In this document: one piece after another, positions 1 through 64,000 of the stretch
Numbering within the stretch: position 1 is the first letter of the stretch
Layout of the letters: each line of letters opens with the position of its first letter
Assembly: GCA_963705305.1 (NCBI GenBank)
Contig: OY970067.1
Location: forward strand, 1,216,001 to 1,280,000
Length of the DNA: 64,000 nt
Source of the DNA: an uncultured Methylomirabilota bacterium
Lineage (GTDB): Bacteria; Methylomirabilota; Methylomirabilia; Methylomirabilales; 2-02-FULL-66-22
Direction: 5' to 3'
Made by a program: the position numbers and the translations under genes
Notes under the pieces: model-generated
Database searches by the model: none
What the model was told of the DNA's origin: nothing
Seen by the model: only the letters and a program-made list of their open reading frames with translations

Positions 1-44
1 CGACGGCTCTGCGGCCCTCCGACGCACAGTCCTCTCCCGGCCGC

Positions 45-1226
45 TCAGCCGTGAAGGCGGGGCAAGATGGACGGCTCTGGCCCCCGCGCCTGCTCGTATG
101 CGGCAATCGGATCGAAGTCCGGGGCAAAGCGATCGAGGCGGAACGCCTCCAGCGAGAGCGACGGCTTTCCAGTCAATATAAGCTCCGCGATGAGCTTCCC
201 GATGACCGGCCCCAGCGCGAATCCGTGCCCGCTGAAACCGCAGGCATTGCAAAACCCCTTCGGGCTGTCAACGAACCCCAGGATTGGAATCCTGTCCATC
301 GTTCTCCCGGAGATTCCGGCCCACGCCCGGACAGCCGTACTCCTTCCCAGCGCAGGGAGGAGCATACTCGATCGCCCCGCATACCGCATGATCGTGCTGC
401 TGGTGTTCACTGCCTCGTAGCACAGCTGCTCCCAGGGACCGCTGCCACCGACGACAACACTCCCCCTGCGCGTCTGGGTAAAGTAGACCGTGCTTCCCGA
501 GACGAACTGATCGAACAGGGGAGGGAGGGCCTCGGTGGCCATGATCTGATTCCGCCGGTGGATGACCGGAACATTGCACCCGGCCAGCCTTCCGACGTGG
601 CGGGCCCAGGGGCCTGCGGCATTGACCACCACCGGCGCCCGGACAGTTCCCTTGCTCGTCCTGACTCCTCGCACCTCCCCGTCAACCAGCTCGGTACCCA
701 CGACCTCCGTGTGGAGCATGAGCTCGGCGCCGTGCCGCTTGGCCGCCCGCCCGAGGCCGATCGTGGTCGCCATCGGATTCGCTTTCCCGTCGGTCGGGCA
801 GTGACTCGCAGCGACCACGCAATCCGAGAGCGCGGGGCAGACCTCCCTTGCCTCTTTGCCACTCAGGAAGAAGACGGCGAGCCCCAGCGCCCGCTGCCGC
901 GCCACGGCCGACTCGATCTGCCTCGCCTCTTCGTCGCTGGTCGCAACGATCAGGTTGCCGCCCCGCTTGTACTCGGTGTCGCACTCCAGCTCCTCGCTCA
1001 GGCTCTGCCACATGTTGATGGCTGCCATGGCCATGGGCAGCTCTCTGGAGTCGCGCCCCTGCTGTCGCACCCCCCCTGCGTTCCGGCCCGATTCCATGTA
1101 CCCGACGACTTCCTTCTCGATCAGCACGACCTGCCGGCCGGCTCGTGCGAGATGATAGGCGATCGAGCAGCCGGCAATGCCACCGCCGATGATCACCACC
1201 TCGGCCTCACCCAGGATCTGCGTCAT
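45..1226 (-). CDS. FAD-binding oxidoreductase, DAO/sarcosine oxidase beta (HcnC/OoxB-like) subunit
   Basis: IIGGGIAG FAD motif, SGRNAGG, VVNAAGPW, GFSGHGF; start taken at MTQILG. Confidence 0.9.
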   Translation of the reverse strand: MTQILGEAEVVIIGGGIAGCSIAYHLARAGRQVVLIEKEVVGYMESGRNAGGVRQQGRDSRELPMAMAAINMWQSLSEELECDTEYKRGGNLIVATSDEEARQIESAVARQRALGLAVFFLSGKEAREVCPALSDCVVAASHCPTDGKANPMATTIGLGRAAKRHGAELMLHTEVVGTELVDGEVRGVRTSKGTVRAPVVVNAAGPWARHVGRLAGCNVPVIHRRNQIMATEALPPLFDQFVSGSTVYFTQTRRGSVVVGGSGPWEQLCYEAVNTSSTIMRYAGRSSMLLPALGRSTAVRAWAGISGRTMDRIPILGFVDSPKGFCNACGFSGHGFALGPVIGKLIAELILTGKPSLSLEAFRLDRFAPDFDPIAAYEQARGPEPSILPRLHG

Positions 1227-1245
1227 CTCACTACTCCGGATCCCT

Positions 1246-2667
1246 TCACTTGAAGAGCGTAACACTACCGGCTTCCGGTCTGGCCAGCGCGTGGAGCGGG
1301 ATGGGCTTTATGGGGGCCCGAGGCGTATCGAGCAGAATTTCACCCAGGGGAGTCCCAGTCTCCCTCCTGATAAGCTGGCGGATCAGAGCGCTGCACATCC
1401 TTCCTTGACATCGGCCCATGCCTGCCCGGGTGCGAATCTTCACCCCCCGCACGGTGGCGTCTCCGTCAACGAGCGCTTCCTTCACCTCGCGGACAGTGAC
1501 ACTCTCGCACCGACAGACTACCGTCTCGTCGGTCATGAGATCGAACAGGGCAGGCTTGAGAAGCATCATGTCCCCAATCAGTGCCGCAAATCGCTTGGCT
1601 GACGCGAGCCTCCGTCGGGCCTGCTGCTCCCGTCGCCGGCAGCCTTCGTCGGCGGTCCGTCCAAGAGAGCAGGCTGCCGCCAGGGCGGCAATCCGGCCCT
1701 CTTCCGCCGCCACTTCCGCGCCGCCAATCCCGCCCGCCTCACCGGCCACATAGACGCCCTCAACGCTGGTCTCTTGCTTCTCATCATGCCAGGTAATCCA
1801 CCCGCCTGAGCGCTCCGCAAAAAGCACCTTGCACCCGACGAGCCGTGCCAGATGGATCGAAGGCAGAAACCCGTAGGACAGGTACAGGGCATCGGCCTCC
1901 AGGGTTCGCTCTGTCCCCGGGACCACCTTCCAGGTCTCGTCCACCCGGGCGACAACGACCGCTTGAAGCTCCTCGTCACCGAGCGCCCGTACCGGTACTT
2001 GCCGGCGGTGGTATGGAACGCGAGCCCGCTTGAGTCTGATCCAGTACCCAAGCCCCTCTCGAAGCTTGGCCCAGTGCCCCATCGATCGAAGAGCATTCTG
2101 GATTGACGCCGGGAACCGGGCGGAGGCTTCCAGGATATCCGCCACGTCGACGCCCGCCTCCACAAGCTGGCTGGCCACCTTCAGCTGGAGGGGGCCCACG
2201 CCGGCAAGAACCACCCTGTGCGCCGGCCGGATGCGCTGCCGGACCAGGAGGCTCTGGCCCGCCCCACCCATCATCACACCGGGCAACGTCCACCCCGGAA
2301 AAGCGATCGGAACCTCCTGGGCGCCCGGAGCAAGGATCAGTCGCTTGGCCCGCAGGTAATCCGCCCGGTCGTTCCGGAAGAGCGCCACGTTCCTCTCGTC
2401 GAAGATCCCCCAGACGAGGGTATCCGGCATGAGCTCTACGTGCGTTCCGCGCAGCTGGTCGAGGATCTCGGCTCTCTCAATGCACTCGTCGCCTGCCTGC
2501 CCACGATCCTCGAAGGAGAATTCCTCCGGCACGTGCTTATAGAACTGGCCCCCGAGATCATGATATTCCTCAATCAGCACGACCTCCGCGCCGATCCTGC
2601 TTGCCTCAAGCGCCGCCGCCAGGCCTGCCGGACCTCCGCCCAGCACGGCAATCTCTACTTCTCGCAT
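1246..2667 (-). CDS. FAD/NAD(P)-dependent oxidoreductase with C-terminal BFD-like [2Fe-2S] domain (HcnB/OoxA-like)
   Basis: LGGGPAG, FPGWTLPGVM, VCRCE...RAGMGRCQGRMC; start at MREVEI after a GGGGAG RBS. Confidence 0.9.
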   Translation of the reverse strand: MREVEIAVLGGGPAGLAAALEASRIGAEVVLIEEYHDLGGQFYKHVPEEFSFEDRGQAGDECIERAEILDQLRGTHVELMPDTLVWGIFDERNVALFRNDRADYLRAKRLILAPGAQEVPIAFPGWTLPGVMMGGAGQSLLVRQRIRPAHRVVLAGVGPLQLKVASQLVEAGVDVADILEASARFPASIQNALRSMGHWAKLREGLGYWIRLKRARVPYHRRQVPVRALGDEELQAVVVARVDETWKVVPGTERTLEADALYLSYGFLPSIHLARLVGCKVLFAERSGGWITWHDEKQETSVEGVYVAGEAGGIGGAEVAAEEGRIAALAAACSLGRTADEGCRRREQQARRRLASAKRFAALIGDMMLLKPALFDLMTDETVVCRCESVTVREVKEALVDGDATVRGVKIRTRAGMGRCQGRMCSALIRQLIRRETGTPLGEILLDTPRAPIKPIPLHALARPEAGSVTLFK

Positions 2668-2971
2668 ATGAGCATTGTCTCCCCTGTAATCGGGGCAGGA
2701 GTACAAGCGGGACGGCCGAGACACACCTACACGGCGGATCGACATGCCCCCTTGCATCGCAAGGGACTGCCCGGACACTTCGCGGGACGAGACACCGCCA
2801 GCCCCACATCTGTACGACCCGCACTGGCGCCGATTCCGTTCACTGCGTCTCTCCGCTCCCCCGTAGCCCACCATCGCATACGCGCGACACCCCGGCCGCC
2901 CCCCCCGATACTCGTCCGGCCGTTCCGAGGAATCCCCGCCGCCGCATTCCGTACGGGACCAGACCAGCCGC

Positions 2972-3268
2972 TCACAATCCGCCCGTCGTCGATCTGCTGA
3001 TCTTCATCCCTTCCCGGACCGGGGTCACGCAGGCGCGCACATTGCCCAATCCTTCCACGGCCACCAGACACTCATAGCACTGCCCGATTCCGCAAAAGAG
3101 GCCCCTCGGCTCGCCGCTGCTCGTGCGGTGGAACGTTCGATGCCCCTCCGCCAGCAGCGCGGCGGCAACCGTCTCCCCCTGGAACGCGACTATTTCCTCT
3201 TCGTCTACAAACAGCCGCACGCGAACGCCCCGATGCACACGCGGGTCCCGCGAGAACGACTCCTCCAT
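2972..3268 (-). CDS. Small [2Fe-2S]-binding subunit (HcnA-like)
   Basis: GETVAAAL...PRGLFCGIGQCYEC...VRACVTPV. Confidence 0.88.
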   Translation of the reverse strand: MEESFSRDPRVHRGVRVRLFVDEEEIVAFQGETVAAALLAEGHRTFHRTSSGEPRGLFCGIGQCYECLVAVEGLGNVRACVTPVREGMKISRSTTGGL

Positions 3269-3332
3269 CGCTCTTCCCTCTCCGCCTTCCCGGACGGGCT
3301 CCGACCGGACCCCCTCCGCGTCCGTCACACCC

Positions 3333-4364
3333 TCAGCTGCTCTCCATCAGTTTTTCAATGTTCTTGGGATCGGCGATTCTTTCCCAGCGAGGTATCTTTG
3401 CCCCCTGCAAATTCTGCAGCTCGACTGCCATGAGATTGTCTCTTGCATCGCAGAGCCTATTTGCCCCCCAGAGGATCCAATGCATGGAGACGAGTGGGGT
3501 GCGAATCTTCACTTTCCGCCGAAACAGTTCGGGGTCCCGATTGCTCAGCCGGATGTACGTATCCAGCAGTACTTCATGCCCCTGCGGGCACAGGAGCTCC
3601 GTCGTGCACCACAGCTGGCACGGTTCGCTGAGGAAGCAGGCTACGTCGTATGTACAATCGTCCCACCGCGGCTTTTCCCAATCGATCAGCTTCAATCCTT
3701 CACTCGTACGGATAAAATTGTCCAACGCTGGATCGGTGTGGTTGATTCCGTCAGGCGCATACAGCCCACAATATTGCGACACCTTCGGCCTGATCTGCCT
3801 CATGAACTGTTTGGTCAGGGTCACAATCTTCGCATCGCGCGTCCTCTTGCCTTCATATTCCCGCAAGTCTGCATACACCATGTCGTAGTTATCCATCAGC
3901 GGGTTCGCCCAGATGATCAATGGCACATTGACCGGTCTCACCATATGCAGTCGCGCCAGCAATTCAGCAATCGCGGGCATCTCTTCCGGGACAAGGGAGA
4001 CGTACGGTCCTCGCAAGTATTCCTCGATCATGATGGCGTGCTCGATGTGCTTCCTGGTGCTATCAAGATAGTAACATTTCGGGGCAATTCCGTGCTTGTC
4101 CAAGAAGCGTATGGCGCGACCTTCATATTCGATCTGATCAGCCATCCCGCTCTGTTGTTCGATATTCACCCGGAATAGGTAGTCCCCGCCATCAACTTTC
4201 ACATGATAATTGAGATTATAGGCGCCATGGTACAGTTCCAAAACCTCTACGGAAGGACTTTTCCCGACTTCCAGCACGTGTGGAGGCAGATTCTTCAGAT
4301 ATCGGCCGATGACTTGCCGCATCTCATCCTGCATATCCCGCTGCTCGCCCCCACTCGGCGTCAT
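3333..4364 (-). CDS. Aminoglycoside phosphotransferase / choline kinase-like phosphotransferase
   Basis: Brenner-type HTDPALDNF and LIDWE motifs; exact start uncertain. Confidence 0.8.
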   Translation of the reverse strand: MTPSGGEQRDMQDEMRQVIGRYLKNLPPHVLEVGKSPSVEVLELYHGAYNLNYHVKVDGGDYLFRVNIEQQSGMADQIEYEGRAIRFLDKHGIAPKCYYLDSTRKHIEHAIMIEEYLRGPYVSLVPEEMPAIAELLARLHMVRPVNVPLIIWANPLMDNYDMVYADLREYEGKRTRDAKIVTLTKQFMRQIRPKVSQYCGLYAPDGINHTDPALDNFIRTSEGLKLIDWEKPRWDDCTYDVACFLSEPCQLWCTTELLCPQGHEVLLDTYIRLSNRDPELFRRKVKIRTPLVSMHWILWGANRLCDARDNLMAVELQNLQGAKIPRWERIADPKNIEKLMESS

Positions 4365-4469
4365 CGTCCCACCTGGGTCCGTGCACGAGAGCCATTCATC
4401 ATATGGATACCCATTGAGTATCTTTTCACTGCGTCCGGTCGACCCTGCGAAGGATCGCTCATGCCATTT

Positions 4470-5435
4470 TCACCTAACTTCCCTTTTCTTACACTTGGCC
4501 CCGATGGCCCACACCACCCCCGCCATCCCCCGGGGATAGAACACCATCACCGTAACCAGTAGGGCACCATAAATGATCAGGCGGATTTCCATTAGAGATT
4601 TCAAATACTCAAACACGGGGATGACCAACATGGCCGCCCACAGCCCCCCCCACACGCTGCCTCTGCCGCCGATGACATTGAGTGCGATGATTTCGATCGT
4701 GTGTTGCGTGTCCATCACGTCCGGCGTCAAGATTCCAATGAAGTGGGCGTAGAAAGCGCCCAGCAGGCCGGCAAACGCACATGAAAGGGTGAAGGCGATC
4801 ATCTTATATCGCGTCGGATTCACCCCGGAGGCTCGGGCATACTCGACATCCATCCCGATCGCGCGGAATGCAAGGCCGACCCGCGACTCGATGATGGTCC
4901 TTATCACGATGTAGATCAGTATCGTCATCACCAGCAGTGTATAGAAGGGCGGAAGAATGGAATCGGACGTAAACATGGGGTTGACGAATAGCCCCCAGGC
5001 ACCCCGGGTCACCTTGACCATGACCAGGGTCAATGCCTGGAGCGCCAATGCGATGAACCATGCCATGATCGACACGTAGAGCCCGCGAAGCCGCATCGTC
5101 AAAACGCCGGTAAAGATCCCCAATAATCCGGACATGACCATGCCGGCCACCAACCCCACCCACGGGCTGATCCCGAATTGCGTGGTGAGAATTCCGGTCG
5201 TGTATGCCCCCAGACCAAAAAACGCCGCAAAGCCGAAATTCGAGATATTTATGAACCCAATGGTGAAGTCCGAAACCATTGCCTGCGCTCCGAAGAGCAT
5301 CCCTATCAGCGTCAGGTGACGGATATAATCGTCCCTGACCACAAAAGGAACCCCCGCCAGCAGGACAATTCCTAACAAAGGGAGCCCCAGCTGGCAGACG
5401 TATTCCTTTGGGCGGACCGACATGACCCTATGCAT
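4470..5435 (-). CDS. Branched-chain amino acid ABC permease (LivM-like)
   Basis: Hydrophobic; RLRGLY, SRVGLAFRAI, IGGRGS. Confidence 0.9.
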   Translation of the reverse strand: MHRVMSVRPKEYVCQLGLPLLGIVLLAGVPFVVRDDYIRHLTLIGMLFGAQAMVSDFTIGFINISNFGFAAFFGLGAYTTGILTTQFGISPWVGLVAGMVMSGLLGIFTGVLTMRLRGLYVSIMAWFIALALQALTLVMVKVTRGAWGLFVNPMFTSDSILPPFYTLLVMTILIYIVIRTIIESRVGLAFRAIGMDVEYARASGVNPTRYKMIAFTLSCAFAGLLGAFYAHFIGILTPDVMDTQHTIEIIALNVIGGRGSVWGGLWAAMLVIPVFEYLKSLMEIRLIIYGALLVTVMVFYPRGMAGVVWAIGAKCKKREVR

Positions 5436-5441
5436 TCCTTT

Positions 5442-6341
5442 CTACCTTTCCCATACACCCTTGACGGCGCTGCCGAATATTCCAGACGGTTTGACCACCA
5501 GGACCAGGATGAGGATAACCGCGCTTATTACCGCCGGCCACCCTTCCCCAATCAATTGAAAAGAGATCGCCTCGACCATTCCGACGATCAGCCCGCCAAC
5601 GATGGCTCCGCCCACGTTTCCGAAGCCGGCGAGCATCACGACGAGCCAGGCGTAGTTATTCGGTGCCGTCCCCATGTATGGGTAGGCAGGCGTGATAGAC
5701 AGCATGCTGGCACCCGCTATGCCTTCCATCATGCACGCGATCGCAAAGGAGAGCGTGAATATCCTCCCGATATTGATCCCGGCCAGCATGGCCCCACGCT
5801 CGTCCTGGCTGACCGCCCGGATCGCACGCCCAACGTTCGTGCGCCGGAGAAACAATTGCAGCCCGACAATCGACAGGACGGCAATCAGCAGGGCCACCAG
5901 CCGATCCACAGAAATTCCCACGCTTCCCAGCACGTTGATCGTTCCTCCCCAATACCAGCGAATCCCGCGATACGTCGGTTTCCATAGCACCACCGCCCCA
6001 TTCCGCAGGAGGAATGAAAGGCCGACCGTGAGCAGGAATGTGTTCAGGTACCAGTCTTCGCCCGCACGCCGACGCATGTAGCGAAAGGGCCCCATCTCGA
6101 TCAGCGCGCCCACCAGGAAGGTGCCGACCGCCGCCACAAAGATGGCCCCCAGGGGGCCCGTCCTGAAGGAGGTGAAGCTGAAGTAGGCGATGTATGCCCC
6201 GATCATGTACAGCTCACCGTTGATCATGGAGATAATGCTCATTACCCCCAAGAGGATGGACAAGCCGATGGCAACTAGCGAATACAACCCTCCTCGCAAG
6301 AGGCCTACAAGAAGCGTGTTCCATATTATCGGGAAACTCAT
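5442..6341 (-). CDS. Branched-chain amino acid ABC permease (LivH-like)
   Basis: GGLYSLVAIGLS, GRAIRAVSQD. Confidence 0.9.
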   Translation of the reverse strand: MSFPIIWNTLLVGLLRGGLYSLVAIGLSILLGVMSIISMINGELYMIGAYIAYFSFTSFRTGPLGAIFVAAVGTFLVGALIEMGPFRYMRRRAGEDWYLNTFLLTVGLSFLLRNGAVVLWKPTYRGIRWYWGGTINVLGSVGISVDRLVALLIAVLSIVGLQLFLRRTNVGRAIRAVSQDERGAMLAGINIGRIFTLSFAIACMMEGIAGASMLSITPAYPYMGTAPNNYAWLVVMLAGFGNVGGAIVGGLIVGMVEAISFQLIGEGWPAVISAVILILVLVVKPSGIFGSAVKGVWER

Positions 6342-6470
6342 GGCCTCACTCCTGATCTCACACTCCCTTTGTGTCGTCTTTCCGGAAGGTGCTCTCCCCG
6401 CACGCGCCGAAGGCCGCTGCGGCCCCTGAGAGCCTCCCCCGTCCCTCGATCTCCCTTTCGAGACTGCCCC

Positions 6471-7175
6471 TCATCTGCCGAGATATATCTCCTTGACGCG
6501 CTCGTTCTCGATCAGAACAGAAGCCTCGCCTTCCATGACAACCTCGCCGTGCTCGATGATGTAGCCGCGATTGGTGATTTCGAGGGCTTTTGCCAGATGC
6601 TGCTCCACAAGCAGGATCGTGATTCCGGTCTTGTTCAGCGCCATGAGGGCGTCGAACGTGGTCTGGGTCATTACCGGCGACAATCCCAAGGAGGGCTCGT
6701 CCACGAGGATGAGTTTGGGGTTCGACATGAGTCCGCGCCCGATGGCCAACATCTTGCGCTCGCCGCCGCTGAGGGTCCCGGCAAGCTGGTTTTGACGTTC
6801 TGCCAGTCTGCCAAAGAGGCTAAAGGCCTGCTCTACGGACTTCCTGACATGCGCCCGGTCGTGGACGGCATAGGCGCCGACCAGCAGATTGTCCTTGACG
6901 GTCATCTTTGGGAACAGATTCAGGTCCTCTGTGATATAGCTGATTCCCAGGCGATTGATCTTGTGCGGGGGGAGGCCGACAATCGATTGCCCGTTCAGCT
7001 TTATCTCGCCCTGTATGGGCTTCACCACGCCGGAAATGGAGCGGAGAGTCGTGGTCTTTCCGGCTCCATTCGGTCCAAGCAGCACAATGAACTCACCCTG
7101 CTCGACCCGCAGGGAGATATTCCATAACACCTGGAGATCGCCGTAACCAGCTTGCAGGCCGCGCACCTCAAGCAT
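6471..7175 (-). CDS. Branched-chain ABC ATP-binding protein (LivF-like)
   Basis: GPNGAGKT, LSGGE, DEPSLGLSP. Confidence 0.93.
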   Translation of the reverse strand: MLEVRGLQAGYGDLQVLWNISLRVEQGEFIVLLGPNGAGKTTTLRSISGVVKPIQGEIKLNGQSIVGLPPHKINRLGISYITEDLNLFPKMTVKDNLLVGAYAVHDRAHVRKSVEQAFSLFGRLAERQNQLAGTLSGGERKMLAIGRGLMSNPKLILVDEPSLGLSPVMTQTTFDALMALNKTGITILLVEQHLAKALEITNRGYIIEHGEVVMEGEASVLIENERVKEIYLGR

Positions 7176-7178
7176 CAG

Positions 7179-7928
7179 CTACCCCTTTGAATTGCCAAGG
7201 ATGGGGTCTCTTCGATACTCCTCGCCCAGATAGGCCTCGATGACACGGCGGTTGGTGCCGATTTCGTCCGGGGAGCCCTCCGCAACCTTTTCCCCGTACA
7301 CCAATACCGCCATGCGGTGGCAGATGTTCATGATCATCTTCATCAGGTGCTCAACAACGATGATCGTGATGCCGGTCCCGTTGATCTGCCGGACCAGCAT
7401 CATGAGGCCCTCTAATTCCTTAGGGGTCAAGCCGGAGGCCGGCTCATCCAGCAGCAGCAGGGATGGATGGGAGGCCAATGCTCGGGCGAGATCCAGGCGC
7501 TTCAGCTCTGCGGCGTTCAGCGTGTTGGCCGAGGTCTCCGGAGATTTCCTGAAATGGACCAATTCCAGGGCCTCTCTCGCCAGCTGCGCAGGTGCCTTGT
7601 CCGAGTGCTGGACTCCGAAGGTGGAGGCCACGAGGACGTTCTCCAGCACGCTCATTTTGTAAAACTTTCTCGGAACCTGAAAGGTTCGGGATATGCCGAT
7701 ATTACATATCTTCTCGGGGGTGAACCCCGTGATATTCTGACCCTGAAAGAGGATGTGCCCCTGATTTGGTTTGTAGACACCGGCGATCACATTCAGCAGG
7801 GTCGTCTTGCCTGCCCCGTTGGGTCCGATCAGACCAAAGACCTCGCCCTTGTTGACGGTCAACGACACCTTGTTGACCGCCGTGAGGCCCCCGAACGTCA
7901 CCGTGACATTTTCAGCCTGGAGGATCAT
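7179..7928 (-). CDS. Branched-chain ABC ATP-binding protein (LivG-like)
   Basis: FGGLTAV, GPNGAGKT, LLLDEPASGL, VIEAYLG. Confidence 0.93.
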   Translation of the reverse strand: MILQAENVTVTFGGLTAVNKVSLTVNKGEVFGLIGPNGAGKTTLLNVIAGVYKPNQGHILFQGQNITGFTPEKICNIGISRTFQVPRKFYKMSVLENVLVASTFGVQHSDKAPAQLAREALELVHFRKSPETSANTLNAAELKRLDLARALASHPSLLLLDEPASGLTPKELEGLMMLVRQINGTGITIIVVEHLMKMIMNICHRMAVLVYGEKVAEGSPDEIGTNRRVIEAYLGEEYRRDPILGNSKG

Positions 7929-8428
7929 GCAGAACCTTCCCTCGGAAAGAGTGTCAACAGACCCTGGACCCGATGCTCAGCGGCCCCCTTGGCGCCCGGC
8001 CCGCACTCTGCGGTACGGAACAGCGCCGCCGGCTTGCTGTCGACCCTGCGAAGCCGAGAGCCAGTTATCTCCAACGCCGCGACGGAGCCGCCGCTATCCC
8101 CTCGTGCATTTCCTTCCATGCGTACTCACCGAGCCAGGATGCACGCCGTCAGGTTGATTTCGGCCCATTCGCCCGATCCGGCTTCTCTCTGCCGACTGTG
8201 GAGCGCCTCGACCGAGGCCCTCTGCCCGGCCACGGCCTGGAGCCCATCACCCGTCGACGGATCATGCGTGCCGGACGGTCGCCGGTCCTCCAGGGGACCC
8301 GCCGGACACCGTTGCCCCGGAGGCACCGGCGACCATCCTGCGCAACACCTCCCGCCCGGAGGCGCGAGGGCCTCCCGTCCCTGCCCTGACAACAGGCCCC
8401 TTCGCGCTTTCCGGAAGAGAGCGCCCCG

Positions 8429-9688
8429 CTACTTCTTGATCTTCAGATCTCCCTCTTTCAAGTAATCGGGCCAGATGATCGTCCCTTCGCCCTTGAAGTA
8501 CTGGACGACTGGATCCAGGTAATACCCTTCCCCAACGACCATCTCTGGTACCGAATCCCGATCCCACTTCAATTCCTTGTACCAGAGCCCCCCTTTGTAG
8601 GTCAGCTTGCCGGTGCTCACCTCGTCATTGCCGATTCTGAAGATCGAGTCGCTATCCAGCTTGCCATGGACCTGAAGGGCCCGCTTGCAGATCTCGATGA
8701 AGAAGTTGGCATAATCGTAGGAGATGGCGAGGCTGGCGCTGGGGCTGATATTGAACTTCTGCTTGAAGGCGTCGCGATAGGCAATCTGCTGCGGCGTGCG
8801 GAATTTCTGCATCATGTCGAGGATGTAGTCGCCCGCCGGGCCCGTCATCTGATACCACTCCCCGATCCAGCCCAGCCCGTGGCTAATCACCAGGCCCTTC
8901 AGGCCGACCTCGTTCACCTGCTTGATGATGCCGGTGGCGATCGCCGGCGCGCTCATGGAGATGAAGATCAGGGACGGTGACTGGGACTGGAGCTTCGAGA
9001 GAATCGGATAGACGTCCGTGGCGTTCAGCGGCACGTAGTCCTCGCCCACGAGCTCCCAGCCTTTGCTCTGAACCATCTTCTTGAAGGAGGCGCAGAAGTC
9101 TCTTCCGTAATCGGTGTCTTCGCACATCACGGAGAACTTCTTGTTGGCCGGCTTCCAGATGCCCTTTCCGATAGCCTCCTTGAAGAGGGCAATGTCATAC
9201 CCCACGATGAGCTTGGTCGGATTCGGCCGGCCCTTCCACTGGTGGTACGCATACTTGACCGGGTCCGACTTGTACTTGTTCACGATGACACTGGATTCGT
9301 TCTGCGGAAAGAAGTAGGGAATCTTGTACTGGGCAATGAGGTCCATCAGGGCAACCGTCACGGAGCTGTGGTAGCCGGACAGGGCCGCCTGGATCTTCTC
9401 TCTCAGGACCGCGTCCTTGAAGGCGCGGACGGCTTTCTCGGGGTCGGATTCGTCATCGATCCACACCGGCACAATCTTGTAATCCCCGATCTTCCACCCA
9501 ATCTTGTCAAAGGCCATGATGTGGATGTCTTTCAGCTCTTCCCCGACTCGCGCATTCGGTCCCGTGTATGGAGCCACAATCCCGATCTTCAGTGTCTTTT
9601 CGGCTGCTGTTGCCGACGCGCAGGATACCAGCACAGCCAATCCGACTAACAGCGTGATACACAAGAGAGATCTCCAGACGCTTTTCAT
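8429..9688 (-). CDS. ABC substrate-binding protein (LivJ/K type)
   Basis: Signal peptide, KIGIVAPYTG, DDESDP; start at MKSVW after an AGGAGG RBS. Confidence 0.88.
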   Translation of the reverse strand: MKSVWRSLLCITLLVGLAVLVSCASATAAEKTLKIGIVAPYTGPNARVGEELKDIHIMAFDKIGWKIGDYKIVPVWIDDESDPEKAVRAFKDAVLREKIQAALSGYHSSVTVALMDLIAQYKIPYFFPQNESSVIVNKYKSDPVKYAYHQWKGRPNPTKLIVGYDIALFKEAIGKGIWKPANKKFSVMCEDTDYGRDFCASFKKMVQSKGWELVGEDYVPLNATDVYPILSKLQSQSPSLIFISMSAPAIATGIIKQVNEVGLKGLVISHGLGWIGEWYQMTGPAGDYILDMMQKFRTPQQIAYRDAFKQKFNISPSASLAISYDYANFFIEICKRALQVHGKLDSDSIFRIGNDEVSTGKLTYKGGLWYKELKWDRDSVPEMVVGEGYYLDPVVQYFKGEGTIIWPDYLKEGDLKIKK

Positions 9689-10535
9689 GACCCTGTCCTC
9701 CTTTTGTGTTGTCCCTGGACTGCTTTTCGGGGCAACTCTCCCTGACCGGCAACATGGCTCAATGCACCTGCACGCACCCACCACGCTCTATTGATCGGGG
9801 CGGCGCATTCTCGGCCCCACTGGGGGCCGAATCATGCGCCGATCGAGCTCGGCTGCAACATGTGGGATCTCCTTCAGGCGCCGCAGCCAGATTGACGGGT
9901 CGACGCCGGAGTGCCCGTGCGGGCATCCGATCCGGATGAGGTATGCGGGGCCGAAGGCAACGAGGAGGGAAGGCCGGCGCCGTCCGCAAAGCCGCCGGCC
10001 GTCCCGCCGCCCGGAGGGCGCGCCTCCTCATCGGAGGCGCCGACGGATCGGGCCGGCTGGCGAGTGGCTGTCGCAGAGCAATCGGTTCGAGAGTCGTGGC
10101 TGTCGTGGGATGCGTACGGGGGGGGCGCGGTGCATGCGGCCGAGGCGGAATCGCCGGGATCTCTCGACCGCCTCTTCCCAGGCGGCACCTCTTTCCAAGA
10201 CGCGCCGGCACTCCCCGGACCGGCCACAGGTCCGCCGGCGGAATGCGTCCGCCGCAACCGATCCCGGGAGGGAAGGGGCCGGGGCGCTTCGCGGTCACTG
10301 CGATTAACCGGAGAACGCCTTTGCTGCTGTTCATACATCTCACCGCCAGGTCGGGCACAGACAATTGCACCGCGTCCGCATTCGTACGCGACTCGATTAC
10401 GCGGGAGTCCGGTTAATTACTTCCGATCGTCGCTTATGTGAGCGTCATTCACCTCCGACGAAATGCTGCTTCACCTCCGAGTCCCACTCCTCGCACGTGC
10501 GCCGCCCTCACGCTGGGAGGCGGCCATCTGGGGGA

Positions 10536-11663
10536 CTACCGATACCTGTTGGCAAATTCCTTGAACTTGCTGCTCAGCTCCTTGCTGCGCTCTTCGCTCT
10601 CGCTGAGCTTCATCACCTTGCATTCGTAACCGATCATCTCCCTCATGATGCCGACTGCATTCTCGGTAAAGTGCGCCGTCCCGTCCTGATCGATCCTCTC
10701 GATGCCATCGAAGCGCTGCCCTTCCTCGTTAATCTGGATGGCCTTCTCGAGGGTCAAATTCGCGGGAAGAACCACCTTTCCTCCCTTCCCGTCAACGCTC
10801 ACAGGGTACCCTCCAGGCAATCCCGCAGGGCCCGGAGCATGCATGAAGCCGCCCGTGTCGTCTGCCATGGCCAAGATGATGCTTGCGGCGGAGGAGGCCG
10901 TCAGAATTTGCCCATCCCTGCCGCCGGGCCGACGGAATCGGGTTGGAATGTCCTTGAACACCTCATCCACATTGATGTCTTTCGTGACATCCCGTCCGTC
11001 CACCACCGCGCTCAGGTGGTAGGGCGCGCCGCCGGATGTTCCAAAGCGCGGGATATAGTGGCTGACATAGTGCTGGGCAACGAACGATACCGTCACGTCC
11101 TTCAGGGGCCTTCCCAGCCTATAGGCGATCGACGCCCTGATGGCCGGGACGGGGTTGGCCACGTTCCCGATTCCGATGGCGGGTGCGAGACCGACCTTCC
11201 CAAGGATCGGATTCACCCCATCGGGGAAGGCGGAGTTGATCACGCGGATGTCGAGGCCCGAGGCCTTGACCGCCTGCATCAATTTGTAGACGAGCGTCAA
11301 CTGGAGGGGAAGCCAGGGGCCAAAGCGGGCCTTGTCCAGGCGCTCGAACACCTCTTTCGGCAGCGAATTGATCACCCACCATGCCTGCTGGCTCACCGCG
11401 CTATAGATGATTTCGGGCTTGTACTTGCGGATCGTCTCTGTTGCCTGATCCAGGTTGAAGAGATCGATCTTGGTAAATTCGACTTCCGGATAAAAGCCCA
11501 TCTGGCTTGCGCCGTACATCGCAATGTTGGTCTTCCGGTACCCCCAGTCCTCATTCGTGTCGGCTGTGATGATTCGTCGAGGTCCCGGGGTTCGGACCAG
11601 CATTTCGAGAACATGGCCCCCTAGATCGCCCACCCCGACCATCATGATTATTGTGCGTCCCAT
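10536..11663 (-). CDS. Rossmann-fold NAD(P)-dependent oxidoreductase, saccharopine dehydrogenase-like
   Basis: N-terminal VGVGDLG nucleotide-binding motif; family call tentative. Confidence 0.65.
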   Translation of the reverse strand: MGRTIIMMVGVGDLGGHVLEMLVRTPGPRRIITADTNEDWGYRKTNIAMYGASQMGFYPEVEFTKIDLFNLDQATETIRKYKPEIIYSAVSQQAWWVINSLPKEVFERLDKARFGPWLPLQLTLVYKLMQAVKASGLDIRVINSAFPDGVNPILGKVGLAPAIGIGNVANPVPAIRASIAYRLGRPLKDVTVSFVAQHYVSHYIPRFGTSGGAPYHLSAVVDGRDVTKDINVDEVFKDIPTRFRRPGGRDGQILTASSAASIILAMADDTGGFMHAPGPAGLPGGYPVSVDGKGGKVVLPANLTLEKAIQINEEGQRFDGIERIDQDGTAHFTENAVGIMREMIGYECKVMKLSESEERSKELSSKFKEFANRYR

Positions 11664-11987
11664 GCCTTTCTCCTTTCCATGCTACCAGGTGATCCCGTCG
11701 AGGAGCCTGACATCAGCCCACAAGTGGAAGAGCGTTCCGCGCCCAGCCGGCCTCCCAGACAGGAGCCGCACCGACCGCAGAAGATCCGGCCCCCTGCCCG
11801 CTCCCTGGGCCGGGGGATTCGAAGGCACAGCCACACCCCTGACAGGTGTCAGCGTTGGATGGCGCGCCGGCCGCCCTGAAGGGAGGAGGATTCACGCGGG
11901 GAGCAACCGCATCCGTGTCTCTGGTCTGTATGCGTCAATCGACGGATCTCGAATCCCGGCGCGTCCGTCTCACCCGGCAGCCGAACC

Positions 11988-12716
11988 TCAGTTCAACTTC
12001 TTCACGTCTGCGGCGTACTTCCCGGAGAGTTCCGCAAATGCTCCCGGCTGCGCCTTGACTGCGATGAGAGGCTCGAGGACCTTGCCCTTTATCGTATCGG
12101 CCATGGTCTGCACGTGGCTCCTCAACAACTCCCCCGCTGTCTTGCCGTCTCTCCTCTTGAGGGCTTCCAATATTTCTTCCGCCTCCTTGAATTGATCCAG
12201 CACTTCCTCTTTCGTGAGAACCCAGTAATACCAAAAGCGGGCGCACACACCGTGAAGCTCGTAAAGCGTCTCTTTCAGCTTCTCGTTATGGGTTGCTTCG
12301 TACAAGGTGTCATGAAAATCAAATTCGCACTGCGTCAGGGCCTTTATGATTTCGGAGGCGTCGGCACCCTTTCCGAGCTCCTTCACCTTGTCCAGTATCT
12401 CTGTCAGCGAGTCGAGCTGGTCCTTCGTGATTCTCTGGGCCGCCAGTGACCCCGTCAATTCTTCGAGGGTCAATCGGATTTCAATCACCTGCCCGAAGAG
12501 GCGAAGATCAATTGGCGTTACGAACGTTCCGGAGCGCGGGAATCTTTGGATCAGGCCGTCCCGCTGCAAGTTGATGAAGATCTCTCTGAGCGGGGACCTG
12601 CCAATTTGGTATTCCTTCAGGAGCTCCTTTTCGTTCAACAGCTCTCCGGGCCGTAGGTCATGGGTGATGATCCGGAATCGAAGGCTGCGATAGACTTTGT
12701 CTTTTTGATCTTTCAT
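11988..12716 (-). CDS. GntR family regulator (FCD domain)
   Basis: LRPGELLNE...GRSPLRE...RSGTFV; FHDTLY. Confidence 0.9.
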   Translation of the reverse strand: MKDQKDKVYRSLRFRIITHDLRPGELLNEKELLKEYQIGRSPLREIFINLQRDGLIQRFPRSGTFVTPIDLRLFGQVIEIRLTLEELTGSLAAQRITKDQLDSLTEILDKVKELGKGADASEIIKALTQCEFDFHDTLYEATHNEKLKETLYELHGVCARFWYYWVLTKEEVLDQFKEAEEILEALKRRDGKTAGELLRSHVQTMADTIKGKVLEPLIAVKAQPGAFAELSGKYAADVKKLN

Positions 12717-12771
12717 AGATCCACCAGGCCACGGCGCGGCATCGCGGGAACGGCCACGTCCGCCGACCGGG

Positions 12772-13554
12772 CTAGCCAGCCAGTATCGCCTCCAGGTCAT
12801 CCACCGTGAAGTAGGCTGCGGGATGGGCAGCCGAGCGGTTGGCCAGCACCCGGCAGACCTCGTCGCCCGGATCGCCCAAGCAGGTCAGGACGATGGCCGC
12901 CCCGGAGAAATCCTCCTCCCGGGTGAAGCCGCTCACGGTCACCACGCACTTCATGCCCGCGCTGGCGGCGGATTCGACCCCATTGCTCGAATCCTCCACC
13001 ACCACGCACTGGGCCGGCGGGATGCCCAGCCGCTGAGCGGCCAGCAGATAGATGTCGGGCGCCGGTTTCTTGGCCTTCACACAATCGCCGGCCAAAACAC
13101 AGGCAAATCGTCCGGCCGTTTCTTCCCCCATCGCGTGGCGCAGCACCGCCTCGACCGACTCCTGCGCAGATGTCGAGGCCACCGCCAGCGTCCACCCGCG
13201 GCCGAGCGCCTCCCTGGAGAGTCGCCTGACGCCGGACCGCGGGGGGATCTTTCCGGAACCGATGATCTCCTTGTAGATGGCGGATTTCCGCTTGTGCCAT
13301 GCCGCCACCATCTCCTTCTGTTCCTCCGGCGCCGAGGGAGCCGCTGGATACGCCTTCAAGAACTCGGGCTCGCGGAACAGAACCGACATCCGCTCCTTGC
13401 CCCCGCCGATCTTGAGCTTCCGCCCATACTCTTCCGCGGACCACTCCCAGGGTACGCCCATCTCTTTCCACATCTGGTTGAAGGCCGGGAGGTGGCCGTG
13501 CCGCTCGGTGTCGGCCAGTACGCCGTCGCAGTCGAAAATGAGCGCCCTCTTCAT
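12772..13554 (-). CDS. HAD-IA hydrolase, CbbY-like sugar-phosphate phosphatase
   Basis: FDCDGVLADTE, KKPAPDIY, VEDSSNG. Confidence 0.88.
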   Translation of the reverse strand: MKRALIFDCDGVLADTERHGHLPAFNQMWKEMGVPWEWSAEEYGRKLKIGGGKERMSVLFREPEFLKAYPAAPSAPEEQKEMVAAWHKRKSAIYKEIIGSGKIPPRSGVRRLSREALGRGWTLAVASTSAQESVEAVLRHAMGEETAGRFACVLAGDCVKAKKPAPDIYLLAAQRLGIPPAQCVVVEDSSNGVESAASAGMKCVVTVSGFTREEDFSGAAIVLTCLGDPGDEVCRVLANRSAAHPAAYFTVDDLEAILAG

Positions 13555-14405
13555 GCCGCCTTTCCCTCGCTGCCAAAGGTCCTCATGAACTCCGTCACCT
13601 TGGCCACCAGGCTCTTCTTCACCGCCGCCAGCAGTTTGGATGGATCGTACTCGGTCGGCTTCTCGGTCAGGTAGTCCTTGAAGCTGTCGGCAAAGGTGAT
13701 CTTCAATTGCGTCGAGATGTTGACCTTCGGGGCCCCGCGCCGGATCAGTTCCCGGAACGTCTCGTCCGATAGGCCGGTTCCCCCGTGAACCACCAGGGGA
13801 ATCGGCTCCGCCGCGACGATTTCCGAAACGCGGTTGAAGTTGATTTTCGGCGTCCCCTTGTAGAGGCCATGCGCCGTCCCGATGGCCGGGGCGAAGCTGT
13901 CGATCCGGGTCTCTCGGATGAAGGCCACGGCTTTGTCCAGGGCCACGACCGCGCTGCCGTACTCGTCTCCAACGCCGTCCTCCACGCCTTTGACCGCTTC
14001 CAGCTCCCCCTCCACGGCGACACCCCGCCTGTGGGCCAGCTCCACCAACGCTTTGGTCTGCGCCATGTTATCTTCGTACGTCAGCTTGGAGGCGTCGAAG
14101 AGGACGGAATTCCAGCCGGTCTCAATGCACTGCATGATGACACTCTGGTCGGGACAATGATCGAGGTGGAGAGTGGTTGGTATGGGGACCTTGCCCGCCA
14201 TTTCGGTGAACATCAGCTGGATCAGCTTTGCGCCCATCACCTTCACAGTCTTGACGGAGACCTGGACGATGACCGGGGACTTGGTTTCGGCGGCGGCAGT
14301 GAGAACCGCATCCATGGTCACCCAATCGACGATATTAAAGGCGCCCACCCCGTACCGCTTGCCGAAAGCGTCCTTTAAGATTGCCTGCATCGGGACAACT
14401 GGCAT
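13551..14405 (-). CDS. Class II fructose/tagatose-bisphosphate aldolase family
   Basis: LHLDH, VEGEL, AIGTAHG, HGGTG, KVNI. Confidence 0.92.
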   Translation of the reverse strand: MPVVPMQAILKDAFGKRYGVGAFNIVDWVTMDAVLTAAAETKSPVIVQVSVKTVKVMGAKLIQLMFTEMAGKVPIPTTLHLDHCPDQSVIMQCIETGWNSVLFDASKLTYEDNMAQTKALVELAHRRGVAVEGELEAVKGVEDGVGDEYGSAVVALDKAVAFIRETRIDSFAPAIGTAHGLYKGTPKINFNRVSEIVAAEPIPLVVHGGTGLSDETFRELIRRGAPKVNISTQLKITFADSFKDYLTEKPTEYDPSKLLAAVKKSLVAKVTEFMRTFGSEGKAA

Positions 14406-14483
14406 AACGCGCCCTCCTCATGTTCGGCCTGACCTTCAGCCGAGCACTTGCCAACACTGCCTCCGATTCGTGTTCGCTTCCAT

Positions 14484-14495
14484 CTGATATATCAG
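14484..14495. promoter_or_regulatory. Perfect palindrome CTGATATATCAG, putative GntR operator
   Basis: 12-bp palindrome about 80 bp upstream of the aldolase start, in an AT-rich promoter region; the operon encodes a GntR. Confidence 0.6.
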
Positions 14496-15862
14496 TAGTT
14501 ACATTCTACTTGACTATAAGCATACCAATAATTTCTCAGTAAGATATCATTAGTTTAATAGGTGTCAAGCAAAATGAAGAAACGAGGAGTGGTGGAATAA
14601 TAGGCGTCCAAGCCCCATACAAAACACAAGACATTCTGGGGATACTGAAATCCGTCTAACCATTCTATTTGATAGCTAACCTATCAATTCTAAACCATAT
14701 ATCAATATAGAAAACCAATACATGACAGGAACGTCATGGAAGTCTGTACGAAGCGGATCGATTGGCTAAACCATCAAGATCTGCCACACCCTAGGGTGGG
14801 TCTTGGTCGGTATTGATGTGCGCAAAAGAATCGGTGGTGCGAAGGGAGCGACGGAGCCATTTTCCGGAAGAGGGCGATAGGACCACACAAGAAGGAACAG
14901 GCAAGATCCAGCCGTGCGCCCCGGGGGTGAATGTTCCGGGAGCCGCCCATATCTCCGGCGCCAAAGCCACGCCGGGTCGAGGGAACAATGCGCGGGAGCC
15001 ATCCGGACGGAGAACGTCGAGGGGCCCGCCTTCCCGCCCCTACCCACTTCTCTCCGCCATCCGCGATTTCCGCATTTGACAGCCCCACGGCCGTTCGCTA
15101 GCTAGCTAGAGGATAGGAAGCCGATGTCCATGGATAAAGGCTCCCTGTTCTGTGACTACTTGAAATCAAGGCGGGTGTTTTCAGCGGGATCCGAACCCGC
15201 GCGCCCAAGAATGGCGTTGATGGCCCTAGGGATTGTCAACCACGAGGGCCTTCAGGGGGATTCTGAAGATCCACGTGGTTGAGAGCGTCTGCGGGGTTTG
15301 TCAGGCAGTTATGGTGGCAGTCCATCTATTCGCGCTAAATTCCGCGACAGGACTTCAGTAGAGGCGAAGATTCGAGGGGTTCCTATGTGGGCCCGGCGAT
15401 CCCTTGTTTGTAAGTTAGAACCACGCCTTTCGGCCTGTCCACGCCTGTTCTAGGCTGTTTTGGAGGCTCATGTTAGCCAGGAATCAGGCCCAAATGTCGG
15501 CACGGAACTCGATACGCAGGTTCATATCCCGAGCCGGAATCCAGCCCGCGGGATTCTATCGAAATTCAATCTTCTCGATGAGTTACGTCCAGGGGCGGAT
15601 ACTCGTCGAGGGGATACCACTTATATATACGTCGTGTGACTCCAGGGACATGCGAGCCCGCGTCTACAGGGTCAAGGAGTTAGAGGGCCGGCCAGCGCGC
15701 ACCTCCGTCGGCGGACCGCCCATTCCCAAGGGGCAGCGTGAATTCCTCCGCCCGGCGCCGCCGCAACCAGCCGCGCGGAAGATCGGCGAGAGATCCGGAA
15801 AGAATCCTGGACGGCAGCCGAATCAGCGACGGCGGTTGCCGGTCGGCCCAGCGGGATGAGGC

Positions 15863-17011
15863 CTACAGCGCCTGTTCAAAAATAGCCTGAACGTGCTCGC
15901 GGCGGACCTCGCGCGGGTTGTTGGCGAGGAGCCGCGTCACCCGCATGGCGCCTTCGACCAAATCCGGGAGATCTTCAGCTACGATCCCGACCGCGCGGAG
16001 CGTTTGGGGGATCCCGATGTCCCGTGCGAGGAGCCGGCACGCTTCGGCGCTCTGGGCGGCGGCGGCGCGAGGCGACATACCGGCGATCGGCTCTCCGAGC
16101 GCGCGGGCCACGGCGGCAAACTTTGGAAGGTTGCTGAGAGCATTGAACGCCAGGCCGTAGGGAAGGAGAAGGGAGTTCGCTACGCCGTGGGTGATCCGGT
16201 GTTGCCCCTGGAGCGGATACGCCAGGGCATGCACGATGTTGGTCCCCGCGTTCCCGATGGCGATCCCGGCGTACAGGCTGGCCCTGGCCATCCCCTCGCG
16301 CGCCGCCACGTCGCTCCCGTTGGCTACGGCCGTCCGGAGGTGGGTCCCGATCAGCTGAATCGCCTCGAGCGCGTAGAGATCGGTCATGGGTGAGCCGTTG
16401 CGCGACGTATACGCCTCCACCGCATGGCTGAGGGCGTCCATGCCGGTTGCGGCTGTCACCTTGTCGGGCACGCTGAGCGTGAGTAGCGGATCTATGATCG
16501 CCACGTCGGGGATCGTGTAAGGGCTCACGACGGCCTTCTTGTCCCGGGCGGCCGGCACGTAGAAAAGGGCGTTCGGCGTGATCTCGGCCCCCGTCCCGGC
16601 GGTGCTGGGCACGAGGATCGATGGAACGCCCCGCTGCTTGACCAGGCCGATCCCCAGGTAGTCTTCGAGGGCCCCGGGGTTTTGCAGGAGCATCGCCACT
16701 GCCTTGGCAGTATCGAGCGATGTGCCCCCGCCGACCCCAACTACCAGGTCGCACTGTGCCTTCCGAGCGGCGGCGGCGCAAGGGGCGACGCTCTGGACCG
16801 ACGGCTCGTATTCCGCCTCCACGTAGAGGGTCGACCGGATGCACTGTGAGGCCAGCGCGGCGAGAAGCTTCTCGGTGGTGCCCAGCTTCTCCAGGACAGG
16901 GTCGCTCACGACGAACGCGTTGGAGGCCCCCAGGCGCTTGGCCTCGTCCCCCGCGGTCTCGGCAGCACCACAGCCAAGCGTGATCTGCGCCGGCACTCGA
17001 AAAATCGCCAT
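15863..17011 (-). CDS. Iron-containing alcohol dehydrogenase
   Basis: GGGTSLD, PSTAGTG, DALSHAVE, HALAY, HGVAN. Confidence 0.92.
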   Translation of the reverse strand: MAIFRVPAQITLGCGAAETAGDEAKRLGASNAFVVSDPVLEKLGTTEKLLAALASQCIRSTLYVEAEYEPSVQSVAPCAAAARKAQCDLVVGVGGGTSLDTAKAVAMLLQNPGALEDYLGIGLVKQRGVPSILVPSTAGTGAEITPNALFYVPAARDKKAVVSPYTIPDVAIIDPLLTLSVPDKVTAATGMDALSHAVEAYTSRNGSPMTDLYALEAIQLIGTHLRTAVANGSDVAAREGMARASLYAGIAIGNAGTNIVHALAYPLQGQHRITHGVANSLLLPYGLAFNALSNLPKFAAVARALGEPIAGMSPRAAAAQSAEACRLLARDIGIPQTLRAVGIVAEDLPDLVEGAMRVTRLLANNPREVRREHVQAIFEQAL

Positions 17012-17087
17012 GTGGCCTCCCATATGCTGCCTCCCGTGCCCCCTCCCCGCGATTGCCGTTTGGCTGCGCAGGACTCCCGACCGGGGG

Positions 17088-18098
17088 CTAGACGGTGGCT
17101 GCCGACCCCCGCCGGGATCTGGAGAAGGTATCGGTGCGTTGTCCTTGCTTCGCAACCCTGCACCTGGCCTCGAGGTTCAGGCGGGCCATCTCCGCCCGGA
17201 TCACGACCTTGGCGTCGGTCGGGGTCGCCAGGAGGGGCGGCAACACCGCTTCTCCGCACAGCCCAAGCTCGCTCATCACGAACTTCAGCGCGGCGATGGA
17301 TTGGCTGAGAATCTGCCCTGTCCTACCGAGGAGTCTGAGGTAGTTCTGATACACGCTGGAGACCTCGTTCTGCTCCTCCTGGAGCCGGTCGGCGAGGTCC
17401 AGATCGCCCCCGGCCACGGCGTCCATGATCCGCACGTACAGGTCCGGATAGAAGTTGCCGGTGCTCGGCACTAGGCCGTCCGAGCCGAGCCGGAGCCCCT
17501 TCGTACAGAGCCCGGTTGTGCCCACCAAATGGCAGAAATCATCCCGTCCCCTCCAGAGGGGAATGCCCTTTTCGAAGCGCTGGGGGTCGTTTTCCGAATC
17601 CTTGAGGCCAACGATCCTGGGATGGTGGCCCAGCCGGTCGACGACCTCGAGGGGAATCGACAGGTGGGTCGTACTGGGAATGTTGTACAGCATAAGCGGC
17701 CCCGGGATCGCGTCGGCCAGCCTCTCGTAGAACCGGAGCATGTGATCGGGCGTGATCGGGTAGTAACATGGCAAGGCGGCGACTGCGCAGTCCGCGCCCA
17801 GGTCGAAATATCGCTTGGCTGCGTTGACGGACTCCGCGAGGCAGTTGCCGCCAATTCCGACGAACGTCTGCGCGCGGCCGTGGGCCACGCCAACCATGGT
17901 CTTGACCAGCCGTGCCCGGGTCGTCTCGGTGAGAGACGCCATCTCCCCCGTCGTCCCGAGCACAAAGGGATGGGCGCCTCCGCCGATGATATGCTCAATT
18001 ACCCGGCGCGCCCCCGCGACATCGAGATCCCCCTGCTCGGTGACGGGCGTCACCGCCGGCACCACGACCCCCGAGAACCTCTCCTGCTTCCAGAGCAT
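17088..18098 (-). CDS. DHDPS/N-acetylneuraminate lyase family class I aldolase or dehydratase
   Basis: GTTGE, LYNIP, VGLKDS (Schiff-base Lys). Confidence 0.9.
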   Translation of the reverse strand: MLWKQERFSGVVVPAVTPVTEQGDLDVAGARRVIEHIIGGGAHPFVLGTTGEMASLTETTRARLVKTMVGVAHGRAQTFVGIGGNCLAESVNAAKRYFDLGADCAVAALPCYYPITPDHMLRFYERLADAIPGPLMLYNIPSTTHLSIPLEVVDRLGHHPRIVGLKDSENDPQRFEKGIPLWRGRDDFCHLVGTTGLCTKGLRLGSDGLVPSTGNFYPDLYVRIMDAVAGGDLDLADRLQEEQNEVSSVYQNYLRLLGRTGQILSQSIAALKFVMSELGLCGEAVLPPLLATPTDAKVVIRAEMARLNLEARCRVAKQGQRTDTFSRSRRGSAATV

Positions 18099-18106
18099 GC
18101 GTCCCC

Positions 18107-18808
18107 CTAGCGCGCCAGCGCCATTGAGCTGATCGCGCGCTTGGCCGTGCTCGAGATGTGGGCCTTGAGTGCCTCCTGCGCCGCCGCCACATCCTTTCGG
18201 CGGAGCGCCGCAATGATGGCGGCATGCTCGGAGTTGTCCGCGGCCACCGCCTCCCCGGGTGGGACCGGCAGGGGACCCACCCGGAGACCGTGCACGTGGA
18301 TGTTGAGCCGTTGGTATGTCTCGGCCAGGGCGCGATTCTTGGCGAGGCCCACGATACGTTCGTGGAACAACTTGTCCCGGAGGACCTGCGCCAGCCGCTG
18401 CTTCGGTCCGGCGAGGCCGGCGCGGCCGGGAGTGATGATCACCTCGTCCAGTTCCCGGAGGAGCTCCGGGGTGACATTTTCGATCCCGCGCTCTATGGCG
18501 AACGACTCACACATCAGCCGCACGTCGTACAGATCCATCAATTCCTCGGGGGACACCTGCGTCACCCGAACCCCCGTCCGCCCCGCGGCCTGGACCAGCC
18601 CCTCTGCGGCGAGGCGCGTGAGCGCCGCCCGGATCGGCGTCCGGCTCACACCCAGGTGGGCGGCGAGGTCATCCAGGACCAGCCGTTGCCCCGGGGGGAA
18701 CCGGCGCTCCGTGATGGCCTCGAGGAGCGCCGTATACACCTGCTCGGTGATGCTCCGGAACTCTGCGCCAATGGACGGCATCTCGATCTCTGCGGTCTGT
18801 GCACACAT
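18107..18808 (-). CDS. GntR family regulator (FCD domain)
   Basis: PPGQRL...LGVSRTPIRAAL; FHERI; EHAAII. Confidence 0.9.
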   Translation of the reverse strand: MCAQTAEIEMPSIGAEFRSITEQVYTALLEAITERRFPPGQRLVLDDLAAHLGVSRTPIRAALTRLAAEGLVQAAGRTGVRVTQVSPEELMDLYDVRLMCESFAIERGIENVTPELLRELDEVIITPGRAGLAGPKQRLAQVLRDKLFHERIVGLAKNRALAETYQRLNIHVHGLRVGPLPVPPGEAVAADNSEHAAIIAALRRKDVAAAQEALKAHISSTAKRAISSMALAR

Positions 18809-18834
18809 CGCTATCAGTCCTCGCTCGAGCGGGT

Positions 18835-19920
18835 TTAGGACCGCGATCTCTCTGCCGGCGGGCTGTCTGGCCGTACGAGCTCCTCCGCGTAAAGAAAGAG
18901 GAGCGGCGAACCGCCGGTATGAAGAAATACCACGGTGGAGCCGCCGCCGATCTCCCCCTGTCGGATCAGGTCCATGAGGCCGGCCATCGCCTTGCCCGTG
19001 TACACCGGGTCGAGGAGGATCCCCTCGGTCGCTCCGACCGTTCTCACGGCCTCGACAGTCTTGCGGTCGATGCGTCCGTATCCCGGCCCAACATATTTCG
19101 ACAGGTTGACCACATCGGCCGGACCGATTCCGATGTCGACGCCGATCCGCCGGGTGGCCAGCCTGGTCAGGCGCACGATGTCCCGCCCCACGTCGGGGTC
19201 GCGACCGGGGCGGTCGACCCGATGCATGGGCGCGATCCCGACGATCCGGCTGCGCACTCGGAGATACTTCCCGGCCACCAGGAGACCGGCCTGGGTTGGC
19301 CCATCCGAGCAGACCACAATGTGGTTCGGTTCGATCCCCTGCGCCTCGCACTGCGCACAGAGCTCCAGCATGCAGTCCGCATTGGCGAGGGTGCTGAGAT
19401 CGTAGTCGTCCACCCCCGTGACGTGGGGCCGCCGACCGGCGGCCCGAAGCCGATCGGCCAGGCCGTACATCTCGGCGATCTGCTCCTCCGCCGATCCTGC
19501 CGTTGTCACGATCCGGGCCCCCAGCACCTCGCTGAGCAGAAGGTTGCCCTGAGGCCCGGCCGGCCCGCCTTCCCGTCCGGATGTCTCCGCCTGCAAGACG
19601 AGATAGCAGTCGAGGCCGAGATGGCCGCAGGCGGCCGCGATCTGCCGGGCGTGGTTGGACTGGATCCCGTATCCGGCGACGATGACGTCCGCCCCCTGGA
19701 GCAGCTCCGGTGCCAGGCGGAACTCCAGCATGCGGGCCTTGTTCCCCCCCAGGGCGAGCCCCGTGAGGTCGTCCCGCTTGATGAGGATGCGCGGCCCCCT
19801 CAGACGCGCCGAAAGGTGCGGTGCCTCCTCGAGGGGGGTCGGCAGCGTAGCCAGGCGGGTCCGCGGCAACGCGTCGATCCGCCTCTTGAGATCCAGGTAC
19901 CGGTCTCGGTCGAAGAGCAT
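18835..19920 (-). CDS. PLP-dependent D-cysteine desulfhydrase / ACC deaminase family enzyme
   Basis: KRDDLTGLALGGNKAR, QSNHAR, LDPVYTGK, FLHTGG. Confidence 0.9.
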   Translation of the reverse strand: MLFDRDRYLDLKRRIDALPRTRLATLPTPLEEAPHLSARLRGPRILIKRDDLTGLALGGNKARMLEFRLAPELLQGADVIVAGYGIQSNHARQIAAACGHLGLDCYLVLQAETSGREGGPAGPQGNLLLSEVLGARIVTTAGSAEEQIAEMYGLADRLRAAGRRPHVTGVDDYDLSTLANADCMLELCAQCEAQGIEPNHIVVCSDGPTQAGLLVAGKYLRVRSRIVGIAPMHRVDRPGRDPDVGRDIVRLTRLATRRIGVDIGIGPADVVNLSKYVGPGYGRIDRKTVEAVRTVGATEGILLDPVYTGKAMAGLMDLIRQGEIGGGSTVVFLHTGGSPLLFLYAEELVRPDSPPAERSRS

Positions 19921-19940
19921 GTTGGCTGCCCGCGTCCCTT

Positions 19941-20675
19941 TCAGGGATGGAGGATCTGCCCGAGAAACCGCCGCGTCTCCTCGTGCTCGGGATGCTCGAA
20001 GAACTCCTGCGGCCGCTTCACCTCCAGGAAGTTCCCCCGGCTGAAGAACGCAATCCGGTCGGCGACCTCCTTGGCGAACCCCATCTCATGGGTGACCACG
20101 ATCATCGTCATGCCTCTTCTGGCCAGATCCCGCATCACGTCCAGCACCCCCTTGATCATTTCGGGATCGAGGGCGGAAGTGGGCTCGTCGAAGAGCATGA
20201 CGTCGGGCTTCATGGCGAGGGCCCGCACGATCGCCGCCCGCTGCTGCTGCCCGCCTGACAGCTGGTGGGGGCGGCAGTCGATCTTGTCCGACAGCCCGAC
20301 CATCTCCAAGAGGGCGGTAGCTTCGCGGACGACCTCTCCTTTCGGCCGCTTCATAATCTTAATCGGGGAGATGGTGGCGTTCTCCAGAACCGTGAGGTGG
20401 GGGAACAGATTGAAGGACTGGAAGACCATGCCGATTCTGGCCCGAATCTCCTGCAGGTTCTTCCGGGTGATGATCGTACCGTTGAAGGAGACGGTCCCCC
20501 CGTCGCTCGACTCCAGCCCGTTGATGCAGCGGATGAAGGTGCTCTTCCCCGAGCCGCTGGGCCCGCAGACCACCACGACTTCTTGGCGGTGGAGCTCGAA
20601 CGATACTTGGTCCAAAACGGTGAGGGAGCCGAAGCGTTTGACAAGTCGGTCGATGGAGATGATAACGTCAGCCAT
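19941..20675 (-). CDS. Polar amino acid ABC ATP-binding protein
   Basis: [27 protein letters not shown]. Confidence 0.93.
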
Positions 20676-20709
20676 GTTCTTGATCCATCACGGCGAGCCC
20701 GGCACCGCG

Positions 20710-21384
20710 TCAGGCCAACTCGTGGACGGGCATCACGCCGACGATGCGCTCCTTGACCGTCCTCTCGCACCAATCTGCCAACATCTTGAGGAGGTGGCAT
20801 ACCACAAAGTAGAAGAGTCCGGCGTAGAAGAAAATCGGCAGGGGAGCCATTGTGGTCCCCATGAGATTCAAGGCCATCTTCGTCAGCTCCACGTACCCGA
20901 TGACAGAGGCGAGGGCGGTCACCTTCACCAACAAGACGACCTGCCCCACCAGGGCCGGCAGGACCAGGAGCACCGCCTGGGGAAGGATGATGTAGCGGAC
21001 GCTCTGCCAGAACGACATGGCCACCGCCTTGGCCGCTTCGTGCTGGCCCCTGTCGATGGCCTCGAGCCCGCCCCGCACGATTTCGATCATGTAGGCGCCG
21101 TTCGACAGGACCAACGCCAAGACCGCCGCCGCCATCGGATCGCTGCCCGTCGGGAGGACGAAGTAGCAGATGAACATCAAGAGGATGGTCGGGACCCCGC
21201 GCATCACATAGACATATGCCCCGAGCACCTGGTGCAGGACGGGCAAGCGAAGTACTCGGAGCGAGCCGCCGACAACGCCCACCAACAAGGCCAACACCAG
21301 GGCGGTCGGGATGAGCTTCACGGTCGGAATGAACCCCTTGAGGAACAGCACTCTGATGATGCCGAGATGCCACGCTAGGTCCAC
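20710..21384 (-). CDS. Polar amino acid ABC permease
   Basis: RGVP, AYMIEIVRGG, GQHEAA, ILPQA; GTG start inferred. Confidence 0.88.
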   Translation of the reverse strand: MDLAWHLGIIRVLFLKGFIPTVKLIPTALVLALLVGVVGGSLRVLRLPVLHQVLGAYVYVMRGVPTILLMFICYFVLPTGSDPMAAAVLALVLSNGAYMIEIVRGGLEAIDRGQHEAAKAVAMSFWQSVRYIILPQAVLLVLPALVGQVVLLVKVTALASVIGYVELTKMALNLMGTTMAPLPIFFYAGLFYFVVCHLLKMLADWCERTVKERIVGVMPVHELA

Positions 21385-22046
21385 CGGACGAGTCCTCCGA
21401 GTCCCGCCGCGCGCTCCAGCCGGGAGCCCCCGTACTGGAGCAGCCAGAAAACCGCAATGTAGAGGGCCGCGGCCGATCCGAACGCGGTGAGCGAGCTGAG
21501 CGTCTGGTCGTTGATCTCGCCGGCCGCGCTGGTGAGCTCCTCGATCGCAATGACCGTGAGGACCGACGTGTCCTTGAGGATATACGAGCTGTGGCCGACC
21601 AGAGAAGGAATCACCTTCCGGAACGCCTGGGGCAGGACGATGTATCGCAGACACGCGAGCGGACCCATGGCCAGAGACCGGGCGGCCTCCCACTGGCCCC
21701 GGTGCACACCCAGCATCCCCCCGCGCACGATTTCGGCGATAAAGGCCCCCTCGTTCAATGTGATGGCCAGGATGGCCGCCTCCGGGGCCGAGAGCGTGAT
21801 TCCGATCGACGGCAGCCCGAAGAAGATGAAGTAGAGCTGAACCAGGAGAGGCACCTCGCGGGCGACATTGATGTAGGCAATCAATAAGGGCTCCAGAAGG
21901 GGGAGCGCAAACGCCCGCAGGATGGCCACGCAGGTTCCGAAGCAGAGCGAGGTCACGAGCCCGACCAGCGTATACTCGACAGTGACGACGAGCCCGCGCA
22001 GGAGCAGCGGATAGTACTTGGCAAGAACGTAGAACTCAAAATGCAT
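21375..22046 (-). CDS. Polar amino acid ABC permease
   Basis: PLLVQL, AEIVRGG, GQWEAA, KDTS. Confidence 0.9.
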   Translation of the reverse strand: MHFEFYVLAKYYPLLLRGLVVTVEYTLVGLVTSLCFGTCVAILRAFALPLLEPLLIAYINVAREVPLLVQLYFIFFGLPSIGITLSAPEAAILAITLNEGAFIAEIVRGGMLGVHRGQWEAARSLAMGPLACLRYIVLPQAFRKVIPSLVGHSSYILKDTSVLTVIAIEELTSAAGEINDQTLSSLTAFGSAAALYIAVFWLLQYGGSRLERAAGLGGLVRWT

Positions 22047-22148
22047 GGAGCCTCCCTCTGCGATCACCGCGGCGACCGGCTCCGCGAGCCCCCGCCGCGG
22101 GGGCCCGCGTGGACCGGCCAGAGCCGCGAGGACGGGCGGCCCGGAGCC

Positions 22149-22967
22149 TTAATCGCCGATGTAGCGCGGTTCCCACTTCACCTTGAACCACTTCTCGTAC
22201 AGCTCTTTGTACTCCCCGCTCAGCTTGATCTCCTCAAGGAAGATGTCCAGGCTTCGTCGCAGCTCCGTGTCCCCCGGGCGGCAGGCGAACCGGTACGTCT
22301 GGGGCATCAGGTTGTCCTTCAAAACCTTCAGCTTGTCCTCGTTCCCCTGCAGCCCCACAAAGAGGATGATGGTCTCGTCGTCGAGCGAAGCATCGACGCG
22401 GCCGACCTTCATGGCCTGGAGGGTGTCCACGAAGGTGTCGTACCGCTGGATCTTGGCCTTCGGGAAGGTTTTTTCCACAACCTGAATATAGTTCGAGCCC
22501 TTGGACTCCCCGAAGGTTATCTTCTCCGAGTTGAGATCGGAGAGCTTTTCCACCTTCACGTTCTTGCGGACGAGAATTCGGGAGCCGGTGAAGAGGAAGG
22601 GCTGGGACATGTCCAGCTTGGCGGTCCTGGGAATCGTGGTCGTGATGTGCGCCGCCAGGAAGTCGACCTTCTTCGTGTCGAGGGCAGGGAAGAGCCCGGC
22701 CCATTTGTAATCCATCAATTCGACCTGGACGTCGAGTTTCTTGGCATACAGCCGCACCAGATCCGGCAGCAGCCCCTCGATCTCGCCCGTCTGGGCATTG
22801 GTAAAGGCTAAGGGCTTGATATATGCCGCCACACCCACGATGACCTTCCCCCGATTGAGGATCTCCTGCAAGCTGTTGGCGGGCTCCCCCGCCTGGGCGC
22901 TGGAGATCATCATTGCTGCTAGGCCGGCGGCAATCGCCAGGATGCTTCGAAGATTGCGGAATCTCAT
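22149..22967 (-). CDS. Polar amino acid ABC substrate-binding protein (family 3)
   Basis: Signal peptide; KVDF...ITT..R, GRVDA, LYEKWF. Confidence 0.9.
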   Translation of the reverse strand: MRFRNLRSILAIAAGLAAMMISSAQAGEPANSLQEILNRGKVIVGVAAYIKPLAFTNAQTGEIEGLLPDLVRLYAKKLDVQVELMDYKWAGLFPALDTKKVDFLAAHITTTIPRTAKLDMSQPFLFTGSRILVRKNVKVEKLSDLNSEKITFGESKGSNYIQVVEKTFPKAKIQRYDTFVDTLQAMKVGRVDASLDDETIILFVGLQGNEDKLKVLKDNLMPQTYRFACRPGDTELRRSLDIFLEEIKLSGEYKELYEKWFKVKWEPRYIGD

Positions 22968-23058
22968 CGACGGTGCCCTCCTCTGTTGACTCGCAACTAC
23001 AGCTCACCTGCGACCTGGGACCCGACCCTGCCAATATGTTGCCGTCCCTCACCCCCTT

Positions 23059-24215
23059 CTACCGTTGCCTCTCCAGAAAGTCGAGCAGCCCTTGGAGCCC
23101 TTTTTTCAATTCCTCGATGCTCGTGCAGAAAGAGAGGCGGATGCAACCATCCGAGAGCGGACCGAACGTCCGACCGGGAGCCACGGCCACCCGCGCCGTG
23201 GAGAGGAGTTGCCTGGCAAATGCCTCCGAATCGAGACGGGAGGGGGAGATGTCCACCAGCACGTAGAAGGCCCCCTCGGGGACCGCGAATCGGAGGCCGC
23301 TCTGGCGGAGCATCTCAACAGCCACATCCCGGTTCTTTTGGTAGTAGGCCACCATGGAGCGTGTAAAGTCCTGAGGGCCCGTGACGGCCGCCTCGGCCGC
23401 CTTCTGCGACAGGAACGGCGGGCAGGAGATGTAGGCCTCCGAGAACTTGACCAGGTTCCGACAGATTTCCTCCTCGGCGAGGACATAGCCGATCCGCCAG
23501 CCGGTCATGGCATAGGTCTTCGAGAAGCTGTTCACCGTGATGAGCGATGCCGCATGTTTCAGGGTCGCCATGGGGACAAACTCGACTCCGTAGACGATCC
23601 GGTCGTACACCTCGTCAGAAATCAGGGTGAGCTGATGGGCATAGGCGAAATCGAGAAGCGCCTGGCACTCCGCCCGCGTGAGGACGGAGCCGACGGGGTT
23701 GCTCGGATTATTCACGATGATGACCCGGGTGTCGCGCGTGACTGCCCGCTCCAGGTCGTCCAGGTGGGGTCGGAAGCCATTTTCCGGGCGCATGGGGTAG
23801 TAGCGCGGGATCGCGTTGGCGGCAATCGCCTCCATCGTGTAGTTGGGCCAGCCCGGATCCGGGATCAGCACCCGCTCGCCAGGGTTGACCAGGGCGGCGA
23901 TCGAGATGGCCAGGCCGTAGACGCCCCCGACCGTCAGGAGGATGTTCTCCGCCGTCACGTCGAGCATCGGGTGGTCCCGCACGAGGCTCTCCGCAATCCT
24001 GTTGCGCACCTCCGGGATCCCCTCGTTCTTGGTGTACCGGATGTATCCGCTGGCAGCGGCCTTCGTGGCCGCCTCCACGATGAAGGCCGGGGTGGGGAAG
24101 TGAGGCTGGCCGATCTCCAGATGAACGATCTCCCCCCCATTTCGTTGGCGAGGTTGAGGATGGCTCGAATGCCCGAGCGTTTCATGTTCAGAATCCGATC
24201 CGTCACGGCTGGCAT
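23059..24215 (-). pseudogene. Class I/II PLP aminotransferase (aspartate AT-like) with a single frameshift in a G7 run (may be a sequencing artefact)
   Basis: MPAVTDR...NEMGG joins EIVHLEIGQPHFPTP...NNPSNP, DEVY, SFSKTYAMTGWRIG if one G is added at 24132-24138. Confidence 0.85.
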
Positions 24216-24438
24216 TTCATCCTCCTCGGGAGTTCATCGGAGATCCGGTCGGCACGGGCGAACGCTCGTGCGAGCCCCACGTCAGCTGTGGCCATCTCGC
24301 CTCCGACCTAGCAGGGGCACGGTCGCAGGAGGCCCTAACCGCCGGCGTTCGGCAAGGTGCGGTCGCCTCCATCGGCACATCTGTAGTACCGTGTACGAAA
24401 CTCCGGATACGAAATTTGGATATACTCTTCAAGCAGTG

Positions 24439-25702
24439 TGTCATCCGCAAAAACTCCATCCGCTGGGCATTCCGTGCTGATAAACTCCCCCGTCTGCTGT
24501 TCGCCACGCTGCCGATGGCGTGTAGCCCCAGACCCAACCTGAAGCGGGGGAGTCCGCGTGGTTATGCAACGGGTCGAGCCGTTTCTTCATCTTGTTGGCC
24601 GGGTGCTGACCGGGCTGGGGATCGACCTCGTGCGGTTGCTGGGGACCAGCCTCCGGTCCCGGACCGCGCTGGCCGCCGAGGACTTGTTCCTCCGGAAACA
24701 GCTGGCCCTCTACCACGAGCGCCAGGTGAAACCGCGACGGGCGTCGGATCCGCTCCGGCTCACGCTCGTCCTCCTCGCGCGATGGTTCGCCTGGCGCGAG
24801 GCGCTCACGATCGTCCAGCCGGCCACCCTGATCCGCTGGCACCGCCAGGCGTTCCGCCTGCTCTGGCGCTGGCGGTCCCGTTCGGGGCGGCCACGCCTCC
24901 CGGCGGACCTCCAGCGCCTGATCATCGCGATGACCCGCAGCAATCCGACGTGGGGCGAAGAGCGGATCGCCGCGGAGCTGCTCCTGAAGCTCGGGATCCG
25001 GGTCTCGCCGCGCACCGTCCGCCGCTACATGGCCCGCGGGCCCCGCGGGGGAGGGCGCGGAGCGGCTCAGCAGCGGTGGGCCACCTTCGTCCGCAACCAC
25101 GCCCACGCCGTCGTTGCCTGCGACTTCTGCGTCGCGGTGACCGCAACGTTCCGAGTCCTCTACGTCTTCGTGGCGCTTGAGGTGGGCAGCCGCCGGCTCG
25201 TGCACGTCAATGTTACCAGCCACCCGACCGCGGCGTGGACCCTACAGCAGTTCCGAGAGATCCTCGCCGCGCCGCACGCCTATCGGTTCGTCCTGCATGA
25301 TCGCGACAGTATCTATTCGCCCTGGCTGGACTCAGCCGTGACCGCGATGGGCGTCCGCGTCCTCCGGACGCCGGTCCACGCGCTAACGGCGAACGCATTT
25401 TGTGAACGGCTACTCGGTAGCCTCCGCCGGGAGTGCCTCGAAGATCTGATTCCCTTGGGCGAAGACCATTTGCGGAAGATCCTTCACGTCTGGCGGCTCC
25501 ATTACAACCGCGGCCGCCCTCACGCGAGTCTTGGCCCGGGGCTTCCGGAGTCCCCACCCGGGCTTCCCGCGCCCTCGATCACCGGCCATCGGCTTCCGCG
25601 TGAGGTGCGCGTCGTGGCGCGACCGATCCTCGGTGGACTCCACCATGAGTACGGCCTGGAGAAGCTAGCAGCATGACGGAGCGGAGGTTTTTGCGGAGTA
25701 CA
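24439..25702 (+). mobile_element. IS-like element (rve/DDE integrase core, IS481-like TGT ends), copy 1
   Basis: Imperfect inverted ends TGTCATCCGCAAAAAC / TGTACTCCGCAAAAAC; no target duplication seen. Confidence 0.8.
24558..25676 (+). CDS. Integrase core domain DDE transposase
   Basis: ACDF, HDRD, ERLLGSLRRECL, YNRGRPH, LGGLHHEY. Confidence 0.88.
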   Translation: MVMQRVEPFLHLVGRVLTGLGIDLVRLLGTSLRSRTALAAEDLFLRKQLALYHERQVKPRRASDPLRLTLVLLARWFAWREALTIVQPATLIRWHRQAFRLLWRWRSRSGRPRLPADLQRLIIAMTRSNPTWGEERIAAELLLKLGIRVSPRTVRRYMARGPRGGGRGAAQQRWATFVRNHAHAVVACDFCVAVTATFRVLYVFVALEVGSRRLVHVNVTSHPTAAWTLQQFREILAAPHAYRFVLHDRDSIYSPWLDSAVTAMGVRVLRTPVHALTANAFCERLLGSLRRECLEDLIPLGEDHLRKILHVWRLHYNRGRPHASLGPGLPESPPGLPAPSITGHRLPREVRVVARPILGGLHHEYGLEKLAA

Positions 25703-25705
25703 GCC

Positions 25706-26575
25706 CTATTTAATTGAACCGGCGACAAGGCCGCGCACGAGGTGCTTCTCCAGAAAGAGAAAGATGACGAGGACCGGGAGGCAGGCGAGCAGCGAGGCGG
25801 CCATCATGTCATTCCATGAGATGGTCGTGTCGCCAACGTATGTCGTCACGCCCGCGGTCATGGTTTCCATCTGCGTCGAATTAATCAACGTTCTCGCAAA
25901 AAGGAGTTCACCCCATGAGAATACAAAGCAGTACATGGCCGTGGCGACCAGACCAGGTCGAGATAGGGGTAGGGTGACTCGGACGAATGCTCCAAAGATA
26001 GTGCAGCCATCCACTTGAGCGGACTCCTCGATCTCTCTCGGGATTCCATCAAAGAAACCTTTCATCATCCAAACCCCAAACGGGATGATATAACTAGTGT
26101 TGGCGATCACCAGGGTCACGCGATTATCGATCAAGTGAAGCCCCTGGAAGACCACATAGAGAGGCACAATGAGAAGTGTGCCCGGAAGCATCCTGATCAA
26201 CAGAAGCATCCCCCCCATGAATCGTGACTCCGGAGTTTTAATCCGGGACAGGGAATAGCCACCCAGTGCGGAGATGCTTAGCGACACCACGGACGTCAGC
26301 ACAGACACATATGTGGAATTCAAAAGCCACCGAAAGATCGGGCGATTTACAAATATGCGAACGAAGGGGTAGAAAAACAGGCTCGATATATTTGGAATAA
26401 AGACAGGTGGATACAAGAGCAGTCGATCATCGTGGAGGGTGGCGGTGAGGAACATCCAATAGATCGGGAACAGCACGAGTACCAAGGCGAGACCGAGCAC
26501 GAGATAAATCGGAAGCATCCGCCATTGGAAGCTACTTGCTCTCCTCCGGACTGAGAGAGCTCGATACGGCTTCAT
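25706..26575 (-). CDS. Carbohydrate ABC permease (MalG-like)
   Basis: GIPREIEESAQVDG EAA loop. Confidence 0.9.
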   Translation of the reverse strand: MKPYRALSVRRRASSFQWRMLPIYLVLGLALVLVLFPIYWMFLTATLHDDRLLLYPPVFIPNISSLFFYPFVRIFVNRPIFRWLLNSTYVSVLTSVVSLSISALGGYSLSRIKTPESRFMGGMLLLIRMLPGTLLIVPLYVVFQGLHLIDNRVTLVIANTSYIIPFGVWMMKGFFDGIPREIEESAQVDGCTIFGAFVRVTLPLSRPGLVATAMYCFVFSWGELLFARTLINSTQMETMTAGVTTYVGDTTISWNDMMAASLLACLPVLVIFLFLEKHLVRGLVAGSIK

Positions 26576-27522
26576 GAATAGAATTCCCTACGCAGAGGCC
26601 TATGGCATGCGAGGACGATTGCTAGGCAGATTACGAACGTTACGATCCCGAGCGCCGATGCATGCCCCGCGTGAAGAAATCGGAAAGCCTCTTGATAGAT
26701 GGAGACCGCTAAGCTCTCGGTCATGCGGTCCGGGCCGCCGCCGGTCATGACATAAATCGTATCAAACTCCCGGAAGACCCAGAGGGCATTAAGCATGAGG
26801 GAAATTGTAATAAGGGAACGAAGCGCTGGGAGGGTGATCGAGGTGAACTGCCGTAAGCGGCCGGCACCGTCTACACGCGCCGCCTCATAGAACTCAGTGG
26901 GAACCGCTTGGAGGCCCGCTAGCAACATTAGCATGAAGAACGGGCAGTTCTTCCAGATCGTTGTGACAATGATGGTTGCAAGTGCGGTGGTCGGCGAGCC
27001 GAGCCAGTCAATGTTTCCGGGGACAAGATGGAGACGGATTAAAAGATAATTCGTTACGCCGAAAGAGCTGTCGAAGATCAGCATGAAAACCATGCTTCCC
27101 ACCGCCGTAGGAATTGCCCATGGCATGGCTAGCAACACCCGAAAAATCCGTCGGCCCCGGAGAGGTTGGTCGAGGAGGAGAGCCAAGCCAAGGCCGACCA
27201 GGAAGGTAAGTGGCGTGGCAAACAGCGTGTATAGCCCTGAGACCTTCAGAGATTGCCAGAAGGCACGATCAGAGAGCATGTCCGTGTAGTTCCGAAGGGT
27301 GGGCGATGACGTCAACGGCTTGGCAATATCGTACAGATCGACCTGGAAAAAGCTGAGTTTAAAGGTGAGATAGAGAGGGTAGAGAATGACACCGAGGACG
27401 AAAAGCGTTTCTGGCAACAGGACCAAGCTGCAAAAGAGGCGTTTACGCTGGTCAAGAGAGAGGACTGGCCACTTCATCGGATTACTCCCTGTCCGGTAGA
27501 TGGCCACGGGATTACGAAGCAT
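26572..27522 (-). CDS. Carbohydrate ABC permease (MalF-like)
   Basis: LAGLQAVP..YEAARVDGA, MTGGGP; start may be 27477. Confidence 0.9.
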   Translation of the reverse strand: MLRNPVAIYRTGSNPMKWPVLSLDQRKRLFCSLVLLPETLFVLGVILYPLYLTFKLSFFQVDLYDIAKPLTSSPTLRNYTDMLSDRAFWQSLKVSGLYTLFATPLTFLVGLGLALLLDQPLRGRRIFRVLLAMPWAIPTAVGSMVFMLIFDSSFGVTNYLLIRLHLVPGNIDWLGSPTTALATIIVTTIWKNCPFFMLMLLAGLQAVPTEFYEAARVDGAGRLRQFTSITLPALRSLITISLMLNALWVFREFDTIYVMTGGGPDRMTESLAVSIYQEAFRFLHAGHASALGIVTFVICLAIVLACHRPLRREFYS

Positions 27523-27631
27523 CGCACTGGAATAGCAAGTACGCAGGTGCCATCGCGACCTGCGACACCGAGGTATCCGGCACCCCTGGATTGTCCTCCG
27601 GCAAGGAGCGCCGGATGCCTCGGATCCCCGG

Positions 27632-28861
27632 TCACTTCAAAGCAGCCTCGATTTTCTTCTGGGCGTCGTCAAGGATGGCTTTGCTGTCCCGATTGGTCGA
27701 AAGAGCCTCCGTGAAGTGGTCGATCAGGATCTTGCTATATACTTCGAAGGGTCGTTCGTACCCAACGGGGTATTCACTGACATCGGCCATGCTCATCGAT
27801 TTGGTGAAAGTCTCCAATTCGGGGACCTTGGCGACAATGACCGGCGTGACGCTTCCCTCAAGCATCGGAGGGCTTTTCACCAGTTCGGCTTGCTTTCTCT
27901 GCATCTCAGGTGAGGCAAGAATCTTCATGAAATCCCAGACCAGTGCCTTCTTGGCCGGATCCAATGAAGCTGGCATGCTGATGCTGGTAGCCTGACCGAT
28001 GGGGATCCTCTTGAACGGAGGGAGCATGACCCTGACATAGGGTTTCACTGTGTCAGGAGCATTCGCCTTCATGGCCAAGAGGAACGACCCGTCGATAATC
28101 ATGGCTGTTTTCCCAGTGAAGAAGAGGAGACGGGCGTTTGCCGCCAGCTGATTGCGCGGGGCATACCCTGCCTGCACCAAGTTCCGGTAGAAGGTCAGCG
28201 CCTGGACAGCTTCGGGGGAGTTGACCGTCAGTTTGCCCCCCGGAGTCCAGTCGCCGCCGAACCCAGCGAGAAAGTCAGTAAGCGCCAAGTGCATGTCGGT
28301 CGATGGAGCGGTCACCAGGGAAATCCCGTACCGTCCTGGACCGGTCGTCAGACGCTTTGCAGCTTGCCAGAGGTCGCCCATTGTCTTTGGCGGTCTCACG
28401 CCGGCTTCTGTGAACATTCGCTCATTGTAGTATAGGGCATACACATGGGCGAGGAGCAGCACACCGTAGGTCTTCCCCCCCACCACCATGGTCTTTTGCA
28501 GGGGAGGCCAGCCTTTCAGAATGTTATCCTTGGCAAGGTACGGGTCGAGGGGTTCGAGGAGCCCTCGAGCAGCTAAGTCAAAATAGAATCGCGTGGACAC
28601 GTGGACGATGTCGGGTGGGTTCCCTGCGGCGAAGCGGGCATGCATCTTGTCGTGATGCACTTCGAATTGCTCCTGCTCGGCCTGGATTTTGACGCCGGGG
28701 TGCTGGCTCTCAAATCGGGCGATCCCCTCCTTCCACCAATCAGCGAACCCCGGTTCAGTGATTTGATGACTCGGGAACTCCAGAATAGTTCCCGCCGATG
28801 CTACGCCTGTAAAGAGCAAGACAAAACCTAGTCCTATGAACACTCGTCTAGTCGTACCCAT
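27632..28861 (-). CDS. Carbohydrate ABC substrate-binding protein
   Basis: Signal peptide, AGNPPDI, LYYNERMF; start at MGTTRR after an AGGAGG RBS. Confidence 0.88.
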   Translation of the reverse strand: MGTTRRVFIGLGFVLLFTGVASAGTILEFPSHQITEPGFADWWKEGIARFESQHPGVKIQAEQEQFEVHHDKMHARFAAGNPPDIVHVSTRFYFDLAARGLLEPLDPYLAKDNILKGWPPLQKTMVVGGKTYGVLLLAHVYALYYNERMFTEAGVRPPKTMGDLWQAAKRLTTGPGRYGISLVTAPSTDMHLALTDFLAGFGGDWTPGGKLTVNSPEAVQALTFYRNLVQAGYAPRNQLAANARLLFFTGKTAMIIDGSFLLAMKANAPDTVKPYVRVMLPPFKRIPIGQATSISMPASLDPAKKALVWDFMKILASPEMQRKQAELVKSPPMLEGSVTPVIVAKVPELETFTKSMSMADVSEYPVGYERPFEVYSKILIDHFTEALSTNRDSKAILDDAQKKIEAALK

Positions 28862-29532
28862 GGTTGTTCCTCCTTTTGAGGACTGTTCCCATGATCCGCT
28901 AGCCTCAACTCTTTCTGCTTGCTCTAAACGATCCACCTCCTCTCACGCGCGTGTCCAACGAACCCACACACTCCCTCCGGTTGATAAAGAGCTGTCCGAG
29001 CCACCCATTCGGTTCGAACTAGCCGCGGGTCAAGCCACTCTATCGCAGCCCACGCAAAGCCGCTTATCCGGAGGCGTGCGCAAGCATGGTGCTACGTTAA
29101 CAATAAAATTTCATACAAACCTATGCAATTTCTCCCAGCGTTTTTGGAACCCATCTTTGCGGAAGCGCTTCCAGTGAATTCTTTCCATCTAAACCCTTGG
29201 CGCGAGGACGCATTCGGGCGTGCAAGCGTGATCCCGAAAGGGCCTTTTCGAGGCTAACCGGAATGCTGATTCACCCTGCGGGTCGCGGATGGCTCACATG
29301 AATTGACCCATATCGGATGAATTTGCGTCAGTCCTAGCTGCAATTCAACTTGCAGCCATTCGCGAAAGTGCGTTAGTCCCCCCATGTCAAAGAGCAACGC
29401 CTTACATTCTTTTGTTGGATTCTACCCCATGGTCGGTGTGATCTCCCAGAGAAAGGCCTTAACGAGTTATTGGCCGATCGACTGGACAGTCCTATGCTCG
29501 GTTTCATTGAAACGGATGGTTGGTCACATATT

Positions 29533-29638
29533 GTCCAGTGATACAATCTCTTTCTAAGATGCATCAATTGGCTTGCGATGAACCACACCCAATTTGCCTC
29601 GCCTTTGATAGATGACGCCCTAGCCGCTCGCTTCATGT
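29533..29638. repeat. 106-bp diverged direct repeat, copy A
   Basis: Gapless alignment to 34523-34628; 79/106 identical by hand count. Confidence 0.8.
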
Positions 29639-29804
29639 CATCAATAAGGTCATCTCAAATAATAACAGGACAAGCGGAAACTGAATGGACTATTTGCGCA
29701 TCCAGACAGAAGGCAAGGGCTTCTACCGCTGTCATGGACCCAGACCCCGAGCCCGACCTGCGTGACGTGGGCCCCCTGGTGACCTCCTCGCCCGCAGTCG
29801 CTGC

Positions 29805-31703
29805 TCACCCGCCAAGATTAAAGGCCCTGGGCAGGGCTAGCGTGAACCAGGGCGCGAACGCTACGAACAGCAGCCCGATGCAGAGCACGACCAAGAACGG
29901 AAATATGACACGTATGGTCCCATCGATATCGGAATCACACACAGCGCAGGTGACATAAAACACCACCCCGACCGGGGGCGCGGAGGCCCCGATCCCCATG
30001 GCGATAAGCAAGACGATCCCGTAGTGCAGCGGGCTAATACCGACTTGGCCGGCGATTGGTACCAGCAACGGCGCCAAGACGAGCAGGGCTGGCAGCCCAT
30101 CCAGGACCGAACCGAGGACGATGAGAAGCACACCCGAACCCAGCATGAATAGCCACTGGGTCGCGTGCACGCTTTGCAAGAGTTCGACGAGACGTTGAGG
30201 CAGATATCCGATCGTAAGCGCCCATGAAAAACTCGTTGCGGCTCCCATAATGAAGAGAAGAACGCCAGCCATGTTCGAGCAGTCTACGACGCTACGAATA
30301 AACTGCGCCCTCCCAAGTTCTCTGTAACCGATCACTGAGAGCGCGAGGCCATAGACTACGGCAAAAGACGACACCTCGGTTGGCGTCGCTATGCCAAATA
30401 CAATTCCCATCACGATGCACACCGGCATGAGCAGGGGCAGCATCGCGCCGAGCGCGGAGCTAGCGAGCAACCGCAGGCTGCCGCGTGACGAGGCGTACGT
30501 TCGCGTGCGTCGGGCTCGCTCATAAATGAGGGCCATCAAGCAAAGCGCGAGCACCGCGGCCGGAACAAGCCCCGCGAGAAAGAGCGCTCCCATTGACAGC
30601 GTGGTGATCGAACCAAGTACCAGTATGCCGAGGCTAGGTGGGACGGTCTCTCCCATTGCCGCCGATGCCGCGAGCACAGCAGCACCCTCCTCGAGGCTAT
30701 ATCCTTCCGGTCGCAGCGTATCGCGCATGACTGAGCCTACAGCCGCAACGTCCGCTGCCTTTGAACCCGACAGACCGGAAACTATGTACATGCTTACTAC
30801 CATGACTTGCAGGAGCCCGCCCCGCCAGTGTCCCACAGCAGCATGCACAAAATGGATCAGACGCTTGCTGATGCCACCCTGCTCCATCAGAATGCCCGCG
30901 AAGATGAAGAAGGGAAGGGCGAGCATTACGAACATGCCCGTGCCCTCTATCATATTTTGTGGAAGCGCCACCATGGGCGCTGCCCCCGAGACATAGAGGT
31001 ACACAAACGTTCCCGTGAGCAGAGCGAAACCCACCGGCAGGCCAATTAGGATAGTCGCAAGGAAAAGAGCAAGTGTGAGGGCCATTGAGGCGTCGCCCGA
31101 GAACAAGGGCAGCCACTGCTCGCGAGTAAGCACGAGCAGTACCGTCATGCCGAGAAAGACTCCAGTCACGGTGACCGCGGTCGAACGGTGCTGGAGGAAA
31201 AGGTGCTCGATTGCCGTGAACGCGATCACCACCATCCCCACGATCAGAGGCAGCGCAATCCAGGTCTCGCGAAGTCCGAGCATCGGCGTGCGCATTTCCC
31301 AACGTGTGACAAGGAGCGGCCAGGAACTGAGTGCAGCCGTCACGGCGACCGTCAGCACCAGAAGATCGACGAGCACTTGGCAAACCCGGCGGTAGGGGAG
31401 TGGCAAGGCCGCGATCAGCGCCCGGAGGAACGCGTGACCGCCACGCCGGTAGCCAGCCGCGCCACCCAAGAATGCCATGACTGAGAGGGCAAGTTTTGCC
31501 GCGTCCTGAGTCCACAAGATCGGCGCGTTGAAGAGCGACCGTAAAAGAACGTTGAAAAATACCACGCCAAGCTCTGCAAGGAAGGCCAGACCGATGATCA
31601 GGTTGAGCGTGCGATCGACCAGCGATGCCAGCCGGTTGCCCGTGGTAGAGCGGGAAGTCAGCGGATCTACCTCCTTCGCAACTGATCGGACCTCGCTAGC
31701 CAT
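29805..31703 (-). CDS. TRAP transporter fused small+large permease (DctQM)
   Basis: DctQ-like N-terminus, then SGLSGSKAAD, VPPS, ATPTE, PPVG. Confidence 0.9.
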   Translation of the reverse strand: MASEVRSVAKEVDPLTSRSTTGNRLASLVDRTLNLIIGLAFLAELGVVFFNVLLRSLFNAPILWTQDAAKLALSVMAFLGGAAGYRRGGHAFLRALIAALPLPYRRVCQVLVDLLVLTVAVTAALSSWPLLVTRWEMRTPMLGLRETWIALPLIVGMVVIAFTAIEHLFLQHRSTAVTVTGVFLGMTVLLVLTREQWLPLFSGDASMALTLALFLATILIGLPVGFALLTGTFVYLYVSGAAPMVALPQNMIEGTGMFVMLALPFFIFAGILMEQGGISKRLIHFVHAAVGHWRGGLLQVMVVSMYIVSGLSGSKAADVAAVGSVMRDTLRPEGYSLEEGAAVLAASAAMGETVPPSLGILVLGSITTLSMGALFLAGLVPAAVLALCLMALIYERARRTRTYASSRGSLRLLASSALGAMLPLLMPVCIVMGIVFGIATPTEVSSFAVVYGLALSVIGYRELGRAQFIRSVVDCSNMAGVLLFIMGAATSFSWALTIGYLPQRLVELLQSVHATQWLFMLGSGVLLIVLGSVLDGLPALLVLAPLLVPIAGQVGISPLHYGIVLLIAMGIGASAPPVGVVFYVTCAVCDSDIDGTIRVIFPFLVVLCIGLLFVAFAPWFTLALPRAFNLGG

Positions 31704-31906
31704 CTCGCCTTTCCCCCCGCATTATTGAAGCAGGAAGACGCCGAAACAGGAAAACGCTAGCACCAAGGGGTAGGACCGCATGATAAAATAGGGTAAAGTA
31801 CCATTCCTTCCATTAGCCATGCTCGGCCGGTGGTGTGGGGAAGCGCCTCCGGTGTGGACGCTGTGGCAGTGGGGAGTCCTGGCGTTGCTCTCGGGGCGGG
31901 CACTGA

Positions 31907-32890
31907 TGCGCGTGGTGCCGGTACGGCTGAGAGCCGGCCCGCCGGCGCCCGGGTCGGTTACAATCGGAAGAAGCCCGGCCGACGCTCCTATCATCCCATC
32001 CTCTGCCTCGAGGCGCACTGCCATGAATTCTGATGTGGGAGCCTGCGGCCCGAGAACACGGTGGCGGCAACAGGGGCAGTGCCCTTCCTTTGCGCGTGCT
32101 TAGCCAAGGTTCCCCCGACGATCATTTGGAGCCGGTTCCACTTCCTGATGGATTCGGGCTTCTTCGGCAATCGGCCCGTCGAGTTCCTCGAGTGGGAGAG
32201 TTGCGGGTATATCGTCGTGGCCAAAGAGTATGCCGTCATCAAGACCCGAGCACAGGCCGTTCGGTTCGCGCATATCCAGAACGGCTGGGGGGCAGGGGAG
32301 TTCCGTTACCAATTGCACCGCTGAGAGCAACTCCCTCGCTTCATGCTGGTCCGACGGCCTATCCCCGAGGACACAGCCGAGGCGGAGTAGATCACCCTCT
32401 CCAAGGACGTGAAGTATGTGTACCACCTGTTTGTGACCCACCTGCCCCTCAGCCCCTGGTGGACCTATCGATTTTACAACCCCCCTGGCCACCATCGAGA
32501 AGAACATCCGAGAGTTCTTGCACGACTATCCGGTGGGCAAGATCCCAACGGACAAAGGGACCGCCAATGTTGCCTTCTTCCGGCTCCTTCTGCTTGCCGC
32601 GGACATTGTCCATTGGCCCAAACAACTCTGTTTGATCTCCACCTACCTCATGACCACGTTGGGCACCATCCGCATCGATTTTCTGGTGCTCATGGCTCGT
32701 CTGGTGCGCGAGCACAAGCAGACTGTCGTCAAGCTGCCGCGGGATTACCACTACCGGACCGAGCTCCTGGCGGCGATGCGCGCCACCGAACGGATGCGGC
32801 CCCCTCGCATCCTTCGTTTCTGCAAGTAAGCCGGCTGCCCTCTCCGTCTAAGCCCGTGTCGAAAAAGTCGGATTCGTGCAATTTTGAGTT
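31907..32890 (+). mobile_element. Degraded IS1380-family transposase remnant
   Basis: Fragments GYNRKKPGRRSYHP, DSGFF, YRFYN..ATIEKNIRE with stops and frameshifts; ends approximate. Confidence 0.75.
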
Positions 32891-33013
32891 ATATACACAC
32901 CCTCCCTTGATTACCGGTTCTATCGTTTGGTGCGAGTTCTGGCTAGCACGCGCCCCCCCTTGCGCTCGGTTCCGACCAGCCGAGCGCGTACGAACAAGGC
33001 TTCCAGCGACAAC

Positions 33014-34039
33014 CTAAGCCTTCGTCATTTTCATCACCCTATCGACGAGATCGGCACCGATTTTGTCGCGAAACTCTGCATAGACCGGCTGCATCGCTTT
33101 CTGAAAGGCTGCGAAATCCGTGGCAGTGACCGTCATCCCGTTCTTCTCGCAGAATTTCCGACTTTCCTCCGTTCCATCCGCGATGAGCTTGCGCCAGATG
33201 GGCTGGACCTCCTTGGCTGCCTCCCGAATTGCCTCCTGCTCCTTGGGCTCGAGAGAGTCCAGTTTGGCCTTGCTGGCTGCCAGAATAGCCGGGTTGTAGA
33301 CATGGTTGCTCAGCGCGATGTACCTGGAGACCTCGTATAGCTTATAGCCGACCACTGCCACCAGAGGCATCTCACACCCATCCACCGTGTTCTGCGAAAG
33401 CCCCATGTAAAGCTCAGAGGTATCGAGCGTGATGGGGATAGCACCGGCTGCCTTGATCATTGCGGCAAATATGGGACTGGGCTGGATGCGGATTTTAAGA
33501 CCGTTGAGGTCGGCCGGCTGCTTAACTGGCTGTCTGCGCGTTTCGAAGTCACGCCAACCCAAGGTACCCCAGGTGAGGCCGTAGAGGCCCCCGGGGATCA
33601 TGTCGGTCAACAGTCCCTGTCCGACCGGTCCGTCCAGAAGACGCTCCGCGGAGGGGGCATCCTTAAAGAGGAACGGAAGATCGAAAACTTGCATTCGCGG
33701 GAAAAAGGATGAGAAGCTGCCCGTCGTTGTCTGCACGAAATCGACAATTCCCGTCTGCACCCCGGATATAACGTTCACGGTGGTGCCGAGCTGCGAGCCC
33801 GAGAACACGTGGATCTTGATCGCACCTGCTGTTCGCTCCTCGACTAGCTGGGCGAACCGCAACATGGCTTGATGGGCTGGATGCTGCGGGGTATCAGTAT
33901 GGCCGAGCTTCAGTATGATTGGCCGGGCAGCCCGCGCCACCCGGGGTGCAGCAAGGTTGAGGACCGTGGAGCCAACGCCGCCTGCCACTGCGTAGGTGAT
34001 GCTGCGGGTGATGAACTGCCGTCGGTTGATGCGTCTCAT
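33014..34039 (-). CDS. TRAP substrate-binding protein (DctP) with Tat-like signal
   Basis: RRQFI signal, SQLG, DLPFLF, GLKIR, TVDG.E. Confidence 0.9.
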   Translation of the reverse strand: MRRINRRQFITRSITYAVAGGVGSTVLNLAAPRVARAARPIILKLGHTDTPQHPAHQAMLRFAQLVEERTAGAIKIHVFSGSQLGTTVNVISGVQTGIVDFVQTTTGSFSSFFPRMQVFDLPFLFKDAPSAERLLDGPVGQGLLTDMIPGGLYGLTWGTLGWRDFETRRQPVKQPADLNGLKIRIQPSPIFAAMIKAAGAIPITLDTSELYMGLSQNTVDGCEMPLVAVVGYKLYEVSRYIALSNHVYNPAILAASKAKLDSLEPKEQEAIREAAKEVQPIWRKLIADGTEESRKFCEKNGMTVTATDFAAFQKAMQPVYAEFRDKIGADLVDRVMKMTKA

Positions 34040-34522
34040 GGTCCCGCCTCCTTTGCTTGTCCGTTGGATCGTCTCCAAGTTGGTGAGATTGACACCCCCA
34101 TACGGGAGGCTCGACTTTCACTACCAAACGCCCAAAGGTCCGGGCCTTTTGATTCTATCGACCCCACAGCCGAGAAGTTGTCTGCATGTCGGCCAGCAAA
34201 CCCTTTCGGGCAAAGCACGCCGAAGACCTTGGTGGCGAGCGGACAGCGGGTGTCTGCAATAGATCGATAGATCTGTCGCCCTGGAATTCCCGATATGGTC
34301 CCATGTTCTCCTCTTCTTATGCTCCCTGAGCGCCGCCCCATCTCCACCCAGCCATTCGGCCCGTCCCTCAGAGGCGATAAAGACCCTTTTCGGACTGCCT
34401 GCCCACCATGGACCACATGCTCCAAGGCTCGCCACCGGTGAACCACCCGCGTCAGCAGCCCCTCCTCCGGCTCCGACCCCGCTTCTCACGACCCTCCCTC
34501 TGGATACCGTTGGCTGCGTGAT

Positions 34523-34628
34523 GTCCGGTGGTGCGATGTCTCACCGAAATGCATCTTTTGGTTTGTCGCGAACCACACCGAATTTGCGCTCCCTTTGATA
34601 GATGGCGCTCTAACTGCTCACTTCATGT
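34523..34628. repeat. 106-bp diverged direct repeat, copy B
   Basis: Matches 29533-29638. Confidence 0.8.
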
Positions 34629-35519
34629 TCTAAGAGGCAAACCGATTGCGGCATGCGCTGCCACGCACTGCTTCGCCTCCTCTGGACTGAGTCGGGGGAG
34701 CGGGGCGACGACCGTGTCGCCCATCAGTCCGAGGGCGCGGGCGATGACCTTGAAAGTGTGGATAGGCGCCCGAGCCCGTAACGTCATCAATTCGTTGAGG
34801 CGGTCCTGCGCGGCCCAGACATTTGCCATCTCCTTTCGGAGCGCAGCATTGTACATACCAACCAACAGATCAGGCCAGATGTTGGCGTGGCCAGAGACCA
34901 GTCCGTCGGCATTGGCGAGCAGGCTAACTCCGGCGTACGCTTGGTTTCCCTGGAAGACGACGAAACCTGGCGGGCGTTGTCGGAGGAGGAGCATCTGATC
35001 TTCAAACCAGTCGCCCGCGGTGTCCTTAATTCCGACGATGTTCGGCACAGCGGCCAGCTCGAGCATCAACTCCGCCTTCATCGCGACGTGGGTATTCTGT
35101 GGAATGTTGTACGCAAGGATGGGCTTATCTGTAGCGCTCGCCACTCGGCGGAAATGCTCGCGCAAATCCCGAGGAGCGAAACCACCATAGTAGTAGGGTG
35201 TCGTCACAACGTAGGCTGCAATCTCGGGAAGGGCCAGCCGAGTCATCTCCTCGATCACTCGCTCGGTACCACATTCCAGCACACCGGCGATTACTGGCAC
35301 TCGGCCGGCCGCTGCAGCCACCGTCACTTCTGCCAGCTTCCGCCTCTCGGAGGGTCGCAGGAACGCTCCCTCGCCGATGCTCCCCAGGATGAAGAGTCCA
35401 TGGACGCCGTGCCCTATGAGAAAATTGACAAGACGTTCAACTGCCGGCCCGTCGATCCGCTCCTCCGGCGAGAGTGGAGTCAGCATCGGAGGAATGATGC
35501 CCGCAAATCTTGTGCCCAT
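34623..35519 (-). CDS. DHDPS family aldolase or dehydratase
   Basis: GSIGE, AYNIP, GIKDT. Confidence 0.9.
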   Translation of the reverse strand: MGTRFAGIIPPMLTPLSPEERIDGPAVERLVNFLIGHGVHGLFILGSIGEGAFLRPSERRKLAEVTVAAAAGRVPVIAGVLECGTERVIEEMTRLALPEIAAYVVTTPYYYGGFAPRDLREHFRRVASATDKPILAYNIPQNTHVAMKAELMLELAAVPNIVGIKDTAGDWFEDQMLLLRQRPPGFVVFQGNQAYAGVSLLANADGLVSGHANIWPDLLVGMYNAALRKEMANVWAAQDRLNELMTLRARAPIHTFKVIARALGLMGDTVVAPLPRLSPEEAKQCVAAHAAIGLPLRT

Positions 35520-35551
35520 CCAGCACTCCTTGCTTGGTTGTCGGAGTTGGC

Positions 35552-36412
35552 TTACGTGATGCTCAGCCTATAGGCTTTGATCGCGTTGCCCCCAAAGATC
35601 TTAGCCTTCGCCACCGACGATACGGCTCCCAGACATGAATCCAGCGCGGCCTTAATCCGGGCATAGGTTCCCCCCAGCAGACACACCGGCCAGTCGGAGC
35701 CGAATATGAGCCGGTCTTCACCGAACCAGTTTCTCACCGCCGTGACGTAGGGTGAGAAATCGGTTGCCTTCCAGCGGGCCAGATCGGCCTCCGTCACCAT
35801 GCCGGAGAGCTTGCACCACACGTTGGGCTGCTCCGCGAACGGTGCTATCCTGGCGCTCCAGACTGTCATCTCTCGTCCCGCTATGTCTGGTTTGGCAATG
35901 TGCTCGATCACGAACCGGAGGCTAGGGAAGCGACGCACGGCTTCAAGTGCCGCAGGCAGCTCACGCGGCCGGACGAGGAGATCGAATGTGATCCCTGCAG
36001 CTTGCACGGCGGCGAGGCCGCGCTGCACGTCGTCCCGAAGGATCCAGCTGGGATCCGTCTCGTCGTGAAGCTTGTGGCGCACGCCAACAAGATACTCGCC
36101 ACCGCGCCCGCTCTGAAGTTCCGCGAGGCCAGTAGCAACCGACCGGCTCGTCAGGTCCACCCAGCCGATCACTCCGGCAATGAAGTCGGTCTCGGCGGCA
36201 AGAGCGAGCCATTCTCGGGTCTCGTCCATGGGAATCCGCGTTTGGACCAGAATCGTCGCGTCGATTCCATTCTCAGCGAGCACTGGCCGAAACTCCTCCA
36301 CCATGAACCGCTTCTTCAGGACGAGTTTCGGCCCAGTCATCCACGGGTACTCGAAGTGGTCCGGATCCACGAAATGGTGGTGCGAGTCAACTACGGGAGT
36401 CTTTATCGCCAT
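35552..36412 (-). CDS. Amidohydrolase-2, L-fuconolactonase-like sugar lactonase
   Basis: DSHHH, GVRH, EHIAKP, CKLSG, FGSDWPV. Confidence 0.87.
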   Translation of the reverse strand: MAIKTPVVDSHHHFVDPDHFEYPWMTGPKLVLKKRFMVEEFRPVLAENGIDATILVQTRIPMDETREWLALAAETDFIAGVIGWVDLTSRSVATGLAELQSGRGGEYLVGVRHKLHDETDPSWILRDDVQRGLAAVQAAGITFDLLVRPRELPAALEAVRRFPSLRFVIEHIAKPDIAGREMTVWSARIAPFAEQPNVWCKLSGMVTEADLARWKATDFSPYVTAVRNWFGEDRLIFGSDWPVCLLGGTYARIKAALDSCLGAVSSVAKAKIFGGNAIKAYRLSIT

Positions 36413-36441
36413 CGCAGCGACTCCTTAAGGCCGGGCCCCGA

Positions 36442-37554
36442 CTACATCCGGCCGCCTGCGAGGTGAGGGGGAACCTCAAGGCACAACTCCTTGGCCAGGG
36501 CGAGCAGGTCCTGGACGACCGGAATCGGGACCTGAATGCCTCGCAGCCGCTGTTCCTCCGCCTTCCGCGCCTCCGGCTCCCCGGGGACGAGGATCTCGTC
36601 AACTCCTTCCATCCGCGGGGTCGCCTTTAGGAGATCGATCATCTGATCAACCCGCGCCTTGAAGGTGCGCAGGTCGCCGAAGTGTGCAATATCGATGGCC
36701 AGGTGGAAATGTCCATTGCCCACTGCAGACTCGGGCGCCGAAAACCAGTTCGGGATCTCGGTCAGGATCTTGGCGCCCGGCAACACGCCAGAGAAGATCT
36801 CGCCGATCACCGCAAGCCCGTACCCTTTGTACCCAAGGGGCAGGAGCGCACCTCCGCGGGGGAGATCGTTCGGATCGTCGGTCTGCTTTCCGTCCTTGTT
36901 GACAACCCAGTCGAGCGGAATTGTCTCTCCTTTCTTGGCAGCCAGCCGCACGCGGCCACCGGCTACCACGCTCATCGCCATGTCCAGCACGACGGGCGGG
37001 TGGCGAAGGGCCGGCACGGCCACCGCCAGCGGATTGTTGCAGATCCGATTCGTGCGTCCGCCCCACGGCGCCATCCCGGGAAAGCTGTTCGTCCAGCCAA
37101 CCCCGATCATGTCGGCGCCGAGGGCCATCATTGGATAATAAGCGCAGGCGCCGATGAAGTCGCTATTCCGCGCCACCACGCAGCCGATGCCTGCCACCCG
37201 CGCTTTTTCCACCGCGACCCGCATGCAGTAGATGGCCGTCACCTGCCCTAGCGCCCGGTCCCCGTCTACCACCGCCGTCGCGGCGTCGTCTCGGACGACA
37301 CGGACGGCCGGCCTGGGATTGGCGCCCCCCTTCTGCACGCGGGCGACCAGGAAAGGGAGCCGAATCACACCGTGCGAGTAGGTGCCCCGGAGATCTGCCT
37401 GGACCAGCGTGTCCGAGACCGCACCCGCATTCGCCGGATCGAGCCCGACGCGTTCAAACGCGGCTTGGGCGAGCCGCTGCAGGTCTTCGGCCGGAATGCG
37501 TACGCACCTCTCATCGCCGTCCCCCCTGCTAGAAAGGGCTGGAGAGGATGCCAT
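36442..37554 (-). CDS. Ldh_2 (type 2 malate/L-lactate dehydrogenase) family oxidoreductase
   Basis: ADLRG..SHG, NPLA, LDMA, GYKGYGL, PGE. Confidence 0.9.
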   Translation of the reverse strand: MASSPALSSRGDGDERCVRIPAEDLQRLAQAAFERVGLDPANAGAVSDTLVQADLRGTYSHGVIRLPFLVARVQKGGANPRPAVRVVRDDAATAVVDGDRALGQVTAIYCMRVAVEKARVAGIGCVVARNSDFIGACAYYPMMALGADMIGVGWTNSFPGMAPWGGRTNRICNNPLAVAVPALRHPPVVLDMAMSVVAGGRVRLAAKKGETIPLDWVVNKDGKQTDDPNDLPRGGALLPLGYKGYGLAVIGEIFSGVLPGAKILTEIPNWFSAPESAVGNGHFHLAIDIAHFGDLRTFKARVDQMIDLLKATPRMEGVDEILVPGEPEARKAEEQRLRGIQVPIPVVQDLLALAKELCLEVPPHLAGGRM

Positions 37555-37598
37555 AGCTCTCTTCCTCCTTGTCACGGCGTCTCTCTTCAGGTGTCCGC

Positions 37599-38405
37599 TC
37601 ACCGCCGCTCGCGCACGGGCGTGACGATCTGGTCGATGTATTGCTTGCACAAGTTCCGGAAGTTGACGATATCGTTCCGGAGGATGATCGCTTTCACCCC
37701 GTAGTTGGCAAGCTTCTTGACCTGCTCCAGGGTGGGCGGAGCTGCAGGGCTCATCAACGCGATCCTCCGTTCGCGTGCCTTGCGCACCAGCTTTTCAAAG
37801 CGCTCCAGAATCGGTGGGGCGTCCATCTGGTAGAGGAGCGAGAGGCCTAGCGACATTGCCAGATCGGTGGGTCCGAAATTGATCATGTCCAGGCCGTCTA
37901 CCTGAAAGATCTCGTCGATGTTATCGAAGAACTCCTTGTCTTCGGCGAGGCCGATCACCACTGTATCGTTGTTCGTCTTCTTGACGAACGCCTCCCAGTT
38001 GAAGTCTCTAGCCGCCGCATATTCGGCAGTCCGCACATCGGAAGAGGCCCCTCGAATACCGCGCGGCGGGAACTTGGCGAAGCGCACCGCCTTCTCAGCA
38101 TCTTCCCGAGTTCGCATGTGAGGAACGACGACGCCGTCCACCCCCATCTCAAAAGCGTTCCGCACGAGGTGCTCGTCGTTACCCTTCACCCGGATTACGA
38201 CCGACACCCCGGATACGTCGGCGGCGCGCATGATGTGCTCGAGGTGGCCGTCTACCGCTAGAGGGGTGTGCTCCGAGTCGAGGAAGATGAAGTCGAAACC
38301 GGAATAGCCGATGACCTCCACGATGGTCGGGCTCGACGTGTAGACCGCCATCCCGAAGATCGGTCCTTCGGACTGCAGTTTCTGTCGGAACTTGTTCTCG
38401 CGCAT
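37599..38405 (-). CDS. HpcH/HpaI-type class II pyruvate aldolase
   Basis: DFIFLDSEH, KFPPRGIRG, GPTDL. Confidence 0.88.
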   Translation of the reverse strand: MRENKFRQKLQSEGPIFGMAVYTSSPTIVEVIGYSGFDFIFLDSEHTPLAVDGHLEHIMRAADVSGVSVVIRVKGNDEHLVRNAFEMGVDGVVVPHMRTREDAEKAVRFAKFPPRGIRGASSDVRTAEYAAARDFNWEAFVKKTNNDTVVIGLAEDKEFFDNIDEIFQVDGLDMINFGPTDLAMSLGLSLLYQMDAPPILERFEKLVRKARERRIALMSPAAPPTLEQVKKLANYGVKAIILRNDIVNFRNLCKQYIDQIVTPVRERR

Positions 38406-38445
38406 GGGAGCCTCCTTGAGTGAGAGCGTGAACATCAACGAAAAT

Positions 38446-39306
38446 CTATGCTGCGCCGTCTTCTTCCGGAAAACTCTCTGTGAGAGACCAGCGGTAGACT
38501 GGTCGGTAGTTGAACGCCTTCTCTGCCTTGGCGCAACTGAGGAGAGAGTCATGCTCTGGCAAGGACCCCCGGATCTCCGTTCGGTCCCCGAAGTAGCGGC
38601 GCGCGAGCTCGTCCGCCGTCTCGGGGAGCACGATGCTGCCCGTGATATTGTAGGATCCAGGCGGCACGTCGGCCGTCTCCATCGCCAGCCGGCATGCGCG
38701 CGCACAGTCCCGGGCATCGTGTCGGGTCCAGAGCAGAAAGGTCCCAGTCTCTGGGCGCTGAGCGAGCTGCGCGATCTCGGCAGGTAGGCGTGCCGGCGTA
38801 CGCGCCGCCATGATCCGGAAGGAGAGGATTGTCAGCCCGTGGTTCGCTATGAAGTACTCCGCCGCCCGCTCGTTAGCGATTTTCGCAAGCGAGTACGGGT
38901 TGAGCGGGCGTAAAGGGTGCTCCTCATCCACCGGAACGTAAAGCGGCGGGTGTCGCTCAAAGCCGTAGACTTGCGCGCTGGACGCGGAGATGATCCGTCG
39001 GACCCCGAGGTCGGCGCACGCCTGGAACAGGTTGAAGGTGCCCTGCACGTTATCGGCGTAGGTGCGCGTGTGGGACACGATCCCCCAGTTCGACCACGCC
39101 CCCATGTGGACCACCGCCTCCGCTTTGGACATGGCCAGCGCCTCGTACACGTCACCGGCATTGATCAGGTCCGCACGCAGGTGCCGGCAGGACAAACCTG
39201 CGCCGGTCGAGCGCCCGATGCTCGTCACCTCATGGCCCGCCTGAGCGAACTCCTGGATAACGTACTGTCCGATGACTCCTGTCCCGCCCGTCACCAGTAC
39301 TCGCAC
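38446..39306 (-). CDS. NAD-dependent epimerase/dehydratase
   Basis: TGGTGVIG, NVQGT, ASS..VYG, YSLAK; GTG start inferred. Confidence 0.88.
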   Translation of the reverse strand: MRVLVTGGTGVIGQYVIQEFAQAGHEVTSIGRSTGAGLSCRHLRADLINAGDVYEALAMSKAEAVVHMGAWSNWGIVSHTRTYADNVQGTFNLFQACADLGVRRIISASSAQVYGFERHPPLYVPVDEEHPLRPLNPYSLAKIANERAAEYFIANHGLTILSFRIMAARTPARLPAEIAQLAQRPETGTFLLWTRHDARDCARACRLAMETADVPPGSYNITGSIVLPETADELARRYFGDRTEIRGSLPEHDSLLSCAKAEKAFNYRPVYRWSLTESFPEEDGAA

Positions 39307-39365
39307 CGTCACCTCCACCTTCGGCCTGGGGCCGCGCCTGCTTGGCACTCGGCGCGCCCGATGAC

Positions 39366-39746
39366 CTACCTCACCTCGAGGATCCGCTTCACCCAATCCT
39401 TCCCGCCCACGCTCTTCGTGAACTCGTCGTACACGGGCCTCACGACCCTCTGCAACTCGCGCATATCAAGATGATGCCGTCGGAGGCCAAGGCGAGGGCG
39501 CTCTCCACCGCTCGCGGCGCCAAATCTACCAAGAACTCGACGCCGATGTGCCCCCCGGTTCATCGTAATGGAGAACCCGAGAAACGAAAGCGAGATGAAG
39601 AGGAACCGCACGGCCTCTTCGGACCAGGCCAGGGACCCGCCGAGGGCATAGCGCACGAGAACTTGCGCAAAGGCCACGGCGGTGATCACTGCATAGAGTA
39701 TCGAGACCACGATGCTCAAGCCTCTGTCGATCCATTTGAGGGCCAT
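39366..39746 (-). pseudogene. Chimeric TRAP remnant: dctQ 5' part fused to dctP 3' tail
   Basis: QVLVRY...WSEEAVR...HIGVE (after a frameshift), then RPVYDEFTKSVGGKDWVKRILEVR. Confidence 0.7.
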
Positions 39747-39791
39747 CCAAACCTCCCTGCGCTATTTGCTGCTGCCGCGGTCCGGTCCTTC

Positions 39792-40553
39792 CTACCCCAC
39801 CATGCTTTCGCCGCCGTTCGGGCACAGCACCTGCCCTGCGTAAAACCCACCCGCTGTTGAGGCAAGGAGCACCGTCGTGAAGGCGATCTCGTCCGGGAGC
39901 GCCGCACGGCCCAATGGCACCTCGGCGTTCCGCCGCCGCCGCCACTCCTGCCCGCGGTGCGCGGCGATCTCCGTCAAGGTGGTCCCCGGTGCGATGCTAT
40001 TCACAGTGATCCCATGCGGCGCGAGTTCATGCGCTAGGGCCCTGGTGAAGGAGATCACGCCGCCCTTAGCCGCACAGTAGTGCACGAGGCCCATCACGAG
40101 CTTGAAGTTCTGTGCCGACACGGAACTGATATTGATAATGCGCCCCGCGCGCCGTGCGATCATCGAGGGCACCACCTCGCGGGTCACCAGGAACACCCCC
40201 GTCAGGTCCACGTCGATGGTCCGCTGCCATTCGGCGAGCGACATCTGTTGCAGGGTGCAGGAGGAGGCAATGCCGGCGTTGTTGACCAAGATGTCGATTG
40301 GGCCGAGCGCCGCGACTGCCTCTTCGACGAACCGCCTGACGTCCAGTTCCTTCGACACGTCTCCATGCACTGCCAGGGACCGGCAGCCCAGCCCCCGGAC
40401 GGCCTCCGCAACCCCGTTCGCCTGGTCCTTGTGCGTCAGGTAGTTCACCGCCACGTCCGCCCCGTGCCTCGCCAGCGCCATGGCGATGGCTTTCCCAATC
40501 CCCCGTGCTGCCCCGGTGACCAACGCCACTTTGCCTCGGACGGAGAAGCTCAC
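39792..40553 (-). CDS. Short-chain dehydrogenase/reductase (FabG-like)
   Basis: TGAARGIG, NNAG, YCAAK, VNSIAPG. Confidence 0.92.
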   Translation of the reverse strand: MSFSVRGKVALVTGAARGIGKAIAMALARHGADVAVNYLTHKDQANGVAEAVRGLGCRSLAVHGDVSKELDVRRFVEEAVAALGPIDILVNNAGIASSCTLQQMSLAEWQRTIDVDLTGVFLVTREVVPSMIARRAGRIINISSVSAQNFKLVMGLVHYCAAKGGVISFTRALAHELAPHGITVNSIAPGTTLTEIAAHRGQEWRRRRNAEVPLGRAALPDEIAFTTVLLASTAGGFYAGQVLCPNGGESMVG

Positions 40554-40649
40554 CTCGGATCGGCTGCCCTGATCTTTCTCCCCGGCTCCCCGGCTCGCCT
40601 TCTTCGCGCCACCAGACCGTGCCCCCAATCTTCACACACCTCTCAGCCT

Positions 40650-40947
40650 TCACCCTTCGGCCGCGCCGGCCTCGAACCTACCGACAATCTGGCGCCGGAA
40701 GAACAGGAAGAGGATGATCGAGGGAATCGTCGTTAACGTCGCCGAAGGTGAGCCCCCTGACCAACATCGGCAGAACTTGTTTCGAATCGCTGCTGATGAA
40801 ACGAGCAGGTAGAGAAACATGGCCCACGACGTCACGAAGTTGTACGCGCCGGTGGCGCGAGCTCGAGCGCACAGCGGAAGGATGATCCGGAGGAACCTTC
40901 TTGTCCGAGACACGCCATCCATCATCGCCGCCTCTTCCGTTTCTCAT
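40650..40947 (-). pseudogene. C-terminal fragment of a carbohydrate ABC permease
   Basis: EEAAMMDG...IILPL...IPSIILFLFFRRQIV; N-terminus absent. Confidence 0.65.
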
Positions 40948-41038
40948 AGCTCGTCGCCATCCTCCGACTCGTCCTCCGCTCCCCCCTACGCCGTCTGGCC
41001 ATCAAGCAGGACGTGCTCACACGATATGAGTGCGCCGG

Positions 41039-41722
41039 TCACGGCGTCTCGCGTTCGGTAATCTGTTCGAGCAGGGCTCGCGAACTCATCTCGAGGTGCT
41101 CCCGCATCAACCGCTCGGCATGGTCGCCATCGCCAGCGCACATTGCCTCCAAGATAGACCGGTGATCCGAGGTCGATCGGGTGATGAAGCCCACGACGCG
41201 TGTATTCTGCGCCCGATAGCGGGCGACGCTGTCCCACAGGCCACGGATCATCTCGAGCAGCCGTCGGTTTCCGCTCTGTTCGTAGATGCTGAAATGAAAC
41301 GCGCGGTTGAGCGCGTCGATCCGCGCATAATCTGTTTGGTAGGGCTCGAGGATCGAGATCTCCTTGAGGTGTCCCTTGAGCGTTTTGATCGCATCGGCAG
41401 TGAGGTGCGAGACTGCCAACCGGGTAGCGAGTCCCTCTAAATTGATGCGGATCGTGTAAATCTCAACCACTTCTTGTGGTTCCAGTCCGAGCACGACTGT
41501 CCCGACGCATGGCTCCACGCGCAGATAGCCTTGCAGTTCTAACGTGCGGAACGCCTCTCGCACTGGCGTTCGGCTCACCTTCAACTGCCGGGCAACCTCG
41601 TCAAGGTTCACCTTTTGCCCGGCGACTAAGACTCCCTCGTGGATCGCGCGCTTGAGGGTATCCTCGACTAGCGTGCGTTTGCTCAAAAACCCCACGGCCC
41701 CGAGGGGGTTTATCTCCACCAC
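41039..41722 (-). CDS. GntR family regulator (FCD domain)
   Basis: VSRTPVREA, NRAFH, DHRSIL. Confidence 0.9.
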   Translation of the reverse strand: MVEINPLGAVGFLSKRTLVEDTLKRAIHEGVLVAGQKVNLDEVARQLKVSRTPVREAFRTLELQGYLRVEPCVGTVVLGLEPQEVVEIYTIRINLEGLATRLAVSHLTADAIKTLKGHLKEISILEPYQTDYARIDALNRAFHFSIYEQSGNRRLLEMIRGLWDSVARYRAQNTRVVGFITRSTSDHRSILEAMCAGDGDHAERLMREHLEMSSRALLEQITERETP

Positions 41723-41748
41723 AGTGCCTCCATTCTTGGGTCTAGTTC

Positions 41749-42660
41749 TTATGGCATTCTCGTCTCAGCATCGGCTATGGCTCCCCGTGACAGGGCCGCG
41801 ACGAGTGGGATCACGTCACGGAGCTGTCGCGGCTTCTCCGTCGCACGCTCCACCACGCGGAGTGCGGCCGACCACTGCAGCTTCCGCCATGTCGCCTCCG
41901 TCATGACTGCATCAATCCCCTCCGCTCGGAGCAGCCTGAACACGCCCTCCATCTCCCCGGCGCGGCGGTGCGCGTGGACTGCGTGGCTCGTGATCAGAAG
42001 CTCGAAAAGCTGTTCTGGGGGTTGCGCCGCCAAGAACTCGACCAGCGACCGCATGATTGCTTCCCGGATCCCGAACGTCTCCGAAGCCACGAGGCATTCC
42101 AGAAGGACGGCCTCGAATCCTTTCGTGAACACGCTCCGGATCACCTTCAACGCAGAGGCCTGGCCTACCTCATGGCCAATCAACGTCAGCTGCATGTTGA
42201 ATCCGTTCAGAACAGACACGAGGGCCTCTGCTCGCGGGCCGGAAACCACGATCGGCACCCGGTGCCCGCTGAGCCGGGGAGACCCCAGGATCCCGCCGTC
42301 CACAAAGTCGCATCCTTGGGCCGCCACCAGACGCTCGATGTGTCGTTTCACAGCCGGCACGGCTGAGCTGAAGTCGGCGAAGATCTGGCCAGAGCGCAGA
42401 CTTGGAGCGACGTCGACGGCCGCCTCCAAGGCTGCAACTGGCACCGTGACCGAAATGATCACCTCGGCCCACTCGCCCAGGGTCTGGACAGTCTGCGCAA
42501 GTGGCACCCCCGTCTCCGCGCTCCGGCGCCGAATTCGTTCCCCGGCCGGTTCAACGTCCCAGTACTTGTCATACGCCATCACATCAGCACCGGCTAACTT
42601 TAGGTCTCCGGCGAAACAAGACCCAACCTCACCGAACCCAAGAATCCCAACGCGCTTCAT
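41749..42660 (-). CDS. NAD(P)-dependent beta-hydroxyacid dehydrogenase family (DUF1932-type)
   Basis: GILGFGEVG, ASALKVIRSVFTKG, HAHRRAGEM. Confidence 0.85.
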   Translation of the reverse strand: MKRVGILGFGEVGSCFAGDLKLAGADVMAYDKYWDVEPAGERIRRRSAETGVPLAQTVQTLGEWAEVIISVTVPVAALEAAVDVAPSLRSGQIFADFSSAVPAVKRHIERLVAAQGCDFVDGGILGSPRLSGHRVPIVVSGPRAEALVSVLNGFNMQLTLIGHEVGQASALKVIRSVFTKGFEAVLLECLVASETFGIREAIMRSLVEFLAAQPPEQLFELLITSHAVHAHRRAGEMEGVFRLLRAEGIDAVMTEATWRKLQWSAALRVVERATEKPRQLRDVIPLVAALSRGAIADAETRMP

Positions 42661-42773
42661 GACCGCCTCCGCTGCATGGCACGTCGCTGTGACAAACGGC
42701 AGCCTTAGCCTATGATTTGCCGGAGTTCGCCCGTCGGCGTCGGCTTCATGGGCCTCCGTTCGTGGGCGAAATG

Positions 42774-43754
42774 TCACGGCTTCTCGAGCACCTCGGGATT
42801 AACCGGGAAGGCGGGCCGCCGCCCGGCGAGGACGTCAATCACGCCTTGGGCCGCGGTCTGTCCCATGTTCTCCATCGACTCCGTCGTGAAGGCACCGATG
42901 TGCGAGGTCGTCACGACGTTTTCCAGCATGAGGAGCGGGTTCCCGACCGGGGGCTCCTGCTCGAACACGTCCAAGGCGGCCCCCGCGAGTTCCTGCTTCA
43001 CCAACGCGTCGTACAGATCCGCGCTCGACACCACCCCGCCGCGAGCGATATTCACGAGATACGCCGATCGCTTCATCATCCCTAGGTGTGCCCGTGTTAC
43101 CAGGTTCTCGGTGCTCGCCGCGAGCGGCACGTGTAGCGTGATGAAGTCGGCCTCCCGGAAGATTGTGTCGAGCGGGACGTACGTGAGACCAACCTGGCGC
43201 GCGAACTCGAAGTCTCGGACGATGTCGTACCCGAGTGTCTTCATCTCGAAACCACGCGCTCGGCGTGCAACGCCCTTACCGATGTGGCCGACCCCCACGA
43301 TGCCGAGAGTTTTCCTCCATAACTCGGCCCCGATGAACTTTTCCCAGCGGCCTTGCCGGGTGGCGTTGTGCGAGAATGGGATCCGCCGTGCGACGGCGAG
43401 CATCAGGCCGAACGTCAAGTCGGCCACTGCATTCGAGTTCGCGCCCGGCGTATTCGTGACGAAGATGCCCTTGGCCGTGGCCGCGGCCACATCGATTTGG
43501 TTGACACCGACCCCATTCTTGGAAATCACCTTAAGGCGGTCTGCGGACTCGATCACCTTCCGGGTCACGTCATCTTCGCCGACGATGATGCCGTCAACGC
43601 CCCGGACGAGTTGAATGAGTTGGTCTTCTTTGAGGTTCTTTCCAGCCTGAAGATAGGGGTTCTCGGCAATCGTCATCGCGGCCGCTTTCAGCATGTCGAT
43701 CGGCTTCATGACAGTGGTGCCGATTACCCGCGAGGTGATGAGAACGGTAGGCAT
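42774..43754 (-). CDS. D-2-hydroxyacid dehydrogenase (phosphoglycerate dehydrogenase-like)
   Basis: GVGHIG, NIARG, LDVFEQEP, SHIG. Confidence 0.92.
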   Translation of the reverse strand: MPTVLITSRVIGTTVMKPIDMLKAAAMTIAENPYLQAGKNLKEDQLIQLVRGVDGIIVGEDDVTRKVIESADRLKVISKNGVGVNQIDVAAATAKGIFVTNTPGANSNAVADLTFGLMLAVARRIPFSHNATRQGRWEKFIGAELWRKTLGIVGVGHIGKGVARRARGFEMKTLGYDIVRDFEFARQVGLTYVPLDTIFREADFITLHVPLAASTENLVTRAHLGMMKRSAYLVNIARGGVVSSADLYDALVKQELAGAALDVFEQEPPVGNPLLMLENVVTTSHIGAFTTESMENMGQTAAQGVIDVLAGRRPAFPVNPEVLEKP

Positions 43755-44057
43755 TGATTGACCCTCCCATAGGTCCAGGACGATTATCGACAGCGTCCGG
43801 GAAGTTACTCACGTCTCTCAAGGGCATGTATGTGTTGGAATAAGCTGAGACACAATGGGGCGAAGCGACAAGATGGCGGTCGCGACGCGACAAGACACTG
43901 ACACAAAGAGAGCGTTTTGCTTGTCATCCTCATAGAGCATGTGATGACTCAGCATGGATAGATAATGTTTGTCGGACCAGCTGAGAGGGAAGCGACTGCC
44001 AGATGACAACAAAATTATCTCCTATTAATTCGATCTTTATGGCTGTAGCTACGAGAT

Positions 44058-44080
44058 ATGTAACATGTAATATGTTACAT
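44058..44080. promoter_or_regulatory. Inverted repeat ATGTAACAT-N5-ATGTTACAT, putative operator
   Basis: Perfect 9-bp arms in the AT-rich region upstream of the operon starting at 43754. Confidence 0.55.
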
Positions 44081-44212
44081 GAATTTAAAAAATCAAGGCA
44101 AATAATCCGAAGGGAAATTGAAAAACTGAGAATTGATGAAGTTAAATAGAAACAAGCTGTTACTGACATTTTGCAAGGAATTTTGTCCAGTGATAGAGTG
44201 ATATTTCTGGAG

Positions 44213-44520
44213 AACCGGTCCTCCCGGCCGGGCGGATACACCACCGATCCGGCCCACCGCCCGCTCGACATGAACGCTTTTGCCTGGCGGCCGGCCCGGC
44301 TGATCCGCTGGGCGGGCACCATCGGGCCGAACACAGCGCGGCTCGTCGCCGCCATGCTGGCGAGCCAGGCCTACCCCGAGCGGGTATATCGCTCCTGCCT
44401 GGGCCTTCTCCGACTGGGGGCCCAGCATGCCGTCGAGGAGATGGAGGCAGCCTGCCATCAGGCACTACGCCGCGGGGCCACGTCGTACAAGGCCGTCGAG
44501 CTGCTCCTCCGGACTCGACG
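44213..44520 (+). mobile_element. IS21-family IstA C-terminal remnant
   Basis: YTTDPAH..W.PARLIRWA..IGP.T...PE..YRSCLGLLRL...EAAC..AL....SYKAV. Confidence 0.75.
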
Positions 44521-44568
44521 GCAGACGAGCGGCCGCTCGGAAACTGCGGCGGCGGGACGGCTGAAGCG

Positions 44569-44859
44569 TCAGACCGTGTGGTCGCGGGAGCGTGCCAGGC
44601 GTCGCAGCGTTGCTCGGTCGCCTGCGACGAGCGTCTCTTTCTTTGCCCGGGACCAGCGCTTGACCTGCGCCTCCCGCTGTCGTGCGGCCGAGCAGGTGGG
44701 CAACTCCTCGATGTAGACGAGGGCGATGGGGGGGTCGAGGCGCGTGGTGCGGCAGGCCTGCCCCGCTCGGTGCTCTGCGTAGCGCCGATCGAGATCGGTG
44801 GTGGCGCCGGGGTAGAGCGCGCCGGAGCGGAGGCGAAGGACGTAGCTCCAGGTCGGCAT
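44569..44859 (-). CDS. Stand-alone GIY-YIG nuclease (UPF0213/YhbQ-like)
   Basis: WSYVL..LYPGAT, RRYAEH, AARQREAQVKRWSRAKK; alternative start at 44874. Confidence 0.88.
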   Translation of the reverse strand: MPTWSYVLRLRSGALYPGATTDLDRRYAEHRAGQACRTTRLDPPIALVYIEELPTCSAARQREAQVKRWSRAKKETLVAGDRATLRRLARSRDHTV

Positions 44860-44861
44860 CG

Positions 44862-44966
44862 GGCCCCTCGACATCGCTCGGGGCCATTTCGCCGCGGCTC
44901 CAGAGGAGCCTTGAGCAAGACGCAAGACGGCGGCAGCACCGTGGTGCCGCCGCCGTCGCGTCGAAA
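44862..44966. repeat. Cluster of REP-like hairpins between the tRNA fragment and the GIY-YIG start
   Basis: GGCCCC-TCGACATCGCTC-GGGGCC; GGCTC-CAGAG-GAGCC; TTGAGCAA-[GACGC..GACGGCGGC..GCCGCCGTC.GCGTC]-GAAA. Confidence 0.65.
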
Positions 44967-45061
44967 TGGCTCCCCGGGTAGGACTCGAATCCGCCTGCGG
45001 CGGATTTCGGCTGGTGCCTCAACCCAACCGAGCGGTTAATCCGCCGACGGCGGACTCGCTC
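44967..45061 (-). pseudogene. tRNA-Asn 3'-half copy interrupted by palindromic inserts
   Basis: First 23 bp identical to 45117-45139; TCCGCC-N3-GGCGGA at the T loop and at the anticodon loop. Confidence 0.75.
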
Positions 45062-45073
45062 CCCCAAAAGCCA

Positions 45074-45101
45074 GGACCCGCAGCGCGTACGCTCCGGGTC
45101 C
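45074..45101 (-). terminator. Hairpin downstream of the tRNA 3' end, terminator-like
   Basis: GGACCCG.AGCG-CGTA-CGCT.CGGGTCC followed by a short T tract on the minus strand. Confidence 0.45.
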
Positions 45102-45116
45102 CTGTCGAGCACCTGC

Positions 45117-45171
45117 TGGCTCCCCGGGTAGGACTCGAACCTACAACCTAGCGGTTAACAGCCTCTCGCTC
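45117..45171 (-). other. 3' portion of tRNA-Asn(GTT), probable island attachment site
   Basis: Minus strand reads GGCTGTTAACCGCTAGGTTGTAGGTTCGAGTCCTACCCGGGGAGCCA; no 5' acceptor strand. Confidence 0.85.
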
Positions 45172-45221
45172 AATGTTGAGCAACCTTTAGAATAAGCTAG
45201 TTACAACATTCAAAAAGGTCG

Positions 45222-45242
45222 GTGGCGGTTTCAGTGGCGGTT
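45222..45242. repeat. GTGGCGGTT direct repeat, putative integrase arm-type sites
   Basis: Two copies 3 bp apart, about 50 bp from the tRNA fragment. Confidence 0.5.
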
Positions 45243-45452
45243 CGTTTTTTCCCCGTGAGCGCGGTATTTTGGTTTTTCGGGAACCACAGGTGTGCCTTGG
45301 CTTACCCGGAGACTTGGGATGCGGATGCCAAGAACGATCTGAGGACACCCAGGTCGTCCACCTCACCTCGCACCTTCGGGCACCTCAATATGACAGCATT
45401 CCCTTACCCACTGGACCAATTTCCGGGGGCAAGGTCACAGAGACATTTGGAC

Positions 45453-45482
45453 TTGACAGGGGTCATATGGTCATATTATAAG
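45453..45482 (+). promoter_or_regulatory. Sigma70-like promoter with a GGTCATAT tandem repeat in the spacer
   Basis: TTGACA...TATAAG upstream of the FadR-type gene. Confidence 0.55.
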
Positions 45483-45508
45483 CATACAACATTTGAAAGG
45501 AGCAGCTG

Positions 45509-46270
45509 ATGCCCCTGGTAGAGCGCGAGGGTCTCCCAGAGAAAGTCATCGCCCAGGTCCGGCACCTCATCGCTTCAGGCCAGTGGCAACCTGGAACCAA
45601 ACTCCCGCCCGAGCGTGAACTGACCACCCTGTTCGGCGTGAGTCGCACGGCTCTCCGAGAAGCCTTCAGCATCCTCTCCGCTTATGGCATTGTCCGTATC
45701 CGTCATGGCGAAGGCATCTATCTTGCCCAATCCCTCGACGAGTCGATCTTTGAGCCCCTCGGTTTTGCTCTGCCTGTCGGCGAGACCACCCTGCTCGAAC
45801 TCATGGCCGTCCGGAAGCTCCTCGAAACAGGCGCGGTGGAGCTAGCGACAAAGCTGGCAACTGAGACCGATCTCGCTGAGATCAAACAGGCAGTCGCCGA
45901 CATCCAGGATAAGCATGCTCCCCTCCAGAAGCGTGTGCAGGCGGGGATTCGCTTCCATGTTGCAATCGTCAAGGCTGCCCGGAACAAGTTGATGCAGCGA
46001 CTCATTGCAAATCTCATCGGCCTCTTCGTTGCGAGCCATCGTGTGACGTTGAGCTTCGAGGAAGGTCAGTTGACAGGTCAACTCGATCACCAAGAGATCC
46101 TCGATGCAATCCAGAGCCGAAATCCCGAAAAGGCCAAACTGGCGATGCGTCGTCATCTCGAGGTGACAGAGCGGCAACTCCTACGGATCATCGCTCCTCC
46201 CACAAAGAGAAAAGGAGCGAAGCGTGAAGCCGGTGCCAGACCGGAACCACAACGGCGTCACGCCGAATGA
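45509..46270 (+). CDS. FadR/GntR family regulator
   Basis: PGTKLPPEREL...GVSRTALREA; RFH; DHQEI. Confidence 0.92.
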   Translation: MPLVEREGLPEKVIAQVRHLIASGQWQPGTKLPPERELTTLFGVSRTALREAFSILSAYGIVRIRHGEGIYLAQSLDESIFEPLGFALPVGETTLLELMAVRKLLETGAVELATKLATETDLAEIKQAVADIQDKHAPLQKRVQAGIRFHVAIVKAARNKLMQRLIANLIGLFVASHRVTLSFEEGQLTGQLDHQEILDAIQSRNPEKAKLAMRRHLEVTERQLLRIIAPPTKRKGAKREAGARPEPQRRHAE

Positions 46271-46575
46271 GTCATGTCAATCACCGGACCTTTTTCTGGG
46301 CAAGGGGCTTCATAGTCCGCAGGAACCAGGACCGATGGCGAGGGCTGCACGTGGGGTGGGCGATCGCTCGCGTCTCCAAGCACGAAGCGGTACGAGCAAT
46401 CTAGCTTTCATCTGGGTACGGGTGGCAGCTTTTCGGCCCCGCCACGTTTCCCTCCGACACGTCTTGAACCTGGGTCGGTGAGTCGGGGGGGCCCCTGAGA
46501 GATAGCGCAAGCGACCCGCAAGCTGGAGGATGGAAGGGAGAGTCCGCCCAATTCACCCAGAAAGGAGGAGCCATC

Positions 46576-47622
46576 ATGAATAGCGAGCGATTGTATGGAT
46601 GGGGCTACAGGTGTCTGGTGGCCATTATGCTAGTGGGGCTAACCATGGGCTATGGCCAAGGGGTGGCCGCGGCCGTGAAGCCCGAATACACCATGCGTTT
46701 CGGAGGGTACCTGGCCGGGAACGACCCAACCAACGTTACCATGAAGAAGATGGCCGACCTGGTTGAGAAGAAGACGAACGGTCGGGCCAAGATCGAGGTG
46801 TTCACTGACGGTTCGCTGGGCAACGAGAAGGAGGTTACGGAGGGGGTCCGGGTGGGAACGGTGGAACTCGTGGCCAGCCTGGGCACTGGCCTGGCACAGT
46901 ACGTGCCGGAGGTTGGCGTCCTGGAGCTTCCCTTCACATCCACGGATAGCCGGGTGGCCACCAAGATGTTCCTGGATGTCATGCCGGACGTGGCCAAGTT
47001 GTCGGTGCCCAAGGGTTTCCGCCCGCTGACCGCCTGGGATATTGGGATGCGGGGGATCCTGACCAAGAAGCCGGTGCGGAGACTGGAGGACCTCAAGGGG
47101 ATGAAGATCCGGGGGCCCGCCCCGCTATATCTCGGCACGCTCCAGGCCCTGGGCGCCAATCCGATCTTCTACGCCTGGACGGACATCTACATGGCGCTGC
47201 TAACCGGTGCCGTGGATGGAATGGAGGCCTCCCCCCAGATGATCTACCCGTCCAAATTTCAGGAGGTCGCTAAGTGCTTCACCGTGAGCCGGCACATTGA
47301 CCCCGGTTACTACCTCTTGATCAACGAGAAATTCTGGGAAAAGCTGCCTCCCGACATCCAGAAGGCCGTCAAGGAGTCGGCGGATGAGGCCTTCTCCTAC
47401 ATCCAAGAGAACGGGGACAAGATCTGGAACGAGTACGCGGAGAAGATGAAGCAGGCGGGGGTGGAGTTCATCGAACTACATGACTATCCGAAGTGGGTCA
47501 AGGCGGTGGAGCAGTTCCGGGTTGACTACGCGAGCAAGCTGGGTCCGGCGGCCCCCCCGCTCTATGAGAAGGTCAAGCAGTCTGTGGCCAAGTGGGAGAA
47601 GTTCTACGGGATCAAGCGGTAG
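46576..47622 (+). CDS. TRAP substrate-binding protein (DctP)
   Basis: Signal peptide, GSLG.E, LELPF, DLKGMKIR, AVDGME. Confidence 0.9.
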   Translation: MNSERLYGWGYRCLVAIMLVGLTMGYGQGVAAAVKPEYTMRFGGYLAGNDPTNVTMKKMADLVEKKTNGRAKIEVFTDGSLGNEKEVTEGVRVGTVELVASLGTGLAQYVPEVGVLELPFTSTDSRVATKMFLDVMPDVAKLSVPKGFRPLTAWDIGMRGILTKKPVRRLEDLKGMKIRGPAPLYLGTLQALGANPIFYAWTDIYMALLTGAVDGMEASPQMIYPSKFQEVAKCFTVSRHIDPGYYLLINEKFWEKLPPDIQKAVKESADEAFSYIQENGDKIWNEYAEKMKQAGVEFIELHDYPKWVKAVEQFRVDYASKLGPAAPPLYEKVKQSVAKWEKFYGIKR

Positions 47623-47712
47623 GACCTCCACCACGTCGGCGAGGATTCCACGGGGGTTCGGTCTGGCACGCCGTGCCCACGCGCCCGATCCTGGAATTTC
47701 CAGAAGGAGTCA

Positions 47713-48930
47713 ATGATGTATGAGTACGAGGTAGTCGCCAATCCAACCTTCGACGATGTCCCTGCCTCGGAATTCCAGGCCCGGGCAGCGAGGCTCCGAG
47801 ATGGCATGCGGCAAAGGAATCTCGACTGCCTGTTCATCTTCGCCTCGTACAGCGAGGCGACCTACGCCCTCTACGTGGGGAACTTCCGTCCGTTCACCAC
47901 GTCTGCAGCCATTATCCTTCCACTGGAAGCGGACCCAGTCATCTTGTCCACCTGGGGGCAACTCGAGGGCGTTCGTAATCAAACCTGGATCCCGAAGATC
48001 CGCTGGGTGGGGGGACTCCTGAGCGATCTGTATGGGGGAAGCACGGCAGAGGCAGAACATACCAACGCTCTGGCAGAGGTGTTCCGGGAATTGCAAATCA
48101 GCCGGATGGGACTCATCAACGAGGCCAAGATCCCCTGGCCGGTCCTGGGGCGGCTCAAGGCCGCTCTACCGGGAGCTCAGTTCGAGGATGCGTCGGATCT
48201 GCTACACCGGATGATGATGACCAAGAGCCCGGCAGAGATTCGACTCCTGCGGCGTGCAGCGGAAATAGGCGACCAGAGCATGGAGCTGGCTTTCGGACTC
48301 ATTGCCCAGGACCGCGAGCGGCTGACCGAGATCGACGTGTGGGCCGCGGTCCAGGCGGCCGTCTTGAAGAAAGGTGCGGAGGTGATGGAGTCCAATTACA
48401 CGGTGGCAGCCGGCCCGCCGGGGATCCCCGGCCGCTGGGCCAGCACCCGACACTTCCGAGAGGGTGACCTCATCCGCCTTGATTTCCACTGCCGCTACAA
48501 GGGTTACTTCAACGACTGTGGGCGCATGGTGAGCCTGGGACCCCTGCCCCCGGAACATGCGGAGATCATGCAGGTCGGTGCAGAGGCTATCCGGCTCGTC
48601 ATGAATCAAATTCATCCAGGCATCCCGGCCAAGGCTGTATACGCGCCTGTGGCCAACTACCTGAAGGGGACTCGGTTCTACCCGTACTTCCAGAACGACG
48701 GTGCGGTTGGACACCACATCGGGACCTTCTTCTATGGCCACTTGGGCTATGGTGGGTTCCTCTTGGACGGCGAGACAGAGGAACTCGTGCAACCCGGCAT
48801 GGTGCTGGCTGCCCGCCTGGCACTTTGGAAGTATGAATATGGACCATTCCTTATCGAGACCTCGGTTCTAGTCACGGAGGAGGGTCTGGAGCCTCTCAAC
48901 AAGGTTAGTCTCGCGCCAATGCAGCTATGA
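47713..48930 (+). CDS. M24 (Xaa-Pro peptidase/creatinase) family hydrolase
   Basis: KSPAEI, D..YKGYFND.GR, GHHIG, PGMV. Confidence 0.85.
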   Translation: MMYEYEVVANPTFDDVPASEFQARAARLRDGMRQRNLDCLFIFASYSEATYALYVGNFRPFTTSAAIILPLEADPVILSTWGQLEGVRNQTWIPKIRWVGGLLSDLYGGSTAEAEHTNALAEVFRELQISRMGLINEAKIPWPVLGRLKAALPGAQFEDASDLLHRMMMTKSPAEIRLLRRAAEIGDQSMELAFGLIAQDRERLTEIDVWAAVQAAVLKKGAEVMESNYTVAAGPPGIPGRWASTRHFREGDLIRLDFHCRYKGYFNDCGRMVSLGPLPPEHAEIMQVGAEAIRLVMNQIHPGIPAKAVYAPVANYLKGTRFYPYFQNDGAVGHHIGTFFYGHLGYGGFLLDGETEELVQPGMVLAARLALWKYEYGPFLIETSVLVTEEGLEPLNKVSLAPMQL

Positions 48931-49034
48931 CCGAGTTTTGACGTGCCTCCGTCGGGTCCTGTGCCCTTCCCGAGGCCTTCTCCCCACGAGAGAAACGAGG
49001 GTTTCAGGCAAACATCAGCCAGGGAGAGCAGCCC

Positions 49035-49900
49035 GTGAGTCTCGAACAAGTCCAGCAGGTAATCTGTCAAATCACGACCCGTTTCGATAAGAGGGGGATG
49101 GCCTTTCTACCCCCGCTGAAGGGGGATCGGACTGCTCTTGTCGACAGCAGTGCAGCCGCCTCTCCCGGGGGCCTGATCCAACCAGCGGTAGCCGAGGTCG
49201 ATTTATCCCCCAGGGAATTGGACCTGATCCTGAACACGCACGCTTATCTGGATCATGTGGGGGGAGCAACCGGGAAATCCAGTCTGTCTCCGGCGCCTGA
49301 ATTCATCTCCACCCGGCGGGGTCTGCCGATAGCGTAATCGAATGAGGCACAAGTGGAGTTCCACACGGCCCCGTAAGGGCCATTCGGTTTCCCCCGGAGG
49401 CGGTGGAGGAGCAGACGGAGTTCGTCTTCCTAAACGCCGGCATGCTGGTGAGCCCGGATGTCCTCCTCAACGACGCTGATACCATCGACCTTAGGACAGG
49501 CGAGGTCCTCCAAGTCATCCATTGTCCAAACCGCCAGCCCCGGCCATGCGGCCTACTCCTGGGAGGCGGAAGGGATCTTGCTGACGGGTGATGCCGTTCC
49601 AGGCCTGGGAGCCTTCCCGAGAGGCTACTGCTATTACTTTGACGCGACCGCATATCAGCGGTTGCTGGAAAGGCTGCAGGGGATCCCGTGCTAAGCAGTG
49701 TGTTTCGGCCATGCCTCCCATGGGGCCACGTTGATCAACTGGCCCACGGGCAAGGGACAGGAGGTATAGACGGTCCTGCAGGACTCGGTTGCAGCGGCGG
49801 GTGCAATTCGCCAAGCTGTGGCCGCGGCCATGAATCGTCTGCCCCCCGGGGCAAGCGTGGGATTGCTCTGGCCGCCTTCGCAGATTGGATTGAAGGGGTA
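49035..49900 (+). pseudogene. Degraded MBL-fold metallo-hydrolase
   Basis: ALVDS, ILNTHAYLDHVGG, SPGH, LLTGDA spread over several frames. Confidence 0.7.
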
Positions 49901-49949
49901 CTTGCTGGCAGTTCTCCGGGGTAGGGAAGCTCGGACTGGGGAAGACGCG

Positions 49950-51869
49950 ATGGCGATGGGACAGATGGAGAGGGTAGAACAGGGCCAGGTGATTGGCCAG
50001 GAAAATCAGCGTGGACCTTACCGCAGATTCCTCTCCTTCCATCCGGCGATGGCGATTGACGTGACTCTCAAGACTGTTCTGGCCTTGGCAGTTCTCAGCG
50101 AGCTTGGAGTGATCTTCTTCAGCATCCTGAGTCGCTCGCTCTTTGGCAGGCCCTGGAATTGGACCAATGAAGTGGCGGAGTTGGCCCTCTCGACGATCGC
50201 CTTCTTAGGAGGGGCCTTCGCCTACCGGCGTGGTCAACACGCCTTCATCCGCATGCTGATCGACGCCTTGCCGCTTAGGTACCGCCGCGCCTGCTACGCG
50301 CTGGTCGAACTCCTCGTCCTCGCGGTCGCGATCACGACCGGACTGAACGGTTTCCCACTCCTCGTTGCCCAATGGGACGAATTCACATTAGTCCTCCGGA
50401 TGCGCGCGACTTGGTTCGCGCTCCCGCTCGTGGCCAGCATGGGCATACTCGCCGTGACCGCGATTGAGCGACTTGTCGCCCAGCACCGTCCGACCGTGCT
50501 CGCTGTGGGGACCGCGTTCTCCACTCTTGTCCTCATCCTCGCGCTGGCGCGTAATGTATGGCGGCCCTGGTTTACCAGCGACGCCGCCCTCACCCTTGCA
50601 CTCTGCCTCTTCCTCTTCACCATCCTGATCGGACTACCCGTCGGCTTTGCGCTGCTCCTCGGTGCCCTCGCCTACATCTATGCGTCCGGCACGGTGCCGA
50701 TGATCGCGCTCGCCACCAGCACACTTAGGGGGGTCGGTAGCTTCGTGCTCCTCGCTATTCCCTTCTTCATCTTTGCAGCCATGATCATGGAGCAGGGCGG
50801 CATCAGCCTGCGTCTGGTGCGCTTGGTTCAGGCGTGTGTCGGCCATTTCCGTGGCGGACTCCTCCAGGTGATGGTTGTGAGCATGTACATCGTCTCCGGC
50901 CTGTCTGGCTCGAAGTCGGCCGACATTGCTGCCGTGGGTTCGGTCATGCGCGAGATGCTGCGCCGGCAAGGCTACAGCCTCGAGCAGGCTACGGCCGTAC
51001 TCGCGGCTTCGGCTGCAATGGGCGAGACCGTGCCCCCGAGCATAGCCATGCTGCTCCTCGGCGCAGTCACGACGCTCTCTATCGGGGCGCTCTTCCTAGC
51101 CGGCCTCATCCCAGCGGCGCTAGTCGCGATCTGCCTCATCGCGCTGATCTATTTCCAGGCCCGGCGGTCACAGAGTCAGCGCGCGCCCCGCGCTAGCCTC
51201 CGGGAGCTCGCGAGGGCAGGCGTCGAGAGCGTGTTGCCGTTCTTTATGCTGGTGATTCTCTTCGGCGGCATCATTCTCGGGATTGCCACACCGACCGAAG
51301 TCTCCTCCTTCGCGGTAGTTTACGGCCTCGTGCTTGCCGGCTTCATTTACCGCGGCTTTGGCGTTCGAGCATTCGTGCGCATTGCGATAGATTGCGCGAC
51401 GGCGTCCGGCATGATCCTCTTTATTCTGGCTGCGGCCTCGAGTTTCTCGTGGACGCTCACCATTGCCCACCTGCCCCAACGCCTCGTCGGCGTCCTGACC
51501 GGCGCGCATCAGAGCCAATGGCTGTTCTTGCTCGCGTCGATCCTGCTCCTTATTATAGCCGGCTCGATTCTCGAAGGCTTACCCTCCCTCCTCATCCTAG
51601 CGCCGATTCTGATGCCCATCGCGAGTCAAGTCGGCGTAAACGAACTTCATTATGGCATCGTCCTCATAATCGCCATGGGAATCGGGACCTTTATACCGCC
51701 GATCGGTGTTGGCTTCTATGTTACCTGTGCCGTCTGCGAGACAACAATTGAGAAATCGGCGCGAGCAATGATTCCGTACGTGGTCGTGTTGTGCGTTGGG
51801 GTCTTGCTGGTAGCGCTAGTGCCGTGGTTCACTCTGTTCCTACCTGCGCAATTCCATTTCGGCGGCTGA
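49950..51869 (+). CDS. TRAP fused permease (DctQM), paralog of 29805-31703
   Basis: SGLSGSKSAD, VPPS, ATPTE, PPIG; start uncertain. Confidence 0.9.
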   Translation: MAMGQMERVEQGQVIGQENQRGPYRRFLSFHPAMAIDVTLKTVLALAVLSELGVIFFSILSRSLFGRPWNWTNEVAELALSTIAFLGGAFAYRRGQHAFIRMLIDALPLRYRRACYALVELLVLAVAITTGLNGFPLLVAQWDEFTLVLRMRATWFALPLVASMGILAVTAIERLVAQHRPTVLAVGTAFSTLVLILALARNVWRPWFTSDAALTLALCLFLFTILIGLPVGFALLLGALAYIYASGTVPMIALATSTLRGVGSFVLLAIPFFIFAAMIMEQGGISLRLVRLVQACVGHFRGGLLQVMVVSMYIVSGLSGSKSADIAAVGSVMREMLRRQGYSLEQATAVLAASAAMGETVPPSIAMLLLGAVTTLSIGALFLAGLIPAALVAICLIALIYFQARRSQSQRAPRASLRELARAGVESVLPFFMLVILFGGIILGIATPTEVSSFAVVYGLVLAGFIYRGFGVRAFVRIAIDCATASGMILFILAAASSFSWTLTIAHLPQRLVGVLTGAHQSQWLFLLASILLLIIAGSILEGLPSLLILAPILMPIASQVGVNELHYGIVLIIAMGIGTFIPPIGVGFYVTCAVCETTIEKSARAMIPYVVVLCVGVLLVALVPWFTLFLPAQFHFGG

Positions 51870-51888
51870 GGTATCGTGCACACCCACC

Positions 51889-53135
51889 TGACCTCCGCAA
51901 ATATTCTCGTACATGAGTCACGCCACCAACCGCTCGAGGCCATACTCGTGGTGCAGGCCGCCAAGAATCGATCGCGCCACGACCCGCATGTCTCGCGGGA
52001 GATGATGCCCGGCGATCGGCGCGACCGGGAGCCCGGGCGGCGGGGCCGGCAAACCGGGCCCGAGGGATGGATGAGGGCGGCCCCGGTTATACTGGACTTG
52101 CCACAAGCGAAGCACGCGGCGCACGTGCTCCTCCCCGAACGGGATCAGGAACTCCAAGCATTCCCGGCGTAGAGAACCCAGCAGTCGCTCGCAGGGCGCG
52201 TTCGCCGTCGGCGCCTGGGCGGGCGTTCGGAGGACCCGGACGCCCATCGCGGGCACCACGGCATCGAGCCCCGCCGAATAGATGCTGTCCCAGTCATGGA
52301 GGATGAACCGATAGGCGTGCGGTGCGGCGAGGATCTCCCGGAACTGCTGTAAGGTCCACGCGGCAGTCGGGTGGGCGGTAACATTGACGTGCACGAGCCG
52401 GCGGCTGCCCACCTCAAGCGCCACGAAGACGTAGAGGACTCGGAACGTTGCGGTCACCGCGACGCAGAAGTCGCAGGCAACGACGGCGTGGGCGTGGTTG
52501 CGGACGAAGGTGGGCCACCGCTGCCCGCTTGCGCCGACCGGGTCCCCGTCCCCGCCCCTCGCGCGGTCCAGGTCCCGGCGGACGGTGCGGGGCGACACCC
52601 GGATCCCAAGCTTGAGCAGCAACTCCGCCGCAATCCGCTCTTCGCCCCACGTCGGATTGTCCCGGGCCATGGCGGCGATCAGGCGTTGCAGCTCCGCGGG
52701 GAGCGGGGGGCGTCCCGGGCGCGACCGCCAGCGCCAGAGCAGGCGGAACGCCTGGCGGTGCCAGCGGATCAGGGTGGCCGGCTGGACGATCGTGAGCGCC
52801 TCGCGCCAGGCGAACCATCGCGCGAGGAGGACGAGCGTGAGCCGGAGCGGGTCCGACGCCCGCCGGGGGTTCCCCGGCCGCTCGCGGTAGAGGGCCAGCT
52901 GTTTCCGGAGGAAAAGATTCTCGGCGGCCAGGCCGTCCGCGATCGGAGGCTGGTCTGCACGAACCGCACGAGATCGATCGCGAGCCCGACCAGAACGCGG
53001 GCACAGTGACCGCATGGCTGTAGAGGTTGCATAAGCTCGGATTCCCCTCTTTCAGGCGTGAATTGGTGATACCAATGAGGGCGGGGAAGTTTAGCAGGGC
53101 GGCGCGGGGTGCGGATCAATTATTTGCGGACGACA
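51889..53135 (-). mobile_element. rve/DDE element copy 2; transposase 51918-53032 frameshifted near 52932
   Basis: Ends TGTCGTCCGCAAATAA / TGACCTCCGCAAATAT; long identical blocks shared with copy 1. Confidence 0.8.
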
Positions 53136-53343
53136 GGACCGACATAGGGATGGTCACCACCAGCGAGTAGGGCAGGATGTACAGGAAGAGCCGGAGGACC
53201 GTCCAGATCCCGACGCCCTTGTTGACGATCAACTCGACCAGGCGAAGGATGTTATTCGTCAGAAGGACGAAGGTGAAAATCATGAGGCCGAGGCCGAAGG
53301 CCATCCCCATCTCTTTCAGCATGGCGCGATCTATGAGCGTCAT
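53136..53343 (-). pseudogene. lptF: LptF/LptG permease 5' fragment truncated by the IS
   Basis: IDR..LKE....F.LGL.IFTFVLL....LVELIVNKGV......LP..L..TIPMSVL stops at the IS end. Confidence 0.75.
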
Positions 53344-54058
53344 GTCGATTCCCCATGCTCAGGCCGAAGATGCGCGGAGATTCTATTTATGAAATTGGGG
53401 GTGGGCCAACAGTTTCTTGATGTATTTCTTTGATGTAATGTTGCAGTAATGTTCCTGCAAGGTTTCGTGCTCCCGGTGAGGTGGTTCATTTGTGAGGAAC
53501 GCGGCGGTGGAGCGACCGACCGGAGGCCAGCTAGCTGGACCAGACTTGGCGCCCGATCAATGTTATGCCTGCCGGCACATGGGGGTCTTTGAGCGCACCT
53601 TCCCTTCTATCCAGCCGGATTCTATTTGGAAGACAGGAGATTCACCCTTCATGGGGGAGCCATGCGGGACTCGAATGTGCAACCGCGCGGTGCGCTACGC
53701 CAGCAGGCCGCGGTGGCTGGGGAGCGCCAGGGGTAGTGGCTCGCGCTCCCCGCCGTTGGGTGCCGGGGTGGGAAGCAATCGAGAGGAGAACCAGGGTCGC
53801 ACGCGGTGATTTTGTATCACTCCCAGGAGGTCTTCTTGCTATCTCTCCACGTTTTCTGTATTCTCGATTCGCTACAGGCATCGGGCTGAAAGGCGCTGTG
53901 TGGTCGCCGGCCCTGGAGCCCCTCTTCCCGCACCTGGCGCGACGGCGCCTCGACCGGGGGGCTGCAGAGCCCTTGAGACATCCACCGAGGGCGGGTCAGG
54001 GGAAGGGCCAATCGCGCGTCCCAAGGCGTACCGATACCGAGGAGAGCGAGGAAGCAGC

Positions 54059-54312
54059 ATGACGATGAAGGCCGCCGCTCGCCACGCATTGTTGGGGTGC
54101 CTGGTGTTGTTGCTGGTGGCACCGCCCGGCGCCCTGGCGCAGGCTCCCCCCCCGCCCCCCGCGGGTGCCCCGGCTCCGCCGACCTTCTACGCGGAAGAGC
54201 TGGATCAGCTCCTGGCGCCGATTGCCCTGTATCCCGATGCCCTCCTGGCGCAGATCCTGATGGCGGCCACCTACCCGCTGGAGGTGGTCGAGGCCGCCCG
54301 CTGGGTCCGCCC
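54059..54312 (+). pseudogene. DUF3300-type secreted protein 5' fragment
   Basis: ELDQLLAPIALYPDALLAQILMAATYPLEVVEAARW, then runs into IS701 sequence. Confidence 0.78.
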
Positions 54313-54314
54313 CG

Positions 54315-54670
54315 GCCAAGTACTGGGTGGCCGACCTCCGCGGCGAGCCCCTGGGCCTCCGCCGGCTCGTGCCCCTGGCGAAAGGTCGCTGGCGGATCGA
54401 GCAGGAGTTCCGGGAGTTGAAGGACGAACTCGGGCTCGATCACTTCGAGAGCCGCTCCCGGACCGGCTGGCATCACCACGTGACCCTCGTGAGCATGGTG
54501 TACACGTTCCTCATGCTCGAGCGGGCCCGCGCCAAAAAAACCTCGCAGCCGACGTTGCCCCAGATCCGGCGGCAGCTCCAGCAGCTGCTCCTCCAGCTGG
54601 GTGAGTGGTGTCCGTAGTGTGGTTCGCGGTTAGAGTGCGACACGTCATATACTTAACGTAGTAATACTGG
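54315..54670 (+). mobile_element. IS701-family transposase 3' remnant
   Basis: RWRIEQEFRELKDELGLDHFE.RS..GWHHHVTL. Confidence 0.82.
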
Positions 54671-54699
54671 CCCCTTGCGGGCGGAAAGGATGGCCGAAC

Positions 54700-55365
54700 T
54701 TGGTGCAAGCATCAGGGATCTCCGCAGAGGCGATGGCGCTCCTCAAAGAAGCGACAACAGGCATGGTCAACGATGCCTTGGCCCTGGCTGGGATCCAGGG
54801 CAGCGTGGTCGGCATTCGGCCGGCTCGCGGCTTCGAGGACACCAAGATTATCGGGCCTGCCTCGACGGTCTTTCTAGCCCCGCCGCATCCGGATACGCCG
54901 GCGGCCAGCATGTACGGCACGATCCGGGAGCAGACGGCGGGGAACGTGCTTGTCATCGATGGGGGCGGATGGGACGCCAACTTCACGGGGGATAACAACG
55001 GGGAATGCGCCCGGCGCCAGGGCTTAGTTGGGGTCATCGTGAACGGCGGCGCGCGAGATGTGGCCGGATTCCGGGCCATCGGGTTCCCGCTCTTCTGCAG
55101 GGGACCGGAAACGCGTATTGGAAAAGTTCAGATCACCGGGGTCAATCTCCCCATCGAGGTGGGGGGAGTGACCATCCGGCCGGGGGACATCATCGTGGCC
55201 GATGAGGATGGTGTTGTGTCTATTCCGGCCAGTCAACTTTCGGCGGTCCTCGGCCATCTGCCGACCATTTTCGATGTGGAACGCGGCATGGAAAACGCCC
55301 TCAAGCGGCACGCGCCGGTGCCGGAGATCACCGCGATATTGGCTCGGAAAAAGCCGAGGAATTAA
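54700..55365 (+). CDS. RraA / HMG-aldolase family protein
   Basis: VLVIDG, G.RD, IRPGDIIVADEDGVV. Confidence 0.88.
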   Translation: MVQASGISAEAMALLKEATTGMVNDALALAGIQGSVVGIRPARGFEDTKIIGPASTVFLAPPHPDTPAASMYGTIREQTAGNVLVIDGGGWDANFTGDNNGECARRQGLVGVIVNGGARDVAGFRAIGFPLFCRGPETRIGKVQITGVNLPIEVGGVTIRPGDIIVADEDGVVSIPASQLSAVLGHLPTIFDVERGMENALKRHAPVPEITAILARKKPRN

Positions 55366-55675
55366 GCCGGCTAGTCATCCGCCTGGAGAGGAGCCTTGGA
55401 CGTGGGCGAAGCTAGGGCGAGCACTTCCGGGCCGGGACCGGGTCGTGTGCGGAATCGGACAACCGTGGGATTCGTTGCCCTTCGGGTCGGGGAATCCGTG
55501 ATTGAACGGGCGTCTCAGAGGGAAAGGGGGAGGAAACGAGGCGACACTTGTTCGTGGCGAGCGTGATCCTGACCGTAGCGGTCCTGATTGCCATGGCCCT
55601 CGTCGTTCCCTAAATTGATTGAAAGAGCGACAACCACGACGAACGAAAGGCGGATAGAGGCAGGGGAGGAAACCG

Positions 55676-56866
55676 ATGCGATACGACCTACTCCTAAAAA
55701 ACGGAACGGTGATAGACCCGAAGAACAATCGATACGAGCGGCTGGACGTCGCCGTACGGGACGGTCGAATTGCCGCGGTTCAGAAAGTGATTGCTGAGGC
55801 AGATGCGGTAGAGGTCATCGATGTCGCCGGCCGATTTATTACGCCGGGTCTCATCGACGCCCACCTGCATGTCTACTGCAATTCCTGCGATTTGGGCATG
55901 CATACGGACATCATATGCGCGCCCAGCGGTGTCACGACGGTGTGCGACGGAGGGAGCGCGGGTGCCCTTGCATTTCCGGGATTCCGAGAGTTGATCGAAC
56001 GCGCGCTCCGTGTCCGCTGCAAAGCGTTCCTCAATCTCTCCTTGATCGGCATCACAGGTGTCGAGGTGGCGGGCGAATTGACCAACCCAAAGTACGCCGA
56101 TCGCGAAGCTTGCGTTCGCACAATCTGTCAAAACCGCGATCTCCTCATCGGAGTGAAACTGCGGTTGGGACCCGACGTCACTTGGAACCCCTTGGAAGCC
56201 CTGCGGGTCGCCCGCGCAACCGCGGATGCCGCCGACGTGCCCCTCATGGTACATGTGACGAATTGCCCGTTGCCGCTCCCCACCGTGCTGGAGCATCTTA
56301 GATCCGGGGACGTGTTGACCCACCCCTTTCACAACTTCACGCATGGCATCCTGAATCAGGCGCGCACGGCTATTCTCGAACCGGTGTGGGAAGCGCAAAA
56401 ACGAGGCGTGTGGTTTGACTCGGCGCATGGGCGCATGGGCCATTTCAACTTCGGCATCGTCCGGAAGGCGCTCGACCTTGGCTTCCTGCCGGACGTGATC
56501 ACGACCGATCTGAGCCTTCCGAGTGCGTTGTCTGGGCCTGTTTTCGACTTGGCTACGACTATGTCTAAGTTTCTCGCTCTCGGCATGCCGCTGCCAGAGA
56601 TCATTTTGCGCACTACTGCTAATCCTGCGAAATTGCTAGGGCTGGCAGGCGAGCTAGGCCATCTGAGCGTCGGCGCACTTGGAGACATCGCGATCCTCGA
56701 GGTGCAGGATGGTGAGTTCGAGTTCACGGATACCGACAATAATACCATGAAAGGGCAGAAACATATCATAGCGGTTCAGACGTTCAAACAGGGGCGCATG
56801 TGGTATCGAGCGGGGGAAAAAGCAGGGGCAACGAACCGGAAGAGGCGAGCTTTCCTGGCCTTCTAA
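55676..56866 (+). CDS. Dihydroorotase-like amidohydrolase/deacetylase
   Basis: PGLIDAHLH, GVKLR, MVH, LTH, TTD, PAKLLG. Confidence 0.88.
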   Translation: MRYDLLLKNGTVIDPKNNRYERLDVAVRDGRIAAVQKVIAEADAVEVIDVAGRFITPGLIDAHLHVYCNSCDLGMHTDIICAPSGVTTVCDGGSAGALAFPGFRELIERALRVRCKAFLNLSLIGITGVEVAGELTNPKYADREACVRTICQNRDLLIGVKLRLGPDVTWNPLEALRVARATADAADVPLMVHVTNCPLPLPTVLEHLRSGDVLTHPFHNFTHGILNQARTAILEPVWEAQKRGVWFDSAHGRMGHFNFGIVRKALDLGFLPDVITTDLSLPSALSGPVFDLATTMSKFLALGMPLPEIILRTTANPAKLLGLAGELGHLSVGALGDIAILEVQDGEFEFTDTDNNTMKGQKHIIAVQTFKQGRMWYRAGEKAGATNRKRRAFLAF

Positions 56867-57099
56867 GAAAACCGACTGCCCGGTGACAGGCACGAGTTGG
56901 AAGCCGAGGGCCCGGGCTTGTGCATGGAGTCGTGACTCCGTTCGCTGGCGGTATACACGTTCTGCCTGCGCGAGCTAGCTCCCGGCGTACAGGCCTCGCC
57001 CGTGGCCAGCAGCTGGCAGACGATCCCTGCACTTGTGGGCGGTAGCAATGACCGCCTGGGGGGTGCCGAGTGCGCGCAGCCTCCAATTGTGTTGAAGCT

Positions 57100-57945
57100 T
57101 CAAGTTGTCATTGGAACCCGGACATTCGGGACACCACAAAGCAGCCGCACAGCGTTCCCTCGCAGGATTGCCTCAGCAACAGCAGGGGCAAGATTAAAGC
57201 ATTCCACAGCTACTGCCAGCTTCTTCAAATTTACCTCTGCGTTCAGCGTGGGGCCATCACTGCCAAAGAGAACGCGGTTCGCGCCTAACTGCGCTGTGGA
57301 AGACACAAAAATAGCCTCAGGTTGGTCTGCGGTCTGTGAGGTGTCCAGATAAACATTCGGTGTTTCTTTGACAATGGATGGAACGCGGGTGCAAAGATCC
57401 TGATCCAATCCAAAGTGACCCAATATGATCTTAGCTTTAGGGAAAATACGAGCCAGCGCTACAATCTCATATGGCGAGCATACCTTGGAGTTGAAATCTG
57501 AATGAATAAACATGAAAACACCGGTGGCCTCAACCTCGGCCATCAGCTGCTCCATCACCGCACCCCCCAAGCTGTACCGCCCATGCAGGTCCGGATGCAT
57601 CTTGATTCCGCTTACACCGCCTCGAAGGCACCGATGGAACTCCTCGATTGCGAAATCCCCGTGGGCCGGTGTAACCGTGCACATGCCCACCAAACGCTCG
57701 GGGCACTCCTTTAACGCGCTAATGATATAGTCATTCGCTCTCCGGAATTGATCATGATCAAGCAGTCCCGTCACAAACGGGCATACGACGGCCCGCGAAA
57801 TTCCGTCACGGTCCATTCGCGCTAAGGCATTAGCGAGCGGGTACTCCTTTCCCTGATACACGCCAATGTGCGAGTGAATATCAAAAATGTCGGTCCATTT
57901 TCCCTGGTCCCTTCCGTTGAACAAAGCAGATTCTGCACCATTCAT
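57100..57945 (-). CDS. Amidohydrolase-2 family protein
   Basis: DIHSH, GIKMHP, ILGHFG, YLDTS, LFGSD; start at MNGAES. Confidence 0.85.
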   Translation of the reverse strand: MNGAESALFNGRDQGKWTDIFDIHSHIGVYQGKEYPLANALARMDRDGISRAVVCPFVTGLLDHDQFRRANDYIISALKECPERLVGMCTVTPAHGDFAIEEFHRCLRGGVSGIKMHPDLHGRYSLGGAVMEQLMAEVEATGVFMFIHSDFNSKVCSPYEIVALARIFPKAKIILGHFGLDQDLCTRVPSIVKETPNVYLDTSQTADQPEAIFVSSTAQLGANRVLFGSDGPTLNAEVNLKKLAVAVECFNLAPAVAEAILRGNAVRLLCGVPNVRVPMTT

Positions 57946-57984
57946 TTTCGACGCTCCTTCGCCTACCTCCCCTCCCAAGAGTGT

Positions 57985-58720
57985 CAAGGGAGCGGGAACT
58001 CCGGACAGTAATGGTCGATCTTTGCGATGTGCATCCACGTCATCCGAAAGTCGAACGCCCAATGAATAGTCACCTTCACTTTGTTGCTCATACCATCTAG
58101 CCCGGCGCCGGCGAACCGGAGGCCGGTCCACGCTGAGATACCATCGAGCTATGCTTGGAGGGACCTTGCCATCTTCACGAACGGGGCAGCTTGCTGTATA
58201 GCCTGCCCGCTGGAGCCCTCGTTGAATCGATAGTTCCAGAACCGCCGGGGCACCCCTTGAGCAGTGGCGCCCGCACGATGGGCGGTTTAGGTGGAGGGCC
58301 CCCCGGGAAACGAGTTCGCTCTGTCCTCATATTCTCTGAGTTCTTCAGCCAGAGGGGCCACATACGCGTGCAGGTGGGCCACTCGGGCTCCGCCAGCTGC
58401 CGCCACATCTCCCGGTGGGTGGGTCACCCGCTGCCACTTCTCGACCCAGGGCACTCGCTTGCACCCAAAGGCCACAAATCAGACACCTCACCCCCCGCGG
58501 GGCGTAGACGAGCTAGAGAGGCTGGTGCCCTGAGGTGAGTCCCTACCCGCGATACCCGTGGCTGCGGATCGACGTCACCTTGGGGCCGGGCAGGCATTCG
58601 ATGTGGGCAATCAGACCTCCATTAAGGAGCTCCTCGGTCTATGCCTCGGTATGCTCTTTCGTTCCGAGCAATTTCCCGTTAAGCCCTTCCAAGCCCATCG
58701 GGTCTGGACCTCCGCTCTCT
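57985..58720 (-). mobile_element. Internally deleted, degraded ISL3-family element
   Basis: Minus-strand fragments VPWVEKWQRVT, LWLKN, PFVKMARSL..LDGI.AWT...LDGMSNKVKV..H.AF.FR; ends approximate. Confidence 0.65.
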
Positions 58721-58825
58721 CGATAGCGATTTCAGAGAAGGATGACCAACCCACCCTCGCCATTCTCCTCTTTGTCACTACACCTTCAGACAGTTTAGGG
58801 TAGCATCCCATTATTCATGCAGTCC

Positions 58826-60121
58826 TCACTCTTTCATAAGGCGTTCCATTTGGGCCGCTGCCTCATCCAGAAGAGGTTTAGGTTGGCCCTTCCCGTAAAG
58901 GACCGTCTCGACGGCCTTACCGAAAATCGCGGCCAGTTCCAACGTCCTGGGGTGGTTGTAAGCGGGAGCTGCGGGCCGGGATAGCATCTCCTTGGTTGAG
59001 AGGTAGTCAGGTCGTGCCTTCATGTATGCCGACTCCAGATTTACCTTCCACGTTGGTATGAGCCCGTCGAGTTCATGCTGCTCTAGATCATCTTTCGCGT
59101 TGCTAATAAACCGCAGGTAGTCCCAGGCTATCTGCTTATTTGGACTATTCTTGTACACCATAACCGAAAACGGAAAGAGCGATCCTGGGCCAGGACAGAC
59201 CTTCCCGCAGGGGAGTGGGTGGACTCTCATAGAGATGTCGGGTGCGTTCTTTTCGACCCAACCATAGAACCAGGACTCTCGGGTAATCATAGCGGCACGC
59301 TTGTGGGTGAAGGCATCCGCTGGCATGCCGAAGGTGAGGCTTGACACTTTCTCCTTGTTCACTAAATCGCCAAAGAACTGGAGAGCAGCTACCATCTCTG
59401 GACTATTGGCAAAGCCCAATGCTTTTTTACAGTCCGGACTCAACAGGCGCGCGCCGAAGGCATGCGCGAATGGGAGGAACTTGTCCGTAATCCCTTCCGG
59501 ACTGCTCATATAACGTACTCCGTATCCAACTTGGACGGGTTCCCCTTTGGTATCATAAATGGTAAGCTTCTTCATGTCCGCGACCCATTCATCGAGTTTC
59601 TTTATCTGCTTGTCTGGATTAAGGCCTGCCTTTTGAAACATCCCAGCGTTAATATACAGTTGTTGGAAATTGCCGCCTTCCATCGGCATTCCGTACCAAA
59701 TGTCCTTACTCTGACCCGCAGGATCTAAGTAACTAAAGACATTCTCTTCCAACCTCTTTGCCAGGTCTGGAGGCATCTTGTCGCAAAAATCGTACTGTCC
59801 ACACCAGCCGAAGGTATTCCCGATGAAAATGTCCGGAGCATTCGTCCTGCCCATCATGGCAGACACGTACTTGGCGTTATACCCCTGTGTCGGAATTATC
59901 ACCGCTTCAACTTCGTACCCGCTTTTCTTGGCGAAGTCCTTGCCCCGTGTTGCGTACCAATGCGCAAAAGTTGGACTCTGTTCGAACATGGTCCACAACA
60001 CAAGCTTCTTCTGCTGCGCAAGGGCAGGATGGACGACACCGATCGCTACTACGGCCAAAATCACAGAAAGCGTCACGCAAACTCGTCGCACCATTTTATC
60101 CTCCTTCCCACTTGAGTCCAT
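58826..60121 (-). CDS. Carbohydrate ABC substrate-binding protein
   Basis: Signal peptide, APDI, LYIN..MF..AGL.P; start may be 60094. Confidence 0.87.
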   Translation of the reverse strand: MDSSGKEDKMVRRVCVTLSVILAVVAIGVVHPALAQQKKLVLWTMFEQSPTFAHWYATRGKDFAKKSGYEVEAVIIPTQGYNAKYVSAMMGRTNAPDIFIGNTFGWCGQYDFCDKMPPDLAKRLEENVFSYLDPAGQSKDIWYGMPMEGGNFQQLYINAGMFQKAGLNPDKQIKKLDEWVADMKKLTIYDTKGEPVQVGYGVRYMSSPEGITDKFLPFAHAFGARLLSPDCKKALGFANSPEMVAALQFFGDLVNKEKVSSLTFGMPADAFTHKRAAMITRESWFYGWVEKNAPDISMRVHPLPCGKVCPGPGSLFPFSVMVYKNSPNKQIAWDYLRFISNAKDDLEQHELDGLIPTWKVNLESAYMKARPDYLSTKEMLSRPAAPAYNHPRTLELAAIFGKAVETVLYGKGQPKPLLDEAAAQMERLMKE

Positions 60122-60359
60122 GACCCTCCACCCAACGCGACTTCCATTCCTTGCTCACTCAGGGTAACGTCGCTCGTGGTCGCGCCTGTTACACGCTTAT
60201 TCGCTGAGAAAGTGAGACTGTAGTAATCGGCCCTAGAGTGGTATCTGACGGCGATTCTGTCTGAGCGAGCCTTCCGATCTTGGCCTTGGCGAGGCTCGAC
60301 TCGGGCTCCTCCGAATCGCGGCATCTTCGGAGGTCGTGGTGGCCACCCTCGAGGGTCCG

Positions 60360-61530
60360 GAGCTGGCATCCGACGGGGCAGCCCGATGCCGTCTTGGGCC
60401 ATGCTTTCCCCGGTACTGGTGTAGTGGAGGCTATGTCATACGGGACCTCCGACGTCGAGCGCGACGAAGCCGAGGAAGCCCTGCCCTCTGGGCAGGGGGG
60501 AATCGAATCCTTGCCGGGGGATTATAAAGGGGGCCGGAAGTCCCCTTTATCCTCCTCCTTGATGGCCGGGGGGAGTCGTGGCATACTCGCACTATGGTCT
60601 GGCGAGCGCGCAGCCACGCGAAGTATGACTGCAAGTACCACCTGATCTAGTGCCCGAAACGGCGGCGCCGGCTCGGCGAAGCGGAGCTCCGCGCGTGGGT
60701 GGCGGAGACCTTTCGTGCAATCGCCGAGGAGTTCGGGTTCGCGATCGAGGAACTCGCGGTCGAAGTGGATCATGTCCATCTCTCCCTCGAGTTCCCGCCG
60801 AAATACTCGGTCGCGCGCGTAGTCGGAATTCTCAAGAGCATCTCCGCGAGCCGTGCTTTCCGCCAATTCCCGTGGCTGCGAGCGTGGTTCTGGTCGGGCG
60901 AACTCTGGGAGGACGGCTACGCGGTGCGCACGGTAGGCGACCGGGTTACCGCCGACCTGATCCGCCGGTACATCAAACGCCACGAGGAGGAGCAGGCCAC
61001 CAATCAGCTGCAGCTGTTCTGAGCGACGGCTGACGACGCCCCGCCCTTTGGGCGGAGAGGGTCACTCGCGAGACCGGCAAGTTTACTGGCGCAAGCATCC
61101 ACCGGTGGGGGCAGCTGCTCGGCCGTGAGTCGTACCTCCGGGCCCCGCGCGTGTTCATCCGCGCGGATGTCGGCGAGCGAAAAGGCGGGCGCCTCCAGAC
61201 GTGGAAGGTGCACTCTCAGACGCTCGCGGATCGGCTCGGGCTTCCGGTGGACGTCTGTCACTACCCGCCACGCACCAGCAAGTGGAACAAGGTGGAGCAC
61301 CCGCTCTTTTCCTTCATCAGCATGCACTGGCGGGGCAGCCCACTCCTCGGTTTCGAGGGCTTCGTCAATCTCAGTGGGCGCACCCGCACTAAGAGGACGC
61401 CCAAGGTCAAATCCGTGCTCCGGACCATCGCCTGCGAGTCGGGCGTGAAGATCGCGGACGACGCAACCCCCCCCTGCCCAGCTCACGCCTCACACGTTCT
61501 ATGGCAGCTGGAACCACACCCATCGGCCGC
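60360..61530 (+). mobile_element. ISAzo13-family transposase remnant split by the IS200 element
   Basis: WHPTGQP..V..H.FP...YG..D before the IS200; ASIHRW..., CHYPP.TSKWNKVEH.LFSFIS..WRG.PL after it. Confidence 0.7.
60474..61065 (+). mobile_element. tnpA: IS200/IS605-family element, tnpA only (60594-61022, internal TAG at 60648)
   Basis: HUH motif DHVH, KSISA, LWEDGY, YI..H; subterminal hairpins CCCTGCCC-TCT-GGGCAGGG and CCGCCC-TTT-GGGCGG..TCAC. Confidence 0.85.
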
Positions 61531-61606
61531 ACCCGACAGCCTAACAATCCGCATCGCAGCCACTGTCCTCAACATGGCGTTTGTAAATATTTCTATATGA
61601 CAACAC

Positions 61607-62518
61607 CTAACCTTTGAGTCCGCTCATGATCACCGCTCGGACCACCCACTTTTGAAGTACGACGAAAACAATCATGATTGGTACGACACTAATTACCGCC
61701 GCCGCCGTGACTAGGTTATACTCAATATAGTACATGTTCGTGAAACTTATGAGTCCCATGGTCACCACGCGCATTTTCGGTGAATTCACAACAACCAGCG
61801 GCCAAAAGAATGAATTCCAGGTCCACATGAACTTGATGATGGCCAGTGTCGCAATTGCAGGTTTTACACTAGGGAGAATAATGCGCCAAAATATGCCAAT
61901 CTCCCTGCAACCATCAATGCGAGCTGCATCGATATAATCACTAGGTACTGACTCAATACTTTGCCGCATCAGGAAAATGCCAAAAACACTCACTAGATCT
62001 GGCATCAGCAATCCGATGAACGAATCCAAAAGACCGAATCGGCTCGCCCATAAATAGAGGGGAACAACCACTGACTGGAAAGGAACCATCATGATAGAGA
62101 TGATCGCGAAAAAATAAATAGTCTTGCCAGGAAATTTGAATTTCGCAAAACCATATCCTGCCATCGAGCATACCACAACACTACACAGGCATGAGATAGA
62201 GGCGAGGAGTGCACTATTCGCCAAGAACCGAGCAAACGGTTCCTGCCTGAACACTTCGACGTAATTTGCAAAGTTACTCCAGTTCTCAGGTAAAATATGA
62301 AGCGGGACACGTTGGATCTCAGGCGGCGTCTTGACTGAAGTTACAGCCATCCAGAAGAGAGGAAAGATAACAGTTATAGCGCCACAAGCGACCAGGACTA
62401 TGCTGATCCAGTGTGCGAAGACTGAACTAACTTGAACGCGTGATGGCCTATGAGAACCAAGTTGAAAGCGCTTCGCTCGGGCAGTAGCCTTGGGGCAAAA
62501 TAGCCAATGGCCGACCAT
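61607..62518 (-). CDS. Carbohydrate ABC permease (MalG-like)
   Basis: FGIFLMRQ, DAARIDG, WNSFFWPL. Confidence 0.9.
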   Translation of the reverse strand: MVGHWLFCPKATARAKRFQLGSHRPSRVQVSSVFAHWISIVLVACGAITVIFPLFWMAVTSVKTPPEIQRVPLHILPENWSNFANYVEVFRQEPFARFLANSALLASISCLCSVVVCSMAGYGFAKFKFPGKTIYFFAIISIMMVPFQSVVVPLYLWASRFGLLDSFIGLLMPDLVSVFGIFLMRQSIESVPSDYIDAARIDGCREIGIFWRIILPSVKPAIATLAIIKFMWTWNSFFWPLVVVNSPKMRVVTMGLISFTNMYYIEYNLVTAAAVISVVPIMIVFVVLQKWVVRAVIMSGLKG

Positions 62519-62851
62519 CTTTGCCGCCTCTCCTGACTAGCGAAGCTGTGCCTCAAACCGACGAGTAACTGATTGACAGCGAGGTCGCTTTGATACCGAC
62601 TCTAGCCCGCGGGTCGCCTCCGGTACGCAGGCGCTGAACTCACGACAGCAAGAATACGTTGACGCCCTCGGCGCGGGGGGACGGGTTTTTCGAGCCACCG
62701 ACGCCGTGCTGTCCCGTCCCTGCGATCGGGGATACGAACCGCGAATCTTCACGCTCAGTTCACCCCCGCCCCTTTTGGGGGGAAGGAGGTTTTGCATTGT
62801 CTGGACCCCGTACGCCGACACGTTCGTCCACACCATAACCCTACAAGACGG

Positions 62852-63760
62852 CTAGTATTCGACGGGCCTCCGGAGGAAGCGCCATTGTAGCAGGGTTAGA
62901 ATGAGTAGGGAAACAAACACGAACACGGCCATCACCGACGCCTCGCCAAAGCGGAAGTACTTGAAGGCTGTCTCGTACAGTAAGACAATGATAGTGGTAC
63001 TAGCGCCCAATGGCCCGCCCTGAGTAGTTGCATAGACCTGATCAAAGACTTGAAAATTATAAATCGACTCCAGGATACAAACCATTAGGATTTGTGGATT
63101 AAGCAGCGGCAGCGTGATGTGAAAGAATGCTTGTTTCCAATTCGCCCCATCGATATTAGCGACTTCGTAGTAGTCAGCTGGGATGGACTGAAGAGCCGCG
63201 AGGAAGATCATCGTATCAAAGCCGACTCGAATCCAGACATTGATGCTGGCCAGCGAAGGGAGGACCAGTTCTAGGCTCTCTAGCCACTTCTGCTGCGGAA
63301 GACCCATGAGGGCAAGCAGATAGTTGGCGAAGCCGTAAACGGGGTCGTAGATCCACTGCCAAACAAGAGCCGCGGCAACTAGCGAAACGGAAAATGGCAA
63401 GAAATACATAACTGCCCAGAGACTGCGCCAACGGGGGCTTACAAACTTATTGAGCCCAATAGCAATCAATAGTGCTAATAGAACTGTGGTTGGAAGGGAA
63501 ATGAGTAGCAGCATCACAGTGTTGCGGACACTGGACCAGAAGAGGGGATCGGTCAGAACACGCTCGTAGAGTCTGAGGCCCGCGAACTGGGAGAGACCGT
63601 CAGATCGCTGAAAATAGAAGGACTCAAGAATTGACTGGGCCATCGGGATCAAGAATACAAGAGAGAAGTAAACGAAGGCTGGCAGGATGAAGAGAAAACC
63701 TGCCTGTCGCTGCCGCTCAATATAGTTCCGGGGAAGTAGAAGTCGTATAAAACGCTCCAT
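62852..63760 (-). CDS. Carbohydrate ABC permease (MalF-like)
   Basis: FLAALQSIP..YEVANIDGA, QVFD, TQGGP. Confidence 0.9.
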   Translation of the reverse strand: MERFIRLLLPRNYIERQRQAGFLFILPAFVYFSLVFLIPMAQSILESFYFQRSDGLSQFAGLRLYERVLTDPLFWSSVRNTVMLLLISLPTTVLLALLIAIGLNKFVSPRWRSLWAVMYFLPFSVSLVAAALVWQWIYDPVYGFANYLLALMGLPQQKWLESLELVLPSLASINVWIRVGFDTMIFLAALQSIPADYYEVANIDGANWKQAFFHITLPLLNPQILMVCILESIYNFQVFDQVYATTQGGPLGASTTIIVLLYETAFKYFRFGEASVMAVFVFVSLLILTLLQWRFLRRPVEY

Positions 63761-64000
63761 GCCGTATCCTCACTATACGCACAGAAGTGAGCGACTTTGC
63801 CAGTGGCCCACACTCCATGAAAGTGGGCAGTGAGACTTTTCGCTTTCCATAAGCGGTGCGATCCCCGCGGTCTCCGCCACTTTTTTGGGGCTCAACCAGT
63901 GCTTCGGCCGCCTCGGCTCGGGCGATCAACCCGGTCACCACCCGATTCAGGGCTAGGGCTTTGCCGCCTAGGGGGTTACCGCCATAGCATCGTGGAGTGA

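Follow-up and report, generated by a model that had tools for sequence, protein, structure and literature searches.

A small GIY-YIG nuclease gene and its hairpin leader as a candidate integrase-free cassette at tRNA gene ends

A single-domain GIY-YIG nuclease gene and the hairpin-rich leader preceding it seem to us, with moderate confidence, to form a selfish, integrase-free tRNA-end cassette of ~0.5–0.7 kb that was probably inserted by means of its own nuclease. The cassette sits directly behind the CCA of a tRNA, mainly tRNA-Asn(GTT) and also tRNA-Gln or tRNA-Glu, and the tRNA stays intact. Its layout, two fixed junctions, a host-matched duplicate of the target, target switching and a patchy distribution are all observed across homologous loci. 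We describe the copy found in a 64,000-nt stretch of DNA (the window, genome positions 1216001–1280000), where the cassette is overlaid by the traces of two other systems.

Results

Three layers at one site

All parts of the locus that the first-pass annotation had named are present and co-oriented on the minus strand. The features are, in window coordinates:

45172..45249, minus strand: island end arm with two AACCGCCAC repeats, outside the cassette; the arm recurs at four other genome sites
45117..45171, minus strand: tRNA-Asn 3′ part, copy 1 (nt 21–75), 54/55 identity to the intact gene
45066..45104, minus strand: hairpin and CTTTT between the tRNA copies, from sequence and fold
44967..45061, minus strand: tRNA-Asn 3′ part, copy 2, with two palindromic inserts; 95/96 identity to a second genomic copy
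45040..45054, minus strand: TCCGCCGTCGGCGGA, a TCCGCC-N3-GGCGGA palindrome in the anticodon arm of copy 2, in place of CGGCTG (6 nt)
about 44990..45024, minus strand: 35-nt double-hairpin insert in the T arm of copy 2, ending in a TCCGCC..GGCGGA-type palindrome
44860..44966, minus strand: cassette leader with three hairpins before the ATG, from the layout kept in homologs, arm covariation and fold
44569..44859, minus strand: single-domain GIY-YIG nuclease gene, 96 aa, from Pfam, conserved residues and a fold model
44216..44575, plus strand: C-terminal remnant of an IS21 istA, abutting the nuclease stop codon, from tblastn to annotated IS21 istA (41–48%)

The site is not one module but three layers: (i) the probable attR of an island, (ii) the debris of a second nuclease system, and (iii) the cassette of leader and ORF. 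The 321-nt stretch before the ORF is strongly structured (fold z = −7.5 against 100 shuffles), and copies 1 and 2 have an exact 23-nt repeat in common, a string found four times in the whole 5.6 Mb genome. ARAGORN detected no intact tRNA within the window, and a scan at this locus called no sigma-70 promoter. As had been noted, the unit contains no integrase; one is found 4 kb inside the island beside the intact tRNA-Asn, and the IS21 istA remnant adjoins the stop codon. Elsewhere in the window, positions 43900–44200 are AT-rich and probably comprise one end of an IS together with a promoter region; the IS21 remnant borders them on one side and a 2-hydroxyacid dehydrogenase gene on the other. 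A transposase-like ORF with an rve_3 integrase core lies at 51918–53015 (minus strand), with a similar one at genome positions 1209071–1210099.

Copy 1 as the probable end of a ~90-kb island

Judged by sequence and surroundings, copy 1 is most likely an attR that belongs to a ~90-kb island in the intact tRNA-Asn. We read it in this way because it is preceded by the arm with AACCGCCAC repeats, because the island carries an integrase and because G+C is lower in the island (0.63 from the intact tRNA-Asn to copy 1, versus 0.67–0.68 outside). The intact tRNA-Asn(GTT) at c1350953–1351027, from which copy 1 differs at a single position, is the only one in the genome and lies 90 kb upstream of copy 1 on the same strand; the mismatch is also present in reads of sequencing run X1, and copy 1 scores 33.1 bits against the Rfam tRNA model. 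A tyrosine integrase (genome positions 1345607–1346767) is encoded 4 kb into the island from the intact tRNA-Asn, and a motif matching the island arm sits just within that end of the island. Copy 1 thus shows what marks an island attR: an intact tRNA and its 3′ duplicate in direct orientation, an integrase between them and arm repeats. attR remnants of tRNA-integrated islands account for copy 1 in full, but leave the leader, the gene and the fixed, integrase-free 20-nt duplicate described below unaccounted for.

The AACCGCCAC-repeat arm also stands ahead of tRNA-Asn pieces at genome positions 1210315, 1199961, 3014772 and 4780410; three of these four joined tRNA-Asn pieces carry the anticodon-arm palindrome. 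Several island arms have a CTGTG.TTCCCGA motif 60–110 nt ahead of them; at 1210135 the motif follows the arm.

Copy 2 carries inserts linked to a different GIY-YIG clade

Copy 2 is disabled by its two palindromic inserts, and the cassette's left junction lies at its CCA. A second copy-2-like string, without a nuclease gene, is located at genome positions 3014772–3014677 (95/96 identity). The hairpin that separates copies 1 and 2, at about 45104–45071 and followed by CTTTT, looks like an old tRNA trailer, judging from kin (G003, L134) in which the same arrangement stands directly behind an intact tRNA-Asn; it was not called in a terminator scan.

The double insert of copy 2 also occurs in L050 and L134, each time on the host-specific tRNA sequence, and the anticodon-arm palindrome is found in 4/6 non-functional tRNA-Asn copies of this genome, in seven fragments from related genomes and in no intact gene. 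We assign the TCCGCC..GGCGGA inserts to another putative system, that of a type-B GIY-YIG clade, since palindrome-bearing tRNA copies occur at 5/10 clade loci with a type-B gene versus 0/67 without one (77 loci; Fisher p 1e-5, a value overstated by kinship among loci). G003 shows an intact tRNA, the hairpin and a palindrome copy in succession, with a type-B GIY-YIG gene upstream and no gene of the cassette's own clade (clade A). The type-B gene of the present genome lies in a unit (1351395–1351027, minus strand; L121) composed of a copy of the first 17 nt of the tRNA, a leader, the gene and the intact tRNA-Asn. Genome-wide, the bare TCCGCC-N-GGCGGA pattern shows no excess (34 versus 19–34 in controls), so it is informative inside tRNA copies only.

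The mirror-image module of L121 recurs in the related loci L127, L132, L133, L134 and L141. In L129, L133, L134, L139 and L141, an inverted tRNA-Asn 3′ end is positioned ~15–30 nt ahead of the 5′ end of a tRNA gene or fragment.

The nuclease and its family

The 96-aa protein is a GIY-YIG superfamily member and has both the fold and the Tyr/Gly/Arg/His/Glu catalytic set. PF01541 (GIY-YIG; 45.3 bits, E 1e-11) is the sole Pfam family matched by the ORF (44859–44569), and NCBIfam gave a chance match only. G18, R26, H30 and E63 are invariant in 73 homologs, Y6 and Y16 are at least 90% conserved, and the AlphaFold model (pLDDT 91) has its top fold matches in UPF0213 and Slx1. UPF0213/YhbQ (PDB 1ZG2, 1YWL) and Slx1 are the best matches in both sequence and fold, with E 1e-15 over 80 positions for the solved UPF0213 proteins; the genome's own UPF0213-like gene falls into a separate clade, and distant homologs, UPF0213-like ones included, have a tRNA at 0/27 loci. 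The cassette clade is distinct in the tree described next.

A search of 50% clusters put the size of the family at 35 clusters (E no higher than 1e-30). We built a profile from 73 of 120 homologs among the matches listed and retrieved the best 79 of 557 metagenome loci. In a quick tree (134 rows, 95 columns; 11 duplicate loci and ORFs <66 aa left out), the query falls within a 76-row clade (SH-aLRT 99) that includes neither type B nor the group around a gene flanked by SRM repeats. The median dN/dS of 0.17 (71 pairs of 51 ORFs) indicates purifying selection.

Two decayed fragments of the nuclease gene (genome positions 1195324–1195228 and 3575672–3575798; 86% and 92% identity) have no tRNA tail in front. 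Several different small GIY-YIG clades, at least four and one of them a ~70-aa type, are often stacked at tRNA-Asn loci, as seen in L032, L036, L037, L041, L049, L050, L067, L069, L072, L077, L084, L129 and L139.

Homologs lie directly behind tRNA ends

Among 30 GTDB loci, a tRNA precedes the three closest to the query (53–63%) at a distance of 107–125 nt; none of the remaining 27 has one. In the best 79 of 557 metagenome loci, an intact co-oriented tRNA lies within 600 nt at 39, consisting of 32 Asn, 6 Gln and 1 Glu. We then scored 65 of the 77 clade loci, setting aside 12 with <250 nt upstream. The upstream tRNA ends and TCGAC..GCTC leader that the first-pass annotation had proposed to look for are present in 57/65, in each case with the CCA of a tRNA or tail immediately followed by the leader: 36 loci have an intact adjacent tRNA, 3 an intact tRNA further away plus a tail, 18 a tail only and 8 neither. 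Where the present locus has tRNA halves, most homologs have an intact tRNA upstream. After dereplication at 80% the association stands at 37/43; many of the loci are related, and p-values overstate it.

Since the tail-only pattern had been written from these same loci, we tested it in evenly drawn genomes, in which clade carriers amount to 6/351 and 4/301 (10 loci). The held-out set excludes the seed and one locus with a 61-nt flank; 7/8 of its loci show a tRNA end plus leader (3 with an intact tRNA, 4 with a tail; one of the fitting loci repeats the sequence of L054), and 1/8 does not. Conserved housekeeping synteny, named beforehand as the observation that would speak against a mobile module, is ruled out by flanks that differ among loci. 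Gln-linked members are scattered at several places among Asn-linked ones in the quick tree, on weak support.

The distribution is patchy within the genus. Only 1/15 intact tRNA-Asn loci carries the cassette, in frameshifted form, and one attR carries a leader remnant; a profile search of 20 same-genus genomes gave a match in one, through a gene of the sister group, and did not pick up the frameshifted copy. In the proposed comparison for empty sites, a GIY-YIG gene of some kind lies near 7 of the 15 tRNA-Asn loci and is missing from 8; no near-identical pair of genomes with an empty and a filled site was found. Reads of three sequencing runs contain no empty-site joint for the cassette; the single read joint (45062–45173) reproduces the arm-plus-palindrome form known from genome position 3014772. 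Broken gene copies are common (L003, L083, L102, L136, L156, L163), some of which may be assembly errors. No close relative turned up in phage, plasmid or viral collections, the best phage match being 42% alongside one weak viral locus.

In sister or nearby clades (L105, L111–L115), the same TTCGAC leader follows tRNA-Glu, tRNA-Ala, tRNA-Asn and sequences that resemble tmRNA 3′ ends.

A conserved leader with the halves of a REP doublet

In the window, the leader is composed of TTTCGACGCG, a variable hairpin, TTGCTCAAGG, a second hairpin, CGCGGCGAAATGGC and CCCGAGC-N3-GTCGAGGG; CGCGGCGAAATGGC can fold back to pair with the left arm and with the last 4 nt of the tRNA, and the CCCGAGC-N3-GTCGAGGG end contains a GAGG tract resembling a ribosome-binding site. 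Homolog leaders keep the order TTCGAC, variable hairpin, GCTCA, second hairpin, fold-back arm and CCYGAGC-N-GTCGARGG. At least 11 of 15 Watson–Crick pairs form in 48/52 distinct leader arm pairs, and the arms covary, with 12.6 pairs to their own partner versus 8.6 when swapped (observed value reached in 0/10,000 swaps). The long stem takes in the last 4 nt of the tRNA in 36/48 distinct arm pairs and tracks non-GCCA tRNA ends in 4/6. Rfam holds no family that matches the leader.

The two leader ends, TTCGAC-N-GCTCA and CCYGAGC-N-GTCGARGG, form an inverted doublet of imperfect palindromes beside a nuclease gene, and gene-less copies of the doublet are dispersed in the genome, two properties in which they resemble REP and REPIN sequences. 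The compact REP core occurs at 37 genomic sites versus 0.46 expected, 34/37 with both halves, and these sites are mostly nested in a dispersed composite repeat. This repeat (~200–250 nt, about 35 sites, e.g. 813053, 911800 and 2119477, with AGGCTG..AAAA ends) nests the REP doublet, one TCCGCC..GGCGGA palindrome and GGGTACCC palindromes. A second leader, or a second copy of its right half, comes directly after the gene in L002, L159 and L164, for a leader-gene-leader arrangement.

A host-matched copy of the tRNA tail closes the cassette

Behind the gene, a copy of the upstream 20-nt tRNA tail is present with at most 4 mismatches at 11/63 loci, and on the opposite strand at none. The full form reads tRNA..GGTTC/GA..CCA, TTCGAC-hairpin leader, GIY-YIG gene, ..GAAGG or ..GACC, and the copy of GA..CCA (20 nt), where the slash marks the start of the duplicated stretch. 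The unit from CCA to CCA spans 472–713 nt with no integrase within, and the clade shows no link to integrases. Partial copies counted too, 8 loci have a tail copy that starts right after GGTTC (−20); in 2 more it starts at −21, via a shared C. Among 44 distinct tails, the copy is best matched by that of its own tRNA in 8 cases, is tied in 2 and is closer to another in 1; in total, tail copies differ from their own tRNA by 18 mismatches, compared with a permutation mean of 50 (0/10,000 as low). One Asn-linked and one Gln-linked cassette align from immediately after CCA to immediately before GA..CC, each with its own tail and with different tRNAs outside. The earlier suggestion of duplicated tRNA 3′ ends finds its counterpart beside homologous genes; that this nuclease made both halves in the window is not supported.

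A recognisable downstream tail copy is absent from 52/63 loci, the window's own included, where the best match downstream of the ORF has 9 mismatches of 20. The right end is lost here: a REP half plus tail copy would lie where the IS21 remnant now is. At L033, an island-arm-like repeat follows the tail copy, and at L097 (3556–4827) group II intron pieces start right after the cassette's duplicated tail region.

Discussion

A model for insertion

From the two junctions, the following route can be proposed. The nuclease would recognise the stretch from T arm to CCA of an empty tRNA gene together with its own hairpin ends, the substrate probably being single-stranded or extruded hairpin DNA. Two nicks ~20 nt apart, one at TTC^GA within the T loop and the other immediately behind CCA, would open the target; host repair would join the hairpin-ended cassette, and fill-in would make the tail duplicate. 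Once occupied, the site may be protected by the fold-back stem that covers the CCA end. To our knowledge, no strand-joining activity is known for a 96-aa nuclease. Because the fixed junctions define predicted cuts and substrates to the base, the model is directly testable.

For the window, the local history may have comprised (i) the placement of the cassette behind the palindrome-disabled duplicate of the tRNA-Asn 3′ part, (ii) integration of the ~90-kb island in tRNA-Asn, which would have displaced the cassette block, and (iii) an IS21-related event that would have removed the right end of the cassette. On this history, the copy in the window is a stranded member without its right end and with an intact gene.

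A wider reading goes beyond what we would call probable and is offered as a possibility: an element of ~0.5 kb, with a 96-aa nuclease as its sole protein, would insert itself by staggered nicking and also mobilise TTCGAC/GTCGAA REP doublets, and different clades would partition the tRNA among D loop, anticodon arm and 3′ end. A cassette that moves as proposed would rank with the smallest autonomous mobile elements known and represent a new use of tRNA genes as harmless landing sites; a branch of uncharacterised small GIY-YIG proteins would gain a function, and a REP family without known transposase a candidate enzyme. tRNA 3′ fragments beside small GIY-YIG genes are then not always att sites of islands.

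Alternative explanations

Duplicates of tRNA 3′ tails are the usual scar of tRNA-targeting integrases, and islands and attR halves occur at tRNA-Asn in the same genus. As tRNA-Asn is here also an island hotspot, 20-nt tails could be left by an integrase working in trans, with the T loop or 3′ end of the tRNA as att and the 20-nt copy as attR; the REP-flanked nuclease gene would then be mere cargo, and the island-arm-like repeat after the tail at L033 fits such an origin. We nevertheless consider it unlikely, though deserving of weight, since the CCA-to-CCA units are just 472–713 nt long and integrase-free, both junctions are fixed and formed by hairpin motifs, the tail matches the host after Asn/Gln switches, and phage, plasmid and viral collections contain no close relative. 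The idea from which the analysis started, that both tRNA halves and the spread of the TCCGCC..GGCGGA palindromes are the work of this one nuclease, draws on the adjacency and co-orientation of the parts and on five homolog loci with palindrome-bearing tRNA copies. It is scarcely credible now: all five of these loci carry type B (0/67 without it), G003 combines a palindrome copy and type B with no clade-A gene, and an island arm precedes copy 1. One module of both halves and all hairpins is not supported.

The purifying selection on the gene (dN/dS 0.17) would also suit a domesticated guard, an Ssn-like single-strand nuclease retained behind the tRNA promoter that cuts incoming ssDNA bearing a tRNA 3′ att or the REP doublet and so limits islands, the duplicates being by-products of repair. 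The restriction of transforming DNA by SsnA (PMC11893778) and the 37 genomic sites of the REP core versus 0.46 expected are in line with this role. However, the gene is rare and patchy (6/351 and 4/301 genomes) and often broken, and a 90-kb island entered the tRNA-Asn beside the cassette in this very genome, which leaves the role improbable. Action at the level of RNA, in which the leader would be a structured trailer of the tRNA, paired with its acceptor end, and serve as guide, regulator or substrate, would explain the strict co-orientation with the tRNA and the stem over its last 4 nt (36/48 arm pairs, non-GCCA ends tracked in 4/6). Yet DNA hairpins or fold-back copying predict the same covariation, the DNA-level duplicate requires a DNA event, the leader has no Rfam match, and SsnA binds no RNA (PMC11893778). 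We regard this explanation as very unlikely; the RNA guidance raised by the first-pass annotation was not borne out by any analysis run.

Relation to known systems

The selfish tRNA-end cassette appears, by analogy, related in logic to two known systems, SegB and Ssn, but is neither; they are the closest precedents, and the first-pass annotation named neither of them. SegB, encoded in the tRNA cluster of phages T4/T6, is a free-standing homing endonuclease of GIY-YIG type. It recognises GGTTCRANTCC..CCAR, cleaves directly behind CCAR and prefers the tRNA-Asn gene (PMC2330249); the consulted passages of PMC13096335 deal with phage SegB only. The likeness extends from a GIY-YIG gene beside tRNAs to the site itself, which is the stretch duplicated here plus the left junction of the cassette. 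SegB moves by homing from one homologous region of phages to another, whereas the cassette is chromosomal, with hairpin ends, a 20-nt target copy and a single 96-aa domain. Membership among Seg proteins was rejected: there is no PHROG match, the best phage match is 42% and there is one weak viral locus.

SsnA of Neisseria, a 94-aa GIY-YIG protein, cuts ssDNA beside its own hairpin; its family corresponds to CDD cd10448 with NTS/SRM repeats, for which Chenal et al. 2025 (PMC11893778) suggest that the origin may be IS-like. Both systems consist of a single-domain GIY-YIG gene of ~95 aa (<150 aa) flanked by its own palindromic repeats. Ssn membership was nevertheless rejected, since no SRM lies in the 500-nt flanks of 66 clade loci or of the window's locus and since, in the quick tree, the cassette clade is separate from the group that holds the SRM-flanked gene. 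The word "tRNA" is absent from the main text of PMC11893778.

A RAYT element was likewise rejected, as the enzyme is a GIY-YIG protein without a match to the Y1 HUH transposase and is tied to tRNA ends. For CGTC-type REPs, the consulted part of Di Nocera et al. 2013 (PMC3733652) reports no dedicated transposase; we set these beside the cassette REP by that published description, not by consensus sequence. Full-text literature searches, judged mostly by abstract openings, turned up no account of GIY-YIG cassettes in chromosomes at the ends of tRNAs. A "COG2827 RNA motif" is absent from the main text of PMC5737381, whose supplement may hold a related RNA motif. In the present genome, a GIY-YIG gene with SRMs on both sides (genome positions 903094–903387, L124), probably of Ssn type, served as a control, and SRM matches number 70 genome-wide.

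What the first reader, a model, noticed from the sequence alone, without database searches (positions are those of the whole stretch)
44967..45061. Near-identical 15-bp palindromes placed precisely in the T loop and anticodon loop of a tRNA copy
Seen: compared with the clean copy (..ACTCGAA CCTA CAACCTAGCGGTTAA CAGCCT CTCGCTC), this copy reads ..ACTCGAA TCCGCC-TGC-GGCGGA TTTCGGCTGGTGCCTCAACC CAACCGAGCGGTTAA TCCGCC-GAC-GGCGGA CTCGCTC. Both hairpins follow an AA dinucleotide, have the same 6-bp arms with different 3-nt loops, and replace a few tRNA bases rather than adding a target duplication. Inference: two targeted events by a mini palindromic element with a preference for tRNA loops, or a structured tRNA-derived ncRNA.
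Basis: partly seen in the sequence, partly recalled or inferred. Interest (0 to 1): 0.75.

Follow-up and report, generated by a model that had tools for sequence, protein, structure and literature searches.

The report
Hairpin-capped remnant of split tRNA-Asn gene
The two palindromes sit in the left-over back half of this bacterium's original tRNA-Asn gene, which was split by a small nuclease-plus-spare-tRNA cassette whose hallmark is to replace tRNA loops in the left-over pieces with short GC hairpins, a design seen in several bacterial phyla.

Summary
Two TCCGCC-N3-GGCGGA palindromes (44990-45004, 45040-45054) lie in a minus-strand tRNA-Asn 3' fragment. One replaces 6 nt at the anticodon. 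The other is part of a 33-nt insertion in front of the T loop.

They are not copies of a dispersed MITE. The genome holds 15 such palindromes, and 5 of them lie in tRNA-Asn-derived fragments.

Comparing filled and empty sites within the genus shows that this fragment, with its downstream terminator and gene, is the original chromosomal tRNA-Asn 3' half. A cassette split the gene at the anticodon arm. The cassette carries a ~100-aa GIY-YIG nuclease gene, its own working tRNA-Asn and a terminator, and is bounded by the 30-nt unit GAGCGAG-hairpin-TTAACCGC. A ~90-kb island later inserted into the cassette's tRNA and carried the nuclease gene 90 kb away.

The same 30-nt unit flanks GIY-YIG genes at tRNA-Asn in 49 genome records from Planctomycetota, Methylomirabilota and Chloroflexota. 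About a third of the pseudo-3' halves there also carry a T-loop hairpin. tRNA-Asp cassettes carry different hairpins with the same TCC...GGA ends.

What the hairpins do is inferred, not shown: a nuclease recognition site, or protection of the left-over copy from cutting. Seven literature searches found no description. The closest known systems are SegB and the Ssn/SRM nucleases.

The parts
44569..44859 (-). Small GIY-YIG gene of the UPF0213/YhbQ type, 96 aa. It is the native downstream neighbour of tRNA-Asn and not the cassette nuclease.
   Evidence: Translation. Pfam PF01541, 1.1e-11. It is 38% identical to a cassette nuclease, E 1e-8. The same gene follows the single, unsplit tRNA-Asn of relative G014.
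44915..44966 (-). Native hairpin just downstream of the original tRNA-Asn 3' end; it looks like a terminator.
   Evidence: DNA fold -23.0 kcal/mol, z -5.2. It is collinear with the hairpin after the tRNA-Asn of G014.
44967..44989 (-). Original tRNA-Asn 3' end: T loop, T-stem 3' strand, acceptor 3' strand and CCA. All 23 nt are identical to the working gene.
   Evidence: Collinear with the G014 tRNA-Asn and its downstream flank.
44990..45022 (-). 33-nt insertion in front of the T loop. Its 3' end is the first palindrome (44990-45004). With its flanks (44986-45009) it forms a 10-bp stem with one bulge that pairs up the T-loop bases TTCG.
   Evidence: Alignment to the gene. Pattern match. Fold -9.1 kcal/mol, z -3.1. 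Inverted-repeat pair I1. A homologous insertion is present in relative G003.
45023..45039 (-). tRNA-Asn positions 34 to about 52 (TTAACCGCTCGGTTGGG): the last two anticodon bases, the 3' anticodon-stem strand, the variable loop and a shortened T-stem 5' strand.
   Evidence: One A-to-C change relative to the gene improves pairing with the insertion.
45040..45054 (-). Second palindrome, TCCGCC-GTC-GGCGGA on the tRNA strand. It replaces CGGCTG of the anticodon arm and is the right-end hairpin of the inserted cassette.
   Evidence: The same 30-nt unit occurs in 49 genome records and at both ends of the cassette in G003.
45055..45062 (-). GGAGCGAG, a copy of the tRNA bases just 5' of the anticodon arm. 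It is the left flank of the conserved 30-nt unit.
45063..45116 (-). Spacer with a hairpin followed by CTTTTGG. It looks like the terminator of the cassette-borne tRNA-Asn.
   Evidence: Fold -15.5 kcal/mol, z -3.1. G003 has a different hairpin spacer in the same place. The simple terminator scan did not call it.
45117..45171 (-). The 'clean copy': 55 nt matching tRNA-Asn positions 21-75 (98%). It is the 3' part of the cassette-borne tRNA, cut off from its 5' part when an island integrated (attR-type fragment).
45172..45290 (-). Far end of the ~90-kb island that now separates this region from the working tRNA-Asn. The genome holds 5 copies of this end sequence.
   Evidence: BLAST of the window region against the genome. 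Alignment of the five ends. An integrase and a resolvase lie 4-5 kb from the tRNA.

Best explanation
**What it is.** The hairpin-bearing 'tRNA copy' is the displaced 3' half of the ancestral chromosomal tRNA-Asn gene, still in its native position.

**History.**
- A small selfish cassette split that gene at the anticodon arm. The cassette consists of a hairpin unit, a ~100-aa single-domain GIY-YIG nuclease gene, a complete spare tRNA-Asn, a terminator and a second hairpin unit.
- The spare tRNA keeps the cell supplied. The two halves of the old gene remain as pseudo-tRNAs, each capped by the unit GAGCGAG-TCCGCC-N3-GGCGGA-TTAACCGC.
- The palindrome at 45040-45054 is the right-end cap.
- The palindrome at 44990-45004 belongs to a 33-nt insertion that is, with its flanks, an inverted copy of the first hairpin region. 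Together they lock the stretch from the anticodon arm to the T loop into one rod-like hairpin.
- Later a ~90-kb integrase island inserted into the cassette's own tRNA-Asn. It left the 'clean' fragment, the cassette terminator and the old 3' half in this window, and the nuclease gene and working tRNA 90 kb away.

**Shown:** the anatomy, the filled versus empty sites, the spread across phyla, and the link to GIY-YIG genes and tRNA genes.

**Inferred:** how the cassette moves and what the hairpins do.
- Movement: the nuclease cuts the anticodon-arm region of an unoccupied tRNA-Asn gene, and repair copies the cassette in, using the tRNA halves as homology arms.
- Hairpins: they either make the left-over copies uncuttable and useless as tRNA, or they are the site the small nuclease binds, as hairpins are for Ssn nucleases.
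For: **1. Empty versus filled sites.**
- In relatives G004 and G014 the order is GTPase-like gene, promoter, one tRNA-Asn.
- In G014 that tRNA is followed by TTTCGACGCG, a hairpin and a UPF0213-type GIY-YIG gene. This is collinear with the window from the T loop of the hairpin copy downstream (mean column identity 82% over the whole alignment).
- In G000 the same GTPase-like gene and promoter are followed by a pseudo-5' half, a GIY-YIG ORF at C1 1351034-1351492, and the working tRNA-Asn. The ORF scores profile E 2e-34 and Pfam PF01541 4.2e-15, and is 67% identical to the G003 ORF.
- G003 shows the unbroken layout: pseudo-5' with hairpin, ORF, tRNA-Asn, hairpin spacer, then a homologue of the hairpin copy, 85% identical.

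**2. The 30-nt unit across phyla.**
- The unit occurs in 49 genome records (70 instances) from three phyla.
- 42 of the 49 records have a GIY-YIG domain on the same strand, and 38 of 49 have an ARAGORN tRNA-Asn on the same strand.
- In all 15 records with 2 or more units, the units lie on one strand.

**3. Patchy distribution.** The unit is in 6 of 251 genomes of the phylum (5 of 21 in the genus). The reversed control pattern gave 0.

**4. The nuclease family sits at tRNA genes.** Of 30 loci fetched with a profile of 10 cassette nucleases, 16 have a same-strand tRNA within 300 nt (Asn, Asp and others), and 2 more are cut off by contig ends.

**5. Hairpin caps are a family trait, not copies of the local stem.** tRNA-Asp cassettes replace the whole anticodon arm with GTCCGCGC.../TCCCGCGCC... 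hairpins, and one locus has TCCCGA/TCGGGA. All share TCC...GGA ends.

**6. Second hairpins at the T loop recur in several designs.** By my reading, 17 of the 48 units that have a 3' acceptor strand carry one.

**7. The hairpin is specific to tRNA-Asn remnants in this genome.** None of 15 fragments of other tRNAs has one.

**8. Loop bias.** Loops on the tRNA strand favour GNA over TNC, 32 to 9 among 70 locus-loop combinations. The loci are related, so this is only suggestive.
Against: - No activity of the nuclease is known, and mobility is inferred only from filled and empty sites and the patchy distribution.
- The working tRNA inside the cassette still carries the presumed target sequence. Simple homing with target loss does not explain stability, although it could explain the tandem arrays.
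- In G000 the left-end hairpin has decayed, and the ORF has no canonical start codon at the usual distance from its Shine-Dalgarno-like GGGGAGG. The local copy may be inactive.
- The published Ssn-related motif does not match these hairpins: 0 matches in the window, and 1 in 132,687 bp of the 49 records, which is about the genome's background rate.
- Units with the anticodon-side hairpin also lie at the far ends of three integrase-type island copies. One of these (C1 3014677-3014772) is 99% identical to the window copy, with different flanks. I could not reconstruct how they got there.
- The 49 records were picked by exact match to the unit, so their identical arms prove nothing. The unbiased N15 scan found only 14 tRNA-context units: 12 with exact arms and 2 with one change.
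Confidence: 0.75

Rival explanations
1. A free mini palindromic element (MITE/REP-like), TCCGCC-N3-GGCGGA, inserts by itself in front of TT dinucleotides. It hit the anticodon loop and the T loop in two separate events.
For: - The same 15-mer sits as an extra piece in 3 of 38 aligned copies of an abundant ~200-bp intergenic repeat. The family consensus lacks it there, and other copies carry a different hairpin at that place.
- In all three contexts it is followed by TT.
- A graded series exists in the genome: fragments with 0, 1 or 2 hairpins.
Against: - The genome has only 15 copies. With the 7 copies that belong to repeat families set aside, 8 remain, a count that 31 of 384 arms of the same composition reach. 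Those 8 are unique, unrelated sites.
- There are no target duplications; tRNA bases are replaced.
- None of 15 fragments of other tRNAs carries it.
- In other phyla the unit sits at cassette boundaries together with its conserved flanks GAGCGAG and TTAACCGC.
- This rival overlaps with the best explanation if the hairpin is the nuclease's own mobile site.
Confidence: 0.12
2. The hairpins are part of the attachment site of the integrase-type islands that target tRNA-Asn, and the hairpin copy is an old attR scar.
For: - Three of five island far ends in this genome run into GGAGCGAG-hairpin-TTAACCGC.
- The region is a tandem array of islands, with an integrase and a resolvase nearby.
Against: - The window copy has no island end upstream. 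It follows a terminator-like spacer, as in G003.
- Its 3' part and downstream flank are the native tRNA-Asn context seen in G014.
- The units in the other phyla flank ~0.3-kb GIY-YIG ORFs, not islands.
- None of 15 att-type fragments of other tRNAs has a hairpin.
Confidence: 0.06
3. The 96-nt piece is a working structured RNA derived from tRNA-Asn, such as a decoy, regulator or processing signal. The hairpins are kept for RNA structure.
For: - The fold is very stable (z -5.1).
- It is conserved in G003 and in a second genomic copy.
- Triloops of the stable GNA type are favoured on the sense strand.
- In the related cassettes of G017 and relatives the 3' acceptor strand doubles as a Shine-Dalgarno-like GGGGAGG in front of the nuclease ORF.
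Against: - It lies behind a terminator-like hairpin, and the scan found no promoter-like site in 44400-45600.
- There is no Rfam family at or near threshold.
- The stability follows directly from the palindromes.
- Only 3 homologous sequences exist, too few for a covariation test.
Confidence: 0.07

Closest known systems
SegB of phage T4/T6, a free-standing GIY-YIG homing endonuclease in the phage tRNA gene cluster (PMC2330249, abstract read; PMC13096335, abstract seen in the search listing only)
   Same: - It is a GIY-YIG nuclease gene lodged among tRNA genes.
[quoted passage not shown]
- It drives inheritance of itself together with neighbouring tRNA genes.
- The 2026 paper reports that it promotes segmental amplification, which recalls the tandem arrays seen here.
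   Different: - SegB is a phage enzyme and, as I recall, has an extra DNA-binding part. The nucleases here are ~85-105-aa single-domain proteins in bacterial chromosomes.
- The abstract read reports no splitting of a tRNA gene, no spare tRNA carried as rescue and no hairpin-capped pseudo-tRNAs.
Ssn family of site-specific single-stranded DNA nucleases with NTS/SRM hairpin repeats (Chenal et al. 2025, PMC11893778; sections 6, 7, 8, 10, 12, 17 and 18 read)
   Same: - It is a ~94-aa single-domain GIY-YIG protein.
- The gene is typically flanked on both sides by 20-50-nt hairpin repeats in one orientation.
- Both the sequence and the structure of the hairpin matter.
- The authors note that the layout looks like a mobile element.
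   Different: - The published degenerate SRM motif does not match these hairpins.
- The paper's main text never mentions tRNA.
- SRMs can number in the hundreds per genome, against 15 palindromes here.
- Membership of the nuclease in CDD family cd10448 could not be tested. Its best matches among solved structures are UPF0213 proteins.
Integrative islands and prophages that insert into tRNA genes and carry a replacement 3' part of the tRNA (general knowledge, recalled)
   Same: The self-rescue logic is the same: the element brings the tRNA sequence that restores the gene, and the displaced original piece stays behind as a fragment. This genome has many such fragments.
   Different: The cassette has no integrase and is only about 0.4-0.5 kb long. 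It carries a GIY-YIG nuclease, and the left-over pieces are capped by conserved hairpins, which none of 15 ordinary fragments here show.
IS200/IS605 transposases and REP-associated transposases, which recognise DNA hairpins (as discussed in PMC11893778, section 12)
   Same: A small gene is bracketed by short hairpins that the enzyme would read on single-stranded DNA. Solo hairpins can spread.
   Different: The enzyme family differs (HUH versus GIY-YIG). Strand transfer is not known for GIY-YIG enzymes, and those elements show no link to tRNA genes of this kind.

Membership tests
Functional tRNA gene | Cloverleaf with both acceptor strands, an anticodon loop and a T loop, detectable by tRNA finders | tested here: not met
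   ARAGORN finds 0 genes in the window. Rfam gives no tRNA hit on 44967-45062. The 5' acceptor strand and D arm are absent, and the anticodon is replaced.
MITE / REP-like dispersed palindromic element | Many dispersed copies in the genome, above background | tested here: not met
   There are 15 copies. Five are in tRNA-Asn fragments and 2 in one other repeat family. The remaining 8 are no more than 31 of 384 composition-matched arms reach.
MITE / REP-like dispersed palindromic element | Insertion with target-site duplication or a fixed target | tested here: inconclusive
   There is no duplication, and 6 nt are replaced at the anticodon. All three kinds of context are followed by TT.
Ssn nuclease / SRM hairpin system | Single-domain GIY-YIG protein of about 94 aa | tested here: met
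   The cassette ORFs have PF01541 as their only strong Pfam domain. The aligned core is ~90 aa.
Ssn nuclease / SRM hairpin system | Hairpin repeats matching the published SRM search sequence on both sides of the gene | tested here: not met
   The SRM pattern gives 0 matches in the window and 1 in the 49 records (7.5 per Mb, against 12.4 per Mb in the genome). Hairpin units of another sequence do flank the gene on both sides in G003 and in several Planctomycetota records.
Ssn nuclease / SRM hairpin system | Membership of CDD family cd10448; single-strand-specific cleavage next to the hairpin | not testable with these tools
   No CDD library is on hand and no assay is possible. The closest solved structures are UPF0213 proteins 1ywl and 1zg2.
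Free-standing GIY-YIG homing endonuclease (Seg-like) | GIY-YIG gene present in some genomes and absent from the same site in close relatives (filled and empty sites) | tested here: met
   Empty in G004 and G014. Filled in G000, G003, G017 and G018. G005 has another cassette subtype and G010 an ORF-less unit.
Free-standing GIY-YIG homing endonuclease (Seg-like) | The enzyme cuts the empty site, and the gene is copied in by repair | not testable with these tools
   Inference only.
Integrase att-site fragment (attR) | tRNA 3' fragment directly joined to an island end | tested here: not met
   This holds for the clean copy (45117-45171 plus the island end at 45172-45290). It does not hold for the hairpin copy, whose upstream flank is a terminator-like spacer.
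Group I intron in a tRNA anticodon loop | Intron ribozyme fold between the tRNA halves | tested here: not met
   Rfam with the permissive E-value threshold over 44000-46000 gave no intron family. The cassette carries a whole tRNA gene and a terminator.

The most novel reading that the evidence does not exclude
The conserved hairpin unit (flank-TCC...GGA hairpin-flank) is the recognition site of a hairpin-reading, single-strand-specific mini GIY-YIG nuclease. That nuclease mobilises a new class of bacterial transposable element.
- The element is a cassette that targets the anticodon-arm hairpin of a specific tRNA gene.
- It carries its own replacement tRNA, so the insertion is harmless.
- It caps the left-over halves with its own hairpins, which can also spread alone. 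An example is the 3 copies inside the abundant intergenic repeat of this genome.

This would be a tRNA-specific branch of the Ssn-type nucleases, and would give those enzymes a natural role as selfish-element enzymes.
Probability: 0.25. Interest if true: 0.85.

Novelty: new variant of a known kind. Interest (0 to 1): 0.68.

Why it matters
If the reading is right, a very small selfish element of roughly 0.4-0.5 kb has found a way to invade an essential single-copy gene in distant phyla without harming the host. The element is one nuclease gene, a spare tRNA or tRNA half, and hairpin caps.

Four consequences follow.
- It would explain the odd pseudo-tRNA arrays that sit next to real tRNA genes and confuse annotation.
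- It would give the newly described hairpin-reading mini GIY-YIG nucleases a natural biological context.
- The nuclease-hairpin pairs differ between tRNA-Asn and tRNA-Asp cassettes. They could yield a set of small sequence- and structure-specific DNA cutters.
- For this genome, it sorts out the history of a complicated tRNA-Asn locus: a cassette, then tandem islands.

Tried and rejected
- **RNA evidence.** No RNA holder was listed for 44400-45400.
- **Rfam.** The permissive E-value threshold gave only sub-threshold chance hits on the hairpin copy, such as VA RNA at 25.9 bits against a gathering score of 62.
- **Plasmid collection.** Only ordinary tRNA-Asn genes matched.
- **The window's own GIY-YIG gene as the cassette nuclease.** Rejected. 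It is the UPF0213 type, it follows the unsplit tRNA-Asn in G014, and 9 other contexts of its homologues hold no tRNA or tRNA-Asn fragment.
- **Hairpin arms as a 'zipped-up' copy of the local anticodon stem.** Rejected. tRNA-Asp cassettes use arms unrelated to the Asp anticodon stem.
- **Hairpins as SRMs in the published sense.** Rejected by the motif test.
- **Long 'intron-containing' tRNAs called by ARAGORN as further hairpin-bearing pseudo-tRNAs.** The four genuinely over-long calls (87-98 nt) look like false calls in GC-rich, apparently coding sequence.
- **Covariation test of the long hairpin.** Not attempted beyond inspection, because only three homologous sequences exist.
- **The second genomic copy and the island ends.** I could not reconstruct how the hairpin units at 3014677 and at the island ends at 1210257 and 1199930 arose.
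- **Literature.** Seven searches found no description of GIY-YIG cassettes with hairpin-capped pseudo-tRNAs. The library lacks most subscription journals. I did not open the supplements of the Ssn paper, and they may list homologues next to tRNA genes.
Full report
**1. The observation**

TCCGCCTGCGGCGGA lies at 44990-45004 and TCCGCCGACGGCGGA at 45040-45054. These are the only two matches to TCCGCC-N3-GGCGGA in 64 kb. Shuffles expect 0.04, and none of 100 reached two.

Both 'tRNA copies' lie on the minus strand, and both are fragments.
- ARAGORN finds no tRNA in the window.
- Rfam's tRNA model hits only the clean copy at 45126-45185 (33.1 bits) and not the hairpin copy.

The window is contig C1 1216001-1280000 of a 5.65-Mb genome with 66% G+C. 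Its single tRNA-Asn(GTT) gene lies at c[1350953,1351027], 90 kb to the right.

Alignment to that gene shows three things.
- The hairpin copy runs from GGAGCGAG (45062) to CCA (44967).
- The anticodon-side palindrome replaces CGGCTG, linear positions 28-33, which include the first anticodon base.
- The other palindrome ends a 33-nt insertion (44990-45022) placed between the T-stem 5' strand and the T loop. The last 23 nt are identical to the gene.

The two palindromes with their flanks are 21-nt inverted repeats, 86% complementary. The 98-nt piece folds best as one long hairpin in which the two palindromes pair with each other: RNA -55.7 kcal/mol, z -5.1; DNA -29.6 kcal/mol, z -4.2. In this lineage the T-loop insertion therefore looks like an inverted copy of the first hairpin region.

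**2. Is it a dispersed element?**

It is not.
- The genome holds 15 copies of the palindrome. Among the 384 possible arms of the same composition, the mean is 3.0 and this arm ranks second.
- Five copies lie in tRNA-Asn-derived fragments: the two here, two in a 99%-identical second copy at 3014677-3014772, and one at 1210293. A sixth fragment at 1199930 has TCTGCC/GGCAGA, changed on both sides so that the pair is kept.
- Two more copies belong to one abundant intergenic repeat family.
- The other eight are unique, ordinary sites. A count of eight is reached by 31 of the 384 arms.
- The genome has many 3' fragments of other tRNAs, the usual scars of integrated islands. None of the 15 I looked at has such a hairpin at its junction.

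**3. What the hairpin belongs to**

Relatives gave the lead. In G003, G017 and G018 the unit GAGCGAG-TCCGCC-N3-GGCGGA-TTAACCGC follows the 5' part of a tRNA-Asn copy. A ~100-aa ORF with GIY-YIG motifs comes next, and then the real tRNA-Asn.

A scan of one genome per species found the exact unit in 49 records, 70 instances in all. The record titles name Planctomycetota (Phycisphaerae, Planctomycetaceae, Pirellulales, Sedimentisphaerales, Kuenenia), Methylomirabilota, and Chloroflexota/Dehalococcoidia.
- 42 of the 49 have a GIY-YIG domain on the same strand.
- 38 of the 49 have an ARAGORN tRNA-Asn on the same strand.
- In all 15 records with several units, the units lie on one strand.

The commonest layout is: working tRNA-Asn, then the nuclease ORF beginning a few bases later, its last codons (..GRASPPxAD, stop) running through the hairpin unit, and then a 3' half of tRNA-Asn. 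Other records have tandem arrays of 5' halves, each ending in the unit, directly upstream of the real gene.

These 49 records were chosen by exact match, so their identical arms are not evidence of conservation. An unbiased scan of metagenomes (GAGCGAG-N15-TTAACCGC) returned 121 loci. Most were chance matches. Fourteen were in tRNA context, 12 with exact arms and 2 with one change.

Within the window's own phylum the unit is patchy: 6 of 251 genomes, 5 of 21 in the genus, with a reversed control pattern at 0.

**4. The history of this locus**

The genome does carry the cassette nuclease. A profile built from the cassette ORFs hits C1 1351034-1351492 (E 2e-34), directly upstream of the working tRNA-Asn. 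That ORF has Pfam GIY-YIG at 4.2e-15 and is 67% identical to the G003 ORF. It is preceded by a tRNA-Asn 5' half whose hairpin has decayed, a promoter-like TTGCGG...TATAGT, and a GTPase-like gene.

The same GTPase-like gene and promoter stand directly in front of a single, unsplit tRNA-Asn in G004 and G014. In G014 that tRNA is followed by TTTCGACGCG, a strong hairpin, and a UPF0213-type GIY-YIG gene. This is exactly what follows the hairpin copy in the window (44966 down to 44569). The two stretches align from the T loop onwards.

So the 3' part of the hairpin copy and everything downstream is the native tRNA-Asn context. The hairpin copy is the old gene's 3' half. The 5' half at 1351397 is its other piece.

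Between them lay the cassette: hairpin unit, ORF, complete tRNA-Asn, terminator-like spacer (45063-45116; fold -15.5 kcal/mol), GGAGCGAG and a second hairpin unit. G003 still shows that layout unbroken, including a homologue of the 33-nt T-loop insertion.

In G000 an island of about 90 kb then integrated into the cassette's tRNA.
- The clean copy (45117-45171; 98% to positions 21-75) is joined to an island end that occurs five times in the genome.
- The sequence after the working tRNA is 90% identical to the sequence after the fragment at 1210257.
- An integrase and a resolvase lie 4-5 kb from the tRNA.

**5. Hairpin caps are a family trait**

A profile of ten cassette nucleases finds relatives in 23 of 251 genomes of the phylum. 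Of the 30 loci fetched, 16 have a same-strand tRNA gene within 300 nt. ARAGORN names nine or ten as Asn, five as Asp, one as Pro and one as Arg. Two more loci are cut off by contig ends.

- In the tRNA-Asp cassettes the left-over 3' half has its whole anticodon arm replaced. The replacements are GTCCGCGCG-GCG-CGCGCGGAC, GTCCGCGC-CGTCT-GCGCGGAC or TCCCGCGCC-TGAG-GGCGCGGGA.
- One further locus (ARAGORN calls it tRNA-Pro; its intact copy reads as Asp) has TCCCGA-N7-TCGGGA.
- These arms are unrelated to the Asp anticodon stem, so the hairpin is not a re-paired local stem. All of them, like the one here, begin with TCC and end with GGA.

Second hairpins at the T loop are also common. Of 84 distinct tRNA-Asn units, 48 include a 3' acceptor strand. 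Of those, 26 have an intact T arm. By my reading of the printed sequences, 17 have a GC hairpin in or in place of the T loop. The designs vary: TCCGCC/GGCGGA, TCCGCC/GGCGGG, CCCGCC/GGCGGG, TTCGCC/GGCGAA and TCCCGAT/ATCGGGA.

The 3-nt loops vary freely, with 24 different triplets. They favour the stable GNA type on the tRNA strand, 32 GNA to 9 TNC among 70 locus-loop combinations. The loci are related, so this is a hint and not a test.

**6. How it most likely works**

Shown:
- the anatomy;
- the filled and empty sites;
- the patchy distribution within the phylum and the spread across phyla;
- the link between this nuclease family, tRNA genes and hairpin-capped left-overs.

Inferred:
- The nuclease opens the anticodon-arm region of an unoccupied tRNA gene.
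- Repair copies in the cassette from an occupied genome, with the highly conserved tRNA halves serving as homology arms. This would also explain movement between phyla.
- The spare tRNA makes the insertion harmless.

For the hairpins I see two readings that do not exclude each other.
- **(a) Protection.** They remove the sequences that a tRNA-reading nuclease or the tRNA machinery would recognise. SegB, for example, reads the T-psi-C stem-loop motif (PMC2330249, abstract). The left-over copies would then be neither cut nor used.
- **(b) Recognition site.** They are the site that the small single-domain nuclease binds on single-stranded DNA, as shown for Ssn nucleases and their flanking hairpins (PMC11893778, sections 7, 8 and 12). 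Four points fit (b): the conserved flanks, the shared TCC...GGA ends, the direct orientation at both ends of the cassette, and the sense-strand loop bias.

Two points count against a simple version.
- The published SRM motif does not match.
- The working tRNA inside the cassette still carries the presumed target.

**7. Comparison with what is known**

Seven full-text searches found no paper describing such cassettes. The closest systems are SegB, the Ssn/SRM nucleases and tRNA-targeting integrative islands; details are in the comparison fields. The Ssn paper's main text does not mention tRNA.

Earlier notes of this scan describe the same design at tRNA-Val, Arg, Gln, Lys, Asn, Asp, Tyr and Ala genes in other phyla. 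I used them as leads only. The lead to the Ssn family came from them, and I tested it here.

**8. Verdict**

It is explained as the capped 3' remnant of a tRNA-Asn gene split by a GIY-YIG/tRNA cassette.

Still open:
- the enzyme's activity;
- the role of the hairpins;
- how hairpin units came to lie at three island ends and in three copies of an unrelated repeat.

Noticed in passing
G000 contig C1 812880-813100 and 3812189-3812404 (outside the window); many further copies: An abundant ~200-bp intergenic repeat made of several hairpins, with at least 80 BLAST hits in the genome. Thirty-eight hits span one particular site, where the consensus reads CTGC-GGCG-TTGG. Three of these copies carry TCCGCC-GCA-GGCGGA there (one as CCCGCC), and about nine carry a different hairpin (GAGACCCATCC-TTCG-GGATGGGT).
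   Followed up: partly
window 44569-44859 (-): A UPF0213/YhbQ-type GIY-YIG gene is the native downstream neighbour of tRNA-Asn in both G000 and G014. It is 38% identical to the cassette nucleases. It may be an older, domesticated relative. Its other homologues in the genus are not next to tRNA genes.
   Followed up: partly
G000 contig C1 1199930-1351027; window 45172-64000 is part of it: A tandem array of related islands sits at tRNA-Asn. The islands share a near end (90% identity over 160 nt) and a far end (5 copies, containing repeats of CGAACCGCCAC). Three far ends run into the hairpin unit. One far end at 4780387 carries an unmodified anticodon-arm piece.
   Followed up: partly
G000 contig C1 3014677-3014772: A second copy of the whole hairpin-bearing fragment, 99% identical to the window copy. 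It is joined upstream to an island far end and has a different downstream flank, near two tRNA-Val(CAC) genes. How it got there is unexplained.
   Followed up: partly
L009 (G005), about 1150-1500: A different cassette subtype upstream of tRNA-Asn in a genus relative. It has a pseudo-5' half followed by a longer C-rich/G-rich hairpin and a more distant GIY-YIG ORF.
   Followed up: no
L022, L058, L062 and G000 C1 1351300-1351400: In the Methylomirabilota cassettes of G003, G017 and G018, an in-frame ATG in the D loop of the pseudo-5' half would give the nuclease a conserved basic N-terminal tail (MVERVRxRRINR...) read through the hairpin. In G000 this ATG and hairpin have decayed, and an in-frame ATG lies in the decayed hairpin instead. 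In Planctomycetota the hairpin is read in another frame as the C-terminal ..GRASPPxAD.
   Followed up: no
L218 1740-1880 and L236 (tRNA-Asp cassettes): The left-over tRNA-Asp 3' halves also carry a 40-70-nt hairpin-rich insertion between the T stem and the acceptor 3' strand.
   Followed up: no
G000 contig C1 825145, 1490791, 3105582, 3270185: ARAGORN calls four 87-98-nt 'tRNAs with introns' in GC-rich sequence that looks coding. They look like false positives.
   Followed up: yes
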